From an uncultured Thermoanaerobaculia bacterium (GTDB taxonomy: Bacteria > Acidobacteriota > Thermoanaerobaculia > Thermoanaerobaculales > Sulfomarinibacteraceae), in contig CAZSTH010000006.1 in the NCBI GenBank assembly GCA_964609835.1, forward strand, positions 5,379 to 69,378: a stretch of DNA of 64,000 bases. Direction: 5' to 3'. Of this stretch, positions 1 through 64,000 are shown piece by piece (the first letter of the stretch is position 1; each line of letters begins with the position of its first letter). The notes under the pieces were generated by a model. It was not told where the DNA came from and made no database searches. It worked only from the letters and a program-made list of their open reading frames with translations. A program made the translations under genes and the position numbers.

Positions 1-3000
1 GCCGACACGGCAGCCGCCAGCGTCACAGCGACCTGGACCACCTCGTCGTCGTATTGCAGAACGGCGGTGCTCCGACCACCCACCCCGAGGGCCGGAGCGC
101 TGGCGGTCACCGTCAGCTCACCGGCCGGCACCGCGGTGAAGACCACCGTGCCGTCGCCGCCGGTGACCGTCGGGAACCGGCCGCCGCCGGTCGATGTCAG
201 TGTGACGTTGGCCCCGGCGACCGCCTGCGCATCTGCGTCGAAGACCTGCACCGCGACCACGCCCTTCGGCCGCAGCACGACGCGATACGGATCCGCCACC
301 GAGCCCCCGCCGTCGAGCGGCACCCCGCCGTCGAAGCTCGACGCCGACACCCGTGCCTGACGCTGTTCGCCACCGAGCTCCTGGACGGTGATCGAGCCGC
401 TGCGCTCCGTCAGCACGCCGGGATAGACAAAGGCGTGGCCAGGATACGGAGGCTGCGGTGCAAGCAGCGTGAAGTCGAAAACGGGTTGCTGCTCGAGGCG
501 AACGCTCAATGGTGTCGTCGACGGGTCGACCTCGTTGAGCCCGCCCGCCAGCGACTCGAACACCCGGAACGCGACCTCTCCGGCAGGCTCGAGGACCAGG
601 TCGACCTCGGCCACCGGTGTGGTGGCGGTGAGAGCAACCTCGGCGCCTGCCCGCCGGGCCGAGCCCGGGACCGCGCCGGTGAGCTGGAAGCTGCCTTCGG
701 GGATCCCGAAGAAATCGAACCGCCCGAGGCTCTCCGGCTGGCCGGACGTGGTGTCCAGCGCTGTGATCGGACCACCCGACGTCGAGCCGCGAAGCTCGAC
801 CGTCCCCCCGGGCACGGGCGCTGTCTTGCCCGGATCGTCGTACAACGTGCCGCCGACCGCGCCGCGCTGGTCGACGTACAGCGTCCGCTCCACGAGCTGC
901 CCCGGCTGGGTCAGGGCCAGCCCATCGACACGACCACTGCGTCCGGTCGGGGCATGGAAGGCGGTCACCGAGTAGCTGCCGAGGGGCAAGGCATCGAAGA
1001 CGGCGAGCCCATCGACGTTCGCCACCGTCATCTCGTTGACTCCGCCACCGACCTTGCGGATCGTGACCTGGGTGTCGGACAGAAGGGCGCCGCTCTCAGG
1101 GTCGCGGATCGTGACCTCGATGGTGCCCACCGAAGTCGTGAGCACGATGTCCGACAGCGTCACGACCTGCCAGTCGTCGGTGATCGCGCCCTGTGCGGAC
1201 CCGCGGCGGGTCAGCTGACCGGGATCGCGGGCCACCACCCGCACACCGCCCGCGAACACGTGCCCGACCTCGTACCTCCCCTCCTCGTCCGCGCTGTACC
1301 AGCCGCTGCCAATCGGCAGCCTGCGGAAGGGATAGGCCTCCTCGCGGACGTAGTACTGGGCATGGGACAGCGGCACAAGCTCGTCGCCGATGCGTTCGAA
1401 GACCCTGCCGTTGACGGTGCCCTGGGCCTTCATTCGCACCGTCAGATCGAGGGTCTGGCCGCCGCTCCCGAAGATCGCGGAGGCCCTCCCCACACGCTCG
1501 ACGGTCCCCACGATGCCCTCAGCCCGGACCTCCAGCCGGCCCTCAGGAACCAGCTCGAACCGGAACGTCCCGGTGGCATCGGTGCGCTGGGTCTGCGGCA
1601 GGAGGTGCTCGGTGTGCAGCTCAACCTCGAAATCGGGGATCGGGGTCACACCATCGACGTTGACCAGGGTGCCGGTGACGGTGGAAGAGCCGTCGAAAAC
1701 AATGTCGACCGACCTCGACTGGCCGGCCCATTCGATCATCCCGGTCACCGTCCGCGCACCGTGGAAGGGGCTGAAGGCGGTGATTTCGTAACGGCCCACC
1801 GGCAGCTCGAGCTGCAGATTCCCGTTGGGATCCGTCACGGCCTCGATGGCGGTGCCCCGCGGGGTCACCTTTCGGGCCGTCTCGCTGTAATAGGTCGGCC
1901 GGTAGTACACCTCGGCCCACACGCTGCTGCCCTCACCGCTCGACACCTGGAGATCGACGACACCCGATCCCACCAGCTGCACCGTGGCAAAGGGACGGTG
2001 GCCGCCGAACACGATGTGGACCTCGTGTGCCTGGCCGAAATAGCCGATCCGCCCCTCGTCGAGGCCGTCCCCGGCGTGGGCGATGAGATCCCACTCGCCG
2101 AGATCGAGATCGTTGAAGGTAAAGCTCCCGTCCGCGAGCGACGTCACCTCCTGCCACGGCACCCCGTCGAGGATAGCGATGACTTCAACACCGCCGAGAG
2201 GCCTCCCGAGCGGATCGAGCACGACCCCGTCGATGCCACCCCGCATCTCGCGGAGCACGATCGGCTGCGCGTTGACCACATCAGGGGAGGTCTCGAGGAC
2301 CGCCACCTCGACGTCACCCTGCAATTGCCGTTCAGTGTCGATGGCAGATACGGTGTAGTTGGAGCCGGTGGCCGCCTGCACCGGCACACCCTCGATGCGG
2401 TAGCCACCGTCAGCGTCACTCGACGCATAGACCCCGGGGCCTGGGATGAAGACGGTCGCGCCATCCACCGGCAGCAGATCGCCGGACACCGGATCGTCGA
2501 AGTAGACAAAACCGGCGACCGACTTCGGCGGCGACACCGGCAGCACGAGCTCGACCTCAACGGTTTGGTCGGCGGCAAGGATGATGTCGGTCAGGACCGA
2601 GGTGCGGCTGATGCGCCAGTCCGCCGCCTGCACGGTGACCTGTCCTGCCGGCACCTGATCGAAGCGGAAGTGCCCGTAGGGATCGGTCTCCACCTCGCCG
2701 AGCAAGGCGCCGGCAGCCCAAACACCGACCTGTGCACCGCTGACCGGCGAAGTTTCGTCGTCCTCGAGCCGCAGGACCGTACCCACAACCACGCCCAACC
2801 CGGGCGGCTGGGTGCGGGGCAGCTCGAGCAGCACGTCCACGGTGTCCCCGGGCTGCGCGATACCAACGGTTGCGTAGACGGTACGTCCCTCGGGGTCGCG
2901 ACCGGTGAGAGTCAACGGACCCACCGGCATGGCCGGCACCGTGAAGTTGCCGCTGTCGTCGACGAACGCGGTCTCGGACTCGTTGAACAGCGTGCTTGCC

Positions 3001-6000
3001 ACCGTCACGCTGCCGTCGGAAACTGGCGCACCGCCGTCGAGATACACGAGCCTGCCGTTCACGGTGCCCCGACCCAGCAACGCGATGTTGATGCGCGTGA
3101 TCTGGTTCTGCAGGCGAATCGTCGACCTGACCTCTTCCACCGCCGCGGGCTCGGTGGCCGGATCGTCGCCTTCCGGGACGATGGCCCGCAGAATGAACTC
3201 TTCTTCGACGAAGGGATCCCAGTGCGGCGCCTCGACGAAATCGAAGTAGAACGCGCCGTCGTCGCCGGTCGACGTCTCACCGACCAGATCGAGCACCGTC
3301 TTGTAGCCGGTCACCGTGTCCTCGAGGCGCGGGCGGATCAGCTTGACCACGGCGTTAACCGCCGACTCTCCCGTGCCCCGCAGCACCTGCCCGCCCACCA
3401 GGCCGCCGTAGTGGCGGGGAGGGTGCTCGATCATGGGCGGAGGCGGGCTTTCTCCGAGCGTGTTGCCAAACTCATCCATCAGGTTCAATGGGTCGATGAG
3501 GTGCTCATGCACAACGAGCGGAGCCGAAGTGCTTCCGTCCCAGAGCGCACTGATCGGGCTCTGATAACGCACGTTGACCACGCGTGCGCTCGGCTGCAGA
3601 AACGCCTGGCGGCCGCTCTTTTCGGCGATCCACGGTTCGCCTCCATCCTCGAAGGTGGAGCGAATGCGATAGCTGTCCGCGGTCTGCCCCGACACCTCGT
3701 CGGGTGGCCGATTGAAGAGGTAGCTCACGCCCTGCCCGTAGCGGTTCTCTCCGGCGCTGATGCCGTAGTCCTGGCGCGCTCCGATGATCCGGAAGGCCGG
3801 CAAGGGCACGTCGTCGAGAAACGCCGTGGCGCCCGCCACAGGCTGGCCCGTCGAGAGATCGACGAGCTCGAACCCGCCGTCGGACGGGTCGACAACCCCG
3901 GCGCCGGCGGTCACCGCGTAGACGGTGTGGGCCGGCACCGTCACCTGGCCGAAGTCGATGCGTCGGTACCCGCCATCGACCGCGTCGCCGACAATCAGCA
4001 GCAGGCGTCCGGCCGCGGGCGAATCGCCAGAGTTCTCGATGGAGATCTCATGGAGCTCGTCGGCCTGCACCGAGCCGACCACCGCCAGTGGGATGTCACG
4101 ACCGCCCGCGGGATCCTCCGATACCGTGAAAATCTCGCCGAAGTCGAGGCTCCGCACCCGCTCTTCGAACTCGCCGGGATGGGCGAGCACAGCCCAGTCG
4201 TCCTCCGCCGCTTGCCGGATCTCGAGCGCCGGCACTTCGGCCGTGTCCCCAGGCAGCAGCATCGCCGCCAGGTAGGGATCGGCGTACGAGGTAGTGACCG
4301 CGAAATGATCGAAGAGGCCCTCTGCGTCGAGGCCGTGCGACTCCTGCTCGGCACGGAGGAGGCCGGCAAGCTCCACGCCCACCTGGCCACCCTTGTCGGT
4401 CAATCGCCTCAACCCGTCGATCTCGAGCAGCGGCGACCGATTGCCGAGCTGGTCGAGCAGCAGAACCTGCAGACTCTCAAGGAATCCATCGCCAAGGAAG
4501 ATCCGCTGGCCCGCAAAGCCGAGGTCGGCCGCCCGCTCCTCCACATCGGAGCGGATCACGCGCGGCAGCTCGGGAGGCGCCATCCCGGCCGGGGCCACCG
4601 CCAGGCTGTAAGCCAGGCCCAGAAAGTTCGTCACGGCGCTGAAGAAGCCGTCGGTCTCCGTGAACGGCGCCGACAGCCGCTCGGAAAAGCGCGGCAGCAC
4701 CAGGGTCGCCGGCGACAGCGGGATACCGAGCTCGCCGACGCCGGTGTAGAGCTGGATGGCACCGGACCCCGAGGCGGTTTCGAAGGTGCCACCGACCACC
4801 TGACCGGTCACGTCGGCGACGAGGCGGTACTCGACCGTCTCGGACTGCCCGGGTTCCAGCACCGTGATCTCGCGCAGGAAATCGTCCGCCGGATCCTGTT
4901 TGCGGGCACCGGTCATGTGCTCTTCGCGAATCTCCACCGAAACCAGGTTCTGCGTCACCCTGGAAAGATTGGTGACGGTGACGTACAGCGTGTAGGGGGT
5001 GTCCTTGCGGACCACGTCCGGATGGCTGAAGACCAGGTGGAACCGGGCGTCCACCACCTCCACCGCCGCCTGTGCGCTGGTCGCCACCGGCACCGTGGCC
5101 TTGCCCGGCCGCACCAGCTCGCCGGTCACGTCCATCTGCAGCGCGTGGGTCCCGGCTGCCAGGCCCTCGATGGTCCACGACGACGACGCCTGTCCACCTG
5201 GACCGACGACACCGCTGCCGTCGGCGCCGAGCATCGGAACCTGCTGGCCCGGGGCCACCGGCGGATCGGTCTCGGCGATCCGCAGCACGTTACCGTCGGG
5301 CAGCCGAAGCGTCGCGTGCAGGTTGTCGAGCTCGACGCCCGAACCCGCCGGCGCGCCGTTGGCGACGATCATGGTGGCGTCGAAGAACTGATTGAGGAAA
5401 GAAACGTTGCCCGGCATGACGATGGCACCGAAGACCGGGAACGTGATGGGAACGTAGACCTCCTCGTCCATCTCGAGAGGCCGGCGCTCCGGGATCTCCA
5501 GCGTGAAGGGCACGATGTGCGGCGGCTGCCAGCGCTGCACCAACTGCGCCACATCGGACGGCAGACCGTCGAGCTGGACGGTGGGCCGATCGAGGACCTC
5601 GACCTCCCCGCCGCCCTGGTACAGCACCGGGAGATTGATGATCACCAGCTCCGACTCGAACGCGAACCCGACGGCGAAGTTGTAGCCCTGAAAGTTCTCC
5701 TGGGTGATCGAAATGCCCCTGGCCTCGAGGTCTTCGAGGCTGAGGGTCGTGACGGTCGCCGAGGCGAGGACGATCTGGCGGACGTGAATCACCGCAATGG
5801 GAGGATCAGCGCTCTGGATCACCGAGTTGTCAGAGGTGTCCACGAGGCGGATGTTCTCGAGCAAGTAGTCGCCCTGCTGCTGGAATCCCGGCAGGACGAA
5901 GGTGCCACCCGGCACCGTCGTCAGTGGAATCGCCTCCGGCAACTCCGGCCCGCGCAGCTCCGCCCGCAATTGGAGACCGATCGTCCAGGGATCGCCCGAT

Positions 6001-6248
6001 GAGGCCGCCCCGCACTCTTCGTCGCCCGTGCCGTAACAGGTGCGCACCGTGGCGCGCTCGCCGATGTTGACGACCTGATCCGCATCGTTGACCTGGTCGT
6101 CCGCGTAGATCGTCACCCGCGTGCCCCGCACCTCCAACGCGCCTTCAACGATCAGCCCGTTCGCCTCGACTGTGCCGCCTGCTGCCGCACCCGCGATCGC
6201 CAGTGCGACCGCGATCCGCCCGAAGTGCGGCAGCGGACGGGGAATCAC
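1..6248 (-). CDS. Giant secreted repeat protein. More than 2,080 aa lie in the window and the C-terminus runs off the left edge. It has a signal peptide followed by about nine carboxypeptidase-regulatory-like/Ig-like beta-sandwich repeats.
   Basis: Own minus-strand translation. GTG at 6248 has GGGGAG 7 nt upstream, and an in-frame TGA at 6302..6300 closes the frame upstream. The N-terminus VIPRPLPHFGRIAVALAIAGAAAGGTVEANG looks like a signal peptide. The frame stays open to position 1. Recurrent units include GTVNGRLVYLDGGAPVSDGSVTV..DDSGNFTVPAMPVGPLTLTG and VTGTLVNVDGVTPIPDFEVELH..TDATGTFRFELVPEGRLEVRA. It is absent from the ORF track because it has no in-window stop. Confidence 0.85.
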   Translation of the reverse strand, partial: MIPRPLPHFGRIAVALAIAGAAAGGTVEANGLIVEGALEVRGTRVTIYADDQVNDADQVVNIGERATVRTCYGTGDEECGAASSGDPWTIGLQLRAELRGPELPEAIPLTTVPGGTFVLPGFQQQGDYLLENIRLVDTSDNSVIQSADPPIAVIHVRQIVLASATVTTLSLEDLEARGISITQENFQGYNFAVGFAFESELVIINLPVLYQGGGEVEVLDRPTVQLDGLPSDVAQLVQRWQPPHIVPFTLEIPERRPLEMDEEVYVPITFPVFGAIVMPGNVSFLNQFFDATMIVANGAPAGSGVELDNLHATLRLPDGNVLRIAETDPPVAPGQQVPMLGADGSGVVGPGGQASSSWTIEGLAAGTHALQMDVTGELVRPGKATVPVATSAQAAVEVVDARFHLVFSHPDVVRKDTPYTLYVTVTNLSRVTQNLVSVEIREEHMTGARKQDPADDFLREITVLEPGQSETVEYRLVADVTGQVVGGTFETASGSGAIQLYTGVGELGIPLSPATLVLPRFSERLSAPFTETDGFFSAVTNFLGLAYSLAVAPAGMAPPELPRVIRSDVEERAADLGFAGQRIFLGDGFLESLQVLLLDQLGNRSPLLEIDGLRRLTDKGGQVGVELAGLLRAEQESHGLDAEGLFDHFAVTTSYADPYLAAMLLPGDTAEVPALEIRQAAEDDWAVLAHPGEFEERVRSLDFGEIFTVSEDPAGGRDIPLAVVGSVQADELHEISIENSGDSPAAGRLLLIVGDAVDGGYRRIDFGQVTVPAHTVYAVTAGAGVVDPSDGGFELVDLSTGQPVAGATAFLDDVPLPAFRIIGARQDYGISAGENRYGQGVSYLFNRPPDEVSGQTADSYRIRSTFEDGGEPWIAEKSGRQAFLQPSARVVNVRYQSPISALWDGSTSAPLVVHEHLIDPLNLMDEFGNTLGESPPPPMIEHPPRHYGGLVGGQVLRGTGESAVNAVVKLIRPRLEDTVTGYKTVLDLVGETSTGDDGAFYFDFVEAPHWDPFVEEEFILRAIVPEGDDPATEPAAVEEVRSTIRLQNQITRINIALLGRGTVNGRLVYLDGGAPVSDGSVTVASTLFNESETAFVDDSGNFTVPAMPVGPLTLTGRDPEGRTVYATVGIAQPGDTVDVLLELPRTQPPGLGVVVGTVLRLEDDETSPVSGAQVGVWAAGALLGEVETDPYGHFRFDQVPAGQVTVQAADWRISRTSVLTDIILAADQTVEVELVLPVSPPKSVAGFVYFDDPVSGDLLPVDGATVFIPGPGVYASSDADGGYRIEGVPVQAATGSNYTVSAIDTERQLQGDVEVAVLETSPDVVNAQPIVLREMRGGIDGVVLDPLGRPLGGVEVIAILDGVPWQEVTSLADGSFTFNDLDLGEWDLIAHAGDGLDEGRIGYFGQAHEVHIVFGGHRPFATVQLVGSGVVDLQVSSGEGSSVWAEVYYRPTYYSETARKVTPRGTAIEAVTDPNGNLQLELPVGRYEITAFSPFHGARTVTGMIEWAGQSRSVDIVFDGSSTVTGTLVNVDGVTPIPDFEVELHTEHLLPQTQRTDATGTFRFELVPEGRLEVRAEGIVGTVERVGRASAIFGSGGQTLDLTVRMKAQGTVNGRVFERIGDELVPLSHAQYYVREEAYPFRRLPIGSGWYSADEEGRYEVGHVFAGGVRVVARDPGQLTRRGSAQGAITDDWQVVTLSDIVLTTSVGTIEVTIRDPESGALLSDTQVTIRKVGGGVNEMTVANVDGLAVFDALPLGSYSVTAFHAPTGRSGRVDGLALTQPGQLVERTLYVDQRGAVGGTLYDDPGKTAPVPGGTVELRGSTSGGPITALDTTSGQPESLGRFDFFGIPEGSFQLTGAVPGSARRAGAEVALTATTPVAEVDLVLEPAGEVAFRVFESLAGGLNEVDPSTTPLSVRLEQQPVFDFTLLAPQPPYPGHAFVYPGVLTERSGSITVQELGGEQRQARVSASSFDGGVPLDGGGSVADPYRVVLRPKGVVAVQVFDADAQAVAGANVTLTSTGGGRFPTVTGGDGTVVFTAVPAGELTVTASAPALGVGGRSTAVLQYDDEVVQVAVTLAAAVS

Positions 6249-6293
6249 ATCCCACTCCCCCGCTGGCTGGACCCAACGCCGAGATTCACGAAC

Positions 6294-6430
6294 CTGCCTT
6301 CATGGTGAACGGAAGGCTCCTTTCACCTGACGGAAACGCCCTCGTGTACATTAATAGGGCACCGGCGACGCGTTGGCAATCGCCCGTTTGAGTGGTTTTT
6401 CTCATCACTTTGAGTGAATTTAAGGAGAAT
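6294..6430 (-). promoter_or_regulatory. Copy 1 of a 137-bp promoter/leader element, upstream of the giant repeat protein gene.
   Basis: On the minus strand there is a 33-nt AT-rich box AAATTCACTCAAAGTGATGAGAAAAACCACTCA (6421..6389). It is followed by -35 TTGCCA (6379..6374), a 17-nt spacer and -10 TATTAA (6356..6351). The leader hairpin GGTGAAAGGAGCCTTCCGTTCACC (6327..6304) encloses AGGAG, and ATGAAGGCAG follows from 6303. The element is 117/137 identical to 10298..10434. Confidence 0.7.
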
Positions 6431-6519
6431 CCGTGCATGAAACATAGGTGCCATGGCACGTGCCATAGGTGTCGGTGTCGGCCCTGGTATCTGTGCACCT
6501 GCTCTGATTCACCTCGCCC

Positions 6520-9500
6520 TTACGACGGATCGCCAACCAGGACGAACGGCGCCCAGATCATTGCCGAGGGGTAGACGCGGCGGATTTCGCTGCGCGCCTG
6601 CCGAAGCGCCTCCGCCTTGGTTTCCCCGGCCAACCATCGAGAGTAAAAGATCTCCATGAGCTCGGCCGTGGGCTCGTCGGCCACCGACCACAGCGTGACC
6701 ACCACGCTGCGAGATCCGGCGGCCAGAAACGCGCGGCCCACCCCGAACACACCCTCTCCTTCCCGGACCTCGCCGATCCCGCTGTTGCAGGCCGAAACCA
6801 CCACCATTTCCGTGTCGACCAGCGGCATCGAGATGATCTCGTCGAGGGTCAGCAGGCCCCACTCGTCCCTTCGCCGGAAGGCTTCGTTGGCACCCGCCAA
6901 CGCCAGGCCGGCACGTGCGAGAGGGTTGTCCTCGGGGACCGCTCGCAGTCCGCTGTACTCCGACAACAGCAGGGGAGTCAGATTCGAAGGGTTCGCCGGA
7001 AGCTCACCTGGAATCGAGTACCCGTGGGTCGCGAAGTGCATCAACCACGGGGACTCGACGAAGTCCATCGCGCCCTCGTTGGCATCGAGGTCCGTGAACA
7101 CCAGAACGTCGAGCGAGGTTCGATCCTCCAGCAGGCGGACCACCGCGTCGGCTTCGCGCCGGGTGCCCGGCAGTCGACCGAGATGGACGTTCTGGAACGG
7201 TGCAATGCCCCAGGCGCGACGACGCGATCCGCGCCGCTCCACGACCCATCGGCTCTCGTCCGGCGGCTTGGGGGGCATGGTGTCGAAGTCCGGGTCGGCA
7301 ACCACGATCGCGCTTCGCTTCCGGAGCTGTGGTCCATCCCACAAAGCGAGGTCGCGGCCGTTCGAGAGGTAGCTGATGCGAAACTCCTCGTCGAGATAGG
7401 CCCCGGATCGATCGCGCATGCAACCGAAGGGCAGACGGGCGAGCGCACCGTCCGGGCTCACGAGCAGCCACTCGATGCCTGTCGTGGTAGTCGACCACGG
7501 GCCCACCAGCAGATCGAAGACCCGGCTCCCGAGGTTGCGCCCGGCGGTGGTCTGATCGAACCCCCGCGCGATCGCGGCCAGGTACTCGAACACCACGCCG
7601 TCGATCTCGGTCGCCGGGCCAAGATCGACGAGAAGGGGGCCGGCGGATCCGGCGGGCACCACGAAGACCAGATACCGGTCCTCGCCACCCACCTGGCCCG
7701 CGCGACAGAAATCGACGTAGGCCGAGCCTGGCGGCAGCCGGTCCTCGAGCTCACGGGTCGTGAAATCCACGCCGCCCGTCCAGAATCCGGATTCCGTCAG
7801 CTTTTGGTGGAGGTCCTTCTCGATCTCGGACCGCTCCTCGCGCAGCCGTTGGATCGCCTCCCGACCACGCCGGTCGCTGCGGCCCTCGAACCACAGCACT
7901 GCCAGCTCATTGTCGATCGCCCGGAGCTGCTCGGCCAGCTCTCGAGTCTCCTCAGATGGGTCGAGGGCCAGCATCTCGCTTCGTGAGCGCTGGGTTTCCA
8001 GCAACGCGCCCTTGATCCGCAACCAGCCGTCGAGCGTCCGCCGCACCTCGTGCGCGCCGGCGCCGGCGTGGCGAGCGGTGTGCAACATGACCTCTGCAGC
8101 CCTCGCACGCAGCCGCTGCAGCGCGGCCACCTGCTGTCGCTCCGAGAGAACCGAAAGCAGGCTCTGGAAGTGATCGAGATCCGCCGCCTGGGCCTGGAAG
8201 AACAGCTCCGCGCTCCGGCGGTGATTGCCCTCCCTTGCCAGCGCGTTGGCCAGCAGGTGCCGCGCCTCCGACATCAGTATGTAGTCGTCGCCGTACAGGG
8301 ACTGCCAACGTTCGAGGCAGTGCTCGAGAATGCGCGCGGCCTCCGCGTGCCGTCCCGCAGCGAGGTACACGCAGGCCAGCGCGTACTCGGTCTCGATGAC
8401 CTCCGGGGTGTCCGAACCGAAGCGCGCGATCAAGATCTCCCGCGCGCCGGCACACGCCGTGAGCGCTTCGGAGTACCGACGCGCCTGCATGAAGTAGATG
8501 CCCAGCTCCCGCAGAGCAACAGCCGTGTCCGGATGGTCGCGGCCAAGGTGTTCGACCCGCCGCGACAGTCCCTGGCGCTGCGCCGCGATCGCGGCAGACC
8601 GCTTCCCGTCGGCGCTCTCGATCTGCGCCTCGAGCCGATAGGTGTCAGCCATGTGGAGCGGGCGCCATGCGTGCATCATCAACCGGTGCAGCTCGTCGAC
8701 GATCCCACGGGCGTCGTCATACCTCCCGGAGGCGATCAGCACCTTCACGAGACCGGACTTGGCTCGAAAAAGAGCATCCCAATTCCGCCCCTGGCTGAGA
8801 TCGAACGCTTCGATCGCCGACCGGTAGAGCCTCTCTGCTTCGCCCAACCGCCCGGAACGGCGGTAGACATCCGCCACGCGCGCCACCAGCTCCGAGAACT
8901 CCCATCTCGACGAGGACATCTCCGACAACGCCGAATCGTCGAATGCCGCCAAGTGTCGGTTGGCCTCGCGGAAACGGCCGAGCTGCTGGAGGGACACCGC
9001 GAGCCGCGCGCGGATCAGCTCCTTCTCGATCATCGACTCCATTGAGCCGGAATCCGACAGCTCGAGGGCCCGCGACAGGGGAGCGACCGCCGCTTCGGGC
9101 CGGCCGAGCTCATACAGGGTGGCACCGACCCCCGCGTGCGCTTCAGCCACCAGTTCGTGCTCTCCAGGCAAAAGGCGTTCTCTCACCTCGAGCACCTCCT
9201 GCCACCGCCACAGCGCGTCGTCGAAGTTTTGTTCGCGATAGGCGAACGCCGCAGATCGCCGCTGTTCGCCGACCCGCCACAGCTCACGCCGGTCGGCGTC
9301 CGTGTCGAATGCCAGGTAGACCGACGCGATCGCCGCCACCGCGGCCCCGGTCCACGCCACTCCCAGAGGGAAACGCCTCAACACCAGCAACCAACAGACC
9401 ATTGCGAGCGCGAAGATGCCGATTCCCCGATTCACGCTCAGCACGATGCGTTCGTCGAGGGACAGCAGCCGCAGCTCGACCGCGAACCAGAGAAAGACGA

Positions 9501-10212
9501 CCGACGATGTCACGAAGAGTGCCGCGACCGCCGCCGACAGCCAGCGAGACGCGAATTGCAGCGTCGACCGAGTCTCGGCTTCGAAGAAACGCCGCGAGGC
9601 CAGAAAGCCGACCACCCCACATCCCAAGGCCGCGCACACGAACTTGAACGGCCACGACACCGGGATTGAAAGCCATCCGAGCAGAGGGCCCCCGAGGCTG
9701 ATCGTGCCGACCGTCACCACCGCGAACGTCAGGACCGCGAGCTCGACTGCGAGCACGGAAGACGCCCACCCGGGCAGACGGCCGAGCGCGGCGAGAACCG
9801 CCACCGCGATTGACACGACGCCGCAGCCCACGATGCCCAGTCGGAAGGCGGTCGCCAGATCCAACCCGAAGGCATCCCACAGATCCGCCAGCGCCAGCCA
9901 CAGCCCGCCGGCCGCGAGCCCGCCGAGCACGACGGCCGTCAGTATGCGCAGGAGCCTGTCCTGCCACGCCACATCGACGATCGCGGTCGCAGCCCTCGAG
10001 GCGACGAAAAGTACCGGCAGCAGGACGACGCAGAGCGTGAGCCAGCCCGGCCACAACCCAGCGGACCTCAGGAAACCACGAGCCACCAGCGCGCTGGGAC
10101 CGAAGAGCAGCAGCGTCATTGCCAGCGCTACGGCCACGCGGACTGCACCAGCCGATGGCGGCGGCTCGTTCGTACGGGCGGACGACGGTGTGCGTGCCGA
10201 GGAGACTGTCAT
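6520..10212 (-). CDS. Polytopic-membrane TPR-CHAT protein (caspase-like protease domain), 1,230 aa.
   Basis: The first ~300 aa are a run of hydrophobic helices. The middle has TPR-like repeats (e.g. AEAHAGVGATLYELGRPEAAVAPLSRALEL) and a coiled-coil stretch. The C-terminal CHAT signature includes HFATHGYS (His), VVVSACNSG (Cys) and GVGRAFLAAGSRSVVVTLWSVADEPTAELM. GAGG lies 7 nt upstream of the ATG. Confidence 0.85.
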   Translation of the reverse strand: MTVSSARTPSSARTNEPPPSAGAVRVAVALAMTLLLFGPSALVARGFLRSAGLWPGWLTLCVVLLPVLFVASRAATAIVDVAWQDRLLRILTAVVLGGLAAGGLWLALADLWDAFGLDLATAFRLGIVGCGVVSIAVAVLAALGRLPGWASSVLAVELAVLTFAVVTVGTISLGGPLLGWLSIPVSWPFKFVCAALGCGVVGFLASRRFFEAETRSTLQFASRWLSAAVAALFVTSSVVFLWFAVELRLLSLDERIVLSVNRGIGIFALAMVCWLLVLRRFPLGVAWTGAAVAAIASVYLAFDTDADRRELWRVGEQRRSAAFAYREQNFDDALWRWQEVLEVRERLLPGEHELVAEAHAGVGATLYELGRPEAAVAPLSRALELSDSGSMESMIEKELIRARLAVSLQQLGRFREANRHLAAFDDSALSEMSSSRWEFSELVARVADVYRRSGRLGEAERLYRSAIEAFDLSQGRNWDALFRAKSGLVKVLIASGRYDDARGIVDELHRLMMHAWRPLHMADTYRLEAQIESADGKRSAAIAAQRQGLSRRVEHLGRDHPDTAVALRELGIYFMQARRYSEALTACAGAREILIARFGSDTPEVIETEYALACVYLAAGRHAEAARILEHCLERWQSLYGDDYILMSEARHLLANALAREGNHRRSAELFFQAQAADLDHFQSLLSVLSERQQVAALQRLRARAAEVMLHTARHAGAGAHEVRRTLDGWLRIKGALLETQRSRSEMLALDPSEETRELAEQLRAIDNELAVLWFEGRSDRRGREAIQRLREERSEIEKDLHQKLTESGFWTGGVDFTTRELEDRLPPGSAYVDFCRAGQVGGEDRYLVFVVPAGSAGPLLVDLGPATEIDGVVFEYLAAIARGFDQTTAGRNLGSRVFDLLVGPWSTTTTGIEWLLVSPDGALARLPFGCMRDRSGAYLDEEFRISYLSNGRDLALWDGPQLRKRSAIVVADPDFDTMPPKPPDESRWVVERRGSRRRAWGIAPFQNVHLGRLPGTRREADAVVRLLEDRTSLDVLVFTDLDANEGAMDFVESPWLMHFATHGYSIPGELPANPSNLTPLLLSEYSGLRAVPEDNPLARAGLALAGANEAFRRRDEWGLLTLDEIISMPLVDTEMVVVSACNSGIGEVREGEGVFGVGRAFLAAGSRSVVVTLWSVADEPTAELMEIFYSRWLAGETKAEALRQARSEIRRVYPSAMIWAPFVLVGDPS

Positions 10213-10297
10213 GCGAGACCTCGGATCAGTTTCTCGTGGTCAAATACGCGGCACAACCGACCGTCCGACGGCTGGCGACGGGTTGGCCCAATCGAAG

Positions 10298-10434
10298 CTG
10301 CCTTCATGGTGAACGGAAGGCTCCTTTCACCTGACGAAAACGCCCACGTGTACAACAATAGGGCGCGCGGCCGTCGGCAGCAATCGCCAGAATGAGTGGT
10401 TTTTCTCATCACTTTGAGTGAATTTGGGGAGAAT
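10298..10434 (-). promoter_or_regulatory. Copy 2 of the 137-bp promoter/leader element, upstream of the CHAT gene.
   Basis: It has the same 33-nt box (10425..10393). The -35 TTGCTG (10383..10378), 17-nt spacer and -10 TATTGT (10360..10355) follow, with an identical hairpin and ATGAAGGCAG. The ATG at 10307 opens a 32-codon uORF whose TGA overlaps the CHAT ATG (ATGA at 10212..10209). Confidence 0.7.
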
Positions 10435-10477
10435 TTCGATCTCGCGGCCGACGATCGGGCCGGAAGAGCTGCCGGGG

Positions 10478-11161
10478 TCAGCCGATGTGCTCGGCGAGCA
10501 CCCGCAGACGGTCGGGACGGTGCACCACGACCTGTTTCGGCTCGGCCGTGAGGAGGCCGTCCTCCTCGAGCTTCTTGAAGGTGCGCGACAGGACCTCGGG
10601 CGCGGTGCCGCACTGGGCGGCGATCAGGTTGCGGGGCTCGGCCAGCGGGATGGCGTCCCCCGGTACGAGGTCACGCGCACCAGCGCGGCCCAGGAGGTAG
10701 ATGGCCAGCCGCTCCTCCACCCGCCGCTGGGTCAGCAGCTCGAGCTTGGCCGCCAGCTTGCGGGTCCACGTCGAGACCGAGCCGAGCATGGCCAGCCCCA
10801 GCTCCGGCGAGGAGGCGAGCAGCTCCAGCAGCGCCGCGCGCGGCAGGCCCCACACGACACTTGCCGCCACGGCCTCGGCGGTGGCGGGATAGGTACCCTC
10901 GGCGAAGACCGCGGCCTCGGCGAAGCTCTGGCCCGGCTGGACCAGGTGCAGCAGCAGCTCGCGTCCCTGCGGCGAGTAGCGCACCAGCTTGAGGCTGCCG
11001 CTGACAACGGCGAACAGCGCCTCCGCCTCCTCGCCCTCGTGGAACAGGATCTCGCCGCGGTCCAGCCGGCGCTCGTGGCCGGCGGAGATCACCCGCCGTC
11101 GCTGGTCGTTGCTCAGCTGTTCGAGCAACGGCACCTCTTCCAGGGGCGAACGGTGGGACAT
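10478..11161 (-). CDS. Crp/Fnr-family transcriptional regulator (cNMP-binding domain plus C-terminal HTH).
   Basis: The cNMP-like region is RLDRGEILFHEGEEAEALFAVVSGSLKLVRYSPQGRELLLHLVQPGQSFAEAA. The HTH is RNLIAAQCGTAPEVLSRTFKKLEEDGLL, with an E-x-x-S-R recognition helix. There is no N-terminal Cys cluster. Confidence 0.85.
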   Translation of the reverse strand: MSHRSPLEEVPLLEQLSNDQRRRVISAGHERRLDRGEILFHEGEEAEALFAVVSGSLKLVRYSPQGRELLLHLVQPGQSFAEAAVFAEGTYPATAEAVAASVVWGLPRAALLELLASSPELGLAMLGSVSTWTRKLAAKLELLTQRRVEERLAIYLLGRAGARDLVPGDAIPLAEPRNLIAAQCGTAPEVLSRTFKKLEEDGLLTAEPKQVVVHRPDRLRVLAEHIG

Positions 11162-11192
11162 ACCGCGAGTCTATCGCAACGGCGAGGCGCCG

Positions 11193-12356
11193 CTACCATC
11201 CCGCGGACTTCGGGCAACCCGTGCAGCCGCGGGGGAACGGGTGCTCCGCGAGGGCGGCCTCGAGGTCGTCATGGGCACGGTCGAGGTCCCGCAACCCCGC
11301 CATGCCCCGTCCCAGCGCCCCCAGTGCGCACTCGCGGTAGCGGGCATCCGCGTCCACCCGGCGCTGCAGCGGCTCGATGAACGCCCGGTAGCCCGCACTC
11401 TCGAGGTACTCCCGGAGGCTGATCTCAGCGAGGTCGGCCGTAGCGGAGCAGTCGATCGCGATCACCTCTCCGTCCACCACCCGCGGTATCGGTCCTTCCA
11501 CCGGCAGGTTGAGCATGACGCACGGCGCCAGCCGGCCGTCCCAGCGCACGCTGACAATCGACCGAGGGTCCAGGTCACAGGTCAGCATCTCCTCGGGAGC
11601 GGTCGCCGGCAGCTGCAGGTCGACGCGGTGGCGCCGCGCCTCGCGCCGTGACTGGTCGAAGACGTCGAGGACTTCGCTGTCGACACCGTCGCCAGCCCAG
11701 ACAGCGAGGCTGTGCAGCTGCGGAGTCGGCGGGCAGTCGAGGTGGTTGACGAGAACCGTGTCGGCGCCGGCCACTCCTGCAGCTCGCACGACTCCCGGAA
11801 GATCGCTGACGTTCGTGCGGGTCAACAGGTAGCTGACGTGGAGGCGCGGGCGCCGGCGCCGTCGTCGGCGGGCAATGTCGGTCACGGCGGCGAGGACGTC
11901 GTCGAGGGACGACCCGTCCCGAAGCCGGCGGTTGTGCTCGGCGTCGCCCGCGACCGATACCGCCAGCACGTCGAGTCCACCGTCCGCGACCCACGGGGTC
12001 GCCTCGCCGAGGCCGTCGCCGTTGGTGGTCAGCCCGACCCGGCAGCCCGCATTCTCTGCGTCGTGGGCCATCCGCTCGATCTCCGGATGGAGCAGCGGCT
12101 CGCCCCAACCCTGGAGGTGGACGTGGCGCGCCAGCGCGAGGTCGGGCTGGAGGTGCGCCCAGGTCGCGTTCGACAGGTCGCCCTCGAGCCAGCGCTCGGC
12201 GAGCGCGCTCTGCGGGCACATCGCGCACCGCCGCCCGCAGCGGCTCGTGATTTCGACCTGCAAGGCCCGCAATCTTCGCCTGCTCACGTTGCCAGGATAG
12301 TCCTTTCGCCGGCCCGCCGCGGTATCCTCGAGCAGAGGCCTCAGCGTGGACTTCAC
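11193..12356 (-). CDS. Radical SAM enzyme with a Cys-containing C-terminal (SPASM/twitch-like) extension.
   Basis: The CxxxCxxC motif is present in LQVEITSRCGRRCAMCPQ, and GWGEPLLHP follows. Late cysteines occur at APCVMLN, IDCS and RGCTGCPKS. The start is set at GTG 12356, where GC3 rises. GTG 12287 is an alternative start. The track's ATG 12536 extension has low GC3. Confidence 0.75.
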   Translation of the reverse strand: MKSTLRPLLEDTAAGRRKDYPGNVSRRRLRALQVEITSRCGRRCAMCPQSALAERWLEGDLSNATWAHLQPDLALARHVHLQGWGEPLLHPEIERMAHDAENAGCRVGLTTNGDGLGEATPWVADGGLDVLAVSVAGDAEHNRRLRDGSSLDDVLAAVTDIARRRRRRRPRLHVSYLLTRTNVSDLPGVVRAAGVAGADTVLVNHLDCPPTPQLHSLAVWAGDGVDSEVLDVFDQSRREARRHRVDLQLPATAPEEMLTCDLDPRSIVSVRWDGRLAPCVMLNLPVEGPIPRVVDGEVIAIDCSATADLAEISLREYLESAGYRAFIEPLQRRVDADARYRECALGALGRGMAGLRDLDRAHDDLEAALAEHPFPRGCTGCPKSAGW

Positions 12357-12647
12357 CCGTGCTCTCTCTCGAAGACATCGACCGTCACGAGGTGCGGCGC
12401 TATTTCGAAAGGTACGGCCTCGAGGAGCTGCGTGATGAGATCGAGTGACCCGACCCCGGGATTGGATCTGGAGCGCGATCTCCCGACCACTGACGAGGAC
12501 GTGGACGCACTGAGGCGTCTTCAACCCCGAGCCCATCTCCGAGACCTGCGGGACCTGGACAGATTGAGGCCTCCCTCGTGGATCCGGGAGCTGTCGGACC
12601 GACGACGGCCCTTCCGCGATTGGCCGCTGTTCCGGCTCTGACCGTCC

Positions 12648-13676
12648 TCAACGATCGTCGGTCATGGCGGTGCCTCCGACGTGGGTGTAGAGCGGCGAGT
12701 CGAGCTCCTGGAGGCGGAAGTTGTACTCCGCCTCGGTGATGTTGGTGTGCCAGTGGCCGGCGGCCTGGAAGCCCGCCACCACCGCCAGGTAGAGCCCGAT
12801 TGCGAGGGCGGTGGCGGTGACCGGTCGCAGCCAGCGGGCGCGGCCGAGGAGCCGGGGCGGCCCCACCGAGAGGCATCCCTCCACCGGGCAGTTGACGACG
12901 CAGTCCTGGCACGATGTGCACTCGATGGAGCGCACTCGCTGCGCCGTGTGGACCCGCAGCCGACCGGGGCACGCGCGGGTGCAGCTGCGGCAGTCGGTGC
13001 ACAGCGCGGGATCGCGGGTGACCTTGAGCGGCGCCAGCAGCCCGAGCACCCCCACCAGCGCGCCGTAGGGGCAGAGGTAGCGGCACCACAGGTCACGGAC
13101 GAAGACCGAGCCGACGACGAGGATGCCGATGACGGCAACGGTCAGCCGCGACGGCTCGGCGAAGAACAGCCACATCTTGGCGTCGACCACCTTTGCATAG
13201 GGGCTCGCGAGAAAGGCCTCGACCCCGTTCGGGTCCATCGCGAACCAGATCGCCCACACGAAGAAACCCAGCAGCACGAATTTGAGGCCGCGCAGCGGGA
13301 TGTCGAGCCACCTCGGCGGGGTCAGCGTGCGGCCGACCGCACGGATACCGAGGCGCCCCAGCAGTTCGGAAACCAGGCCGACCGGGCAGAGGTGGGAGCA
13401 GAACGACCGTGGCACCACCAGCGACATCAGACAGATGCCGACAAAAATGGCGAGGCCGGCGGGGTGGATGGGGTCGACCACGCCGGTGTGGAGGAGGTGC
13501 CGCAGGCCGAGCATGGCGTCGATGGGCAGGAAGGCCTCGACGCCGGGCGGCCGCGGCACCGACGGCCAGCGGCCCTGCATGTGCGGCACCACCCAGAGGG
13601 TGAACTGGACCCCGATGGCGAGCACCACGGCGGTCACGATCCACTGGACGGCGCGGCGGGCTCGGAGGACCTTCAT
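12648..13676 (-). CDS. Membrane-bound polyferredoxin (NapH/MauN/NosR-like 4Fe-4S protein).
   Basis: TM helices are interleaved with CPVGLVSELL and RYLCPYGALVGVL. The C-terminal ferredoxin motifs are CTDCRSCTRACP and CTSCQDCVVNCP. I chose the MKVLRARRAVQWIV start (ATG 13676). TTG 13754 is the track's alternative start. Confidence 0.75.
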   Translation of the reverse strand: MKVLRARRAVQWIVTAVVLAIGVQFTLWVVPHMQGRWPSVPRPPGVEAFLPIDAMLGLRHLLHTGVVDPIHPAGLAIFVGICLMSLVVPRSFCSHLCPVGLVSELLGRLGIRAVGRTLTPPRWLDIPLRGLKFVLLGFFVWAIWFAMDPNGVEAFLASPYAKVVDAKMWLFFAEPSRLTVAVIGILVVGSVFVRDLWCRYLCPYGALVGVLGLLAPLKVTRDPALCTDCRSCTRACPGRLRVHTAQRVRSIECTSCQDCVVNCPVEGCLSVGPPRLLGRARWLRPVTATALAIGLYLAVVAGFQAAGHWHTNITEAEYNFRLQELDSPLYTHVGGTAMTDDR

Positions 13677-13758
13677 GGGGACAGCGTGGACGATTCGAGA
13701 CGTCACGGCATTGACCGGCGTCAAGGGGAATGTCACGGGGAGGGGGAGATTCAAAATT

Positions 13759-13816
13759 TCGGATGTCGGATGTCGGATTTTCGGAAGGCTGTGCTGTGCG
13801 GGCGGGACGCCCGCAC
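13759..13816. repeat. Intercistronic 3x heptamer tandem repeat plus a perfect 9-bp GC hairpin.
   Basis: TCGGATG TCGGATG TCGGAT lies at 13759..13779. GTGCGGGCG-gga-CGCCCGCAC lies at 13796..13816. Both sit in the 166-bp gap between the NTPase-fusion gene and the polyferredoxin gene. Confidence 0.6.
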
Positions 13817-13842
13817 CACCATGTCGGCAAGCTCACTCGTCC

Positions 13843-14991
13843 CTATCGCGCATCGAGATCGATACTCCGCGCGGGGGTCTCGCCGATGGCCTCGAGGATC
13901 TCGTCCGCGGCGCGCGCTCCACTGGCCTCCACGTCGACCACCGTGGCATCGGTGGCACCGAGGGCGGCGAGCAGCGACGGCACCAGCGCCCGCCGCACCA
14001 CCACCACGAAGGCCCGCGGCCGCGCCCTCCGCAGCGCGCCGCGCACCGCCGGCAGGTGGCCGCCGCCGCGCAGCTCCACCGGGCCGAGCTCGTCGACGAT
14101 CAGCACGCTCGCGTCGTCCGCCCGCTCGAGAGCCTGCCGAGCGAGATCGAATCCCTGCCGCTCGAAGACGAATTGAGTGCCGTGCTCGCCTTGACCGTGC
14201 TCCACCCGGGTCGCGATCCGGGCGGACGCTCCGGAGGCGAGATCCGCCACATCGAAGCCCACCTTGCGCCCTTCCTTCCGCACCGCGGTCTGCACGAAGC
14301 CCGCCACCGGCCGGCCCGCTGCCTGCAGGCCCCGCACCAACTCGCCGACGGCGGTAGTCTTGCCGCCGTCGGTGGGTCCCGTGACCACGATCGTCCGAAC
14401 CGGGGTGTCGAGGCCGGTGCGCGGTGCCGTGAGCGCGCGGTGGCCGCGGAGCGCCGCCGCCGCGGCGGCCTCGTCGGCCACCCGCGCGGTGTGGGCCAGC
14501 AGCACCTCGCCGAGCGCCGGCAACCGGCGTACGAGGTCGAGGCGGCCGGTCCTTCGCATGGCGGCCGCGGTCCACACCTCCGACGCGGTGTCGGCGATTC
14601 GCGGCAGGCTGTTGAGCGCCAGGCCGAGCACCAGGCCGAGCCGCTCCAGACCGAGCGCGCTCGTCGATTCCAGAATGCGGTCGGCGTCAATCCGTCGCGA
14701 GGCCACCGCGGCGGCCGTCGCCAGCACCAGCAGCCGCAGCAACACCAGCGCTCCGCTGACCAGTCCTCGCTCGGGACCCTGCGCCCACGCCACCACCGCG
14801 AAAGTCACGGCCGCGGCGAAAACCAGCGCCAGTGTGAACCCTGCCCGCAGCAGCGAGGCGACGGCGCGGCGGTCGAGCAGCGCGGCCGCTGCCAGCGCGA
14901 CGGCCGCCACCAATGCCGCCGGGACCGGATCGCGCACCATTACCACTGCGACCACCGCCAGCAGCAGCACGATACCCGCGGCGCGAGTCAC
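13843..14991 (-). CDS. Fusion of an EcfT/CbiQ-like transmembrane component with a C-terminal THEP1/DUF2478-like P-loop NTPase.
   Basis: The N-terminal half is hydrophobic and carries the paired coupling motifs AAMRRTG and AAALRGH. The C-terminal half has IVVTGPTDGGKTT (Walker A) and VLIVDELGPVEL (Walker B). The GTG start at 14991 overlaps the upstream stop (GTGA). The track's longer ORF from 15555 overlaps the neighbouring gene. Confidence 0.7.
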   Translation of the reverse strand: MTRAAGIVLLLAVVAVVMVRDPVPAALVAAVALAAAALLDRRAVASLLRAGFTLALVFAAAVTFAVVAWAQGPERGLVSGALVLLRLLVLATAAAVASRRIDADRILESTSALGLERLGLVLGLALNSLPRIADTASEVWTAAAMRRTGRLDLVRRLPALGEVLLAHTARVADEAAAAAALRGHRALTAPRTGLDTPVRTIVVTGPTDGGKTTAVGELVRGLQAAGRPVAGFVQTAVRKEGRKVGFDVADLASGASARIATRVEHGQGEHGTQFVFERQGFDLARQALERADDASVLIVDELGPVELRGGGHLPAVRGALRRARPRAFVVVVRRALVPSLLAALGATDATVVDVEASGARAADEILEAIGETPARSIDLDAR

Positions 14992-15572
14992 CTTTGGCCC
15001 CCGACCCGCTGTGCGACCCTCCCCGCCACCCACCACGACCACAGCCCTCCGACCGCCCCCACCAGTCCGCTGACCGCCACCAGCCCCGCGAGCACGAGCT
15101 CCGGACGCAGCCCGTTCAAACCGAGACCCGCGGCCGTCGCCTGCATCAGCTCGAGCGCGGCGCCGGCCGCCTCGGGACCCGCGACCACCCACACCGAGAC
15201 CAGGCTCTGGATGGGGTTGGTGGCGAGGGTCAGGAAGCCGCCGACCGCGGCCCCCGCCGCGCGCCCGCCGGTGCCGGTCATGGCCGCCTCCACCGCGATG
15301 GCCTGGACGGCAATGCCGATGATGGGACCAGGGGAAAGGCCGCCGATGGTGAAGATCTTGAGGAACACCGCCACCGCTCCCGCCAACAGGCAGACGCCGG
15401 GCCGAGGCTGCAGCCGCCGCAGGCAGATCAGGCACAACAGCCCGGCGAGACCGATCAGGCTGCCTCGGAACGGCACCCGTCCGAGGTGCAGCGCGGCACC
15501 CGCGGTCGCCTCGAGGGCGCCCCACAACGCTCCGAACAGGGCGGCGTAGGTCCACGCCCGGACGTCGGTCAC
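14988..15572 (-). CDS. Polytopic membrane protein, possibly the substrate-capture (S) component of the ECF-type transporter.
   Basis: The 194-aa product is almost entirely hydrophobic (MTDVRAWTYAALFGALWGALEATAG..). It overlaps both neighbours by 4 nt (GTGA) and has high GC3. Confidence 0.6.
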   Translation of the reverse strand: MTDVRAWTYAALFGALWGALEATAGAALHLGRVPFRGSLIGLAGLLCLICLRRLQPRPGVCLLAGAVAVFLKIFTIGGLSPGPIIGIAVQAIAVEAAMTGTGGRAAGAAVGGFLTLATNPIQSLVSVWVVAGPEAAGAALELMQATAAGLGLNGLRPELVLAGLVAVSGLVGAVGGLWSWWVAGRVAQRVGGQR

Positions 15573-16900
15573 GCCGACACCTCCTCGAGGGCGCGATCGG
15601 CGATCCTCATGTGGCGGTGGACCGCCGATAGGATTTCGAGCCGGTGCGAGATCAGGAGGTAGGCCCTCCCCTTCTCGGCCCGCCTGTGAATCAGGTGGAT
15701 GAGCGCCGCCAGGTCAACGGGGTCGAGCCCCTGCCCGGGCTCGTCGATGATCATCAGCCGCGGCCGGCGGAGGTCGAGCGCCGCGTGCACCAGGCGCTGG
15801 CGCTCGCCCCGCGACAGGGTCCACGGCGCGCGCGCCGCCAGGTGCTCGAGGCGATGCCGGCTCAGGACCTTGGCTGCCTCCGCCGCCGACACACCGCCCG
15901 TCGTGACCTCCCCGAGGACCGTGCGTGCGAAGAGCTGCAGCTCGGCCGACGGCAGCATCAGGGCCGTCGGCTCCGGCCTCCGCACGCGACCCGCCGCGCC
16001 TCCGCGCACACCTGCGAGCACCCGTCCCAGGGTCGACTTCCCGACGCCGTTTGCGCCGCTCAGCAGCAGCACCTCGCCGGCCCTCAGCTCGAGAGCCGCG
16101 TCCTGCACGAGGACCTGCCCGCCTCTGCGGATCACGAGGTCCGTCGCCGAGAGCACGATCTCGTCGCCGGGCGGCGCGGGACGACCGAAGGCCGGCGGCT
16201 CCGTTGGTTGGCAGCCCATCAGCGTGCCGCGGTCCAGGCGAAGCCAATCGTTCACCACCTCCCCCACCCGCCACCCGGCCTGTTCCGCCAGCACGACGCT
16301 GCCGCCTGCGGAGGCGTGCTCGGCCAGGAGGCGTCCGAGGGCGGCCGCTCCATCGCCATCGAGATGGGCCGTGGGCTCGTCGAGCAGAACCGGACGGCGG
16401 CCCGCCGCCAGCGCTGCCGCCAGCGCCACCCGCTGCCGCTGGCCCGACGAGAGCTCGGAGATCCGCCGTCCGCGCAGCCCGTCGATCGCCAGCGCCGCCG
16501 CGGCGCTGTCCGCCGCGGCATCGGATCCATACAGACGCCTGGCCGCCGCCAGTTCGTGCCCGACGGTCGCCAGGAACAGCTGTGCCTCCGGACGGTCGAG
16601 GCAGGTCCCGAGCAGGTGGGCGCGCTGCCCGGGATCGAGCTCGCCGAGGGCCTCGCCGCCGAGCTCCAGACGGCCGTTCACCTCGCCGCCGTGGTGCCAC
16701 GGCACCAGCCCCGACAGCGCGTGCAGCAGGGACGTCTTGCCCGTACCGGAGCGGCCGCAGACCGCGACGACCCGACCCGGCCCGACATCCAGCTCCAGTC
16801 CGCGGAGCGCAGGCCTGGTCATGCCCGGCCTGCGCACCGTCAGATCGCGGGCGGTCAGCAGCGCCCGCCCGCCGGTCGCACCCGATGTCGCAGCGCCCAT
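15569..16900 (-). CDS. Duplicated ABC ATPase (EcfA-EcfA'-like fusion).
   Basis: It has two Walker A motifs (GRSGTGKTS, GANGVGKST). It also has two signature/Walker B pairs (LSSGQRQRVALAAALAAGRRPVLLDEP and LSRGERQRLVHAALDLRRPRLMIIDEP). Confidence 0.85.
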   Translation of the reverse strand: MGAATSGATGGRALLTARDLTVRRPGMTRPALRGLELDVGPGRVVAVCGRSGTGKTSLLHALSGLVPWHHGGEVNGRLELGGEALGELDPGQRAHLLGTCLDRPEAQLFLATVGHELAAARRLYGSDAAADSAAAALAIDGLRGRRISELSSGQRQRVALAAALAAGRRPVLLDEPTAHLDGDGAAALGRLLAEHASAGGSVVLAEQAGWRVGEVVNDWLRLDRGTLMGCQPTEPPAFGRPAPPGDEIVLSATDLVIRRGGQVLVQDAALELRAGEVLLLSGANGVGKSTLGRVLAGVRGGAAGRVRRPEPTALMLPSAELQLFARTVLGEVTTGGVSAAEAAKVLSRHRLEHLAARAPWTLSRGERQRLVHAALDLRRPRLMIIDEPGQGLDPVDLAALIHLIHRRAEKGRAYLLISHRLEILSAVHRHMRIADRALEEVSA

Positions 16901-16989
16901 CGCTTCACTATCTCACGCCCACGGGGCGAAGCCCGCGCGGCTGTCGTATGATCTCCGGCGCTGACGACACCACACGATTGGAGCCCGGC

Positions 16990-17787
16990 ATGCTCGACCT
17001 TTTCCTCGAACCCGGATTCTGGGCCGCACTGTTCTCGGTCACGTTGGTCCAGATCGCGCTCGGAGCCGACAACCTCATCATCATCACGATCCTCGCCGGC
17101 AAGCTGCCGGCCGAACAGCAGGGGCGTGCGGTGCGCTGGGGACTGATCATGGCCATGGCCTTCCGGTTGATCCTGCTGGCGCTGGTCAGCTGGGTGCTAC
17201 GGATTGCCGACACACCGTTTCTCGAGATCGATGGCTCACCGCTCGGCATCCATTTCGAGGGCTCGGTGAGCGTCAAAGCGCTGGTGCTCGTTGGCGGCGG
17301 GCTGTTTCTGATCTGGTCCGGCATCAAGGAGCTGCGCCACAAGATCAAGGGCGCCGAGCACGAGGTGGAGGCGGCCGCCAGCTTCGCACAGGTGCTGACC
17401 ACGATCGTCGGCCTCAACCTGCTGTTCTCGGTGGACTCGATCCTGACCGTCGTCGGGATGACCGACATCTATCTCGTCATGGCCGGCTCGGTGGTCATCT
17501 CGGTCGTGCTGATGCTGGTCTTCGCCGAGCCCATCGCACGCTTCATGCGCGCCAACCCGGACTTCGAGATTCTCGGGCTCTTCGTGCTGCTGCTGATCGG
17601 CTTCGTGCTTTTCCTCGAGGGCGGCCACGTGGCGCACATGATGGTCAATGGCTCGGAGTTCCCCTACATCCCGCAGTGGATCACGATCTTCATCCTGCTG
17701 CTGATGTTCTCGGTGGATCTGTACCAGAACTGGCTCGAAAGGGAACGCGACCAGCAGCCCGTGGAGCTGCGGCGCCGCAAGAAGTAG
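16990..17787 (+). CDS. TerC-family integral membrane protein.
   Basis: MLDLFLEPGFWAALFSVTLVQIALGADNLIIITILAGKLP is typical of the TerC family. The ATG is in frame within the longer spurious track ORF 15925..17787. Confidence 0.8.
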   Translation: MLDLFLEPGFWAALFSVTLVQIALGADNLIIITILAGKLPAEQQGRAVRWGLIMAMAFRLILLALVSWVLRIADTPFLEIDGSPLGIHFEGSVSVKALVLVGGGLFLIWSGIKELRHKIKGAEHEVEAAASFAQVLTTIVGLNLLFSVDSILTVVGMTDIYLVMAGSVVISVVLMLVFAEPIARFMRANPDFEILGLFVLLLIGFVLFLEGGHVAHMMVNGSEFPYIPQWITIFILLLMFSVDLYQNWLERERDQQPVELRRRKK

Positions 17788-17857
17788 CGGCCCGGGAAGC
17801 GGGAATGGCGGCAACCTCGCCCCCGGTTGGCATTGTCGATCCGAAGGAGGTCCGCAC

Positions 17858-19282
17858 ATGCATTTCACAGTCACCGCCCATGCCGCCGCCTGGACCGTGG
17901 CCGCCGCCCTGGTCCTCGGCTCCGCGAGTGCTTCCTCCTCGGACACGTTGGTCCGGGGAACCGCCACCTACCGTGAGCGCATCGCGATGCCGCCCGGTGC
18001 GGTCCTCGAGGTCACCCTCGAGGATGTCTCGCTGGCGGATGCCCCCGCAGGCGTCATCGCAAAGGTGCGGTTGGAGAACATCGGCAACCCGCCCTACGAG
18101 TTCGAGGTCCCCTACGACCCTGCGCAGATCGACGACCGGCAGACCTACGCCGTGCGGGCGCGGCTGCTGTTCGACGGGCAGCTGATGTTCACCTCGGACA
18201 CGCACCACCCGGTGCTGACACGCGGTGCGGGAGACGAGGTCGCGATGGTGCTGGTTCGAGCGGGTCTCTCCCATGGTGCCGACGCCGCCGACCGGGGTGT
18301 GGACACGGCCGGCCTGCACGACCTGCCGGCGACCTTCGAGGGCGTGCTGCCGTGCGCCGACTGCGAGGGCATCCGCTATCACCTCGATCTTTTCGAGGAC
18401 GAGGCCTTCTTCCTGCGCACGGCCTACCTCGGGCGCGGTGATGATGCGGTGTTCGACGACATCGGCTCGTGGGCCGTCTCCAGCGACGGCAGCCGGCTCG
18501 CCCTGTTCGGCGGCCGCGAAGCGCCGCTGTTGTTCCGCATCGTCGAACCGAACACCCTGCGCACGCTCGACATCGAGGGGCGCGAGATCGACTCCGATCT
18601 GAACGACGACCTCGAGCGCGCCTCGGAGTTCACCCCCATCGAGCCGCGCCTGGCGATGCGCGGCATGTACCGTTACATGGCCGACGCCGCTCTCTTCGAG
18701 GAGTGTCTGACCGGCAAGAGCCTGCCGGTGGCGATGGAGGCCGACAACATCGCCCTCGAGCGGGGCTACCGTGAGTCGGGGGTCGAGCCGGGCCAGCCGG
18801 TCCTGGTCATCCTCGAGGGTCGGCTCGCCCGACGGCCGGCGATGGAGAGCGAGGGCACCGTGCTGAGTTTGGTGCCCGAACGCTTCATCGGCGTCTGGCC
18901 CGGCGAAACCTGCGGGCCGCGAATGGCCAATGCCGAGCTGCTGAACACCTACTGGAAGCTGACCCGGGTCGGCGACGGGCCGGTGATTTTCGGCAGGCAA
19001 CAGCGCGAGCCGCACATGGTCCTGCATGCGCAGGAGAATCGTCTCAGCGGTTCCGGCGGCTGCAACCGGTTGGTGGGCGGCTTCGAGATCGACGGGCGCG
19101 AGATCGCCTTCGCCCAGATGGCGAGCACCATGATGGCGTGTCCGGAGGAGATGAACACCGAGCAGGCCTTCTCAGACGCGCTGTCCAGGGCCCGCACCTG
19201 GCGGGTGATCGGCTCGCATCTCGAGCTGTACGACGAACAGGGACAGATGGTGGCAAGGTTCGAGGCCCGGCACATGGACTGA
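17858..19282 (+). CDS. Secreted three-domain fusion: YbaY-like, NlpE N-terminal-like and META/HslJ-like domains.
   Basis: AAGGAGG lies upstream and a signal peptide is present. YRERIAMPPGAVLEVTLEDVSLADAPAGVIA is YbaY-like. FEGVLPCADCEGIRYHLDLFEDEAF is the NlpE motif. LLNTYWKLTRVG..LSGSGGCNRLVGGFEIDG..MASTMMACPEE is META-like. Confidence 0.8.
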   Translation: MHFTVTAHAAAWTVAAALVLGSASASSSDTLVRGTATYRERIAMPPGAVLEVTLEDVSLADAPAGVIAKVRLENIGNPPYEFEVPYDPAQIDDRQTYAVRARLLFDGQLMFTSDTHHPVLTRGAGDEVAMVLVRAGLSHGADAADRGVDTAGLHDLPATFEGVLPCADCEGIRYHLDLFEDEAFFLRTAYLGRGDDAVFDDIGSWAVSSDGSRLALFGGREAPLLFRIVEPNTLRTLDIEGREIDSDLNDDLERASEFTPIEPRLAMRGMYRYMADAALFEECLTGKSLPVAMEADNIALERGYRESGVEPGQPVLVILEGRLARRPAMESEGTVLSLVPERFIGVWPGETCGPRMANAELLNTYWKLTRVGDGPVIFGRQQREPHMVLHAQENRLSGSGGCNRLVGGFEIDGREIAFAQMASTMMACPEEMNTEQAFSDALSRARTWRVIGSHLELYDEQGQMVARFEARHMD

Positions 19283-19312
19283 CCAGCGAGTCGCGCGGGT
19301 TACCATGGCGCC

Positions 19313-19825
19313 ATGACCGAATCACTCAGCACCTCGGACCCCCGCACCATCCTGCGATTCGCCACCGCCGAGGACGTGCCGCTGATCCTCGACTTCATCC
19401 GCCGCCTCGCCGAGTACGAGAAGATGGCGGACGACGTGGTCGCCGACGAGCGAGGGCTCCGCGAGACCCTGTTCGGCGAGCGGCCGTCTGCGGAGGTCGT
19501 CATCGCGGAGCACGAGGGCCGTCCGGCCGGCTTCGCCCTCTTTTTCCACAACTACTCCACCTTCCTCGCCCGCCCCGGGCTCTACCTCGAGGACCTGTTC
19601 GTGGTGCCCGAGCTGCGCGGCCGGGGCATCGGGCGCGCACTGCTGGTGTGTCTGGCGTGGCTCGCGCTCGAGCGCGGCTGCGGCCGATTCGAGTGGTGGG
19701 TGCTGGACTGGAACGAGCCCGCGATCCGGTTCTACAGGCGTCTCGGCGCAGAGTCGATGGACGAGTGGACCGTATTCCGGGTCACGGGTGATGCCCTGAA
19801 GCGGCTCGCCGGTGCCGAGTCGTAA
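19313..19825 (+). CDS. GNAT-family N-acetyltransferase (diamine acetyltransferase-like).
   Basis: The matching motifs are LRFATAEDVPLILDFIRRLAEYEK and LYLEDLFVVPELRGRGIGRALL. Confidence 0.8.
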   Translation: MTESLSTSDPRTILRFATAEDVPLILDFIRRLAEYEKMADDVVADERGLRETLFGERPSAEVVIAEHEGRPAGFALFFHNYSTFLARPGLYLEDLFVVPELRGRGIGRALLVCLAWLALERGCGRFEWWVLDWNEPAIRFYRRLGAESMDEWTVFRVTGDALKRLAGAES

Positions 19826-19900
19826 TCGATTTTTTGGTTCATGTCTGCGCAATTCCCGCGGTTGAGAGACCGGAGGTTGCAACCAACGAAATCTCGGATC

Positions 19901-20455
19901 TCAAAACCAGACGACCACCATCAGGTACGCTACGGGAATCGCCAGTCCTGCGATCAGCAGCCACCCTCCCCTGCCCCCGAGCCCCTTCTTCCCGGTGATG
20001 ATGAAGATGCCGGTACCCGCCAGCACCAGAAGCCCGACGGCGTAGAGGTCGGCAAACCAGGTCCAGAAGCCCTTGCCGTGGTTGAGGTGGAGGTAGTTGA
20101 GCTCGAAGAAAGCGTAGCGCCGGCGGACGGTCTCGTCGGCCACCCGCCCATCCGGCAACGAAACGGCCAGGGTCCGCTGGTCGAGGAAGATCTTGAGCCC
20201 GTCCGGTGCCATGCGCACGACCGACCTGGGCTCCTCGCCGATCCCGAGGCGATCCAGAATCTCGCCGGCGACCCAAACAGTTGGGCCTTCCGGGAGCACG
20301 CCCACCTCCCGCACCTCGGTGCGGATGACGTAGTTGGGGTTCCAGTCCTCGATGTGGTTGACCGCCACGCCCGAGATCGCGTAGATCACCGTCAGCCCGG
20401 CAAAGAAGTAGCCGACATCGCGGTGGGTGGCGATGATCAGCTTGCGCAGCTTCAA
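19901..20455 (-). CDS. PepSY-associated TM helix protein.
   Basis: The matching motifs are MKLRKLIIATHRDVGYFFAGLTVIYAISGVAVNH and LNYLHLNHGKGFWTWFADLYAVGLLVLAGTGIFI. Confidence 0.7.
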   Translation of the reverse strand: MKLRKLIIATHRDVGYFFAGLTVIYAISGVAVNHIEDWNPNYVIRTEVREVGVLPEGPTVWVAGEILDRLGIGEEPRSVVRMAPDGLKIFLDQRTLAVSLPDGRVADETVRRRYAFFELNYLHLNHGKGFWTWFADLYAVGLLVLAGTGIFIITGKKGLGGRGGWLLIAGLAIPVAYLMVVVWF

Positions 20456-20459
20456 GTGC

Positions 20460-20981
20460 TCAGCCCTTGATGACAGCTCCGGTGCCCCGAATGAGATAGA
20501 CGTACCGGTCCTGGGCGGGAATCTCGCAGCTCATGCCGTCGCCGCCACCTTGAACCTGAGCCGGCCCGGAGCGGTCGCAGTCTTCTCCCTGCTCGTGATC
20601 GTGCGACGCCGCGGTGCGCGCTTCCAGCTGCTCGGGCGTCAGCTCGATGGCCTCGAAGACGCCCTCGGCCGAAGCCCGGTGCCCCATCGCAGTATACGGA
20701 AAGACGATCACGCCGTCCTCGACCTTGATGCGGACGCCATTCCCCGACTCGGGGTCCGTCACCTGCACCCAGCAGCCGCGCTTCTTGCACACCCCGGTGA
20801 TGACGCCGTCGACACGGATCCTGTTGCCGACGTAGTCCTGCGGGTTTTCGAGGAGGGTGTCGATGGCAACCGCCTGCTCGAGGGTGACGCCATCGCCGTA
20901 GGTCTCGGCGGCATCGCCCGCCGCGGCGGGAAGAGCGATGAACGCCAACGCCACCGCCCAGAGAATGAAGAGTCGCTGCAT
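20460..20981 (-). CDS. DUF4920-like secreted protein.
   Basis: A signal peptide is present, followed by RIRVDGVITGVCKKRGCWVQVTD..VRIKVEDGVIVFPYTAMGHRASAEG. Confidence 0.65.
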   Translation of the reverse strand: MQRLFILWAVALAFIALPAAAGDAAETYGDGVTLEQAVAIDTLLENPQDYVGNRIRVDGVITGVCKKRGCWVQVTDPESGNGVRIKVEDGVIVFPYTAMGHRASAEGVFEAIELTPEQLEARTAASHDHEQGEDCDRSGPAQVQGGGDGMSCEIPAQDRYVYLIRGTGAVIKG

Positions 20982-21047
20982 GTCGTGTTCCTCCGTTGCG
21001 CCGGTTTCGCGATCACCGCGTGATGGTGGCCGCTCGGGGGCACCGTG

Positions 21048-21737
21048 TCAAGTGAAGAGGTCGGGGCGAACCGAGCGCAACGACAGCCAACGGGTCTCCG
21101 CGACGATCAGGTGGTCGTGGACCGTCACGCCGACCACCTCACCGCCGCGCGCCAGTCGGCGGGTCAGGTCGAGGTCGTCACGGCTCGGCTCGAGGTCGCC
21201 CGACGGGTGATTGTGAAACAGCAGAACGCCGGCGGCGCGGTCGAGGAGCGCGAGGCGGAAGAGCTCGGCCCCGTCCACCGGCGCCTGGGTGCGCGTGCCC
21301 AGTGTCAGCTCGCGCATCGCCAGATACCGGTGGCGTCCGTCGAGGCACAGGAAACCGAAGATCTCGCGCCCCTCCCGGCCGAGCCGGCGAACCAGGAACT
21401 CCCCGGCCAGCTGCGGCTGGTCGAGGCGAACGGCGCTGCGAAGCTCGGCCTTGGCGATCCGCAGCCCGAGCTCGGCAGCCGCCACCAGGGTCGCCGCCTT
21501 GGCGGGCCCGATTCCGGGGCGCTCCACGAGCTCGGCCACCTCCATTCTGGAAACGCCCGCCAGTCCCCCCCAGTCGTAGAGCAGGGCGTGGGCCTCTGCG
21601 AGCGCGCCGCGACCTCGGGTGCCGGTGCGGATCAGCACCGCAATCAGCTCCGCGTCCGACAGCGACGCCGGACCGTACTCCAGGAGGCGCTCGCGCGGCC
21701 GTTGCGACGCCTCCATCTCGCGAATGAACTGTGCCAT
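21048..21737 (-). CDS. radC: RadC-like JAB/MPN domain protein.
   Basis: The N-terminus MAQFIREMEASQRPRERLLEYGPASLSDAELIAVLIRTG and the HNHPSGDLEPSRDD JAMM motif are both present. The internal ATG at 21737 was chosen over the track's 21962 start. Confidence 0.85.
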   Translation of the reverse strand: MAQFIREMEASQRPRERLLEYGPASLSDAELIAVLIRTGTRGRGALAEAHALLYDWGGLAGVSRMEVAELVERPGIGPAKAATLVAAAELGLRIAKAELRSAVRLDQPQLAGEFLVRRLGREGREIFGFLCLDGRHRYLAMRELTLGTRTQAPVDGAELFRLALLDRAAGVLLFHNHPSGDLEPSRDDLDLTRRLARGGEVVGVTVHDHLIVAETRWLSLRSVRPDLFT

Positions 21738-21915
21738 AGAGATTTCCCCGGGGACAGCCGCCCCGGCGTGGACGGGAACCGCGATTATCCTACCATCGCA
21801 CAGGTGAGAGATCCAGCAAGTGGAGAACAGTAACGAGAATCTTCCTCGACTCGGCAGGTTCGATATGGTACAAAATGGTGTCGGAACGCGGTTGCCGTGC
21901 GTAGGGGGGATTGTT

Positions 21916-22323
21916 ATGAAACAGCGTCCGAGAACCCGGGAAACCAAACAACGCAAGGTCATCTACGAGACCATCAAAAACACCTACTCCCACCCAACGG
22001 CCGACTGGGTCTTCGAGCAGGTTCGCCTGAAGCTTCCGAAGGTGTCGCTCGGCACCGTGTATCGGAATCTCAACGTGCTCAAAGAAGAGGGCCTGGTCCA
22101 CGAAATCTACGGCAACGATCGTCGCGCCCACTACGATGCCGACCTCTCGTCCCACGCCCACTTCATCTGCGAGGTCTGCGATCAGATCATTGACGTGCGC
22201 GACGCCAAGCCGGTGGACTGGCGTCCGTTGAAGGACCTGGTGGGCTGCGAGGTTCGGGACCAGAAGGTCGTCTTCACCGGCCGCTGCGCCGGATGCCGGC
22301 AGCACGCACCGAAGCAAGCATAG
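21916..22323 (+). CDS. Fur-family metalloregulator (Fur/PerR-like).
   Basis: GGGGGGA lies upstream of the ATG. The matching motifs are SLGTVYRNLNVLKEEGLV, HAHFICEVCDQ and CAGC. Confidence 0.8.
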   Translation: MKQRPRTRETKQRKVIYETIKNTYSHPTADWVFEQVRLKLPKVSLGTVYRNLNVLKEEGLVHEIYGNDRRAHYDADLSSHAHFICEVCDQIIDVRDAKPVDWRPLKDLVGCEVRDQKVVFTGRCAGCRQHAPKQA

Positions 22324-22334
22324 CTTTCAATTTT

Positions 22335-22455
22335 TAATTCTCAATTTTGAATTCTCAATGTCGGGCCCGGTCGTAGGTCCGCAACTGGCGGACTTCGCTG
22401 CCGATCGATCAGCGCGGGTGGGATCTGAGACTTGACACTTGAAAACTGAGAATCA
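22335..22455. repeat. AT-rich imperfect inverted-repeat element between convergent genes. It could be MITE-like or a long bidirectional terminator.
   Basis: The left arm is AATTCTCAATTTTGAATTCTCAATGTC (22336..22362) and contains a direct AATTCTCAAT x2. The right arm is GAGACTTGACACTTGAAAACTGAGAAT (22427..22453). About 20 of 26 positions pair, including a perfect ATTCTCA/TGAGAAT terminus. The arms flank ~64 bp of GC-rich sequence. Confidence 0.55.
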
Positions 22456-22749
22456 CTCGGCGACGACGTCTTCAATCTCCGGGACGTAGAGCTTGATCCG
22501 CTCCGCGACGAAATCACGCAGGGTCGAGCTCGCCATCGCGCAGTCGCGGCAGGCCCCGTGCAGGGTCACGCGGACCAGGCTTCCCTCGACGGCCACCAAC
22601 GACACATCGCCGCCATCGGCCCGGATGGCCGGCCGGACCTCCCGGATCGCGTAGCCGACTCGATCTTCGACGCTGCCGGTTGGCCAATCGGTCGAACACA
22701 AAACCGGACTCCTTCCGACCCGCGCAACCGGGACGGGGTGGCGTATCAT
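22453..22749 (-). CDS. NifU/Nfu-like Fe-S cluster scaffold domain protein.
   Basis: IREVRPAIRADGGDVSLVAVEGSLVRVTLHGACRDCAMASSTLRDFVAERIK matches the family. Only the last 98 codons of the track's 401-aa ORF look real. Confidence 0.7.
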   Translation of the reverse strand: MIRHPVPVARVGRSPVLCSTDWPTGSVEDRVGYAIREVRPAIRADGGDVSLVAVEGSLVRVTLHGACRDCAMASSTLRDFVAERIKLYVPEIEDVVAE

Positions 22750-22808
22750 TCCCACATGAGCCCCGGTCGCAACCGTTCGCCATTCTCCGCAGCGCCCTCG
22801 GTCGGCGC

Positions 22809-22832
22809 GAACCTTTGGCGCTCCGCCGCCGT
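22809..22832 (+). promoter_or_regulatory. Candidate ECF-sigma-type promoter (GAAC-N17-CGT).
   Basis: GAACCTTTGGCGCTCCGCCGCCGT ends 17 nt upstream of the sigma-factor ATG. Confidence 0.4.
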
Positions 22833-22848
22833 TTGTCAGAGGTGAGAG

Positions 22849-23448
22849 ATGGACATGGCAGAGCTTGAGTCCACGGTCGAGCGCTGTCGCGAAGGCGACG
22901 AGGACGCATGGGGGGCGCTGGTGAGCGCGACGCTGCAACCAATCTACCGGCTCTGCGCGAGTTATGCGCCGTCCCCCGCCGAGGCCGAGGAACTCTGCCA
23001 GGAGGTGTACTTCAAGCTGTGGGAGAACCTCCACCGCTACACGGCCGGATCGAACTTCATGGCGTGGGCGTGGCGAGTGGCGAAGAACCTGATCATCGAC
23101 TCCTACCGCCGCAGCCGGCGGGAGCGTGAAGCAGCCTGGCTTGACCCCGAGATCATCGACCAGCTCCCGTCCTCCGACGACCCGCACGAGCAGGCCGAGC
23201 GGCGTCAGCGCCTGCGGCTGATCGCCACCAGCCTGCGCCAGATCTCCGAAGAGCTCGCCGTGCTGGTGATCATGCGCGACTTCGCGGGCATGTCGTACCA
23301 GGACATGGCGGAGGCCACCGAACTGCCGCTCGGAACCGTCAAGTCGCGCCTCAACCGCGCCCGGCTCGAGCTCGCGAGCTCGGTGCGCCGCCGCGCCAAA
23401 ATCCGGGCCGTGCCGCCCGCCGGCAGGCTGGCCGGCGGGGGTGCGTGA
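22849..23448 (+). CDS. ECF (group 4) sigma-70 family factor.
   Basis: The region-2 match is LCQEVYFKLWENLHRY..FMAWAWRVAKNLIIDSYRR. The region-4 match is MSYQDMAEATELPLGTVKSRLNRAR. Confidence 0.9.
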   Translation: MDMAELESTVERCREGDEDAWGALVSATLQPIYRLCASYAPSPAEAEELCQEVYFKLWENLHRYTAGSNFMAWAWRVAKNLIIDSYRRSRREREAAWLDPEIIDQLPSSDDPHEQAERRQRLRLIATSLRQISEELAVLVIMRDFAGMSYQDMAEATELPLGTVKSRLNRARLELASSVRRRAKIRAVPPAGRLAGGGA

Positions 23449-24191
23449 TGGCTCGCTGCGCCGAGATCCGCGAGCTGCTCGGGCTGCACCTCGACAACCA
23501 GCTCCTGCCGGATCAGATCGAGCTCGTCGAGGAGCACCTCGGCTCGTGCGAGGACTGCGCTGAGCTGGCGGCGGTGGCCGACGAGATCGCCCAGGTCGGA
23601 TCCGAGCTCGCGGCCATCGAACCACCCGCCGAGCTCGCCGCCGATCTTCGGTCCACACCCTGCCGCCTGTGGCTCGGGCTGCTGTTCCAGGCCGTGGACC
23701 GCGAGATCACGCAACGCAACCTCGAACGCCTTCTCGGCCACCTCGACGGCTGCCCGGCCTGCCGGCAGTCCTGGCAGGACCTGACGCTCATCCACCAGAT
23801 CAGCGATGTCATCACACCGCCGCGGAATCTCGTCAAAAAGTGCATTTCGGCCCGTCATCACAAGCCGGCGGCGCCCGCGATCCTCAACCGCCGCCTCGCC
23901 ACCGCGGCAGCCTATGTGCTCGCCGTGCTGACGTCGCTCGTGGTCGGCAATCCGGTGACCCTCGCGCGCAGTCAGGCCGCCCCAGCCGTCGAAAGGGTGG
24001 CTCAGCAGATCACCGAGGAGGTCAGTGACGTCGCCGTGCAGGGGCGCGGCGAGCTTCGCGTCATGCTGTGGCGGCTATGGAAATGGGGCGAACGCAAGGC
24101 CGATGCCGTGCGCGATCTCGTCGCCGGAGACGATCAGCCAACCGACAAGCCGGAGCCGCTCCCCGGTTCCGAGCAGGGAGATTCTCGATGA
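23448..24191 (+). CDS. Anti-sigma factor (zf-HC2), single-pass membrane protein.
   Basis: Its start overlaps the sigma-factor stop (TGATG). EEHLGSCEDCAE and a second GHLDGCPACRQ are present, along with the TM segment AAYVLAVLTSLVVG. Confidence 0.8.
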   Translation: MARCAEIRELLGLHLDNQLLPDQIELVEEHLGSCEDCAELAAVADEIAQVGSELAAIEPPAELAADLRSTPCRLWLGLLFQAVDREITQRNLERLLGHLDGCPACRQSWQDLTLIHQISDVITPPRNLVKKCISARHHKPAAPAILNRRLATAAAYVLAVLTSLVVGNPVTLARSQAAPAVERVAQQITEEVSDVAVQGRGELRVMLWRLWKWGERKADAVRDLVAGDDQPTDKPEPLPGSEQGDSR

Positions 24192-24808
24192 ACGACATCA
24201 CCGACACCACTCACACCAACGATGCTGCCCCTGACGACGCCCCACGGGACCAAGGAGCGAAGAAGCCGATGCCACCGCTGCCGCCACCGCCAGGCGAGGC
24301 GCCGCCGTCGCCCCCGGCCCGGGAGCGAATCCCGGCCGCACCGCGCGAACCCGGCCCGCCGAAGTCTCCACCGCTGGCGGCCTTCCTGTCGGTGCTCTTC
24401 CCCGGCCTCGGCCACCTCTACGTGTGGGCCTACGAGCGCGCATTCATCATCTGGGCGACGATCGTCGTCAGCGTCTTGCTGATCATCTACGGCCTGTGGC
24501 CGTTCTCCTTCCTGATCGCGTTCGTGTACTTCTTCGCGATCTTCGACGCCTACCGCGAGGCCCAGTTCTTCAACCTTCGCGCCGATGGCGACGAGCTGCC
24601 GAAGCCCAGATCCGATAGCCAGGGCCGCCTCATGTTCGGCGTCTTCCTCGCCGTCGTCGGCACCGTCGTCCTCGCCGACAAGCTCGACCTCTTCGACATG
24701 GACTGGATCTACGACTGGTGGCCGGTGCCGGTGCTGCTGCTCGGCATCTACTTCATCGTCGCCGCGGTCAGGGACCGCGCGAAGAAGCGGCGCGAGCTCG
24801 ACGAATAA
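24188..24808 (+). CDS. Pro-rich membrane protein with TM2-like and LiaF-like TM segments.
   Basis: An ATGA overlap couples it to the anti-sigma gene. The matching motifs are FLSVLFPGLGHLYVWAYERAF and FGVFLAVVGTVVLADKLDLFDMDWIYDWWPVPVLLLGIYFIV. Confidence 0.7.
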   Translation: MNDITDTTHTNDAAPDDAPRDQGAKKPMPPLPPPPGEAPPSPPARERIPAAPREPGPPKSPPLAAFLSVLFPGLGHLYVWAYERAFIIWATIVVSVLLIIYGLWPFSFLIAFVYFFAIFDAYREAQFFNLRADGDELPKPRSDSQGRLMFGVFLAVVGTVVLADKLDLFDMDWIYDWWPVPVLLLGIYFIVAAVRDRAKKRRELDE

Positions 24809-25158
24809 AATGCCGTTCCACCAAAGGGCTTTCGATGACGAGAGCCCGCACGATTCAGGATGAGTCGCCGCTGGCGTCGCTGGGAGCAGGGTACGCGTTG
24901 ATTCCGCACGGAAAACTGGCCGAGGCGAACTCCCGGCGGGACCAGCGAACGAACCGAGAACTCGCAGCTAAACGTCGAGTAAAGCAGTCTGCTGCAGGTG
25001 GGCCACGGAGAATACGGGGTTGCGGTCACGGCAGCGCGCCCGCGTCTCCGGTGCGAGGACGCGTGGTACTCTCGGAATTGGTATTCGACCACGTTCGATG
25101 CGCCGGTCGAGGTCCCGGAGCCGATCTCGGCCACGCGAAAGGGGTTCACGCCGTGGCC

Positions 25159-27036
25159 ATGTTCCGCCTCACCGGTCTCCGTGCAATTCCGTCGGCGGCT
25201 GTCTTGGCCTGCGCGATTGCTGTTCTGCTCGCGACACCGATCAGCGGTGGCGCACAGGCCTCTCCCCCGCTGTCCGGCCAGCCCAGCGCCACCGCGGCAG
25301 CCCAGATCTCGGCGCTCATCGAGGTTAAGAAGAACCTCACGGCAGCACAGCGGAAAATCGACAGTAGCCTGCTGGTAGCCGTCATGCGACAGCGAGGTGA
25401 CGCCATCTTCGCAATCCTCCCGGATCTTCGCGACGGGGTGGCGGCGGACGATCAGGGAATGATCGAGGTGGATCTCAGAGCCACGGTCGATGATGCCCTG
25501 CTGGACGCCATCGAGAGAGCCGGCGGGTTGATCGTCAACAGCCATCCCGGCTACCGGGCGGCCCGGGCCTGGGTTCCCCTCCACGCGGTGGAGGCCATCG
25601 CCGTCCTCCCGCAGGTCGCCAACATCCGTCCCGCAGACCGTGCGACAACCAACAGGATCGACACCTCCGAGGGCGATGTGTCACACGCTGCCAACACCGC
25701 CCGCGGCGCCTACAGCGTGGACGGGACCAACGTCAAGGTCGGCGTCCTGTCGGACAGTGTCGAAGCCCTCGCGTCGCTTCAGTCGTCAGGCGACCTGCCG
25801 CCAGTGACCGTGCTTCCCGGCCAGAGCGGCAGTGGTTCAAGCGAAGGTACGGCGATGCTCGAGATCGTTCACGACATCGCGCCGGGCGCACAACTTTATT
25901 TCGCCACGGCCTTCGGTGGCCAGGCCCAGTTCGCGCAGAACATCCTCGATCTCCAGGCCGCAGGCTGTGACGTGATCGTCGATGACGTCTTCTACTTCGC
26001 CGAGGGCGTCTTCCAGGACGACGACGTGGCGGCCGCCGTCGACTCCGTCACGGCGGCCGGGGTTCAGTACTACTCGTCGGCCGGCAACTCCGGCAACCTC
26101 AACGACGGGCAATCCGGCGTCTGGGAGGGCGACTTCTCGGCGACCACGACACCAGGAGTACTGACCGGAAATGGTGACGCGCTTGATTTCGGCAGCGGCG
26201 ACGCCGGCAACGAGGTCACCTCTGACTCGCCGAAAATCTTCATCCTCCAGTGGTCGGACCCGCTCGGCGGATCGGGCAACGACTACGACCTCTACCTGCT
26301 CGATGCTGCCATGACCACCGTCGTCGGCGCCGGTTTCAACTACCAAGACGGAGACGACGACCCGATCGAGTTCATCGATTCGCAGGGGATAGACCACACA
26401 GGCCACGTCCTGGTGGTCCTCAAGTTTTCGGGCGCCGACCGGGTGATTCACGTCAACACCAACCGCGGCCGGCTCGAGCACGGAACCGACGGCCAGACCG
26501 CCGGTCACGCTGCCGCCCGCGGGGCGTTCGGTGTGGCAGCAGTGTGGTGGCAGGAGAGTCCGGGTGGCGGCACGCCGGCGGCGTTCGACGGCACCGAGAG
26601 AGTCGAGTTCTTCAGCTCGGACGGGCCTCGGCGGGTCCACTATCTGGCCGACGGCACCCCGATCACACCCGGCAACTTCTCGTCGACCGGCGGCGAGCTG
26701 CGCCAGAAACCCGACATCGCCGCTGCCGATGGGGTGTCGACGGCAACCCCGGGTTTCAACCCGTTCTTCGGCACCTCGGCCGCAGCACCGCACGCGGCTG
26801 CCATCGGGGCCCTGCTGCGGCAAGCCAATCCCTCGCTGACGCCCGCCGAAGTCCGCGCCATCTTCGAAAGCACGGCGCTCGACATCGAGGCACCGGGGGT
26901 CGACCGAGACTCGGGCTTCGGAATCGTCATGGCTGACGGCGCCCTCGCCGCCGTCCTCAGTGGCGATCAGATTCTGATCGCTGACTTCGAGGAGAACAAC
27001 TTCAGCGAGTGGACCGCGGTGGTGCCGGACGATTGA
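25159..27036 (+). CDS. Secreted S8/S53-like serine peptidase.
   Basis: The start MFRLTGLRAIPSAAVLACAIAVLLATPISGGAQA carries a signal peptide. The matching motifs are VGVLSDS, SEGTAMLEIVHDIAPGA and FFGTSAAAPHAAAIGALL. Confidence 0.8.
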   Translation: MFRLTGLRAIPSAAVLACAIAVLLATPISGGAQASPPLSGQPSATAAAQISALIEVKKNLTAAQRKIDSSLLVAVMRQRGDAIFAILPDLRDGVAADDQGMIEVDLRATVDDALLDAIERAGGLIVNSHPGYRAARAWVPLHAVEAIAVLPQVANIRPADRATTNRIDTSEGDVSHAANTARGAYSVDGTNVKVGVLSDSVEALASLQSSGDLPPVTVLPGQSGSGSSEGTAMLEIVHDIAPGAQLYFATAFGGQAQFAQNILDLQAAGCDVIVDDVFYFAEGVFQDDDVAAAVDSVTAAGVQYYSSAGNSGNLNDGQSGVWEGDFSATTTPGVLTGNGDALDFGSGDAGNEVTSDSPKIFILQWSDPLGGSGNDYDLYLLDAAMTTVVGAGFNYQDGDDDPIEFIDSQGIDHTGHVLVVLKFSGADRVIHVNTNRGRLEHGTDGQTAGHAAARGAFGVAAVWWQESPGGGTPAAFDGTERVEFFSSDGPRRVHYLADGTPITPGNFSSTGGELRQKPDIAAADGVSTATPGFNPFFGTSAAAPHAAAIGALLRQANPSLTPAEVRAIFESTALDIEAPGVDRDSGFGIVMADGALAAVLSGDQILIADFEENNFSEWTAVVPDD

Positions 27037-27500
27037 TCACCCGGCAAGCGCAAAGGGCTCGTAGGGCTCGCCGGCAAGGATCGCAGCGATTCGTTCCGCC
27101 ACCCGCCCGTCATCGTATGAGGTTGCGACGGCGGCCATCACACGGTGGGCCTTCGTGTCCGTCAGGACGTGCGCTGTCTGTTCCATGATCGTCGTTCGAT
27201 CGGTGCCGACCAGCCGCGGCACGCCGGCGTCGACGCCCTCGGGCCGTTCGGTCGTGCGCCGCAGCACCAAAACCGGGGGGCCGAAAGTCGGTGCCTCCTC
27301 CTGGACGCCGCCACTGTCGGTCAGGATCAAACGGGCTCGAAGTCGACGACGCGGTGCACCTCGTCCATCATCTCGCGGTGCTGGGCGGTGGCGCAGACCG
27401 CGGCATCGAACCGGTCGGGGCGCTGTCGCAACACTCTCACCACCGGCATCATCTTGATGGCCTCGGGCCGGATGCCGTAGACGATGAGAACCTTCAGCAT
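27037..27500 (-). pseudogene. wecB: UDP-GlcNAc 2-epimerase (wecB) remnant with a large internal deletion and a frameshift.
   Basis: The N-terminal fragment is [57 protein letters not shown], followed by a stop. In another frame from ~27329 the C-terminal fragment reads [44 protein letters not shown]. The central part of the enzyme is missing. Confidence 0.8.
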
Positions 27501-27570
27501 GGCGCCCCCCGCGGGCCGGGCCCGCACGGCCCGGCATCTTCGCACCTTCGAGGGGTGCGCTGACGAACTC

Positions 27571-28440
27571 TCAGCCGCCGGTGTCGGTGGTCGAGTTCAT
27601 CGAGACCGGGGTCACCAGGCGCCCATCCTGGGTGCTGCGATCGACAACCGTGGCATAGGCCACCACGCCGCCCGCCACCTCCAGCACGAGATCGAAGAGC
27701 TCCGCCGGCCTGCACTCGCGGTCGGTGCCGACCGGCGGCCCGAAGCTCACCTGCTTCCAACCTCGCCTCCGCACCGTGAACTCGAACGGGCTCGAGGTCT
27801 CCTCGCCGTTGATGAAGACCCTCGCAGGCGTGGCGTGCGAAGGAAAGGTCAAGACGACCGTCACCGGCTCCTGATTGAGATTCACCACGCCGACCGCGCT
27901 CTCGAAGGCGGGATCGTCGCACGCTACCGGATGCCACGCCAAGCCGGGCAGCAACAGCTTTACGCCCGGCGACGACACCTCGGCGAGCTCGACCGCCGGG
28001 ACCTCGAGGCCGAACCCCGAGATCAGACTGCCACCGGCCGCCGGTACGCTCTGCTCGTTGACCATCCGGCTGGCGATGACCAGCACGCCGTCGGAGGTGA
28101 ACTCGAGCGCCCCGACGGCCTCGCTGGCGCACCCGAGCTCGACCGCGATGTCGGCCGCCGTCCACACGATCGTCGACAGCGGCGGCACTTCGCGCGGCAC
28201 GCCCTGCGGGGGGCCGCACGGCACCGGCACCGTCATCCGCCCTGGAAGAAACTCGCCGATTCGCACGCTTCGCGCCTCATCGCCGGGGTTGCTGAGGTAG
28301 ATCTCCGACGACCACAGGTTGTCGCCCACGCCGGGGAGGTGGTAAGCGAAGACCGGCAGCACATACGCCTCCTCGGCATCGGCTGCCGTTGCCACCGCGG
28401 TAGCGACGAGGAGGAGGAGTACAGCGAGAGTTCCTCTCAT
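27571..28440 (-). CDS. Secreted hypothetical protein.
   Basis: GGGAGG lies upstream, the signal peptide is [22 protein letters not shown], and GC3 is high. I recognise no motif. Confidence 0.65.
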
Positions 28441-28703
28441 AAGGGCACCTCCCTAACCGAACAGCGCGGCCGCCGGTCGACGGCCACGACTGCTGTTCCG
28501 GTGCCCGGTCATATTTACACTCTACAGCGAGCCGTTCGGTCGATCCATCACTACACGCGCTTTCACTCTCGCGTGCTTCCCGCATGCGGTGATGCCGGTC
28601 ACGCGCGCGATCCGGGACACGGCCGCCACGAACTGGTACCCTTCGGCGTACAGAGTTCCCCGGACCGGTCATCGGCTACCGGCCCGGGCCAGACCGAGGT
28701 CGA

Positions 28704-29867
28704 ATGGACCATATCCTCCGCATCGCCGGCGTCCTCCTGTGCCTGCCCTGGCTTGTCGATGCCGTTTTCCGGCTGCTCCTCGCTCGCGCCGCAGCCACAG
28801 CCCCGGAGGTCGTCCGGCCGAGCCCAACCACATCGCCGAGATGGCTGGTGCTGATTCCGTCTCGGGCCGAGGGACGGGCGGTTCTCGACACGCTGCAGAG
28901 CATCGTGTCGGCCTCGCACGCCGATTCCGTGGTCACCGTCGTGCTGGTCGACGGCAGCGACCCCGAGACCGAGAGCCTGGCCGGGCCCCTGGCAACCCAC
29001 GTGTTTGTCAAGGACCCCCCTGGGCCGACCAAAGGCGTCGCACTGCGCTGGTTTGTCGAGCATCATTCGGAGATCCTCGAGGCGACCGATGCGTTGCTCA
29101 TCCTCGACGTCGGCTCCCGGATCGGCGCGGACTTCTTCGATCATGTCGGGTGGTGCGACGACAGCCAGGCCGTGCAGACCCGATTGCACGGCGTCGGAGG
29201 AGGTGTCGGCCGCACCGCCGGCCTCTCCGAACGGATGGCCCAGGAGTGGCAGGATCGCGGCCGCCAGGCACTCGGTTGGACCGTCCACCTGCGCGGCACC
29301 GGCATGGCACTGGCACCGGACCTCTTTCAGAGCATCGCCCCACGTCTGTGGACCTCCGTCGAGGACACGGAAGCGACTCTGCTGCTCGCGGCGGACGGAG
29401 TCGCGGTAGAGCTCGCCCCTGCCGGGGCGACTGTCGAGGACATCAAACCGAGCAGAGTGAACGATGCCGCCCGTCAGCGGTCCCGTTGGCTGCTCGGAAA
29501 GCTGTCGCTGCTCGCCCACCAGCCCCGCACTTTGGCACGGCTGTGCCTCCGCAGTCCCGCCGAGGGGCTCGCGTTCATCTGTGAGCTATTGAGCCGACCT
29601 TACTCATTAACCTTTGCCGCGCGCGCCGTGATGGCAACGGCCTTTCTCGCCGACGGACTCGTCGCGGGCGGCGGTCCGGCAGGAATCGCCATTGGCACAG
29701 TGCTGGCGGGCAGCCTGGGCTCCGATGTGATGCTCCTCCGCCGCGCCACCGATGCAGGGTGGCGGACCCTCTCCGTTGCGGCGTTGCAGATGACCGCTGC
29801 CTGGCTGCGTGCCATCGTCCTGCTGCCGTGGGCCCTCCTCGGGTGGGCGCGCGCGCGCAGACGATAA
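28704..29867 (+). CDS. Membrane-embedded processive-type family-2 glycosyltransferase.
   Basis: The matching motifs are WLVLIPSRAEG, VVLVDGSDPET, LILDVGSR, SVEDTEAT and QRSRW (a QxxRW motif). TM helices flank the catalytic region. Confidence 0.7.
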   Translation: MDHILRIAGVLLCLPWLVDAVFRLLLARAAATAPEVVRPSPTTSPRWLVLIPSRAEGRAVLDTLQSIVSASHADSVVTVVLVDGSDPETESLAGPLATHVFVKDPPGPTKGVALRWFVEHHSEILEATDALLILDVGSRIGADFFDHVGWCDDSQAVQTRLHGVGGGVGRTAGLSERMAQEWQDRGRQALGWTVHLRGTGMALAPDLFQSIAPRLWTSVEDTEATLLLAADGVAVELAPAGATVEDIKPSRVNDAARQRSRWLLGKLSLLAHQPRTLARLCLRSPAEGLAFICELLSRPYSLTFAARAVMATAFLADGLVAGGGPAGIAIGTVLAGSLGSDVMLLRRATDAGWRTLSVAALQMTAAWLRAIVLLPWALLGWARARRR

Positions 29868-29941
29868 AGAACCTCTCCAGCGTGGGTATGGCGACTGCGT
29901 TAGAATCCGGCCCGCACCGTTCGGACCTCAGGAGGACACGA

Positions 29942-30946
29942 ATGCGACTGCCACGAATGATCGCCACCCTCGCCACCGTGATCGCCGCGATGCTGCCCAC
30001 ACAAGGTGCCGCCGAGGAAGCTGCCGCTGCTTCCGGTTCGAAGGCCACCGGCACCTTCGCCACCGCCCTCGCATCGGCCCGATCGGACAGCGCCGCCCGA
30101 GAGCAGCTGTTCGTGGCCCTCGACGGTCAACTCGCGGACGACCTGCAGCGGGTTGACATCTACGGGCGCGGGGTCGGGATCTGGAACCGCAGGACACAGT
30201 TTTCTCTTGACGCCGGCCAGGTGGGCGAGGTCGTCGATCTGCTGCTCGAGGCCGAATTCGCGAGCCTCCCCGAGCGCCTCGCACCGCAAGCGCCGGACGG
30301 CGGCCGGAAGCCGGTGCGTTTGATCCGGGCGATCACGGTCCATGTCGGCGGTGAGGAGAAGACGGTGGTGCAGGACAACAAGACCGCCATTTCCAAACCG
30401 TTGAAGCAGCTCACCGACCGACTGGTGGCGCTGTGCCGCGAGCCGGCATCCAAGGGTATCGGCGCCGCGAACCTCGAGGACGGGCTGCGGAAGTTGGCTG
30501 ACGGCACACTTGCCCGCGAGGCGCTACAGGTGTCGGCCAACGCCCCGCAGATCCGTTCGCTCGACACGCAGCCTGGCAAAGGTTGGCTGTTATCGATACG
30601 CCACGGCATCCTGAAGTTCCAGTCCCACGACCTCGCGAGCGGCTACCGAACGCTCCTGGAACGCCCGCTGACCGACAATGAGGCCAGCCAGTTGGCCCGG
30701 GCGCTTCTGGAGGCGAACACGGCCGAGATGCCGCGGAACATCAACACATCCGGGCACACCCAACTCACGGTGGCGGTCCTGCAGCACGATATCCGCTGCG
30801 TGGCTCGTTCATTCGCAACCTCCGAAGACGCCGAAGCGGAGCGCGCGGCAGAGCGATTCGACAAGGTCCGGGAGGATCTTCTGGAGTTCTCCAAAAAGGC
30901 GGCCAACGAAGACTCGCCTGCCGCCACGCAGAACCCGATCGAGTGA
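29942..30946 (+). CDS. Secreted hypothetical protein.
   Basis: AGGAGGA lies upstream and the signal peptide is MRLPRMIATLATVIAAMLPTQGAAEE. The internal start was chosen over the track's 29759 start. Confidence 0.65.
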   Translation: MRLPRMIATLATVIAAMLPTQGAAEEAAAASGSKATGTFATALASARSDSAAREQLFVALDGQLADDLQRVDIYGRGVGIWNRRTQFSLDAGQVGEVVDLLLEAEFASLPERLAPQAPDGGRKPVRLIRAITVHVGGEEKTVVQDNKTAISKPLKQLTDRLVALCREPASKGIGAANLEDGLRKLADGTLAREALQVSANAPQIRSLDTQPGKGWLLSIRHGILKFQSHDLASGYRTLLERPLTDNEASQLARALLEANTAEMPRNINTSGHTQLTVAVLQHDIRCVARSFATSEDAEAERAAERFDKVREDLLEFSKKAANEDSPAATQNPIE

Positions 30947-31336
30947 TCCTCGCCTGAACGCCCTCACAGACTTCAGCGGGCGGCACCTCCCGCCCTTCAT
31001 CGCGCGGTCGATGTCGTTATCGGTCATCAGTCGCCGCCCTTCTTGACACCTGTCGGTCGAGTAGTCCATTCTCTTCATATGATCCACATCCCGGCGAGCC
31101 CCGATCGGAGAGCACGGTTCGGCGCGTTCTCCCCGATCTAGGTGTGTCGGTCGGTCACCCCGGCCCACCGCTCGGAGCCCTGGACCGGAGAGAGGAGGTC
31201 AGTTCCGTTGCAGGTGGTCGCTGGGGGGCGCGCACCCCCCGGTGCCCGTTCGCCGGCTTTTCCGGGGCTTGTTATTTCGATCCATGAGCGGTCGCGTGGC
31301 CTGTGCACCGCGACTGGGAAGAAGGAGGAGAGGACA

Positions 31337-34300
31337 ATGAGAAACACTGGACACTGGTGGGCGGGCGCCACCCTTGTGGTGGGAACCCTCTTGGTGCTGC
31401 CGTGCGTGTCGGCCGCCGGCGACGCACCACAGCCGAACGTCAACGCCGCGGTGAAGCGCGGGTCGTCTCCGGCGCTCCGCGATCTACCCGCCTTCGTCCC
31501 GGACGCCACGGCGCCCGAGGAGGTCAGGGAGATCAACCCGCGCAACGCGAGACTCCCGGCGGCCCTCCTCGAGGCCGACGAGCCCGAGGGCGAGCTCGAC
31601 CCGGCTGTGCAGAGCATGCACTTTGCCGACAATATGCCCGCCCCTGTGGTGAACTTCGAGGGTATCGGCAATGTCAATGGTGTGCTGCCGCCGGACACCA
31701 CCGGCGATGTCGGCCCCGACCACTACGTTCAGTGGGTGAATCTATCGTTCGCCGTGTTCGACAAGACGGGCGCAGTGCTCGCAGGCCCCTTCAACGGCAA
31801 CGTTTTGTGGACGGGTTTCGGCGGCACGTGCGAGACCAGCAACGACGGTGATCCCATCGTCCTCTACGACCACATTTCGGATCGCTGGGTGATGAGTCAG
31901 TTCACCGGGGATAATCACCAGTGCATCGCCGTGTCCAAGTCCGGCGACCCGACCGGCGAGTGGTGGCTTTACGACTTCCTGGCCGACGCCAACTCGGGCT
32001 ACTTCAACGACTATCCGAAATTCGGCGTGTGGCCCGACGGCTACTACTTCAGCGCGAACATGTTCGGAGCCTCCTTTCAGGGTGCCATGGCGGCGGTCTT
32101 CGAGCGCGACGCCATGCTCAACGGCGATCCAGCGCAGATGATCTGGTTCTTCACACCGGACCTCGCGGACTCGCCGTCGTTCAGCATTCTCCCGGCCGAT
32201 CTCGACGGGCTCAACCTGCCGCCGGCGGAAGCGCCCAACCCGTTCATCATGTCGGTGGACGACGCGTGGGGCTACGACTTCCCTTACGACACCGACGCCC
32301 TCGTGGTGATGGAGTTCGCGGTAGACTGGGACACCCCCGGCAACTCCACATTCGGACCCACCGAGGTCATCGATCTCACCGCTGCCGGTCTCGGCTTCGA
32401 CAGCAACATGTGCGGCTACAGCCGCAACTGCATTCCACAGCCCGATACGGCCCAGGGCGTGGACGCGTTGTCGAGCCGCGCCATGTACCGGCTCCAGTAC
32501 CGCAACTTCGGCACCCACCATTCCCTGGTGGCCTCGCAGACGGTCGACGAAAACGGCGCTGACCACGCAGGCGTCCGCTGGTACGAGCTGCGCGACGAGG
32601 GCATGGGCTGGGGCGTCTTGCAAGGCAGCACCTTCGCTCCCGACGACGCGCACCGCTGGATGGGCGACGCCGCAATGGATGCCTCGGGTAACATCGCGGT
32701 CGGCTACAGCGTGTCGAGTTCGACGGTATATCCCAGCATCCGCTGGGCCGGCCGGCTGGCCAGCGATCCGGTCAATTCCCTCGCACAGGGGGAGTCGGAG
32801 GTCTACACCGGCGGCGGTTCGCAGCAAAACACATCCGCCCGTTGGGGCGACTACTCGACCATGGCGGTCGACCCAGTGGACGACTGCACCTTCTGGTACA
32901 CCCAGCAGTACATAGAGAGCACGGGCAACGCCCCGTGGCAGACCCGCGTCGCCTCGTTCAAGTTCGACTCGTGCACCACGGGACCGGCAGGCACCGTAGA
33001 GGGCACGGTCGTCAACTCCGCCACCATGAACCCGCTCGAGGGCGCCCTGGTGGAGGTCGGTGGGTTCTCCACCGTGACCGACACTATGGGCTTCTACTCG
33101 ATCACGGTCCCCGAGGACACCTACGACGTCACCGCCTCGAAGTTTGGCTTCACCGCCCTGACGGCCACCGACATCGAGGTGTTGGACGGGCTCACCGTGA
33201 CCCAGGACTTCGAGCTCACACCGGTCGGCCCCGCCGGGCTCGACGGCTACGTGACCGGCGAGGGCTTCAGCTGGCCGCTGTACGCGATGGTCGAGATCTC
33301 GAGCGCCGGCGAGACCGTCGCCGAGCTCTACACCGACCCGCAAAACGGCTACTTCGAGGTCGAGCTGCCCATGAGCACGCCCTACGATCTCGTCGTGACA
33401 TCTCTGATCGAGAGCTACCTGCCCGCGACGCGCAGCATCGTGCTCGACATGGGCGGCCAGACCGAGAGCTTCGTGCTCGAGGATGACGGCACCGGCCCGT
33501 GGAACAACTGCCGCTGGATCGACGGCATCGAGGAGGACTTCGATGGCGGCTCCTTCCCGCCCACCGGTTGGACCACCATCAACAACGGTGGCGACTGCGT
33601 GTGGTCGGACACCGCCACGGTCGGCCGATCGAATCTGACGCCGGGTTCCGGGGTCGCCGCAACGGCGGACTCCGACCGCTGCGGGATCGGGACCACCATG
33701 GACACCGACCTGGTGTCGCCGGTGATGGACCTCTCCGGAGCGACCGAGGTGTCACTGGAGTTTGCATACTCCTACAACGACATCGGCAGCGCCGACTTCG
33801 CCGCCGCGTCGGTCAGTGCGGACGGCGGGGCCAGCTGGACCAACATCGTGACCTGGACCTCGGACGTGTCGGGAACTCTGACCTCCGACGTCTCAGGCCT
33901 GCTCGCGGGGTCGGCCAACGCCGTGGTGCGCTTCACCTACTTCGCACCGAGCTGGGACTGGTATTACCAGGTGGACAACGTGGTCGTCACCAGTGACGGC
34001 GGTGACGCCTCCTACGAGTGCACGCAGCTGTTGGGCTCGCTCGTCGAAGGCTTCGTGACCGATGCCAACTCGGGCGACGGGCTGATCGGCGCCGAGGTCA
34101 GCAACGACATCGGCGGATCGACCACCACCGTGGCCACCCCCGATGACCTGATGCTGCCCGACGGCTTCTACACCCTCTTCACGCCGCTGCCGCTCGGTGA
34201 TGGGCCGTCCACAAGGACCTTCACCGCCACAGCGAACGGGTACGGAGCGGGCGAGGTCGCCGTCAACCTGACGCCGAACACAGTCAATGCGCTCGATTTC

Positions 34301-36034
34301 GAGCTCAAGGCGGGTTGGCTCGAGCTAACGCCGGACCTCCTCTCAGCGCGGCTCTACGCAGGCGAGACCGGCGACCAGAGCCTGGAGGTCGTCAACCACG
34401 GCGGGATCGACGCTGACGTCATGCTGATGTCGGTGCCGGTGAAGGTGAGCTGGGACTACAGCGCACCCGAGTTCGACCTCGGAAACCTGCCCGGGAACAC
34501 CGATACGCTGTCGATGGGCCGGGCACCGTCGGCCGGAAGCCCGGAAGCAGTGAACTGGAATACCGACCTCGTCCTCAACGGGGCAGAGGCCTTCGGCATG
34601 GACATCTTCCCCGGCCAAACGCTCGTCAATTGGCCCGATGTCACGGCGCCGGATACCTGGAACATCATCTCCGGCGGCATGGAGTCGTTCTACGCGGGTG
34701 GGGACTTCCTGCTCGGGGACTTCAGCACGCTCTACGTCATTGGCTACTCGACCAACAACTTCGCCACAGTCGATACGGCAACCGGTGCGGCCACCGTCAT
34801 CGCGGTCGCCAACCCGGGCGGTGGCGAGTCGTGGAGCGGAATGACGGCAGCGGTGTACGGCACGCTGTACGCGGCCAGTGCGGTCTGCGGCGTCAACTCC
34901 ACCCTCCACACCATCGATCCGACGACCGGTGCGGTCAGCACCATCGGATCGATCACCAACGGCACCTGCATCATCGACATCGCCATCAATGCCGAGGGCG
35001 AGCTCTTCGGCATCGACTTGGTCACAGACACGCTGCTTCAGATCGATCCCGGCACCGGTGCCGGGACCGTGATCGGATCCCTGGGCGTCGACTGCAACTT
35101 CGCACAGGGCATGGACTTCGACGAGGTCTCGGGAACCCTCTACTGGGCGGCCTACACCCTCCAGGGCGAGCTCCGGGTCATCGACACCTCGACCGGTGCG
35201 AGCTCGCTCGTCGGGGCCTTTCCGGGCGGCGCCGAGGTGGACGCCTTCGCCATCGCGACCTCAGCGGGCGGCGGCGGTCTGCCGTGGTTGGAGCTCACCC
35301 CGACCGACGGCACGTCGCCGGCCAACGGCGATCTGCCGATCAACGCCGAGTTCATCGCCGACGGGGCCGATCACTACGGCCTCTACCAGGCGCGCATCAT
35401 GGTCGGCCACGACACGCCCTACGACGTCAACGAGACCTGGGTGTGCTTCACCAAGGCCTTCAACGACGTCAACGAGGCCTTTTGGGGCAACGAGTACATA
35501 CACTCGGTGGCGGGCGCCCGCATCACGGGCGGCTGCGGCCTCGGCAACTTCTGCTCCGGCGACCTCATGCTGCGGCACGTCATGGCGCGCTGGCTGCTCA
35601 AGCTGGTGCACGGACCGGACTACTCGCCGCCTCCGTGTCAGGGCGTTTTCGAGGACGTGGTCTGCGAGTCGACACCGAACGCGGACTGGATCGAGCAGCT
35701 CTACGCCGAGGGCATCACAACCGGTTGTTCGGCCGATCCTCTGCTTTTCTGCCCCTACGACGGGGTGACCCGTTCGCAGATGGCGGTCTTCATCCTGCGC
35801 GCAATCGAGGGTCCCGATTACGTACCACCTGCGTGCACGGGCGTCTTCGGCGATGTCAACTGCCCGAACTACTGGGCCGCCGACTGGATCGAGGAACTCT
35901 ATGCTCGCGGCATTACCACAGGGTGCTCGGCCGATCCGCTGCTCTTCTGCCCCGCGGATTCGACCAACCGTGCGCAGATGTCCGCCTTCGTGCAGCGTGC
36001 ATGGGAGCTTCCCATGTGCGCGGACGAGGACTGA
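31337..36034 (+). CDS. 1,565-aa secreted multidomain surface protein ending in three Cys-bridged SLH-like repeats.
   Basis: GAAGGAGGAG lies upstream and the signal peptide is MRNTGHWWAGATLVVGTLLVLPCVSAAG. An N-terminal conserved unknown domain contains DPIVLYDHISDRWVMSQF. It is followed by CarboxypepD_reg-like repeats and a choice-of-anchor-J/MAM-like segment (FDGGSFPPTGWTTINNGGDCVWS). A propeller-like repeat region comes next. The SLH-like repeats occupy 35459..36031. Confidence 0.85.
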   Translation: MRNTGHWWAGATLVVGTLLVLPCVSAAGDAPQPNVNAAVKRGSSPALRDLPAFVPDATAPEEVREINPRNARLPAALLEADEPEGELDPAVQSMHFADNMPAPVVNFEGIGNVNGVLPPDTTGDVGPDHYVQWVNLSFAVFDKTGAVLAGPFNGNVLWTGFGGTCETSNDGDPIVLYDHISDRWVMSQFTGDNHQCIAVSKSGDPTGEWWLYDFLADANSGYFNDYPKFGVWPDGYYFSANMFGASFQGAMAAVFERDAMLNGDPAQMIWFFTPDLADSPSFSILPADLDGLNLPPAEAPNPFIMSVDDAWGYDFPYDTDALVVMEFAVDWDTPGNSTFGPTEVIDLTAAGLGFDSNMCGYSRNCIPQPDTAQGVDALSSRAMYRLQYRNFGTHHSLVASQTVDENGADHAGVRWYELRDEGMGWGVLQGSTFAPDDAHRWMGDAAMDASGNIAVGYSVSSSTVYPSIRWAGRLASDPVNSLAQGESEVYTGGGSQQNTSARWGDYSTMAVDPVDDCTFWYTQQYIESTGNAPWQTRVASFKFDSCTTGPAGTVEGTVVNSATMNPLEGALVEVGGFSTVTDTMGFYSITVPEDTYDVTASKFGFTALTATDIEVLDGLTVTQDFELTPVGPAGLDGYVTGEGFSWPLYAMVEISSAGETVAELYTDPQNGYFEVELPMSTPYDLVVTSLIESYLPATRSIVLDMGGQTESFVLEDDGTGPWNNCRWIDGIEEDFDGGSFPPTGWTTINNGGDCVWSDTATVGRSNLTPGSGVAATADSDRCGIGTTMDTDLVSPVMDLSGATEVSLEFAYSYNDIGSADFAAASVSADGGASWTNIVTWTSDVSGTLTSDVSGLLAGSANAVVRFTYFAPSWDWYYQVDNVVVTSDGGDASYECTQLLGSLVEGFVTDANSGDGLIGAEVSNDIGGSTTTVATPDDLMLPDGFYTLFTPLPLGDGPSTRTFTATANGYGAGEVAVNLTPNTVNALDFELKAGWLELTPDLLSARLYAGETGDQSLEVVNHGGIDADVMLMSVPVKVSWDYSAPEFDLGNLPGNTDTLSMGRAPSAGSPEAVNWNTDLVLNGAEAFGMDIFPGQTLVNWPDVTAPDTWNIISGGMESFYAGGDFLLGDFSTLYVIGYSTNNFATVDTATGAATVIAVANPGGGESWSGMTAAVYGTLYAASAVCGVNSTLHTIDPTTGAVSTIGSITNGTCIIDIAINAEGELFGIDLVTDTLLQIDPGTGAGTVIGSLGVDCNFAQGMDFDEVSGTLYWAAYTLQGELRVIDTSTGASSLVGAFPGGAEVDAFAIATSAGGGGLPWLELTPTDGTSPANGDLPINAEFIADGADHYGLYQARIMVGHDTPYDVNETWVCFTKAFNDVNEAFWGNEYIHSVAGARITGGCGLGNFCSGDLMLRHVMARWLLKLVHGPDYSPPPCQGVFEDVVCESTPNADWIEQLYAEGITTGCSADPLLFCPYDGVTRSQMAVFILRAIEGPDYVPPACTGVFGDVNCPNYWAADWIEELYARGITTGCSADPLLFCPADSTNRAQMSAFVQRAWELPMCADED

Positions 36035-36072
36035 TCGCAACATCGGCCGTCAACGGGCGGTGCAGAACCTAC

Positions 36073-36099
36073 GCCGGGCCTCAGGGCCCGGCGTTTTTT
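36073..36099 (+). terminator. Rho-independent terminator.
   Basis: GCCGGGCC-tcag-GGCCCGGC is followed by g and TTTTTT. Confidence 0.8.
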
Positions 36100-36272
36100 G
36101 CCCGCTCATCATGGTTGGAGACGCGATATAGTAGATCTCAAGGTCGGGCGCGATTGGAGACCGAAAACACGATCGAGCGAAGCACCGGGGGCCGCATGGT
36201 GCAGCGGCAGGTGGCGTTCTGTGAAGGGGACGTGCCCGCCAACCGGTCGATCGAATCAGGAAGGAGCAGACG

Positions 36273-38108
36273 ATGCGGAGTAGCTCGCGATGTTGGTTGA
36301 CGGGAGTGACGATCATGGTCGCGCTGATTTCGAACGCGGCAACGGTTCCGGCCGCCGGCCCCGAGGAGGCCGACCAGGCCGGTCTCGAGCTCGCACCCGA
36401 TGTCCTCGAGTCGCGCCTCGGGCGCGGCGAAACCGAGGGACAGGCGCTCGAGATCCTGAACTTCGGCGACACCGAGGCAACGGCCCTTCTGTTCCTACTT
36501 CCCTACTCGCCGTGGGTACCCGGCGTACCGATGGACCACATCGACATCCCGCAGCTGACCGCCGAGCAGTCGGCAGCACTGACCTCCCGACTCGTCGGAG
36601 CAACCGGACGTCAACCTGCGGCGACAAGTGCCACCGGCGAGGTCGTCTCGTCGTGGGCCCACGGTTTGACCATCGGTTGGGGCCTCGGCGTCAACCAGCT
36701 GACCGACACTATTTGGGTCGGCGACCCCGGGGCCGCAGGCGGCACCGATCTCGACTATGAGTTCACCCGCGACGGCGTGGCCACCGGCGCCACCATCGAC
36801 ACCTCGCCGTGGGCAGGGGTCTTCGCGGCCGACATGGCCTTCGATCCGATCTCCGGCATGCTGTGGCAGCTCGACGTCGGCGGCATCAACTGCATCCACG
36901 AGCTCGACCCGGTGACCGCATCGGCCACCGGCGAGACGATCTGCTGGAGCGCGCCGTCGTCGGAGCGGGGTCTGGCCTACGATCCGCTGTCGCAGACGTT
37001 CTTCGTTGGCGGTTGGAACACCCTCGCGATCACCCGCTTCGACCGGGCGGGCAACGTGCTTCAGGTCGTCGACGTCGGTCTCGCGATCTCGGGCCTGGCC
37101 TACAACCCGCAGACCGAGCATCTGTTCGTGATCGAGAACTCGATCGAAGACGCGGTCACGGTCCTCGATGTCGGCGACGACTACAGCGAGATCGGGTCCT
37201 TCACCGTGCCCGGGTTTGGGAACTATGCCGGCGCCGGCCTCGGCATCTCCTGCGACGGCCACCTGTGGGCGGCGAACCAGGCGGACATGAAGGTCTACGA
37301 GATTGATTCGGGCGAGACGGAGGCCTGCCTCGTCGCGTCCCTGCCGTGGATCGAGCTGACGCCAGGCTCCGCCGTGGTCCCTCCCGATCCAGGCGAGCAG
37401 GGGCAGGTCACCATCGACGTTCAGTTCATCGCCGACGGCCTCACCCACTTCGGGCTGGTCCAGGCCACAGTGCTTCTCACCGACGGTGACGGAGACGTCG
37501 CAGACCAGGGCCGTGTCTGCATGACGCGGGCGTTCGACGACATCGCGGAGAGCTTCTGGGCCGACGCCTCGATCCACGCCACGGCCGGCGCACGGATCAC
37601 CACCGGTTGCGGACTTGGCGATTTCTGCCCGAGCGACGTGATGCTGCGACATGTGATGGCCAACTGGCTGGTCAAGCTGACGCACGGGCCGGATTTCTCT
37701 CCGCCTCCCTGCACCGAGACCTTCGGCGACGTGGTCTGCGAGCTGACGCCGAACTCGGACTACGTCGAGCAGCTCTACGACGATGGCATCACGACCGGTT
37801 GCTCGGCCGACCCGTTGCTCTTCTGTCCGTATGACGGAGTGACCCGAGCGCAGATGGCGGTCTTCCTGCTGCGGGCCATCGAGGGACCGGACTACTTTCC
37901 GCCACCCTGCACCGGCATCTTCGGCGACGTCAACTGCCCGAGCTTCTGGGCCGCTGATTGGATCGAGGAGCTCTACAGCCGGGGCATTACAACCGGCTGC
38001 TCGGCTGACCCTCTGCTTTACTGCCCGTTCGACCTCACGAACCGGGCGCAGATGTCCGCGTTCGTCCAACGGGCGTGGGAGCTGCCCATGTGTGAGGCCG
38101 ACGACTGA
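36273..38108 (+). CDS. 611-aa secreted beta-propeller-like protein ending in three Cys-bridged SLH-like repeats. It is a paralog of the C-terminal part of 31337..36034.
   Basis: AGGAAGGAG lies upstream and the N-terminus MRSSSRCWLTGVTIMVALISNAATVPAAG looks like a signal peptide. NHL/YncE-like repeats include LAYDPLSQTFFVGGW and LAYNPQTEHLFVIEN. The SLH-like repeats occupy 37533..38105. Confidence 0.85.
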   Translation: MRSSSRCWLTGVTIMVALISNAATVPAAGPEEADQAGLELAPDVLESRLGRGETEGQALEILNFGDTEATALLFLLPYSPWVPGVPMDHIDIPQLTAEQSAALTSRLVGATGRQPAATSATGEVVSSWAHGLTIGWGLGVNQLTDTIWVGDPGAAGGTDLDYEFTRDGVATGATIDTSPWAGVFAADMAFDPISGMLWQLDVGGINCIHELDPVTASATGETICWSAPSSERGLAYDPLSQTFFVGGWNTLAITRFDRAGNVLQVVDVGLAISGLAYNPQTEHLFVIENSIEDAVTVLDVGDDYSEIGSFTVPGFGNYAGAGLGISCDGHLWAANQADMKVYEIDSGETEACLVASLPWIELTPGSAVVPPDPGEQGQVTIDVQFIADGLTHFGLVQATVLLTDGDGDVADQGRVCMTRAFDDIAESFWADASIHATAGARITTGCGLGDFCPSDVMLRHVMANWLVKLTHGPDFSPPPCTETFGDVVCELTPNSDYVEQLYDDGITTGCSADPLLFCPYDGVTRAQMAVFLLRAIEGPDYFPPPCTGIFGDVNCPSFWAADWIEELYSRGITTGCSADPLLYCPFDLTNRAQMSAFVQRAWELPMCEADD

Positions 38109-38132
38109 TCCGAAACGGATGTGGTTGACGAC

Positions 38133-38165
38133 GACCGGCGCCGGTCTCTCCGGCGCCGGTCTTTT
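38133..38165 (+). terminator. Rho-independent terminator.
   Basis: GACCGGCGCCGG-tctct-CCGGCGCCGGTC is followed by TTTTC. Confidence 0.8.
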
Positions 38166-38246
38166 CTCGTAAGCGTGGCCGTCACCTCCCACCCCCGGTC
38201 GCTCGCGGTATGATGACCCATCCGTGACGAGGGGTCCGATCTGTTC

Positions 38247-41200
38247 ATGAACGCACCACATGTCTTCATCGCCGGCTACTACGGCTTTCGCAACCTCGGC
38301 GACGAGGCGGTACTGTCGGCCATGCTCGACCAGCTTCGGGAGCGGCTCGAGGCCCCGACCTTCATCGTCGCCTCAGGGGACCCCGACCACACCACCCGGC
38401 AGCACGGCGTCGGCGCGGTCCCGTGGCGTGATCTCGTCGCGACCGGCAAAGCCGTTGCAGATTCGAATCTGGTCATTATCGGCGGCGGGGGGCTGTTCCA
38501 CGATTATTGGAGGGCCGACCCGACCTCGGTACTGTCCAGCCATCACTACGGCGTCTCCTGGTGCGCATCGACGGCGCTGCTCGCCCGATTGCACGACAAG
38601 CCCCTCATGATCTTCGGCGTCGGCGTCGGACCGCTTGAAACGCACGAGGGCGCCACACTGACACGGCAGGTGTTCGAGCTCGCACAAGATGCCACGGTGC
38701 GGGATTCCGAGTCGCACGATGAGCTCGAGCGACTCGGTGTCCCCGAATCTCTTGTCACCGTGAGCGCCGATCCGGTGTTCGCGAGCCCCGCTCCGGATCC
38801 GCATGTCCGCGACTGGGCCGAGCGACGCCTGACCGGCGTCACCGGCCGGCCGCTGCTCGGCGTGTGTCCCCGGGGCTGGAGCGTCGACGTCGCCCAGTCC
38901 GATTGGCTCAAGACTGTCGCTGAAGGTGTCACCAGATTCGCAAACGCCCACGAGGCGGGCGTGGTCGTGATTCCGTTCAGCGACCTCGACGAAGATGCCG
39001 CCGACGACACCGTCGTCGCCCACGCGCTAGCAGCGACGCTCTCCACCGACGGTCCGGTGCTCGAGATCGGAGTGCCCGAGGACGCTCCGAACGCACGCGC
39101 GCTGCTCGGTCGCTGCGATCTCGTGCTCGGAATGCGGTTGCACTCCGTCATCTTCGCGGCCCTTGAGGGAACGCCGTTGGTCGGCCTGGCCTACGATCCG
39201 AAGGTCCGCCGGACCCTATCGGCCCTCGGTGCCCGCTCCTCGTGTCTGGAGCTTCACGATTTGGATCCAGACCGCCTGCTTTCGAGCCTCGAGAGCGCCT
39301 TCGCGAGCCGAGAGGCGGCCGGGCCCGAACTCGCGCAGGCCGCCGCAAGGCTCGCGGCACGGGCCGCCGTCTCGGCCGACAGGGCGGTCTCGCTTCTCGG
39401 CCGCCGCGAGGTGGGGACCCAAGGCCTCCCGCCCCTGCGTGAGGATTTTTTTCGATCGGCCGTGACCACGGTCATCGAACGTGCGGAGGCGAAATCGTCG
39501 ACGGCCGAAAGACTGGAGGTGCAGCGCGACTGGATCGAAGAGCAGCGCGAGGAGCTCGCCGCTAGTAACCAGGACCTCCAAAGGCAGCTCGAGAGCCAAC
39601 GCCTCGAGATCGATGCCTTGAACGCCAGGCTTCACCGGTTGGTGTCCACCCGGGCGTTCCGCTTCGCCGCGGGGTGGTGGCGTCTCGCGTCGGGCCTCCG
39701 CCGGGCGCTCCAGAGGTCATCGAATTTCGGCGTGTTACCGCTGAGAAGCTGGTACGCCTACGCGTTCGATCGCTTCAAGAGGGCGCGGGGCGCCATCGCC
39801 GGCGATGCGGCTTCAGGCATTCATTGCCCGGGGGACGAGGGTCTGGTGTCGGTGGTGCTTCCCGTGTACAACGGCGCCGACCTCGTCCATGAATCGCTCG
39901 ACAGCCTGCTCTCGCAGACCTACTCGAACTTCGAAATCATCGCCATCAACGATGGATCGACCGACCGAACGGGCGAGGTACTCGACGATTACGCCAAGCG
40001 CGACCCGCGCGTGCGGGTCATCCACCAGCAGAACCGTAAGCTGCCCCGCACCCTGTCGCGCGGCTTCCGAATGGCGCGCGGCCAATTCCTCACCTGGACC
40101 AGCGCCGACAACCGCTGCAAACCCGAGTTCATGCAATCAATGGTGGACTGTCTCGAGCGGCATCCGGATTGGGATATGGTCTACGCCAACGTGGACATCA
40201 TCGGCGACGAAGGCGGTCCGCTCCGCGACTCGCCCTGGTTCGCCGGCTACCAGGTGCCTCCCGGCAGCGAGCACGTCCACCTGCCCCACGACCCGGGTGA
40301 GCTCAATACCTGGGCGAACAACTACGTCTGTGCCGCCTTCCTGTACCGCAGCCGCGTGGCGTGGTTGCTCGGCGACTACAGTCGCTACCGATTCACCACC
40401 GAGGACTACGACTACTGGATGCGAATCAACGAGATGCTGACGCTACGTCACGCCGATTTCGACGAACCGGTCTACGACTACCGCTTTCATGACGAGTCGC
40501 TGACCGCCCGCGACGAAGAGCTCGGCATCACCCGCGGTCGGGACCGGTTGATGGTCTTCGACGATTTCCGCCGCGACGCCCTGCTGACCTCGGCCCTCTG
40601 GCACATCGAACACCGCTCTTCTGCCACCGCGGGACTCGCCGAGGCGCTGCGGCGGCACGTCCGCCGAGCGGGCCACCTGATGTTCGATCCCGCGAAAGAT
40701 GCCGTGGAGCCATGGCCGGATTTCTATCTCACGTCGATCATGGTGCGCGTGGCTACCCCGGACGAGGCCGGTGAGCCGCCACCGAAGCTCCCCCAGAACT
40801 GCCTCAAGGTGCTCGCGCTCCAGACTGCCGAGGCGACCGTGTGTGCCCCGCGGGAGCCTGACGCTGCCTGGGACCTCTGCGTGGCGGTTGGTCCCACCGG
40901 CGGCTCGGAACCGCTGGAGCCGTACCGTCACTGGTTGGCCGCCGACGGTGCCGAATCGTTGTTCCTGGCCGCCGAGGTGCGCGCCCGGAGCGATAGCTTC
41001 GCGGCGGCCGAGGCCGCTGCCGAAGGAGCCGGTCCGAAAGCGACCCTGCGTGCATCGATCGTCATCTGCACCCACCAGGTGATCTCTCCCTTTCGGGACT
41101 CGGTGCTGTCCGCGGTGCGTCAGCACGCCGGTCCCGAGTCGTACGAGGTCTTGGTGGTGAACAACCGGCCCGGAGATCGGGACCTCGAGCTCGAGATCGA

Positions 41201-42020
41201 ATCCGTGAAAACCATCGCGGACAGTGAGCGCCCGGGGCTCATTCGCGTCGTCCGCTGCCCGGTGCCGGGCCTCTCGCACGCCCGTAACGCCGCCATCGCC
41301 GTCGCACGGGGAGAGATCGTGATCTGTCTCGATGACGACGCGATCGCTCGTCCCTCGCTGGTCGACGAGGCAGTGCGGCTGTTCGCCGAGCGGCCAGGGA
41401 TCGGCATCATCGGCGGCCATATCCGCCTCCAACCGCCCGAACCGAAGCCCGAGGTGTTGAATCCCGGGTGGGAGCGCTACTGGAGCCAGCTCCTTACCGG
41501 CGCCACCGCCTGCCACGAGGTCGAGGAATGGTGGGAGTTTCCGTGGGGCGCCTGCTGGTGCGCCCGCCGCGACCTTCTGCTGGCCATGGGCGGATTCCGC
41601 AGCCGTTACGGCCGCGTCGGCAGCGATTACGCCGGTAGCGAGGAGGTCATCGCCGCCGCGCTCGCCCAGCGCCTCGGCGCCGGCATTGCCGTTGCTCCGG
41701 AGCTCGAGGTGCAGCACCGCGTCGAGCGCAGCCGCTACACCTGGCGCCACGTCCGCCGGACGATCATCGCCGGCACCCTCGTCAACTACCAAGCCCAGCG
41801 CGACCTCTACTTGCCGATGTGGGAGGGCATCGGCTCGACCGCACGGAAACTCCTCAGCCCGTCGATCGACCGCACCGTGGGCGCCAACAGCGTCGCGGCA
41901 CGGGCCCGCCATTGGCTGTACCGCAAGGAGGCGTGGCTGCGGCTCCTCCGCGTGCAGCTCGCCGATTGGAGGCGGCGACTGCGGAGGCCATCCCACGCTG
42001 TCCGCCATCGGCGCCGGTGA
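38247..42020 (+). CDS. Trifunctional 1,257-aa protein: CsaB-type polysaccharide pyruvyltransferase domain, then a coiled coil, then two GT2 domains.
   Basis: The N-terminal domain has FIAGYYGFRNLGDEAVLSAML, VIIGGGGLFHDYW, FGVGVGPL, VRDSESHDELERLGV and SADPVF. The coiled coil is ERLEVQRDWIEEQREELAASNQDLQRQLESQRLEIDALNARLHRLV. The first GT2 domain has VSVVLPVYNGADLVHESLDSLLSQTYSNFEIIAINDGSTD. The second has YEVLVVNNRPGD and ICLDDDAIA. Confidence 0.8.
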   Translation: MNAPHVFIAGYYGFRNLGDEAVLSAMLDQLRERLEAPTFIVASGDPDHTTRQHGVGAVPWRDLVATGKAVADSNLVIIGGGGLFHDYWRADPTSVLSSHHYGVSWCASTALLARLHDKPLMIFGVGVGPLETHEGATLTRQVFELAQDATVRDSESHDELERLGVPESLVTVSADPVFASPAPDPHVRDWAERRLTGVTGRPLLGVCPRGWSVDVAQSDWLKTVAEGVTRFANAHEAGVVVIPFSDLDEDAADDTVVAHALAATLSTDGPVLEIGVPEDAPNARALLGRCDLVLGMRLHSVIFAALEGTPLVGLAYDPKVRRTLSALGARSSCLELHDLDPDRLLSSLESAFASREAAGPELAQAAARLAARAAVSADRAVSLLGRREVGTQGLPPLREDFFRSAVTTVIERAEAKSSTAERLEVQRDWIEEQREELAASNQDLQRQLESQRLEIDALNARLHRLVSTRAFRFAAGWWRLASGLRRALQRSSNFGVLPLRSWYAYAFDRFKRARGAIAGDAASGIHCPGDEGLVSVVLPVYNGADLVHESLDSLLSQTYSNFEIIAINDGSTDRTGEVLDDYAKRDPRVRVIHQQNRKLPRTLSRGFRMARGQFLTWTSADNRCKPEFMQSMVDCLERHPDWDMVYANVDIIGDEGGPLRDSPWFAGYQVPPGSEHVHLPHDPGELNTWANNYVCAAFLYRSRVAWLLGDYSRYRFTTEDYDYWMRINEMLTLRHADFDEPVYDYRFHDESLTARDEELGITRGRDRLMVFDDFRRDALLTSALWHIEHRSSATAGLAEALRRHVRRAGHLMFDPAKDAVEPWPDFYLTSIMVRVATPDEAGEPPPKLPQNCLKVLALQTAEATVCAPREPDAAWDLCVAVGPTGGSEPLEPYRHWLAADGAESLFLAAEVRARSDSFAAAEAAAEGAGPKATLRASIVICTHQVISPFRDSVLSAVRQHAGPESYEVLVVNNRPGDRDLELEIESVKTIADSERPGLIRVVRCPVPGLSHARNAAIAVARGEIVICLDDDAIARPSLVDEAVRLFAERPGIGIIGGHIRLQPPEPKPEVLNPGWERYWSQLLTGATACHEVEEWWEFPWGACWCARRDLLLAMGGFRSRYGRVGSDYAGSEEVIAAALAQRLGAGIAVAPELEVQHRVERSRYTWRHVRRTIIAGTLVNYQAQRDLYLPMWEGIGSTARKLLSPSIDRTVGANSVAARARHWLYRKEAWLRLLRVQLADWRRRLRRPSHAVRHRRR

Positions 42021-42025
42021 GAAAG

Positions 42026-42760
42026 ATGGAGATGGACAATAACAACAGCCGCCCGGTCAATCAGAGCCCCGATTGGCAGGACGAGATCAGCTTCTGGGAG
42101 GAACAGCTGTCCGGCGACGGACAGTACTCCGATCTCTACCTCGACAGATTCGACCTCAGCAAACCGGGTTGGGCCTACCGCGACGATCTCGAAGACCTGA
42201 TCCGCGCGCTCGGCGCCGAGAAAGCGCGCAGCGGCAGGGTGCTGGATGTGGGCTCGGGGCCGGGTTCGGTGTTCTCGTACGGCTATTTCACCGGACGCTT
42301 CGACCTCGTCGCCGTGGACCCGCTGGTCACCGAGTATCTCGCGCTGATGAAAAAGCACGGCCGGCCCCAGATCTGCCCCATGGTGGATTGCGCCGGTGAG
42401 CATCTCAGCCGCCACCTGCCGCGCGGGCACTTCGACTTCGTGTGGTCCCACAACGCCATCGACCACAGCCAGCAGCCGGACCGTGTGCTCGCGAACATGG
42501 TCGACGTCACGCGGCCCGGCGGGGTCCTCGTGGTCCAGTGCTGGCAGGACGAGGCGACCCACGCCGCGTGGACCGGGCTGCACGCCTTCGACTTTCGTAA
42601 GCGGTCCGACGGCCATCTCTGCTACGCCACCAGCGACGGCGCGGTTCACCCGTTCCACGACCCCCGGATCGACGTCATCGATCCCTTGGTGGCCCCACTG
42701 AAAAACGTGCCGGAGCGCGACGGCAAGACCTGGATCGCGGCATGGTACCGCCGTCGGTGA
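42026..42760 (+). CDS. Class I SAM-dependent methyltransferase.
   Basis: The motifs RVLDVGSGPGS and TRPGGVLVV are present. It starts 6 nt after the upstream stop. Confidence 0.75.
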   Translation: MEMDNNNSRPVNQSPDWQDEISFWEEQLSGDGQYSDLYLDRFDLSKPGWAYRDDLEDLIRALGAEKARSGRVLDVGSGPGSVFSYGYFTGRFDLVAVDPLVTEYLALMKKHGRPQICPMVDCAGEHLSRHLPRGHFDFVWSHNAIDHSQQPDRVLANMVDVTRPGGVLVVQCWQDEATHAAWTGLHAFDFRKRSDGHLCYATSDGAVHPFHDPRIDVIDPLVAPLKNVPERDGKTWIAAWYRRR

Positions 42761-42789
42761 CCCACCACTCGCCGCGATGTCAGCCGCGC

Positions 42790-45700
42790 TTACTCCACAT
42801 AACCTAGAGCTTCGAGCTGTTTCCGCGTCTCCTCTGACAGCTCGGTCTCGTCCTGGCTGAGATCGTCCGACCACGCGGGGCTTGCAGCGATGAGTTGATC
42901 GAGCTCGTGGCGCAGACTCGCCAACACATCCGGCCGTTCCGCAACGAGATTCGTTCGTTGGTGAGGATCGGACTCGAGGTCGAAGAGCATGAACTGTGAG
43001 ACATCATTCCTTTTTCCGGTGAGAAAATCGGCGCCCGCGGTCGAGATCTCAGATACCTCGTGAACGCCGAGATCTGCGACCACGATATGCCGCTCATCTT
43101 TGTTGCCGGAGGTCACGTTGAAGGATCCCCGATTATTGCTGTAAAAGCGCCGCCAGCGCTCCTCGAGGTTGAGCTTGATCCTGAGGCGGGTCGAACCGGG
43201 CTCGAGGGGCAGCAACACGGTGTCCTTGACCACCTCGCCCGCGAGCCAGCTGAAGGAGGGCCGCCTGGCACCGCCGAGAAACCACCACAGCGAACACCTC
43301 GCGGATCCTCCAGTGACTGTCTCCGCCTCTGCGAACGCCGCCGCCGACAGCAGATATCGGCTCGAGATCATGGCCTGCCAGTACAGCGTGAGAAACAACT
43401 GGTCGCTGTGGCGCCTGAGATCGTAACCGACCAGACCGACAACGTCGTTGAATGACACGGCCAGCTCGTGCTCGGGCGTCAGCCGAGCAACCCGTTCGGC
43501 CGACTCTTCATCGCCGAGAATCGCCAGCTCGCGGTTCGCCTCGAGATGGCTCGGCACTTTGGCCAGACACGATTCCAACAACGACCTGCGCCCCTCGGCC
43601 CCGCTTTCGGTCTTAGCCAGGAAGAAATCGAGCTGTCCCTGCCCCGGATGACGGGTCGCGAGCAGCTCGAGGGCGTCGCGCACGTCGACGGTTGACCGGT
43701 CGACGCCGGCCGCGGGAAGGTCCTCCGGCCCGAGATCGCGAGTGGCGCAGGCAACCAGCCTGTCGCGCTGCGAATCCGAGATTTCCAGCGAGGCGCAGGT
43801 CGTCGGCGTTTTCGCGATCGACAGGCGCCCCTGATTGAAATAGAGAGGGTAGTCGACCACACCCACCTCGAGATCGTAGGTCCCCGGCTCGAGATCGGGG
43901 GGCACGGTCAACCACAGACAGTCATCCGCCAGCAGCTGCCGTTTCTCGAACGTTCGCTCCTCGAGGCGCCAGGGATCGATGAGAGGTCTCGGTTTGGCCT
44001 CGGGGTCCGGAAGCGGCCGGAAGAAGCTCGTCACCTCCTGGACGGCGACCCGACCTGCCCGGTCCACCAGCCGCCAGAGAACACCCACCCCGCGATCCAC
44101 GTTGCCGAGAACCCGCCAAACGGGGGTCAATCTGACGGTCTGGCCGCGGACCACCGCCGTGGGTGTCGCATCGAGGGCAGCCAGCTGCAGCGCATCGGTG
44201 AGGCGGACGGGCGCTATGCAGGACAACGACAATAGCGTTGCCCAGGGTCGCGAATCGCCGTGACCGTTTCTCCATACCCCCTCGATGCGCAATCGTCCGC
44301 CGTCCGGGGGCAACGGAAGAGGCGGAACCGTTCCTTCGAAGTCACCCGGCGAAAACTCGCCGAGCTCGACGTTTTCTTCGCCTATCGAGGCGCGCAGGGC
44401 GAGACGACCCTCCCCCGCGGGTCCGCGCAGAGTGCCGGCGAGCTTCACGGCCGCGCCACCGTCCAACACCGCCCGCGCGAGAGCCAGGGACTCCAGTGTC
44501 ACGTCCGGAGCCAGCACCACAGGCCATCGAATGCTGCTCCGTCCGGGCGCCGTTGGAACGAAGGTCGTTGGACCTTCCACCACGGACTGGTATTCGGTCG
44601 CCATCAGCAAGGCACCGCCGAAACGAGACCCTCCGTTGTAGACCAGGCGCCAACGACCTGAGGTGAGAGCCCACCCACTCTCCCCTCTCGAGGCGCCTTC
44701 CTGGCTGACCACAATCCGGTTCGGCGGCGCGGCATCGACGAGAGGCGAGTTGAGCATCCCGAAATCTCCGCTGAGACCAGCCATCACGAGCACGGTCGGC
44801 GCGATGTCGAGATGTGAGACCACCTCGTTCACCACCGACGGCCGGCGCCGCACGGTGTCGTGGACGAGGAGCGGAACGTGCAGGATTTCGTCGATCAGGA
44901 GCTTGCCGTGGTCGCACATCAGACCGTGCTCGCCGAGGGCCTCACCATGATCGCTGGTGACGATGAAGATCGTTCGCCGCCGCCGTGGCAACGCCTGCCA
45001 ACGCCTGAAGAAGTCGTCGGCGAGCGAGTCGGCATAGGCAATATTGGCCTCGTAGCGGCGCAGGTAGTCCGCCAGATCGGTCTGCAGCGAGGCCTTAGCC
45101 TGGTACCAGGGAATCCGCCCGATCACCGAGTCGCCGAGCGATAGACGGGCGCCGAAACGGGAGCTGTGCGGCAGATGGTCGACAACCGGGGCTGCATGGA
45201 AATCCGGTCGATCGAGAATCTCGTCGGGCGGCAGGTAGGGTCCGTGCGGCGGCCAGAAGTGGATGTAGACAAACGCCGGCCGGTTCGCGTCGGCTCCGGA
45301 TGCCCAGTCCAGGCACTCATCGGTCACGCGCGACCCCAGATCGTGATCCCTGGCGGCCTCGTAGGAGACGTGATCGAACTGACCCTCGAGCCCGTAGCTT
45401 TCTCCGATGGCCGGGTTGGCGGTGAAGAACCCGGTTCGATAGCCGCCGTCGGCGAGTGGCCGGGCGAGGGTCGATCGATTCTCGGGAAAGGCCTTGTTGA
45501 ATCGCCAGCCCTGGTGGGCGAGCGGAGGCAACCCGGAGAGCAGGCTGGTCACGGCAGGCCGGGTCCAGGTGGCTGCCGCGTAGCAGCGGGAGAAGACCAG
45601 CGATCGCGCCGCCAGGCCTGCAAGGAAGGGAGCCGTGTTCCGTGTATGGCCGTGGAACGGCAGTGATTTGGCGCGCAGGCTATCGAGAACCAGCACGACG

Positions 45701-45816
45701 ATATCGGGCCGTTCTTCCTCCCGAACGCCGCATCCCGCCAGACCTATCGCGACAGTCGACGCGCTCAGGGTGCTGATGAACTGGCGGCGTGAGATGTCGG
45801 TTCGATACCGGCTCAC
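42790..45816 (-). CDS. 1,008-aa Tat-exported lipoprotein with a sulfatase/alkaline-phosphatase-superfamily fold, split by a large insertion.
   Basis: The N-terminus is SRRQFISTLSASTVAIGLAGCG (twin-arginine motif plus lipobox). The fold motifs are IVVLVLDSLRAKSL and TSDHGEALGEHGLMCDHGKLL. The nucleophile segment reads ATWTRPAVTSLLSG instead of C/S-x-P-x-R. The sulfatase-type C-terminal motif FMLFDLESDPHQRTNLV appears only near residue 950. Confidence 0.75.
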   Translation of the reverse strand: MSRYRTDISRRQFISTLSASTVAIGLAGCGVREEERPDIVVLVLDSLRAKSLPFHGHTRNTAPFLAGLAARSLVFSRCYAAATWTRPAVTSLLSGLPPLAHQGWRFNKAFPENRSTLARPLADGGYRTGFFTANPAIGESYGLEGQFDHVSYEAARDHDLGSRVTDECLDWASGADANRPAFVYIHFWPPHGPYLPPDEILDRPDFHAAPVVDHLPHSSRFGARLSLGDSVIGRIPWYQAKASLQTDLADYLRRYEANIAYADSLADDFFRRWQALPRRRRTIFIVTSDHGEALGEHGLMCDHGKLLIDEILHVPLLVHDTVRRRPSVVNEVVSHLDIAPTVLVMAGLSGDFGMLNSPLVDAAPPNRIVVSQEGASRGESGWALTSGRWRLVYNGGSRFGGALLMATEYQSVVEGPTTFVPTAPGRSSIRWPVVLAPDVTLESLALARAVLDGGAAVKLAGTLRGPAGEGRLALRASIGEENVELGEFSPGDFEGTVPPLPLPPDGGRLRIEGVWRNGHGDSRPWATLLSLSCIAPVRLTDALQLAALDATPTAVVRGQTVRLTPVWRVLGNVDRGVGVLWRLVDRAGRVAVQEVTSFFRPLPDPEAKPRPLIDPWRLEERTFEKRQLLADDCLWLTVPPDLEPGTYDLEVGVVDYPLYFNQGRLSIAKTPTTCASLEISDSQRDRLVACATRDLGPEDLPAAGVDRSTVDVRDALELLATRHPGQGQLDFFLAKTESGAEGRRSLLESCLAKVPSHLEANRELAILGDEESAERVARLTPEHELAVSFNDVVGLVGYDLRRHSDQLFLTLYWQAMISSRYLLSAAAFAEAETVTGGSARCSLWWFLGGARRPSFSWLAGEVVKDTVLLPLEPGSTRLRIKLNLEERWRRFYSNNRGSFNVTSGNKDERHIVVADLGVHEVSEISTAGADFLTGKRNDVSQFMLFDLESDPHQRTNLVAERPDVLASLRHELDQLIAASPAWSDDLSQDETELSEETRKQLEALGYVE

Positions 45817-46661
45817 CAGTCATGCCCCTCTTCATACCCGAGGGTCACCAGGAGATCTCCGCAACGTTCTTTGACGAATGCCTGCGCGTCGGGCGTCCGG
45901 ATATGGTTCTTCCAGTCGCCGACGATGCCCTTGCGAAAGAGCGGTTTGAACTCGCGCGCGCGCCGCAGGTGATCGGCGAATGGAATCGGCTCGTCCACGT
46001 AGTGCGAGCTCACCATCGCGTCGTCAGGAATCTGCAGTCCGCTGAACCCGATCACCCGCTCGAGCACGCCGACGAAGTCTTCTTTCATCCCCTCGTAGGT
46101 GATCTTGAGGAAATCGACCCCGTCCTCCTCGAGCGAGCGCTCCGCCGCGAGAACTTTCTCGCAGCTCGTGATCGAGGCCTCGAAGACCTTGCTCTGCTTA
46201 AGGTATTCGAAGGTACCGACGTCGTCGTGCTCCTCAACCTTGTGCAGCTGCCGCTGGAGGTAGAGCTCGTTCGAGATGTATACGTCTCTCGGATCACGGT
46301 AGAGGATCACGGTCTTGGTGTCGCGGAAAAGGTGGCGGAATTCAAGGAAGGAGTGGATGTTGGACGGCGCCTTGTCTACCAGCAACCCTACGTGGGCGTG
46401 GCGCTCACGCTCGATCTCATACAGCCGGACGATCTTTTCTTCCGGCGTCAGACCTTCGTCCTGGCGGACGGCGAGGTACTGCTTGTCCTGTGACGTCTCG
46501 GCGTTCCACTGACGGTCGAGCGAGAAGTTCACGAAGTAGAGAAAGTCAAACTCGCGGGGAAACATCATGTGCGGCCGTACGGTGAGACCGTGAGCCAGCC
46601 AGCTGCTGCCGCACTTGGCCGGGTTGAGCACCAGCAGAAAATCCTTGAATACCCTGCTCAC
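45813..46661 (-). CDS. Sulfotransferase.
   Basis: LVLNPAKCGSSWLAHGL resembles the 5'-PSB loop and ILYRDPRDVYIS resembles the 3'-PB motif. The GTG start has GGAGGGGG upstream. It overlaps both neighbours by 4 nt. Confidence 0.75.
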   Translation of the reverse strand: MSRVFKDFLLVLNPAKCGSSWLAHGLTVRPHMMFPREFDFLYFVNFSLDRQWNAETSQDKQYLAVRQDEGLTPEEKIVRLYEIERERHAHVGLLVDKAPSNIHSFLEFRHLFRDTKTVILYRDPRDVYISNELYLQRQLHKVEEHDDVGTFEYLKQSKVFEASITSCEKVLAAERSLEEDGVDFLKITYEGMKEDFVGVLERVIGFSGLQIPDDAMVSSHYVDEPIPFADHLRRAREFKPLFRKGIVGDWKNHIRTPDAQAFVKERCGDLLVTLGYEEGHDW

Positions 46662-47461
46662 GCCCCCTCCCCTCCGCTCGCCGACGCTTTGGCAGATTGA
46701 CCGCCCGCAACCCCGGCCAACGGCTCCTGTGTGTACAGGCTGACCACCTCGTCCACCGGTCCGAGCGCCGTCAACCGGCCCGTGCTCAGCAGAGCCGCGC
46801 GCGTGCACAGATTGCGCACCGCCTGCAGATTGTGGGAGACCAGGAGCACGGTTGCTCCACCGTCGCGGAATTCGTTGATCCGCTCGGTGCACTTCGCCTT
46901 GAACTCGGTGTCGCCCACCGACATGATCTCGTCCATCAGCAGAACGTCCGGTCGCACGTCGGTGGCGATCGCGAAGCCGAGCCGGGCGCGCATGCCCGTC
47001 GAGTACGTCCGCAGCGGTGCGTCGATGAAATCCGCGAGGCCCGCGAAGTTGATAATTCGATCGAAACGCGCCGCCATGTCCGCGCTCGAAAAGCCAAGGG
47101 TCGCGCCGACCAGAAAGACGTTCTCCCGCCCGCTGAGCTCGTCGTTGAACCCCGCGCCGAGGCCGAGCAGCGGCGCCACCAGGCCGCGAACCACGACCCG
47201 ACCGCCGGTCGGTCGAAGCACCCGCGCCACCACCTTGAGGAGCGTCGTCTTGCCGGCACCGTTGCGGCCGATGAGGCCGAAGACCTCGCCCGCCCGGACC
47301 TCGAACGAGATGTCGCGCAGCGCCCAGAACTCACCCACCGCCAGCTGTCGCTTGAGCCTCCGGATCGCGTACTCCTTGAACGAGGTCACCTTCTCGTGCG
47401 AGACCCGGTAGCACAGCGAGAGTTCCTGGACGGCGATCGCGGGTCGAGGCGCGGTGCTCAC
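46658..47461 (-). CDS. wzt: Polysaccharide-export ABC transporter ATP-binding protein (Wzt/TagH/KpsT type), with no C-terminal carbohydrate-binding extension.
   Basis: FWALRDISFEVRAGEVFGLIGRNGAGKTTLLK, YSTGMRARLGFAIA and VLLMDE are present. At 267 aa it contains only the ATPase core. Confidence 0.85.
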   Translation of the reverse strand: MSTAPRPAIAVQELSLCYRVSHEKVTSFKEYAIRRLKRQLAVGEFWALRDISFEVRAGEVFGLIGRNGAGKTTLLKVVARVLRPTGGRVVVRGLVAPLLGLGAGFNDELSGRENVFLVGATLGFSSADMAARFDRIINFAGLADFIDAPLRTYSTGMRARLGFAIATDVRPDVLLMDEIMSVGDTEFKAKCTERINEFRDGGATVLLVSHNLQAVRNLCTRAALLSTGRLTALGPVDEVVSLYTQEPLAGVAGGQSAKASASGGEGA

Positions 47462-47462
47462 G

Positions 47463-48326
47463 TCACGCCCTCAACGCGAACTCGTGCTGGTTCTTGACGA
47501 AGATCCACCATCCTGCGACCACCGCGATCAGCGCGCCGGCGGAGGACACCGCGAGCGATTCGGCCGACGGCAGGACGCCGGCGTAGATCGGGTCCCGCCA
47601 GCACGCGAGGAGGTGGTAGAGGGGGTTCGCCCGCACCAACCACACGAAACGCTCCGGGAGGATATCCTCCGGGTACATCACCGGCGTCAGATAGAACAGC
47701 GCCCGCACCAGCACCCCCCACATCTCGACCACATCTGTGTAGCGGACGGCAACGGTGGACATGATGAGGCCGACGCCGAGGGAAAAGCACGCCAGCAGCA
47801 CCATGGCAACCGGCAGGAACAGGAGCGACCAGGACAGCCGCTGGCCGAGCACCAGCATGATCAGAAGCACCGGCGCCAGCGACATGGTGAGGTTGACGAG
47901 TGCAGTGCCCACCGACGACAGGGGGTAGGTGGCCGCTGGGACGTAAACCTTCTTCAACAGTGAACTCCCCCACACCAGCGACCGCATGCTCTGGGTAGTG
48001 CTCTCCTGGAAGAAGCCGAAGAACACGAGTCCGGCGAGCACGTAGACCGGGTAGTTCGGCACCGAGAAGCGGAAGATCGCCGAGAACGCGATGCTCATCA
48101 CGATCATCGTCAGCAGAGGGCTCAGCAACGACCAGCCGATTCCCAGCACCGATCGTTTGTAGCGGCTCTTGACGTTGGTGGCGATCAGGAGGCGCAGGAA
48201 GTCTTTGTAGCGCACCACCTCCAGCAGCCCGCTCCACAGCGGTCGCCGCCCCGCCGTCGACGAGTCGTAGACGAGCCCGCCCGCGGGCACGCCCTCGGCC
48301 TGGGCTGTGGTCGACCGCTCGTTCAT
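47463..48326 (-). CDS. wzm: ABC-2 type polysaccharide-export permease (Wzm/TagG type).
   Basis: DFLRLLIATNVKSRYKRSVLGIGWSLLSPLLTMIVMSIAF is the family motif, followed by six hydrophobic segments. The ATG at 48326 has GGAGGG upstream and an ATGA overlap with the upstream gene. Confidence 0.85.
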   Translation of the reverse strand: MNERSTTAQAEGVPAGGLVYDSSTAGRRPLWSGLLEVVRYKDFLRLLIATNVKSRYKRSVLGIGWSLLSPLLTMIVMSIAFSAIFRFSVPNYPVYVLAGLVFFGFFQESTTQSMRSLVWGSSLLKKVYVPAATYPLSSVGTALVNLTMSLAPVLLIMLVLGQRLSWSLLFLPVAMVLLACFSLGVGLIMSTVAVRYTDVVEMWGVLVRALFYLTPVMYPEDILPERFVWLVRANPLYHLLACWRDPIYAGVLPSAESLAVSSAGALIAVVAGWWIFVKNQHEFALRA

Positions 48327-50377
48327 TCGCCCTCCGCGCTGTCGCTGCGCCTCTTGGCGTGAAAACGCCGCCGGTTGGCCTCGTAGATCCGTTCGTACGC
48401 CTCCGGCGGCAGCTTGCCGAAGCTGGCCTCCTGGAAATGGTGGACCCACGCATCGCGCCGGCACCGGACATCGTACCCTGCCCGGCGGATGCGGCGGCTG
48501 AAGTCGTCGTCCTCGAACAGGCCGACCTCGAAGCGCTCGTCGAGCCCGCCCACCTCCTCCCACACTGTCCTCCGCAGCGCCGCGCAGTACAGGGCGAGCA
48601 TGGGAATCGAGAAGTCCTCACCGCGATGGTTCCATACGAAGTCGGCGGCCCAGTCCTCCAGTTCTCCCAGATCTTGGTAGCCCGGCTCCACCCGCGCTTC
48701 GTTGGCGACGCCACCACTCGATGGCCCCACCAACCCAAGTTCAGGAGACCCCATCAGCGCTTCCGTCAATGTGGACAGCCAACCCCGGCTGACGATGGTG
48801 TCGTTATTCAGGAAGCAGAGGATCTCCGATTCGCATCCGGCGAAGGCCTGATTGCACGCGGCGGCAAAGCCGCGGTTGTCATCGTTGAGAATCACCCGGT
48901 GTCCCGGCCGTCGAGCAACCTCGTCGCCGAGCCATGCGGCGGTGCCGTCCGTGGAGGCATTGTCCACTACCACCACCTCGTAGTTGGGATGGATAGTCTG
49001 CGATTCGATGCTGGCAAGGCAAAGCTCGGTAAGCTTGCGGTTATTGAACGTCACGATGCCGATGGTCACGGACGGGAAGAGCTCGACCATGGCCCGCTCG
49101 AGCACCTCGACGCGAGCCTCCCACGAGTTCTCGACCGCAAAAGACCGTCGCTCGGCTACACTGATGCTTTCACCCACAACTGCCTGATCGAGCTCTCTCA
49201 AAAAGGTCTCGATGTCGTCGGCCAAACGAACGAGTTGTTCGAGGCGAGCAATCTCGGGCAGGGAGGGCGCCACAACCTCGAGACCCAGAGCGAGCATCTC
49301 GTAGAGCTTGACCGGGTCGGTGGCCTCGGTCAGGGGCGTGCGTTTGAACGGTATCATTCCGACGTCGAAGGCTGAGGCCAGGCTCGGAAGCTCAGAGTAC
49401 TTTCGTTCGCCGAGCAGATGGACGTTCGGCAGCACCTCGAGACGGGTCACGTCGGCGCCCCAGGTGGACCCGATAAGGACGAATGACCAATCGGGCCGGG
49501 CCACGGCCAGCGATTCAACAAGCCCCACGTCGAACCACTCCGAGATCGCTCCGAAGTAGCCCACGATGGGCCGCGGCAATTCCTGCAGTTCCCCCGCGGT
49601 ATCCACGCGTCGCCAGTGCTCGGGGTCGCAGCCGTTCGGCAATCGAAGCACCGGGCGCCGGGTCGGTCGTTCCACTTCCGCCAGCCGCGCGGCCGTCGCC
49701 GTCACCAGATCAGCCTCGCTCACCAGGCGGTTGTCATCCTCGCCAACAGACCGAGCGGTGGTCGAGAAACCCTCGTGGAGATCGATACGGTCGTAGACGA
49801 TCGGCCACCCGTGCTCCCGACGAAGAATCTCCGCGAGCGGCCGCCAGCCCGGGCTCTGGCACAGGACAATCGCCGAGTCGATTCGATGGCTCGCCACCAG
49901 CTTGCGAATCGCATCCGCGGCCATTCGGATGTCGCCGGATGCCAGGCGTTCCTCGCCCACCCGTCGACTGCGCGACGCCGGCAGAAGCACTTCGTGAACC
50001 CCGGGCGCTTGCGGCTCCGGGTCGACGAACACCACGCCGCCTCCGCCTCCCTCGAGCTCCGTGCCGGCATAGAGCACCGGCCACCCACGGGCCGCCAAAC
50101 GCCCCAGGAGGTGGTGCGGCCTCTGTACGCGCAGCTCCCAGTCGATGACCGAAAGGAAGATGATCGTCGGCCGGGCGGGCGAATCTCCAAAATGTACGCT
50201 CGCGCCGGCGCCTAACGCTCCGCCGGTAGATCCCGCGACGAATTGTCCGCGGTCCCGGCCGCGTCCGATGACTCGGAGTATTGTCCGGCGCACCCGGAAC
50301 GGCAGGACCGTCGCCGCAATTGCCTTGACAGTAGCCACCGGGTGCCGGACCCGATGCCACCAGAGTCCAAGTCGCAT
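48323..50377 (-). CDS. Bifunctional glycosyltransferase with an N-terminal GT4-like domain and a C-terminal GT2 domain.
   Basis: The GT4-like part has TIIFLSVIDWELRVQRPHHLLGRLAARGWPVLY and VGMIPFKRTPLTEATDPVKLYEMLALGLEVV. The GT2 part has VTIGIVTFNNRKLTELCLASIESQT, VVVDNASTDGT and FLNNDT. The start is uncertain (ATG 50377 preferred, 50455 or 50608 possible). Confidence 0.75.
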   Translation of the reverse strand: MRLGLWWHRVRHPVATVKAIAATVLPFRVRRTILRVIGRGRDRGQFVAGSTGGALGAGASVHFGDSPARPTIIFLSVIDWELRVQRPHHLLGRLAARGWPVLYAGTELEGGGGGVVFVDPEPQAPGVHEVLLPASRSRRVGEERLASGDIRMAADAIRKLVASHRIDSAIVLCQSPGWRPLAEILRREHGWPIVYDRIDLHEGFSTTARSVGEDDNRLVSEADLVTATAARLAEVERPTRRPVLRLPNGCDPEHWRRVDTAGELQELPRPIVGYFGAISEWFDVGLVESLAVARPDWSFVLIGSTWGADVTRLEVLPNVHLLGERKYSELPSLASAFDVGMIPFKRTPLTEATDPVKLYEMLALGLEVVAPSLPEIARLEQLVRLADDIETFLRELDQAVVGESISVAERRSFAVENSWEARVEVLERAMVELFPSVTIGIVTFNNRKLTELCLASIESQTIHPNYEVVVVDNASTDGTAAWLGDEVARRPGHRVILNDDNRGFAAACNQAFAGCESEILCFLNNDTIVSRGWLSTLTEALMGSPELGLVGPSSGGVANEARVEPGYQDLGELEDWAADFVWNHRGEDFSIPMLALYCAALRRTVWEEVGGLDERFEVGLFEDDDFSRRIRRAGYDVRCRRDAWVHHFQEASFGKLPPEAYERIYEANRRRFHAKRRSDSAEGE

Positions 50378-50522
50378 CCCGCCCCCCCTACCACGTGCCC
50401 GAGCATGGTCGGCGGTCGAATCGGCTGGTGATTTCGGGTTGCTTTCGGACGGCATCTCCGGGGATTCTACAGCACGCCCGCTGTAACATTCTGTGGAAGA
50501 CCGGTTCCCGTAGAATGGATCA

Positions 50523-51881
50523 ATGAGCATGAAACCTGCAGCATTCGTAGCTCTCTCCACGGTTGTTTTTCTTGCGCTCGCCGGCGTCTGCATCGGGGCT
50601 GAAGACAACGGCCTCGAGGTCGGGTTAACGGCCTACGAGGACGGCGACTTCGAAACCGCTCTCGAACTCTGGGGACCGCTGGCCGAGGTCGGATCCACCG
50701 AGGCCCAGTACTACCTCGGCGTCATGTACTCACGCGGCGAGGGTGTGCCCGCCGATCCCGAGATCGGCGCCAACTGGTACAACCGCGCAGCCTCGTTCGG
50801 CCACGCCCGGGCCCAGTTCAATCTCGGCCTCGCGTATCTCAAAGGGGTGGGCGTCGAGCGCGACACTGACGAGGGCGCCAAATGGATCCTCAAATCAGCC
50901 CAGCAGGACTGGCCACCGGCCCAGCATGCCTACGCCCTGCTTCATGTTCAGGGTGTCGGCGTCGAGATCGACATGGAGGAGGCGGCAGCTTGGATGTTGA
51001 AGGCCGCGGAAAACGCCAACGCCGACGCCCAGTACGCCCTCGGTATGATGTACGTGCAGGGCCGGGGCGTCGAAAAAGGTCCGCCCGAGGGGATTCGGTG
51101 GCTGCAGGCAGCCGCCGCGCAGTCCCACCCGGAGGCCGTCTATGCGCTCGCAATGGCCAATCCGGCCCGCGGTTTTGAGGCTGATACTCCCGAAGCGTTA
51201 GAGAAGATCCGGGCCGCAGCCGACCTTGGCTATGCCCAGGCCCAGTACGACCTCGGTGCAGCATATGCGACCGGGTCGGCCGGTTTGGAGCAAGACGAGG
51301 CCGCGGCAGCGCGCTGGTTCCTCAAGGCCGCCAGTCAGGGTCTGGCTCGGGCTCAGTACGAGGTCGGCTATCTCTACGAGCACGGCCAGGGCATCGACAA
51401 GGACGAGTCGGAAGCCGCCAGGTGGTATTCCCTGGCCGCTGACCAGGGCGATGACAACGCCAAATATGCGCTCGGCTACCTTTACTCCTCCGGCCGGGGC
51501 GTCGAGCGCGACCTCGATCGGGCATTCGCTTTGATTTCGAACGCAGCCGCCGGCGGCCAGGTCCCGGCCCAATATGCCCTCGGCTTCATGTACGACATGG
51601 GGCACGGCACTGCTCAAGACTACGGTATAGCCCTCGATTGGTATCGCAAGGCGGCTGCCGGCAGTAACGCCGACGCCATGTTCGCGATCGGAAACCTTTA
51701 TGCGAACGGTCTCGGAGTCTCAGAGGATATTGTTGAAGCCGAGAAGTGGTATTGTCGCGCCGCTCGCCTCGGACATCAGCAATCGATAAAAATACTGCCA
51801 TGGGACAGCCCGGATGATGTTTGCGGTCCGGTCGATCCTCCAGAGTCGGCAGACCACCCTACCGATACAGAAATCGAATAG
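50523..51881 (+). CDS. Secreted Sel1-like (SLR/TPR) repeat protein.
   Basis: A signal peptide is present. About ten repeats follow, of the form AQYxLGxMYxxGxGVxxDxxEAxxWxxKAA. Confidence 0.85.
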   Translation: MSMKPAAFVALSTVVFLALAGVCIGAEDNGLEVGLTAYEDGDFETALELWGPLAEVGSTEAQYYLGVMYSRGEGVPADPEIGANWYNRAASFGHARAQFNLGLAYLKGVGVERDTDEGAKWILKSAQQDWPPAQHAYALLHVQGVGVEIDMEEAAAWMLKAAENANADAQYALGMMYVQGRGVEKGPPEGIRWLQAAAAQSHPEAVYALAMANPARGFEADTPEALEKIRAAADLGYAQAQYDLGAAYATGSAGLEQDEAAAARWFLKAASQGLARAQYEVGYLYEHGQGIDKDESEAARWYSLAADQGDDNAKYALGYLYSSGRGVERDLDRAFALISNAAAGGQVPAQYALGFMYDMGHGTAQDYGIALDWYRKAAAGSNADAMFAIGNLYANGLGVSEDIVEAEKWYCRAARLGHQQSIKILPWDSPDDVCGPVDPPESADHPTDTEIE

Positions 51882-51941
51882 CCCGCTCCGCCCAGACATT
51901 GCGCCGATTCCAATGGACAGAGTGTCGCCATCGTCAGAAAT

Positions 51942-51957
51942 AGGTAATTTATTACCT
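51942..51957. promoter_or_regulatory. Perfect 16-bp AT-rich palindrome, a candidate operator.
   Basis: AGGTAAT-TT-ATTACCT sits in a strikingly AT-rich 215-bp intergenic region upstream of 52099..52932. Confidence 0.4.
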
Positions 51958-52098
51958 GGGCCTGATAAATTTAATTGAAAATCGGAGCAAGAAGTGAAAC
52001 AATAAATGTACACAGAAAAGGTCGCGATCGGCCGGAGTTTCCCACCTAATGTTGGCAGAAATTGATGGATGACCGAACCTGAAAAGGAGGCGAAAGCT

Positions 52099-52932
52099 AT
52101 GGAGAAGAGGACCTGTGTCGTGATGTTGGCAGTGGCGCTAGTTTTCTTTGCGCAAGGGGTCGAGGCTGAGATGCCGGATCCGAACCTGCAGAAGCTGCCA
52201 TCCGAGATCGTTGGAGAACACCTCTGGGACGGGCTAACCAGTGAGGATGGCGCGGCTCCAAAAGGCTCGTCGTTCGGCCTGGAATGGCAGTACTATCACC
52301 TTATGGGCGCCAAGTTCGTCCCAGTATCTTCGAACGAATGCACCATGAGATACCACTCGTGGTACGGCTTCTACCTTGAGTCCATTGACGGCACGACGTG
52401 CAGTAACGGATACGTCATCGCGCCGATGAACCTTCCGGCCGGGGCATATCTCGACCGAGTCGCTTGCTTCACCTATGACACTGACGCCACCCAGAACATC
52501 GACTGGGCCTTTCAACGCGTAGAATATCCTTTCCCCAATGGTCCCCCGACGTACACAAACGTAACCACCATGACAAGGGACTACGACACAGGCTGGGGGG
52601 AGATCTGGACCTCGGTCGGTGAGACCATCCGCTACGCTCTCACCAATGCCCAGTTTTACGGCCTCAGGGTTTGGATGGATCCAGGCAATACAGACCACAG
52701 ATTGCTGGCCTGCCGGCTGTACTGGAACCGTCAGATCGCTCCGGCCCCTGGCACCGCCACGTTCGACGACGTGGGCACCCTCCACTGGTCATTCCAGAAC
52801 GTGGAAGCCCTTGTTGACGCCGGCATCACCGTCGGCTGTGGCGGGAACAACTACTGCCCGGGACAGACAGTGACTCGCGCCGAAATGGCGGCCTTCCTGG
52901 CCCGCGCGCTCGGCCTGCACTGGCCCTACTAG
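52099..52932 (+). CDS. Secreted protein of unknown function with one C-terminal Cys-bridged SLH-like repeat.
   Basis: AAGGAGG lies 8 nt upstream and the signal peptide is MEKRTCVVMLAVALVFFAQGVEA. The C-terminus is FDDVGTLHWSFQNVEALVDAGITVGCGGNNYCPGQTVTRAEMAAFLARAL. GC content is visibly lower than in the flanking sequence. Confidence 0.8.
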   Translation: MEKRTCVVMLAVALVFFAQGVEAEMPDPNLQKLPSEIVGEHLWDGLTSEDGAAPKGSSFGLEWQYYHLMGAKFVPVSSNECTMRYHSWYGFYLESIDGTTCSNGYVIAPMNLPAGAYLDRVACFTYDTDATQNIDWAFQRVEYPFPNGPPTYTNVTTMTRDYDTGWGEIWTSVGETIRYALTNAQFYGLRVWMDPGNTDHRLLACRLYWNRQIAPAPGTATFDDVGTLHWSFQNVEALVDAGITVGCGGNNYCPGQTVTRAEMAAFLARALGLHWPY

Positions 52933-52953
52933 TCGCTCATTCGAGCGTATTCG

Positions 52954-52983
52954 ACCGGCGTGCTGCGGCGCGCCGGTTTTTTT
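52954..52983 (+). terminator. Rho-independent terminator.
   Basis: The stem ACCGGCGTGC/GCGGCGCGCCGGT has a tetraloop and is followed by a T6 run. Confidence 0.75.
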
Positions 52984-53026
52984 GTATGCGCTGCTGCATC
53001 CCTAAAATTGGGCCCTCGGAGGCATC

Positions 53027-55486
53027 GTGAACATCTCCCGAACCATCAGTGCAGTTCTCGTCGTTGTCGCTCTCGCATCCGTCGTCCCAGCCCGCGCCGG
53101 CGCACCCACGCCTGCCCCCGTCCACCCCTGGGTGCTCGAGCACACGCTGGATGGTCACGAGGCGCAGTTTTTTGTGGTGCTGCGCGAGCAGGCAGACTTA
53201 CAGCCCGCGCGCTCGCTCGAGTCGAAGGCTGCGAAAGGACATTTCGTTTTCCAGGCACTCCGAGACACTGCCGAGAGCAGCCAGGCGGATCTGCGGGCAC
53301 TGCTCGAGAAGGAGGGCGTCTGGCATCGTCCGTTCATGATCGTCAATTCCGTGCTGGTGCGAGGCGACCGCGAGCTGGTTGAACGCCTTGCCAGACGCCC
53401 CGACGTCCTCAGGATCGAGGGCAACCCGGTGATCCACAACGAACTGCCCTCCACTGCCCCAGGATCATCCAGCGAGGCACCGAATGCCGTTGAATGGGGC
53501 GTCTCCCGCACGAACGCGCCCGCGGCATGGGCGCTGGGTTTTACCGGCCAAGGCATCGTGGTTGGCGGTCAGGACACCGGGGTCGACTGGGACCATCCAG
53601 CCATTCGCGACCAGTACCGGGGCTGGGACGGTGAGGCGGCAGACCACGACTACAGCTGGCACGACGCGATCCACGACGCCGGCGACAACCCCTGCGGCAG
53701 CGACTCGCCCGAGCCGTGCGACGACCACGGGCACGGAACCCATACCATCGGCACGGTCGTGGGCGACGACGGCGGCTCCAACCAGATCGGGATGGCACCC
53801 GGCGCCCGCTGGATCGCCTGCCGCAACATGGACGCGGGCAATGGCACCCCGGCCACCTACATCGAATGCCTCGAGTTCTTCCTGGCCCCGTATCCCTACA
53901 GCGCCACACCGGCAGAAGGGGATCCCTCGAAGGCTCCCGACGTCACCAACAACTCGTGGTCGTGCCCACCGTCGGAGGGCTGCTCGTGGGACACGCTGCA
54001 GGCCGCCATCGACGCGCAACGGGCGGCCGGCATCATGACCGTGGTGTCGGCCACCAACGACGGTCCCTCGTGCGCAACCGTCACCGACCCGCCGGCAATC
54101 TACGATTCGGTCTACTCAGTTGGCTCGACCACGTCGTCGGACCAGCTGTCCAGTTTTTCGAGCCGGGGACCGGCGGCCACCAACGGCGACGACCCGACGC
54201 TGATGAAGCCCGATATCGCGGCCCCGGGGTCTGGAATCCGCTCCGCGCTTCCGGGCGGAGGCTACGGAACCATGTCCGGCACCAGCATGGCCGGGCCGCA
54301 CGTGGCCGGTGCCGTGGCCATCTTGTGGTCCGCTCTGCCGGAGTTGACCAACGACCAGACCGCCACCGAGGCTCAGATAAACGAAACCGCCGTTCGGCTG
54401 ACCGGCATTGTCGAGGGCTGCGGCGGCGACAACGTCGACGGTCCGAACAACTCGTGGGGCCACGGGCTGGTGGATGTGGAGCAGGCGCTGATCGGTGACA
54501 CCTCGCTGCAGCCGAACGGCCTCGAGGTCGAGCTGGTTGACGGCCTCGACAACGGGGTTCTCGAGCGCGGCGAGCAGTTCCGTCTCGCTCCCTCTTGGTT
54601 CAATCCGGGGACCTTCGTGGCGCCGTCGATCACCGGCCAGGCATCCGCCGCCACCGGTTTGCTCATCGCAAAGGACACCGCCTCGTACGGTGACATCCCT
54701 GCCGGGGCCGAGCAGTCGTGCTCCGGTCAGGGTGATTGTTATAGCGTTCGGGTTTCGAGCTCGCGTCCGGCTGGCCATGTGGACCGAACGCTCAACGAGC
54801 TGTTGAGCAGCGGCGAGACCGCCGAATGGGTGCTGCACATCGGTGAGAGCTTTACCGATGTGGCTACCGACTTTTGGGCCTATCCGTCAGTGGAGACCAT
54901 TCTCCACCACGGCGTGACCCTCGGTTGCGGCGGAGGGCTCTACTGCCCGGGCGACATCGTACCGCGTTGGCAGATGGCCTTGTTCCTGGCCCGCGCCATG
55001 ACCGGCCCCGCCGAGATTCCCTTGACCGGGGTGGTTCCGGGCAAAGGGAGCTACGACTGCTCCCCCGGAGGCACATCATTGTTCGATGACATCCTTCCTA
55101 CCGATTCAGCCTGTGCCGCGGTTCACTACCTGGCCACTCATGAGATCACCCTCGGATGCGGCGGGTCGCTCTATTGTCCGAACGACCCAGTCGCCAGAAG
55201 GGAAATGGCGGCGTTTCTCGCCCGCGCAATGGCTGGCGACAACCCCATTCCGACCACCGGCACGGTCCTTGGAATGGGCGATTACGATTGCTCACCCGGG
55301 GGCGCCTCCGTTTTCGCTGACCTGACCGCGGACGATTGGGCCTGCCCCGAGGTTCACTTTATCGCCTCGTACCAGGTCACCCTCGGCTGCGGCGGCTCGC
55401 TCTATTGCCCGGGCGAGATCGTCACCCGCGCCCAGATGGCTGCCTTCCTCGAGCGCGCCTTTTCGCTCGAGCTCTATGGACCCTAG
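53027..55486 (+). CDS. Secreted subtilisin-family (S8) protease with an I9-like propeptide and three C-terminal Cys-bridged SLH-like repeats.
   Basis: GGAGG lies upstream of the GTG start. The catalytic triad motifs are GQDTGVDWDHP (Asp), DDHGHGTHTIGTV (His) and MSGTSMAGPHVAGAVAIL (Ser). The SLH-like repeats occupy 54851..55483. Confidence 0.9.
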   Translation: MNISRTISAVLVVVALASVVPARAGAPTPAPVHPWVLEHTLDGHEAQFFVVLREQADLQPARSLESKAAKGHFVFQALRDTAESSQADLRALLEKEGVWHRPFMIVNSVLVRGDRELVERLARRPDVLRIEGNPVIHNELPSTAPGSSSEAPNAVEWGVSRTNAPAAWALGFTGQGIVVGGQDTGVDWDHPAIRDQYRGWDGEAADHDYSWHDAIHDAGDNPCGSDSPEPCDDHGHGTHTIGTVVGDDGGSNQIGMAPGARWIACRNMDAGNGTPATYIECLEFFLAPYPYSATPAEGDPSKAPDVTNNSWSCPPSEGCSWDTLQAAIDAQRAAGIMTVVSATNDGPSCATVTDPPAIYDSVYSVGSTTSSDQLSSFSSRGPAATNGDDPTLMKPDIAAPGSGIRSALPGGGYGTMSGTSMAGPHVAGAVAILWSALPELTNDQTATEAQINETAVRLTGIVEGCGGDNVDGPNNSWGHGLVDVEQALIGDTSLQPNGLEVELVDGLDNGVLERGEQFRLAPSWFNPGTFVAPSITGQASAATGLLIAKDTASYGDIPAGAEQSCSGQGDCYSVRVSSSRPAGHVDRTLNELLSSGETAEWVLHIGESFTDVATDFWAYPSVETILHHGVTLGCGGGLYCPGDIVPRWQMALFLARAMTGPAEIPLTGVVPGKGSYDCSPGGTSLFDDILPTDSACAAVHYLATHEITLGCGGSLYCPNDPVARREMAAFLARAMAGDNPIPTTGTVLGMGDYDCSPGGASVFADLTADDWACPEVHFIASYQVTLGCGGSLYCPGEIVTRAQMAAFLERAFSLELYGP

Positions 55487-55508
55487 AAAACCCTCGCGCG
55501 AAACACCG

Positions 55509-55545
55509 AAGCAAGAAAAACCGGCCCGGCGTGTTCGCCGGGCCG
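55509..55545 (-). terminator. Rho-independent terminator for the minus-strand gene. It may act in both directions.
   Basis: CCGGCCCGGCG-aaca-CGCCGGGCCGG is followed by TTTTTCTT on the minus strand. It lies between convergent genes. Confidence 0.7.
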
Positions 55546-55574
55546 GAGTCTCTTGAGATGTCTCAGGTTGGAGG

Positions 55575-56777
55575 TCAGTCGTTGGGCAGCACCCTGGTCA
55601 GACTGTAGGTGCGCTGCAAGAAGGCCGCCATCTGCGAGCGAGTCACCGAGTCGAAGGGGCAGTAGTTGCCGTCGCCGCAACCGGTGGTGATACCGTCCTC
55701 GCCGAGCTTCTTGATCCACTTACAGAATGGATGGGTGTCGGGCACATCGTTGAACCCGGAGTTGCCGCCGGAGCAGGCGGGTGGAACGTAGCTTGCACCA
55801 TATTTTCCGCGCAGCAGGAAGACCGCCATCTGGCCGCGGTTGACGGCGTCGAAGGGGCAATAGATCAGCGGATTCGTGCCGCAGCCGCCGGTGAACCCTT
55901 CATCGTAGAACTCCTCGACCCAGTCGTAGAACCACTGGCCGCTGTTGACGTCGGCGAACGTGGGGGTTCCAGGACCATCAGGCGGCGCGTAAGAGCATGC
56001 GTCTACATTCTCCCCTCGGAGAATAAACGCCGCCATCTGTGCGCGGGTTACCGTGTCGAAGGGGCAATAGACGCCTACACCGCAACCGGTCGTGACGCCG
56101 CCCCCGTAGATCGCCAGCACATCGGGCAGGTACCAGGCGCTCGAGGGTATGTCGCTGAAGACCTCGACGGGGCCGATCACGGAGTCGGTGCGGAATGAGG
56201 CGAAATCGTCAAAGAGCAGGCTTCCCGAGGTGCCCGAGTCGACGCCCGCCACAGCACCCATTCGAGCGGTTTCGATCGAGCCGGTACTGTTGCTCAAGCT
56301 CGGCAGGTCTTGGACCGCCGTATTGTCGATCCGCGCCTCGAGACTGCCCGGCGAACCGGCCTTCCAGGTCACCTCGATCAGATGCCATCCGGCCGGCAGC
56401 ACGGTCGAATTCGAGGTCAAATACGTGCCGCCATCCACGCGGCCCTCGAACTTGACAATGCGGTCCGACCCGCTCTGATCGAGAATCACACGCGCCCACA
56501 CGTTGTCCGATCCGTCGAGTGCCTCAAACAGGCTGAACCCGTCGCCCGCCATTGTCAGACAGTTGGCCCGGACATAGAAGCGGAAGGTGTAGGTGGCTTC
56601 GCCGCTCGGTGTGTCGGTCTCAACGTACGCCGGCGACGTGTCAGTGATGGTCACCTTCATCCCGTAGGTCCCGCTGTACTCGGAAAATTCGTCAACCGCC
56701 GGAGCATCGTTGGCGCCGGCAGCGCCGGCGAACGCCAGCGTCAGCACCGAAAGAATGGCCACCGTTCTCGACTTCAT
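55575..56777 (-). CDS. Secreted LamG/concanavalin-like domain protein with three C-terminal Cys-bridged SLH-like repeats.
   Basis: AGGAGG lies upstream and the signal peptide is MKSRTVAILSVLTLAFAGAAGA. The N-terminal beta-sandwich-like region contains WHLIEVTWKAGSPGSLEARIDN. The SLH-like repeats occupy 55578..56159. Confidence 0.8.
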   Translation of the reverse strand: MKSRTVAILSVLTLAFAGAAGANDAPAVDEFSEYSGTYGMKVTITDTSPAYVETDTPSGEATYTFRFYVRANCLTMAGDGFSLFEALDGSDNVWARVILDQSGSDRIVKFEGRVDGGTYLTSNSTVLPAGWHLIEVTWKAGSPGSLEARIDNTAVQDLPSLSNSTGSIETARMGAVAGVDSGTSGSLLFDDFASFRTDSVIGPVEVFSDIPSSAWYLPDVLAIYGGGVTTGCGVGVYCPFDTVTRAQMAAFILRGENVDACSYAPPDGPGTPTFADVNSGQWFYDWVEEFYDEGFTGGCGTNPLIYCPFDAVNRGQMAVFLLRGKYGASYVPPACSGGNSGFNDVPDTHPFCKWIKKLGEDGITTGCGDGNYCPFDSVTRSQMAAFLQRTYSLTRVLPND

Positions 56778-56985
56778 GAAGACCTCCTGTTGTTCATCTG
56801 CCGTTTATCAGGACGGGCCAGGTCGCCCGAGGTAACGCCCGCCGGAGCGCGTCGCAAAAGCTCCCGGCGACCCTCCATCCCGATCGTGCCGAAGACCACC
56901 CCTGCCGGCATGTGATGGACGCCACATTCTCGCCTGCCGAACACCGGACGACACCTCGAAAGACTGCTAGGATAAGGGCGTCATC

Positions 56986-57957
56986 ATGGCCGATCGGGTC
57001 TCAATTTCTGTGGTCGTCCCGACCCACGACATGCGTGAACAGACGCTGAAGTGCCTGGCGTCACTGTGGCTGTGCGATCCGCAGCCCAACGAGGTCGTCA
57101 TCGTCGACGACGGCAGCTCCGACGACACCGTGCACTCCGTTGTTCGAAAGTACCCCCGCCACATCGTTGTTCGCCTTCCTCAGAGCCTTGGATTCTCCGA
57201 GGCTGCCGGGCACGGCATCGCCCGTTCGTCCGGCGAGGTCGTCCTGGTGCTCGATCCGAACATCGAGGTCGCGCGACCGTCGCTCGGCGCAGTCACCGAG
57301 GCGTTCGCGAACGACCGCAACCTCGGCATTGCCGGCGCCGTCGTGCACCACCCCGAGGGACCGCCGCGTTGGAGCGGCGGCCGAATGCCGTCCGCACTGC
57401 AGTGTTTCTTGGAAGCCACCGGACTCCCGTCATTGGCCGGCAGCTTGCGCCTGCTCCAATGGCTTCGGTCCACGGCGCGGACAACCGGCGGTCCCGTGGA
57501 CTGGGTCTCGGCGTCCGCCATGGCCATTCGACGCAGCGTGTGGTTGAGCCACGGTCCCCTCGATCCATGCTGTGACCGGCTCGGCCACGATCTCGACCTG
57601 TGCGTCGAAGCGGCGCGCGGCGGATGGCGGATCGAGGTGCTCGAGAGCTTCAGGGTCGTGCTGCACAACGGGAACAGGCCGTCTCGCGACGACCTTCAGC
57701 TTTGGCCCGACCCAGCCGAGGCCGCGTGGCCGGACCTGCTTCGCCTCGCCGACCAGAGATTCGGGGCGTCGCGAGCGTTGCGAACCGCGCGAGCGCTGCA
57801 GATGGGCAGCTCCATTCGGCTCTTCGGTCTGCGCCTCGCCGGACCGCTGGTGCCACCGGAGCGCCGTCAGGCCCTGCGGCGGTCGTCGACCTTTTTCGCC
57901 CTCTCGAAGCACGAGGCCGAAAGGGCTCCGTCTGAAGGTCGCGCACGACCGCGTTGA
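56986..57957 (+). CDS. Family-2 glycosyltransferase.
   Basis: ISVVVPTHDMREQTLKCLASLW, VVIVDDGSSDDT and VLVLDPN are present. Confidence 0.8.
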   Translation: MADRVSISVVVPTHDMREQTLKCLASLWLCDPQPNEVVIVDDGSSDDTVHSVVRKYPRHIVVRLPQSLGFSEAAGHGIARSSGEVVLVLDPNIEVARPSLGAVTEAFANDRNLGIAGAVVHHPEGPPRWSGGRMPSALQCFLEATGLPSLAGSLRLLQWLRSTARTTGGPVDWVSASAMAIRRSVWLSHGPLDPCCDRLGHDLDLCVEAARGGWRIEVLESFRVVLHNGNRPSRDDLQLWPDPAEAAWPDLLRLADQRFGASRALRTARALQMGSSIRLFGLRLAGPLVPPERRQALRRSSTFFALSKHEAERAPSEGRARPR

Positions 57958-58110
57958 GCTCCGGTTCGCGGCGCCGCCGGGCGCCCCCGATTCCCCGCCA
58001 AATCGAGGCACGGTATCCTAGAGACGAGGGCGTCGCGTGCGGCACCGCTTGCCCGGTGTCACCATTGCAATCACGGTTCGACGACCTGAAGGGACCAGGG
58101 TCAGCAAGCG

Positions 58111-59463
58111 ATGAAGATCGATCTCGGGCTCCGCACCGACTCCAAGATACGGTTCATTCGAGGCGAGGGCCTGCCCGCCTACAAGAACAGAGTCAAGGAT
58201 AGGAGCGAGGAAAGCAAGAGACTCCGCAAGCTCAAGAAGATCGACATCGCATCAGGAAAGCTGAGTATCGGCTTCGATCCCCCGCCGGTGCTCAACGTGT
58301 CGCCGTTCCCCCCAGCCCCGATCAGGTCCGGCTCGCAGGTTCACATGCTCGATCGGCTCGCCGAGGAGAAAATGCGGCGACCGGTCGCCCTCGCCTACCC
58401 GCGCGACGACTCCTGGTGGCTGGAGCTATGGTTGGAGGAGCATGGCGGTATCTACCCGCTCGGCGACAAGGCGAACCTGGTGGAGATGCTGGCCCGCGGC
58501 GCGCGGCTCGTCGGCACCAACCTGATCCACATCGAAAACATCCTCGGGCTGCCAGTGAACCTCCCGCACGGCCTGGAAAAGGCCGGCATGCGAACCATCA
58601 TCTCGATCAACGATTTCTCCCTGTACTGCCGCCGCCCCCACCTCATCGACGCCATCACCGGCCGCTTCTGCGACTACTGCGAGGACGCCGACCGCTGCCA
58701 GATCTGCTTGCGCGAGATCGATCCTGAAAGCCGCTACCCACAGCAGGACTATCGAAAGATCAGCGCCGCCTCGATCTACTCCGCAACCGCGCTGATCTTC
58801 CCATCCGCCTTTCTTCAGCGCCAGCATCTCGAACTGTTTCCGAGCCGCAGCGAGCATCAGATGGAGCAAGTGATTGCCCCGAGCACGAGGCGACCGGAAA
58901 CCTTTGTCGACCGATCGAAGCTGCACCCCAACATCGGCTTCGTCGGCGGCGTTTTTCCGCACAAGGGGGGTCGGCTCATTCCGCCTGTCATGGGGCGTTT
59001 GAGGGCACAGGAGAAGAAGGCCACCGGCTTCGTCTTCGGCCCCGGAGACCCGGAGCTGATCGCCCAGATCAAACAGGCCAAGGGCGTCAAGGTTGTCGGC
59101 TACTACCGGCCCGGAACCCTCGGGGAGTCGCTGGTGAAGAACAAGATCGCGGTCGCGGTGCTGCCGTCGATCTGGCCCGAGGCCTACTCCATGGTCGTCG
59201 ACGAATGCCTGGCGACCGGCACACCGGTGGTGGCATTCGATCTGGGAGCCGTCGGTGACAGGCTCGAGTTCTGGTCCACCGGCGAGCTGGTTCACCCGGC
59301 GCAGGGCGCCGCCGGGCTCGCAGAGGCCGTTCTCGATACGCTGTCCGGTCGAAAGATCGGCACCGACGTCATACGGACTCTGCCGAATCTGGGGAGATTG
59401 GTGCAGAAGTACACCGAGCTGTACAGGACCATCAGGCTCCGCGAACGCTACAAGGACGACTGA
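58111..59463 (+). CDS. GT4-like glycosyltransferase with a Cys-rich (zinc-ribbon-like) insert.
   Basis: The C-terminal half has FVGGVFPHKGGRL and LPSIWPEAYSMVVDECLATGTPVVAFDLGAVGDRL. The insert is CRRPHLIDAITGRFCDYCEDADRCQIC. The 5' end has lower GC. Confidence 0.7.
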   Translation: MKIDLGLRTDSKIRFIRGEGLPAYKNRVKDRSEESKRLRKLKKIDIASGKLSIGFDPPPVLNVSPFPPAPIRSGSQVHMLDRLAEEKMRRPVALAYPRDDSWWLELWLEEHGGIYPLGDKANLVEMLARGARLVGTNLIHIENILGLPVNLPHGLEKAGMRTIISINDFSLYCRRPHLIDAITGRFCDYCEDADRCQICLREIDPESRYPQQDYRKISAASIYSATALIFPSAFLQRQHLELFPSRSEHQMEQVIAPSTRRPETFVDRSKLHPNIGFVGGVFPHKGGRLIPPVMGRLRAQEKKATGFVFGPGDPELIAQIKQAKGVKVVGYYRPGTLGESLVKNKIAVAVLPSIWPEAYSMVVDECLATGTPVVAFDLGAVGDRLEFWSTGELVHPAQGAAGLAEAVLDTLSGRKIGTDVIRTLPNLGRLVQKYTELYRTIRLRERYKDD

Positions 59464-60680
59464 ACACCCGTCCTCGGTGGCGCGATGAGCAGCACCACCA
59501 GCATCACAGCCAACGAGCTGTACGCCACCGCCGCAGCGGTCGCGGCCGCCATCGCGCCTTCGGTCGGAATCAACGCGATGTTGACACCGACGCCGATCGC
59601 GAGAGCGACGAGGTACATCACCATGGTTCGCCGCTGCATCCTCCAGGCCGCGAGCACGGCGCCCATGGTCATGGCGGCGAACGCCCCAGGCAGGGCCAGC
59701 GAAAGGCGCTCCAGGAGCGGCACGCCCGCCGCGAACTCGGCGCCGAAGGCCAGGATCATGAGCGGCGAGCCGAGCAGGCGCAGCACCACCGCGCTGGCGA
59801 TGCCGCCCGCAATGCCGACCAGCACCGCTGAGACGCCCACGGCACGCGGGGACTCCCGCCTCTCCGCCATGCGCGAGAATGTGGGGTAGACCGCCACCGC
59901 GAACAGCTGCGGGACGGTGACCATCGCCCACACCATGGTGCCCGCTGCACCGAGGTACCCGATCTCCGCCATGCCGACATCGAAGCCGACCAGCAGGAAA
60001 CGACCCGAGCTGTTGACGAGCTGAGCAGTGACTGACAGCGCCATGAACGGCAGGCCCTCGCGCAGCATCATCGATCGGGAGACTTCAACGCCGTCGTCGC
60101 CGAGACGCTGACGGCGGCCCAGCAGCCACAGCAGGCCGCACAGAGAACCGGCCGAAAACGCGATTCCGGCGGTCCACACCCCCCACCCCATTGCCGTGAA
60201 CGCAATGATCAGCGCGAGAGCGATCAGCACCTCGAAACCGCGCGCGAGCGACTCGAAATCCATGCGGTCGAGGCCCTTGAATGCGGCGCCTGCGGTGACC
60301 GTGGTCGTGCGGAGGAAGGCGTACGGCACGAATGCCAGCAGCGCGAGCCGGAGCTCCGGCTGCGGCACCAGGGCGGCCGCGACGCACGCGGCCGGGAGTG
60401 CAGCCCGTGCCACAGACCGCTGGAGGCCGTTCGCCGCCGCCAGCAGCCGTCGCGCCCGTCCCGGGGCCCGGGCCACCTCCCGAATCAGGACCTCCTGCTG
60501 GCCGAGTGCGAGCCCCAGAACCGCCACCAGAGCGCCCGCGTACGCGACCGAGAACACCCCGACCGCCGACGGTCCGAGCTCACGACCGATCACGATCACC
60601 GCCACCACCACACCGCCCTTGATCGCGAGCTCGCCGACGGCGAGCCAGACGACGTTGCGGGCAATCTTCGCGACGGTCAC
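59448..60680 (-). CDS. Wzx-like polysaccharide flippase (MOP superfamily).
   Basis: The N-terminus is VTVAKIARNVVWLAVGELAIKGG and about 12 hydrophobic segments follow. GTG 60680 was chosen as the start because the track's longer N-terminus looks non-coding. Confidence 0.7.
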   Translation of the reverse strand: MTVAKIARNVVWLAVGELAIKGGVVVAVIVIGRELGPSAVGVFSVAYAGALVAVLGLALGQQEVLIREVARAPGRARRLLAAANGLQRSVARAALPAACVAAALVPQPELRLALLAFVPYAFLRTTTVTAGAAFKGLDRMDFESLARGFEVLIALALIIAFTAMGWGVWTAGIAFSAGSLCGLLWLLGRRQRLGDDGVEVSRSMMLREGLPFMALSVTAQLVNSSGRFLLVGFDVGMAEIGYLGAAGTMVWAMVTVPQLFAVAVYPTFSRMAERRESPRAVGVSAVLVGIAGGIASAVVLRLLGSPLMILAFGAEFAAGVPLLERLSLALPGAFAAMTMGAVLAAWRMQRRTMVMYLVALAIGVGVNIALIPTEGAMAAATAAAVAYSSLAVMLVVLLIAPPRTGVQSSL

Positions 60681-60728
60681 CGATCGATGATAGACGATTG
60701 CCAAAGCGGGCGAAGCTACAATCTCCTC

Positions 60729-61856
60729 ATGCTCAAAGAGCAACGCCTGTTCCTCGCGATCTTCCTCGTGCTCGTCGCTCTGATCACGCTTCCCCTGGCA
60801 CTCCATCACATCAAGGACTCGAGGCGCCCGCTGCCGGCCGAGGTGAGGGTGGTGACGGCCACCGCGTCCGACCCCGTGTATCGCGACGGCCGACGCCGGG
60901 TCCAGGCCGGAGATCCGGTGTCCGTCGCGCTCGCGGTGAAGATCTCCCAGCTCGGCCGGGACGACCGCTGGCTGGCTCCGGTGGAACGGCTGTCGATCGG
61001 CGGCAGCCCGGTGGATCACCTGCGGTCCGATTCATGGATCGAGGACGACCGCACCCTACGAGTGTTCTGGTTCTCGGTCGAGTGCGCGAACCTCGGCGGC
61101 CGCGTGACGCCGCAGACCGCCGGCAACCGGCTCCGGTACCGGACCTTTCTCGCGCCGGAGATGGGGAGGGGCCTTCGCGCGGCAGGCCTTCCGGAACCTC
61201 ACAACGACGACCACCTCGGAACGCCGGAGACGCTGTCCTTCGGGGCCGTCGGCACCTTTCGGCTGTACGCGCGCCTCGAGATCGCGGAGTCCCTGGAAGA
61301 CCCGAGGCCGGTGCACTCGGTCGCCTCCGCAGGAGTCGATAAGCTCGGCACGCCCGATCTCGCCGCCGTGTGGCGCTCGGGCTCGTTCGCGCCAGGCATC
61401 CGAGAGGAGGTCGGTGAACTCTTCCGGCTGCCCGGTTTCGAACCCGAGGACGAGCCGCCCGGGAGCTGGCGATCGGTGACCAAGGAGGCCTTCAACCGTC
61501 CGTTCACGGCGCTGGTCGAGGACCGGCTGGTGGTCTCGTCGTGGACCTTCGCCGCCACTGCGGCGGCCGGCACCGCCGAACTGGACCGGGGCGGGCTCGA
61601 GCATATCGCCACGGTGCCCGACGTGCGCTCACCGGACGGCGGGCAGGGGCTTCGTTGGATGTTGGACGTCATGCCCGGCGATCTCGCCTCGAGCGGCGGG
61701 CGGTGGATGGTGCTGCTGTCCGACGAGGGCAACGGTGTCCTCGATCCAGCCGACGCCGTTCTCGCCACATGGGGACGCCCGCCACAGCGGACGACGGTGT
61801 TCGCGGCCCTCGATCCCGAAGCGGAGTCGCTCGACGTCTATCGTCATGCCGGCTGA
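60729..61856 (+). CDS. N-terminally membrane-anchored hypothetical protein.
   Basis: The TM anchor is MLKEQRLFLAIFLVLVALITLPLALHHI and GC3 is high. I recognise no motif. TACAAT lies 6 nt upstream of the ATG. Confidence 0.6.
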   Translation: MLKEQRLFLAIFLVLVALITLPLALHHIKDSRRPLPAEVRVVTATASDPVYRDGRRRVQAGDPVSVALAVKISQLGRDDRWLAPVERLSIGGSPVDHLRSDSWIEDDRTLRVFWFSVECANLGGRVTPQTAGNRLRYRTFLAPEMGRGLRAAGLPEPHNDDHLGTPETLSFGAVGTFRLYARLEIAESLEDPRPVHSVASAGVDKLGTPDLAAVWRSGSFAPGIREEVGELFRLPGFEPEDEPPGSWRSVTKEAFNRPFTALVEDRLVVSSWTFAATAAAGTAELDRGGLEHIATVPDVRSPDGGQGLRWMLDVMPGDLASSGGRWMVLLSDEGNGVLDPADAVLATWGRPPQRTTVFAALDPEAESLDVYRHAG

Positions 61857-62667
61857 TCCGCTGCTGACCGTCACCGACCTCAGCGTCGCCTTCCCGGCCG
61901 CGGGAGGCGGATGGCGCGAGGTGGTGAGGAACGTCAGCTTCGACCTTTGCCGCGGCGAGCGTGTCGCCCTCGTCGGCGAGTCGGGCAGCGGCAAGAGCCT
62001 GACCGCGCTGGCGACCCTCGGTCTGGCGCCCGAGGGTGGCCGCATCGTCAGCGGCAGCGTTCGCGTTGCGGACACCGACGTCCTCGGCGCTCCGCCGCGA
62101 GTGCTCGGCCGACTCCGCGGCGGGGAGGTCGGCCTGGTCTTCCAGGAAGCGGCGAGCGTCCTCAACCCGGTGTACACGATCGGCTACCAGCTCTCCGAGG
62201 CCATCGGTCTGTACCGTCGCCTCGGCCGGCGGCGGCGGCGAGCTGCCGTCCTCCACTGGCTCCGGATGGTTGCAATCGACGATCCCGAGCGGGTGGCGCG
62301 ATCCCATCCCCACCAGCTGTCCGGGGGCATGGCGCAGCGGGTCATGATCGCCCTCGCGCTGGTCGGCGAGCCGCACACACTGATTGCGGACGAGCCGACC
62401 TCGGCCCTCGACGTCGGTACGCAGCTCCGCATCCTCGAGCTCCTCGAGCGCCTCGCCGCCGAGCAGGGGCTCGGGTTGATGCTGATCAGCCACGATCTTT
62501 CTCTGGTGCAGGCGGTGGCGGATCGGGTGCTCGTCATGAGTGGGGGCGAGATCGTCGATCGGGGCCCGCTGGCAACCGTCCTTTCGAGCCCATCCCACGC
62601 GGCGAGCCGCCGCCTCGTCGAGACACTTCCTCGACACGACCCCGAGGTGCGGGATGGTCTCACCTGA
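61846..62667 (+). CDS. ABC ATPase of the oligopeptide/dipeptide type (OppD/DppD-like).
   Basis: LLTVTDLSVAF, GESGSGKSLTA, LSGGMAQRVMIALAL and LIADEPTSALD are present. Confidence 0.85.
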   Translation: MPADPLLTVTDLSVAFPAAGGGWREVVRNVSFDLCRGERVALVGESGSGKSLTALATLGLAPEGGRIVSGSVRVADTDVLGAPPRVLGRLRGGEVGLVFQEAASVLNPVYTIGYQLSEAIGLYRRLGRRRRRAAVLHWLRMVAIDDPERVARSHPHQLSGGMAQRVMIALALVGEPHTLIADEPTSALDVGTQLRILELLERLAAEQGLGLMLISHDLSLVQAVADRVLVMSGGEIVDRGPLATVLSSPSHAASRRLVETLPRHDPEVRDGLT

Positions 62668-63457
62668 GGTCCTGCTCAACGCCGACGGCCTGTGCCGAGC
62701 CTTCCACGGCCCGGGGAGAGGTCGGGGGGCAGCTGTGGCCGCCGTCGACGACGTCAGCTTCGAGATCGCTCGCGGCGAGGCGATCGGACTGGTCGGAAGC
62801 TCGGGTTGCGGCAAGACCTCGCTGGTGAGGCTGCTCCTCCTCCTGGACCGTCCGGACCGGGGGGTCGTTCGCTTCGACGGCCAGCCGCTGAGCTTATGGC
62901 CGGAGCGTCGGATTCGGCCCCTCCGAAAGCGTTTTCAGGCGGTGTTCCAGGACCCGACCCTGTCCCTCGATCCCTGCCAGAGCGTGGCCTCGATCATCGC
63001 CGAGCCGCTCGACGCCCACCGGGTCGGGTCGCCGAGCCACCGCCGCCAGGCGGTGCACACGCTGCTCGAGCAGGTCGGGCTTCCGCCCGCGTGCGGCCAC
63101 CGGCTGCCGCGCACCTTTTCGGGCGGAGAACGGCAGCGGGTCGCCATCGCCCGCGCTCTCGCCCCGGGTCCGGAACTTCTGATCCTCGACGAACCGGTGT
63201 CGTCACTCGACCGCTCGGTCCAGGTCCAGATCCTCGATCTGATCGCCCGGCTGCGCGACTCCAGGGGGCTGACCCTGCTGCTGGTGTCGCATGATCTCGA
63301 TGTCGTGCGTGCCACCTGCAACCGCGTCCTGGTCATGGAGCGCGGCCGGATCGTCGAGGAGGGCCCGGTGTCGAGGATCTTCGCCGAACCCGAGCACCCC
63401 GTCACCCGGCAGCTCCTGGCCGCATCGCGCACGCGCGCCCGCCCGCGGCCGGGCTGA
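62654..63457 (+). CDS. ABC ATPase of the oligopeptide/dipeptide type (OppF/DppF-like).
   Basis: GSSGCGKTSL, FSGGERQRVAIARAL and LILDEPVSSLD are present. It overlaps the upstream gene by 14 nt. Confidence 0.85.
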   Translation: MVSPEVLLNADGLCRAFHGPGRGRGAAVAAVDDVSFEIARGEAIGLVGSSGCGKTSLVRLLLLLDRPDRGVVRFDGQPLSLWPERRIRPLRKRFQAVFQDPTLSLDPCQSVASIIAEPLDAHRVGSPSHRRQAVHTLLEQVGLPPACGHRLPRTFSGGERQRVAIARALAPGPELLILDEPVSSLDRSVQVQILDLIARLRDSRGLTLLLVSHDLDVVRATCNRVLVMERGRIVEEGPVSRIFAEPEHPVTRQLLAASRTRARPRPG

Positions 63458-63545
63458 GGTGCTGGTCGAGGCTTCGCACTGCCGGCGGGGCACCCTGCGT
63501 TTCCCACTCACCCTGTCGATCACGCGCGCGATACAATGAGGTCCG

Positions 63546-64000
63546 ATGCTCAACACCGTCGAGCAGATCCGGACCGCGCTTTCGTCGGCCTACCCGATCA
63601 CGATTCTCGTGAGCCCGGAGGAGGACCGCCAGGAAACCATCCTTCGCCGCTTCGGGGCGGCCGCCAAGCCCGACCAGCTGCCGGTCCACGTCTGGAACTG
63701 TGTCGATGGATTCATCGACCACGACGGCGACAGCGCCGTCGACCCGATGGACGCGCTGGCCTGGATCGGCGGTTCGGCGCCCAGAGGACTGTACCTTCTC
63801 AAGGACCTCGAAGGACTGCTGACGGAGGACCGGCAGCTGCGGCGCCGAATGCGCGACACCGCCATGAAGATCCGCAACACCGGCAAGTTCCTTTTTCTCC
63901 TGCAGCAGTCCAACGAGGTGCCGGACGCCCTCAAGCCTCTCACCTACATCGTGGTCTCCATGTTCCCGGACGACAACGAGCTCCGCTCGCTGGTCACCGG
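63546..64000 (+). CDS. 5'-partial gene running off the right edge. It is hypothetical, though its N-terminus weakly resembles those of some AAA+ ATPase families.
   Basis: The ATG at 63546 opens MLNTVEQIRTALSSAYPITILVSPEEDRQETILRRF.. and the frame stays open to 64000 with very high GC3. It is absent from the ORF track because there is no in-window stop. No Walker motif is reached yet. Confidence 0.6.
   Translation, partial: MLNTVEQIRTALSSAYPITILVSPEEDRQETILRRFGAAAKPDQLPVHVWNCVDGFIDHDGDSAVDPMDALAWIGGSAPRGLYLLKDLEGLLTEDRQLRRRMRDTAMKIRNTGKFLFLLQQSNEVPDALKPLTYIVVSMFPDDNELRSLVT

Follow-up and report, generated by a model that had tools for sequence, protein, structure and literature searches.

The window, the whole 64,000-nucleotide stretch of DNA analysed here, contains a minus-strand operon that runs from a glycosyltransferase (GT) gene through wzm, wzt and a sulfotransferase gene to, in last position, a gene for a sulfatase-like exported protein with a Thr (Thr85) as its putative nucleophile. 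The genes concerned are the following.

48323-50608, minus strand: GT4-like plus GT2 glycosyltransferase, first gene of the minus-strand run (Pfam).
46658-48563, minus strand: Wzt-like ABC ATPase (46658-47461) and Wzm-like ABC-2 permease (47463-48563) of the same operon (Pfam).
45813-46892, minus strand: PAPS-type sulfotransferase (PF00685), upstream of and coupled to the Thr85 gene (ORF list, Pfam).
42790-45816, minus strand: Thr-type sulfatase-like (PF00884) exported protein, whole gene (ORF, Pfam, 28 full-length homologues, AF2 model).
38247-42760, plus strand: convergent genes for a pyruvyltransferase (CsaB-type)-GT2-GT2 fusion (38247-42020) and a class I methyltransferase (41819-42760) (Pfam).

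The ORF list gives the Thr85 gene a GTG start and a product of 1008 aa. In the four bases GTGA, this start and the TGA stop of the sulfotransferase gene upstream overlap, and the two genes are translationally coupled; the true start of the sulfotransferase probably lies near residue 80 of the listed ORF. Judged by its full-length homologues, with identities of 63%, 55% and 47% down to about 30% at the lowest, the Thr85 ORF is a genuine gene. Its family of ~1000-aa proteins is rare, comprising about 26-30 clusters in Acidobacteriota and Planctomycetota, and its members, the 1008-aa protein among them, are called 'arylsulfatase A-like enzyme' or 'sulfatase' by automatic annotation. The domains of the product are arranged as follows, from the N-terminus.

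45730-45816, minus strand: signal peptide (residues 1-29) with twin-arginine motif S-R-R-Q-F-I, hydrophobic region and lipobox L-A-G-C29 (sequence, homologues, model).
44626-45708, minus strand: alkaline-phosphatase-fold catalytic core and strands 1-3 of the C-terminal subdomain (residues 37-397; PF00884, Foldseek, secondary structure).
44209-44607, minus strand: insert domain B1 (residues 404-536), a family-specific Ig-like beta-sandwich (AF2 models, Foldseek, profile search).
43771-44199, minus strand: insert domain B2 (residues 540-682), a beta-sandwich of a GT-C-associated repeat family (profile search, Pfam scan).
43477-43770, minus strand: helical segment of the insert (residues 683-780), five or six helices, family-specific (DSSP of models).
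43051-43476, minus strand: insert domain B3 (residues 781-922), second copy of the GT-C-associated sandwich repeat, with the motif YLTLYWEA...WWFLGG..RPT..W..GE (exhaustive search, Pfam, profile search).
42790-43008, minus strand: resumed sulfatase C-terminal subdomain (residues 937-1008) with strand 4, the L-F-D-L-E-S-D-P motif and C-terminal helices (phmmer against 3b5q, 5g2t and 5g2v; DSSP).

An earlier reading of the sequence alone had called for a profile alignment to the Pfam Sulfatase model PF00884, which proved a strong match over residues 37-347 (E = 7e-36; 124.5 bits against a cut-off of 25); the core motifs that it had described as intact, VLDSLR with D45 and SDHGEALGEHG with D289-H290, were found and are conserved in the family. 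The AlphaFold (AF2) model has a pLDDT of 87.6 and a pTM of 0.89, and its best 50 Foldseek matches are S1 sulfatases or phosphonate monoester hydrolases (E about 1e-17; target TM-score 0.5-0.6), as are all 46 PDB sequence matches. The best matches in sequence and fold include BT4656 (5G2V), choline sulfatase (6G5Z), FA22070 (6HHM) and the phosphonate monoester hydrolase 4UPH, and the NCBIfam arylsulfatase model scores 8e-26 against 4e-8 for EptA. By overall sequence and modelled fold, the protein is nearer to S1 sulfatases than to any phosphotransferase. It shares with them two subdomains (Foldseek), the C-terminal four-stranded sheet and the L-x-D-L-x-x-D-P motif, and keeps their first Asp, D-H pair (D45, D289 and H290 being conserved) and P-H-x-P His, but the second Asp of their 'DD' pair is replaced by Ser (S46), the nucleophile is Thr rather than a Cys/Ser-derived formylglycine, and the C-terminal subdomain is split by a 540-residue insert.

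The protein had been taken for a Tat lipoprotein. Every one of the 19 homologues with a gene call extending to the N-terminus has the RR motif, L-A-G-C29 matches the lipobox pattern [LVI][ASTVI][GAS]C, and helix 10-27 is the sole N-terminal hydrophobic helix of the model; the TIGR01409 Tat model reaches 13.9 bits, just below its cut-off of 16.7. About 14 homologues have a canonical lipobox. Roughly one family member in three lacks it, among them most of the more distant sequences, which are probably of planctomycete type. To judge from its signal peptide, the 1008-aa protein itself is probably lipid-anchored.

What is the nature of the insert? The sulfatase C-terminal motif (residues 943-979, 'MLFDLESDPHQRTNL') aligns to residues 407-445 of the 482-aa 3b5q and 466-520 of 5g2v, and therefore about 540 extra residues (398-936) intervene, bearing out a displacement that had been put at ~500 residues; the insert is conserved in the family. 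In the AlphaFold model it separates strand 3 (389-393) from strand 4 (942-946) within the C-terminal subdomain, and AF2 models show it to consist of three Ig-like beta-sandwiches and a helical bundle, a structure that resembles only generic Ig-like folds in Foldseek. B1 drew only generic MG/FnIII/Ig arrays, and its profile matches one of 126 non-family proteins. The helical segment 683-780 appears, on inspection of the models, to resemble a TPR-like bundle; it gave no repeat-family match, and its profile found nothing outside the ~1000-aa family among the proteins recovered with the insert. The B3 segment recurs two to four times in many other proteins (exhaustive search), and the B2 profile matches 120 of the 126 insert-recovered proteins on the same repeat units as B3. 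Seven of the ten such proteins scanned are PMT_2/PTPS_related membrane proteins (Pfam). In these GT-C glycosyltransferases the repeats follow the GT-C membrane domain in 2-4 tandem copies, whereas in the 1008-aa protein two copies lie inside a subdomain of the sulfatase fold. The repeat is not modelled in Pfam-A. The profile matches assign B2 and B3 to a repeat whose other occurrences are at the C-terminus of PMT_2/GT-C glycosyltransferases, which act on exported glycans, and the description of the insert as one of unknown function is to that extent not fully right. This links an unannotated beta-sandwich repeat of GT-C enzymes with another type of periplasmic enzyme that works on glycans.

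Four stretches of the core carry the residues of the putative active site.

45679-45684, minus strand: D45-S46, first metal ligand, with Ser in place of the second Asp of the sulfatase pair; compare EptA E-T (sequence alignments, hhalign).
45550-45564, minus strand: nucleophile motif T85-R-P-A-V89 in place of (C/S)-x-P-x-R (6hhm and 3b5q alignments, family conservation, EptA nucleophile Thr).
45235-45261, minus strand: H186-F-W-P-P-H191-G-P-Y, an invariant His pair, H191 aligning to the EptA S-H-G-P His (invariant columns, hhalign).
44908-44952, minus strand: D289-H290-G-E292...H303, metal ligands and Glu/His pair, matching EptA S-D-H-G-E...H (invariant columns, 6hhm 'CKH' alignment, hhalign).

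In independent phmmer alignments to solved sulfatases, C-A-P-S-R of 6hhm and S-Q-P-S-R of 3b5q both fall on T85-R-P-A-V89, the coordinates of which were confirmed by translation, and the by-eye placement of Thr at the formylglycine position and Val at that of the signature Arg is reproduced. Conservation of the Thr, which had been singled out for checking, is complete: Thr85 is found in 27 of the 27 family members covering the site, within the motif T-[RKV]-P-[AS]-[VI], and not within (C/S)-x-(P/A)-x-R, the maturation and catalytic motif by which SulfAtlas defines S1 (PMC5066984). Given this family-wide replacement, and the SulfAtlas statement that oxidation of Thr would yield a ketone and not formylglycine (PMC5066984), formylglycine maturation is not expected, as had been supposed. 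Thr is, on the other hand, no peculiarity of this protein and is commoner than the sequence-only reading suggested: half of the Pfam seed carries it (30 of 59 PF00884 sequences), as do nearly all of 65 more distant matches, mostly within the T-L-P-S-H motif of a large sister clade.

Aligned by hhalign, the family profile matches E. coli EptA with 91.7% probability (E = 7.6e-7), pairing one to one the metal ligands (including the Glu that is a Zn ligand in EptA), the nucleophile Thr, the H-G-P His and D-H-G-E...H. This residue-by-residue match strengthens the comparison with EptA and MCR-1 that had been drawn earlier, and by alignment the Thr nucleophile, acidic/D-H metal site and auxiliary His of phosphoethanolamine/phosphoglycerol transferases are all present. 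The EptA His aligned to H191 presumably corresponds to MCR-1 H395. The role of H395 has been described (PMC5216409), and D289-H290-G-E292...H303 corresponds to MCR-1 D465-H466-G-E468...H478; the matching MCR-1 residues have been shown to bind Zn, to carry phosphate or to be required for activity (PMC5216409). Across the family D45, H191, D289, H290, E292 and H303 show little or no variation, and such invariance of metal-ligand set, nucleophile and auxiliary His/Glu at only ~30% overall identity is, on these alignments, a signature of catalytic selection.

The gene neighbourhood was surveyed in ten distinct loci from Acidobacteriota and Planctomycetota. GT or other glycan-synthesis genes surround the family gene in every one, a methyltransferase gene is present in nine, and Wzm/Wzt genes lie within 10 kb in seven, two with a Wzt_C cap-binding domain; no ABC transporter was found in the visible sequence of the remaining three, two of which are cut by contig ends. 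Wzt/Wzm are syntenic in L001, L006, L042, L044, L045 and L008, orthologues of the GT4-like plus GT2 protein (60-73% identical) hold the same position in L001, L006 and L042, and the GT2-GT2 protein co-occurs with the family in six loci (tblastn synteny). One locus has a WecA-type initiating transferase, and none of the ten has an annotated gene with an LCP or O-antigen-ligase (WaaL-type) domain. The family gene is probably an accessory component of Wzm/Wzt clusters, its co-location with wzm/wzt, GT and methyltransferase genes being conserved, and since it adjoins polysaccharide-export genes, the Thr85 protein probably processes the exported polymer.

We tentatively favour the reading that it is a Tat-exported, Thr-nucleophile metallo-phosphoesterase or phosphotransferase, dedicated to a post-export step of the Wzm/Wzt glycan pathway. 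What the analysis shows is the fold, which residues are conserved and in what pattern, the export signal, what the insert is made of, and which genes surround the locus. In the mechanism that we propose, the need for a metal, the transfer of phosphate, the substrate and the task of the insert are inferred. A divalent metal held by D45, T85, D289 and H290 would activate the Thr85 hydroxyl, which would attack a phosphate ester (phosphodiester or pyrophosphate) on the exported polymer or its undecaprenyl-pyrophosphate anchor, with H191 and the E292/H303 pair binding or protonating the phosphoryl group. The covalent phospho-Thr intermediate could then be resolved by water, releasing or trimming the polymer, or by an acceptor hydroxyl, ligating it, and the 540-residue arm of three Ig-like sandwiches and helical bundle may hold the polymer or a cell-wall acceptor. 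A precedent is GacH, which works on its polymer after export (PMC9574508). In two phyla that have received little study, the family would represent a conserved, uncharacterised post-export step of ABC-transporter-dependent glycan assembly.

A more specific form of this proposal, to which we give only a small chance, is that the family is a class of glycopolymer phosphotransferases built on a sulfatase fold, in which Thr85 attacks the pyrophosphate of an Und-PP-linked polymer brought out by Wzm/Wzt and releases Und-P. The analogy with LCP (LytR-CpsA-Psr) ligases, extracytoplasmic phosphotransferases that act on Und-PP-linked polymers after ABC export (PMC9574508), is one of role only, their fold being unrelated. 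If true, the polymer-1-phosphate would be handed to peptidoglycan or another envelope acceptor, with B2/B3 binding acceptor or polymer, and in the window the step would anchor the pyruvylated polymer bound by the island's SLH proteins. For a Gracilicutes lineage in which SLH/CsaB systems are reportedly almost lacking, such an enzyme would supply the missing ligation step.

It is conceivable, though unlikely, that Thr85, in line with the transferase suggested in the sequence-only reading, instead moves phosphoglycerol or phosphoethanolamine from a membrane phospholipid to the exported glycan. [quoted passage not shown] The characterised members known from this group, however, each carry a multi-span membrane domain at the N-terminus, whose presumed role is to present the lipid donor. 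That domain is absent here, where the single hydrophobic helix of the signal peptide precedes a core beginning at residue 37, and a third or so of the members lack even the lipobox. GacH, a Thr-type PF00884 enzyme of an ABC-dependent polysaccharide cluster that modifies its polymer after export in exactly this way, is described as a membrane protein (PMC9574508), and MCR-1 as membrane-bound (PMC5216409). The 1008-aa protein further differs from the EptA/MCR-1 group in its S1-type C-terminal subdomain, overall similarity is low, and NCBIfam scores are far under cut-off (EptA 31.9 against 561 bits; MCR families 10-25 against 1075-1250 bits). A sulfatase scaffold with the catalytic kit of phosphoethanolamine/phosphoglycerol transferases, minus their membrane domain, offers a case for nucleophile and substrate switching in the alkaline-phosphatase superfamily.

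A general phosphate-scavenging phosphatase or phosphodiesterase that neighbours glycan genes by chance is improbable. NPP-type phosphodiesterases (PF01663) likewise use a Thr nucleophile, in the motif T-F-P-N-H, which the T-x-P-S-H of the sister clade resembles; that clade scores weakly on PF01663, and two loci have a PhoD gene ~9.3-9.6 kb downstream. The 1008-aa protein, however, stays below the PF01663 threshold (18.3 bits against 23; E = 0.0019), and the second-metal ligand set of NPP is not evident in its sequence by inspection. Linkage to GT, methyltransferase and Wzm/Wzt genes across ten loci and two phyla, translational coupling within the operon of the window, and a conserved Ig-like arm with GT-C domains, unexpected for a scavenger, all argue against chance.

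The S1 fold and the coupled PAPS-type sulfotransferase, a pair that recurs at L006, the locus of the closest relative, might suggest a true sulfatase, using Thr or oxidised Thr and editing the sulfates added by its neighbour. The sulfotransferase is absent from the other eight loci, however, no maturase gene lies beside the Thr85 gene in the window (the nearest radical-SAM gene, at 11193-12536, is ~30 kb off), and Thr is unable to give formylglycine (PMC5066984). All four basic residues with which S1 enzymes bind sulfate are also lost: the motif Arg is V89, A133 and P135 stand where 3b5q and 5g2v have the Lys and His of G-K-x-H, and D302, at a position that varies in the family, stands where 6hhm has the Lys that follows D-H-G. 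From its sequence, the 1008-aa protein is almost certainly not a sulfatase, and the rescue by Thr chemistry appears very unlikely. Inactive alkaline-phosphatase-fold domains exist, such as the periplasmic domain of YejM/PbgA, to which there is a weak NCBIfam match, but a dead scaffold or glycan-binding protein, for which the three Ig-like domains might also speak, is if anything harder still to credit with the full catalytic set invariant at such divergence.

The annotation of the family as 'arylsulfatase A-like' or 'sulfatase' is almost certainly wrong, and a mislabelled family of this kind inflates the sulfatase counts behind ecological claims on Planctomycetota and Acidobacteriota. The sister clade, annotated 'sulfatase-like hydrolase/transferase' (P0030-P0094), comprises proteins of 600-900 aa, often TPR-fused, from Acidobacteriota, Holophagae, Chloroflexota and others. 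Its catalytic core is the same, with equivalents of the Thr, D-[TSA], H191, D-H and H303, but its motif is T-L-P-S-H rather than that of the ~1000-aa family, it lacks the nested insert, and H335 and N134 are not conserved there. Short members of this clade adjoin the ~1000-aa family gene in L003, L004 and L008.

The gene under study (42790-45816, minus strand) encodes a 1008-residue protein, the query, whose residues 37-347 match PF00884 (Sulfatase) in Pfam with E = 7e-36; the coordinates of all query motifs were checked by translation. Its fold is S1-sulfatase-like: each of the 46 PDB sequence matches, and each of the top 50 Foldseek matches of the high-confidence structural model (pLDDT 87.6, pTM 0.89), belongs either to the formylglycine sulfatases or to the phosphonate monoester hydrolases, and LtaS and EptA are absent from both sets. 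A phmmer comparison with solved sulfatases places T85-R-P-A-V89 opposite C-A-P-S-R in 6hhm and S-Q-P-S-R in 3b5q, in agreement with the by-eye alignment of the sequence-only reading, which had put Thr at the nucleophile position and Val at that of the Arg. While S1 sulfatases possess a set of sulfate-binding residues, these are replaced in the query.

S1 sulfatase residues and their query counterparts (first three rows, alignment to solved sulfatases; last two, that alignment and the family alignment)
Motif Arg of C-x-P-x-R: V89
Lys of G-K-x-H: A133
His of G-K-x-H: P135
Lys after D-H-G: D302, varying within the family
Second Asp of the 'DD' pair: S46

Profile-profile comparison of the query family with E. 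coli K-12 EptA, our phosphoethanolamine transferase reference, gave a probability of 91.7% and paired the two active sites.

Query residues and their EptA counterparts (profile-profile alignment)
D45: Zn-ligand Glu
T85: nucleophile Thr
H186, H191: L-H-x-x-x-S-H-G-P
D289-H290-G-E292: S-D-H-G-E
H303: His of Y-L-H-G

H191 presumably corresponds to H395 of the related enzyme MCR-1. In MCR-1, E246, T285, D465 and H466 are the Zn1 ligands; the phospho-Thr is contacted by H395, by H478 and by E468, the partner of H478, and full activity depends on these residues (PMC5216409). Because the sulfate-binding residues are gone and the EptA/MCR-1 set aligns, the query combines a sulfatase scaffold with a predicted phosphoryl-transfer active site.

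How widespread are these features? A protein search recovered another 28 proteins, each about 1000 residues long and 30-63% identical over the full length, below which the matches drop sharply to ones covering the catalytic third only. Thr85 is found in every family member whose alignment covers the site; D289, H290, G291, E292, H186, H191 and H303 are invariant, and D45, P87, N134 and H335 nearly so. The Thr is less unusual than the earlier reading implied: among 66 more distant matches, 62 have Thr, usually within T-L-P-S-H, one has Ser, two leave the site uncovered and one (P0095) has a genuine C-S-P-S-R, making Thr ordinary for this PF00884 branch. SulfAtlas records Thr in 30 of 59 PF00884 seed sequences and notes that oxidised Thr would be a ketone, not formylglycine (PMC5066984). 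The earlier interpretation holds in part: the protein is almost certainly not a sulfatase, its active site resembles that of EptA, and the insert is real. Judging from the alignments, three features set the 1000-residue family apart: the insert, the conservation of N134 and H335, and the motif T-[RK]-P-[AS]-[VI]. When the insert by itself was searched exhaustively against 1.84 billion representative proteins, just 26 came back at E <= 1e-10, which makes the full architecture a rare one. The closest genome records belong to MAGs of Candidatus Sulfomarinibacteraceae (63%), Thermoanaerobaculia (47%) and Planctomycetaceae (36%), so the window probably stems from the class Thermoanaerobaculia of the Acidobacteriota. 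In the closest relative, a Sulfomarinibacteraceae MAG (locus L006, 9989-13025), the orthologue consists of two separate reading frames, divided near residue ~500, which reflects either an assembly frameshift or a pseudogene. The family is currently mis-annotated as arylsulfatase; what is new is its nested architecture, which is rare and shows a consistent link to glycan clusters with the ABC exporter Wzm/Wzt.

In the alignment with 3b5q, a protein of 482 residues, the C-terminal sulfatase motif (query residues 943-979) falls on residues 407-445, so that about 540 extra residues lie in between; the model agrees, bearing out the large insertion first seen in the sequence.

Arrangement of the query from residue 369 onwards, from the model
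369-393: first three strands of the C-terminal subdomain
404-536: beta-sandwich B1
540-682: beta-sandwich B2
683-780: helical bundle
781-922: beta-sandwich B3
942-946: fourth strand of the C-terminal subdomain
962-1004: C-terminal helices

Modelled alone, the insert reaches a pLDDT of 84.3, and a fold search with this model returned just generic tandem Ig/FnIII/macroglobulin arrays at low TM-scores (A2ML1, complement C3/C5 and the Vibrio matrix scaffold RbmA), with no enzyme and no defined carbohydrate-binding family among the matches. Residues ~774-889 match a unit present 2-4 times in more than 100 other proteins in the exhaustive representative search; B3 alone returned nothing from a word-indexed protein database, whereas the exhaustive search did find the domain. 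Ten of the repeat-bearing proteins were scanned, seven of which have N-terminal PMT_2 or PTPS_related domains typical of GT-C membrane glycosyltransferases, and no Pfam model covers the repeats in any of the ten. Profiles of B2 and B3 match identical repeat units in the GT-C proteins, a pattern not shown by the profiles of B1 and the helical segment. Since the 126 profile-tested proteins (P0109-P0234) were picked by insert similarity, only the B2 result is independent evidence. The homology of B2 and B3 follows from their matching the same GT-C units, not from their direct comparison, which is weak (hhalign probability 17%, E = 0.0015). By this profile evidence, B2 and B3 are two copies of a periplasmic repeat common to GT-C enzymes. 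The repeat (43771-44199 and 43051-43476 in the window; P0109-P0234), of the form Y-L-T-L-Y-W-E-A ... W-W-F-L-G-G-x-x-R-P-T-x-x-W-x-x-G-E, is C-terminal and present in 2-4 copies in many PMT_2/PTPS_related GT-C proteins; having no Pfam-A model, it is a candidate new domain family.

The query N-terminus comprises S-R-R-Q-F-I, a hydrophobic stretch and then L-A-G-C29. Its score in the curated Tat model is slightly below threshold; the RR motif is shared by all 19 homologues with a gene call extending to the N-terminus, and a canonical lipobox occurs in about 14. The gene is the last of a minus-strand run, its GTG start and the TGA stop of the gene before it overlapping as GTGA, and two further genes converge on it.

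Genes around the query in the window
48323-50608, minus: GT4-like/GT2 glycosyltransferase
47463-48563, minus: ABC-2 permease
46658-47461, minus: ABC ATPase
45813-46892, minus: PAPS-type sulfotransferase, directly before the gene
38247-42020, converging: pyruvyltransferase-GT2-GT2 fusion of 1257 aa, PF04230 at the N-terminus
41819-42760, converging: methyltransferase

As listed, the sulfotransferase reading frame shares ~235 nt with the end of the ABC ATPase gene, while its homologues align from residue ~82 only; its true start is probably near 46650.

After removal of duplicates (L001, L002 and L007 encode the same protein), ten distinct family loci were compared. Glycosyltransferase genes surround the family member in all ten, methyltransferases occur in nine, and Wzm/Wzt lies within 10 kb in seven, two of these with a Wzt_C cap-binding domain. 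A close homologue of the window's GT2-GT2 protein is found in six loci, a WecA-type initiating transferase in one, and the sulfotransferase in two, the window and its closest relative. None of the ten loci has an annotated gene with an LCP or O-antigen-ligase domain. One Planctomycetota contig (L044) has two tandem family copies of ~1030 aa (5156-8248 and 8299-11403). Short Thr- or Ser-type sulfatase-like paralogues, with the motifs T-L-P-S-V, S-L-P-S-M and T-N-Y-S-M, adjoin the family member in three loci.

Short sulfatase-like paralogues
L003: 8237-10114
L004: 8368-9930 and 1-1823
L008: ~14309-16405

Paralogues, whether tandem or short, thus often accompany family members, which suggests that one polymer is subject to several related activities.

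Our tentative preference is for a phosphoesterase or phosphotransferase that acts after export. Conservation of the catalytic set speaks for an active enzyme. That all sulfate-binding residues are lost while the EptA/MCR-1 set is matched one to one points to transfer of a phosphoryl and not a sulfuryl group, in which Thr85 would form a phospho-Thr intermediate. The predicted export signal and operon structure place the enzyme after the ABC exporter, and its GT-C-type sandwiches may serve to hold a glycan or wall polymer; the substrate would be a phosphate ester, either of the exported polymer or of its Und-PP anchor. The main rival, a GacH/EptA-like decorating transferase using a phospholipid donor, we consider unlikely. 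The active site is compatible and GacH offers direct precedent (PMC9574508). The query, however, lacks the membrane domain of such enzymes, and the lipobox is missing in part of the family. No GacH/EptA-like decorating transferase is known to lack that domain. It is improbable that the family represents an analogue of LCP ligases built on a sulfatase fold. Three other readings are less likely as well: a scavenging phosphatase, an inactive scaffold, and a sulfatase of the Thr type that works together with the sulfotransferase. The sulfotransferase was rejected as the key to family function because it is present in two of the ten loci only.

A radical-SAM maturase that might oxidise Thr85 was also considered; the sole radical-SAM gene in the window lies ~30 kb from the gene. 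Several radical-SAM genes are found beside the Thermoanaerobaculia orthologues, among them two of the B12-binding type (L001, L042) and one short, of 240 aa (L001), and a PhoD phosphodiesterase gene follows ~9.3-9.6 kb downstream in both loci (radical-SAM and PhoD entries: L001 9055-9777 and 15749-18348; L042 13061-14464 and 20069-22668). B12-binding radical-SAM enzymes are typically methyltransferases, not of the sulfatase-maturase type.

The wider region (28.7-61 kb) contains more glycosyltransferases, a Wzx-like flippase and at least three SLH-domain proteins (52069-52932, 53027-55486 and 55575-56777). It forms an island (28700-61000) of SLH proteins, including a subtilase-SLH fusion, and a CsaB-type pyruvyltransferase. 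The genome appears to be from the Thermoanaerobaculia (Acidobacteriota); since a survey preprint reports CsaB/SLH as practically absent from Gracilicutes (10.1101/2021.05.31.446380), the island may be an exception or a transfer. A 1630-aa protein with CarboxypepD_reg and DUF4394 (31142-36034, plus strand) and a 611-aa protein with no Pfam matches (36273-38108, plus) have a C-terminal region of ~270 residues in common, which also occurs in an SLH-annotated protein of L001 (656-1960), and both are probably further wall-anchored surface proteins. Elsewhere, the window encodes a putative 1982-aa reading frame with no Pfam match at E <= 1e-4 (54-6002, plus), a 1230-aa protein with TPR and caspase-like CHAT domains (6520-10212, minus), and an unusual four-domain fusion of YscW, NlpE N-terminal, NlpE C-terminal OB and META domains (17858-19282, plus).
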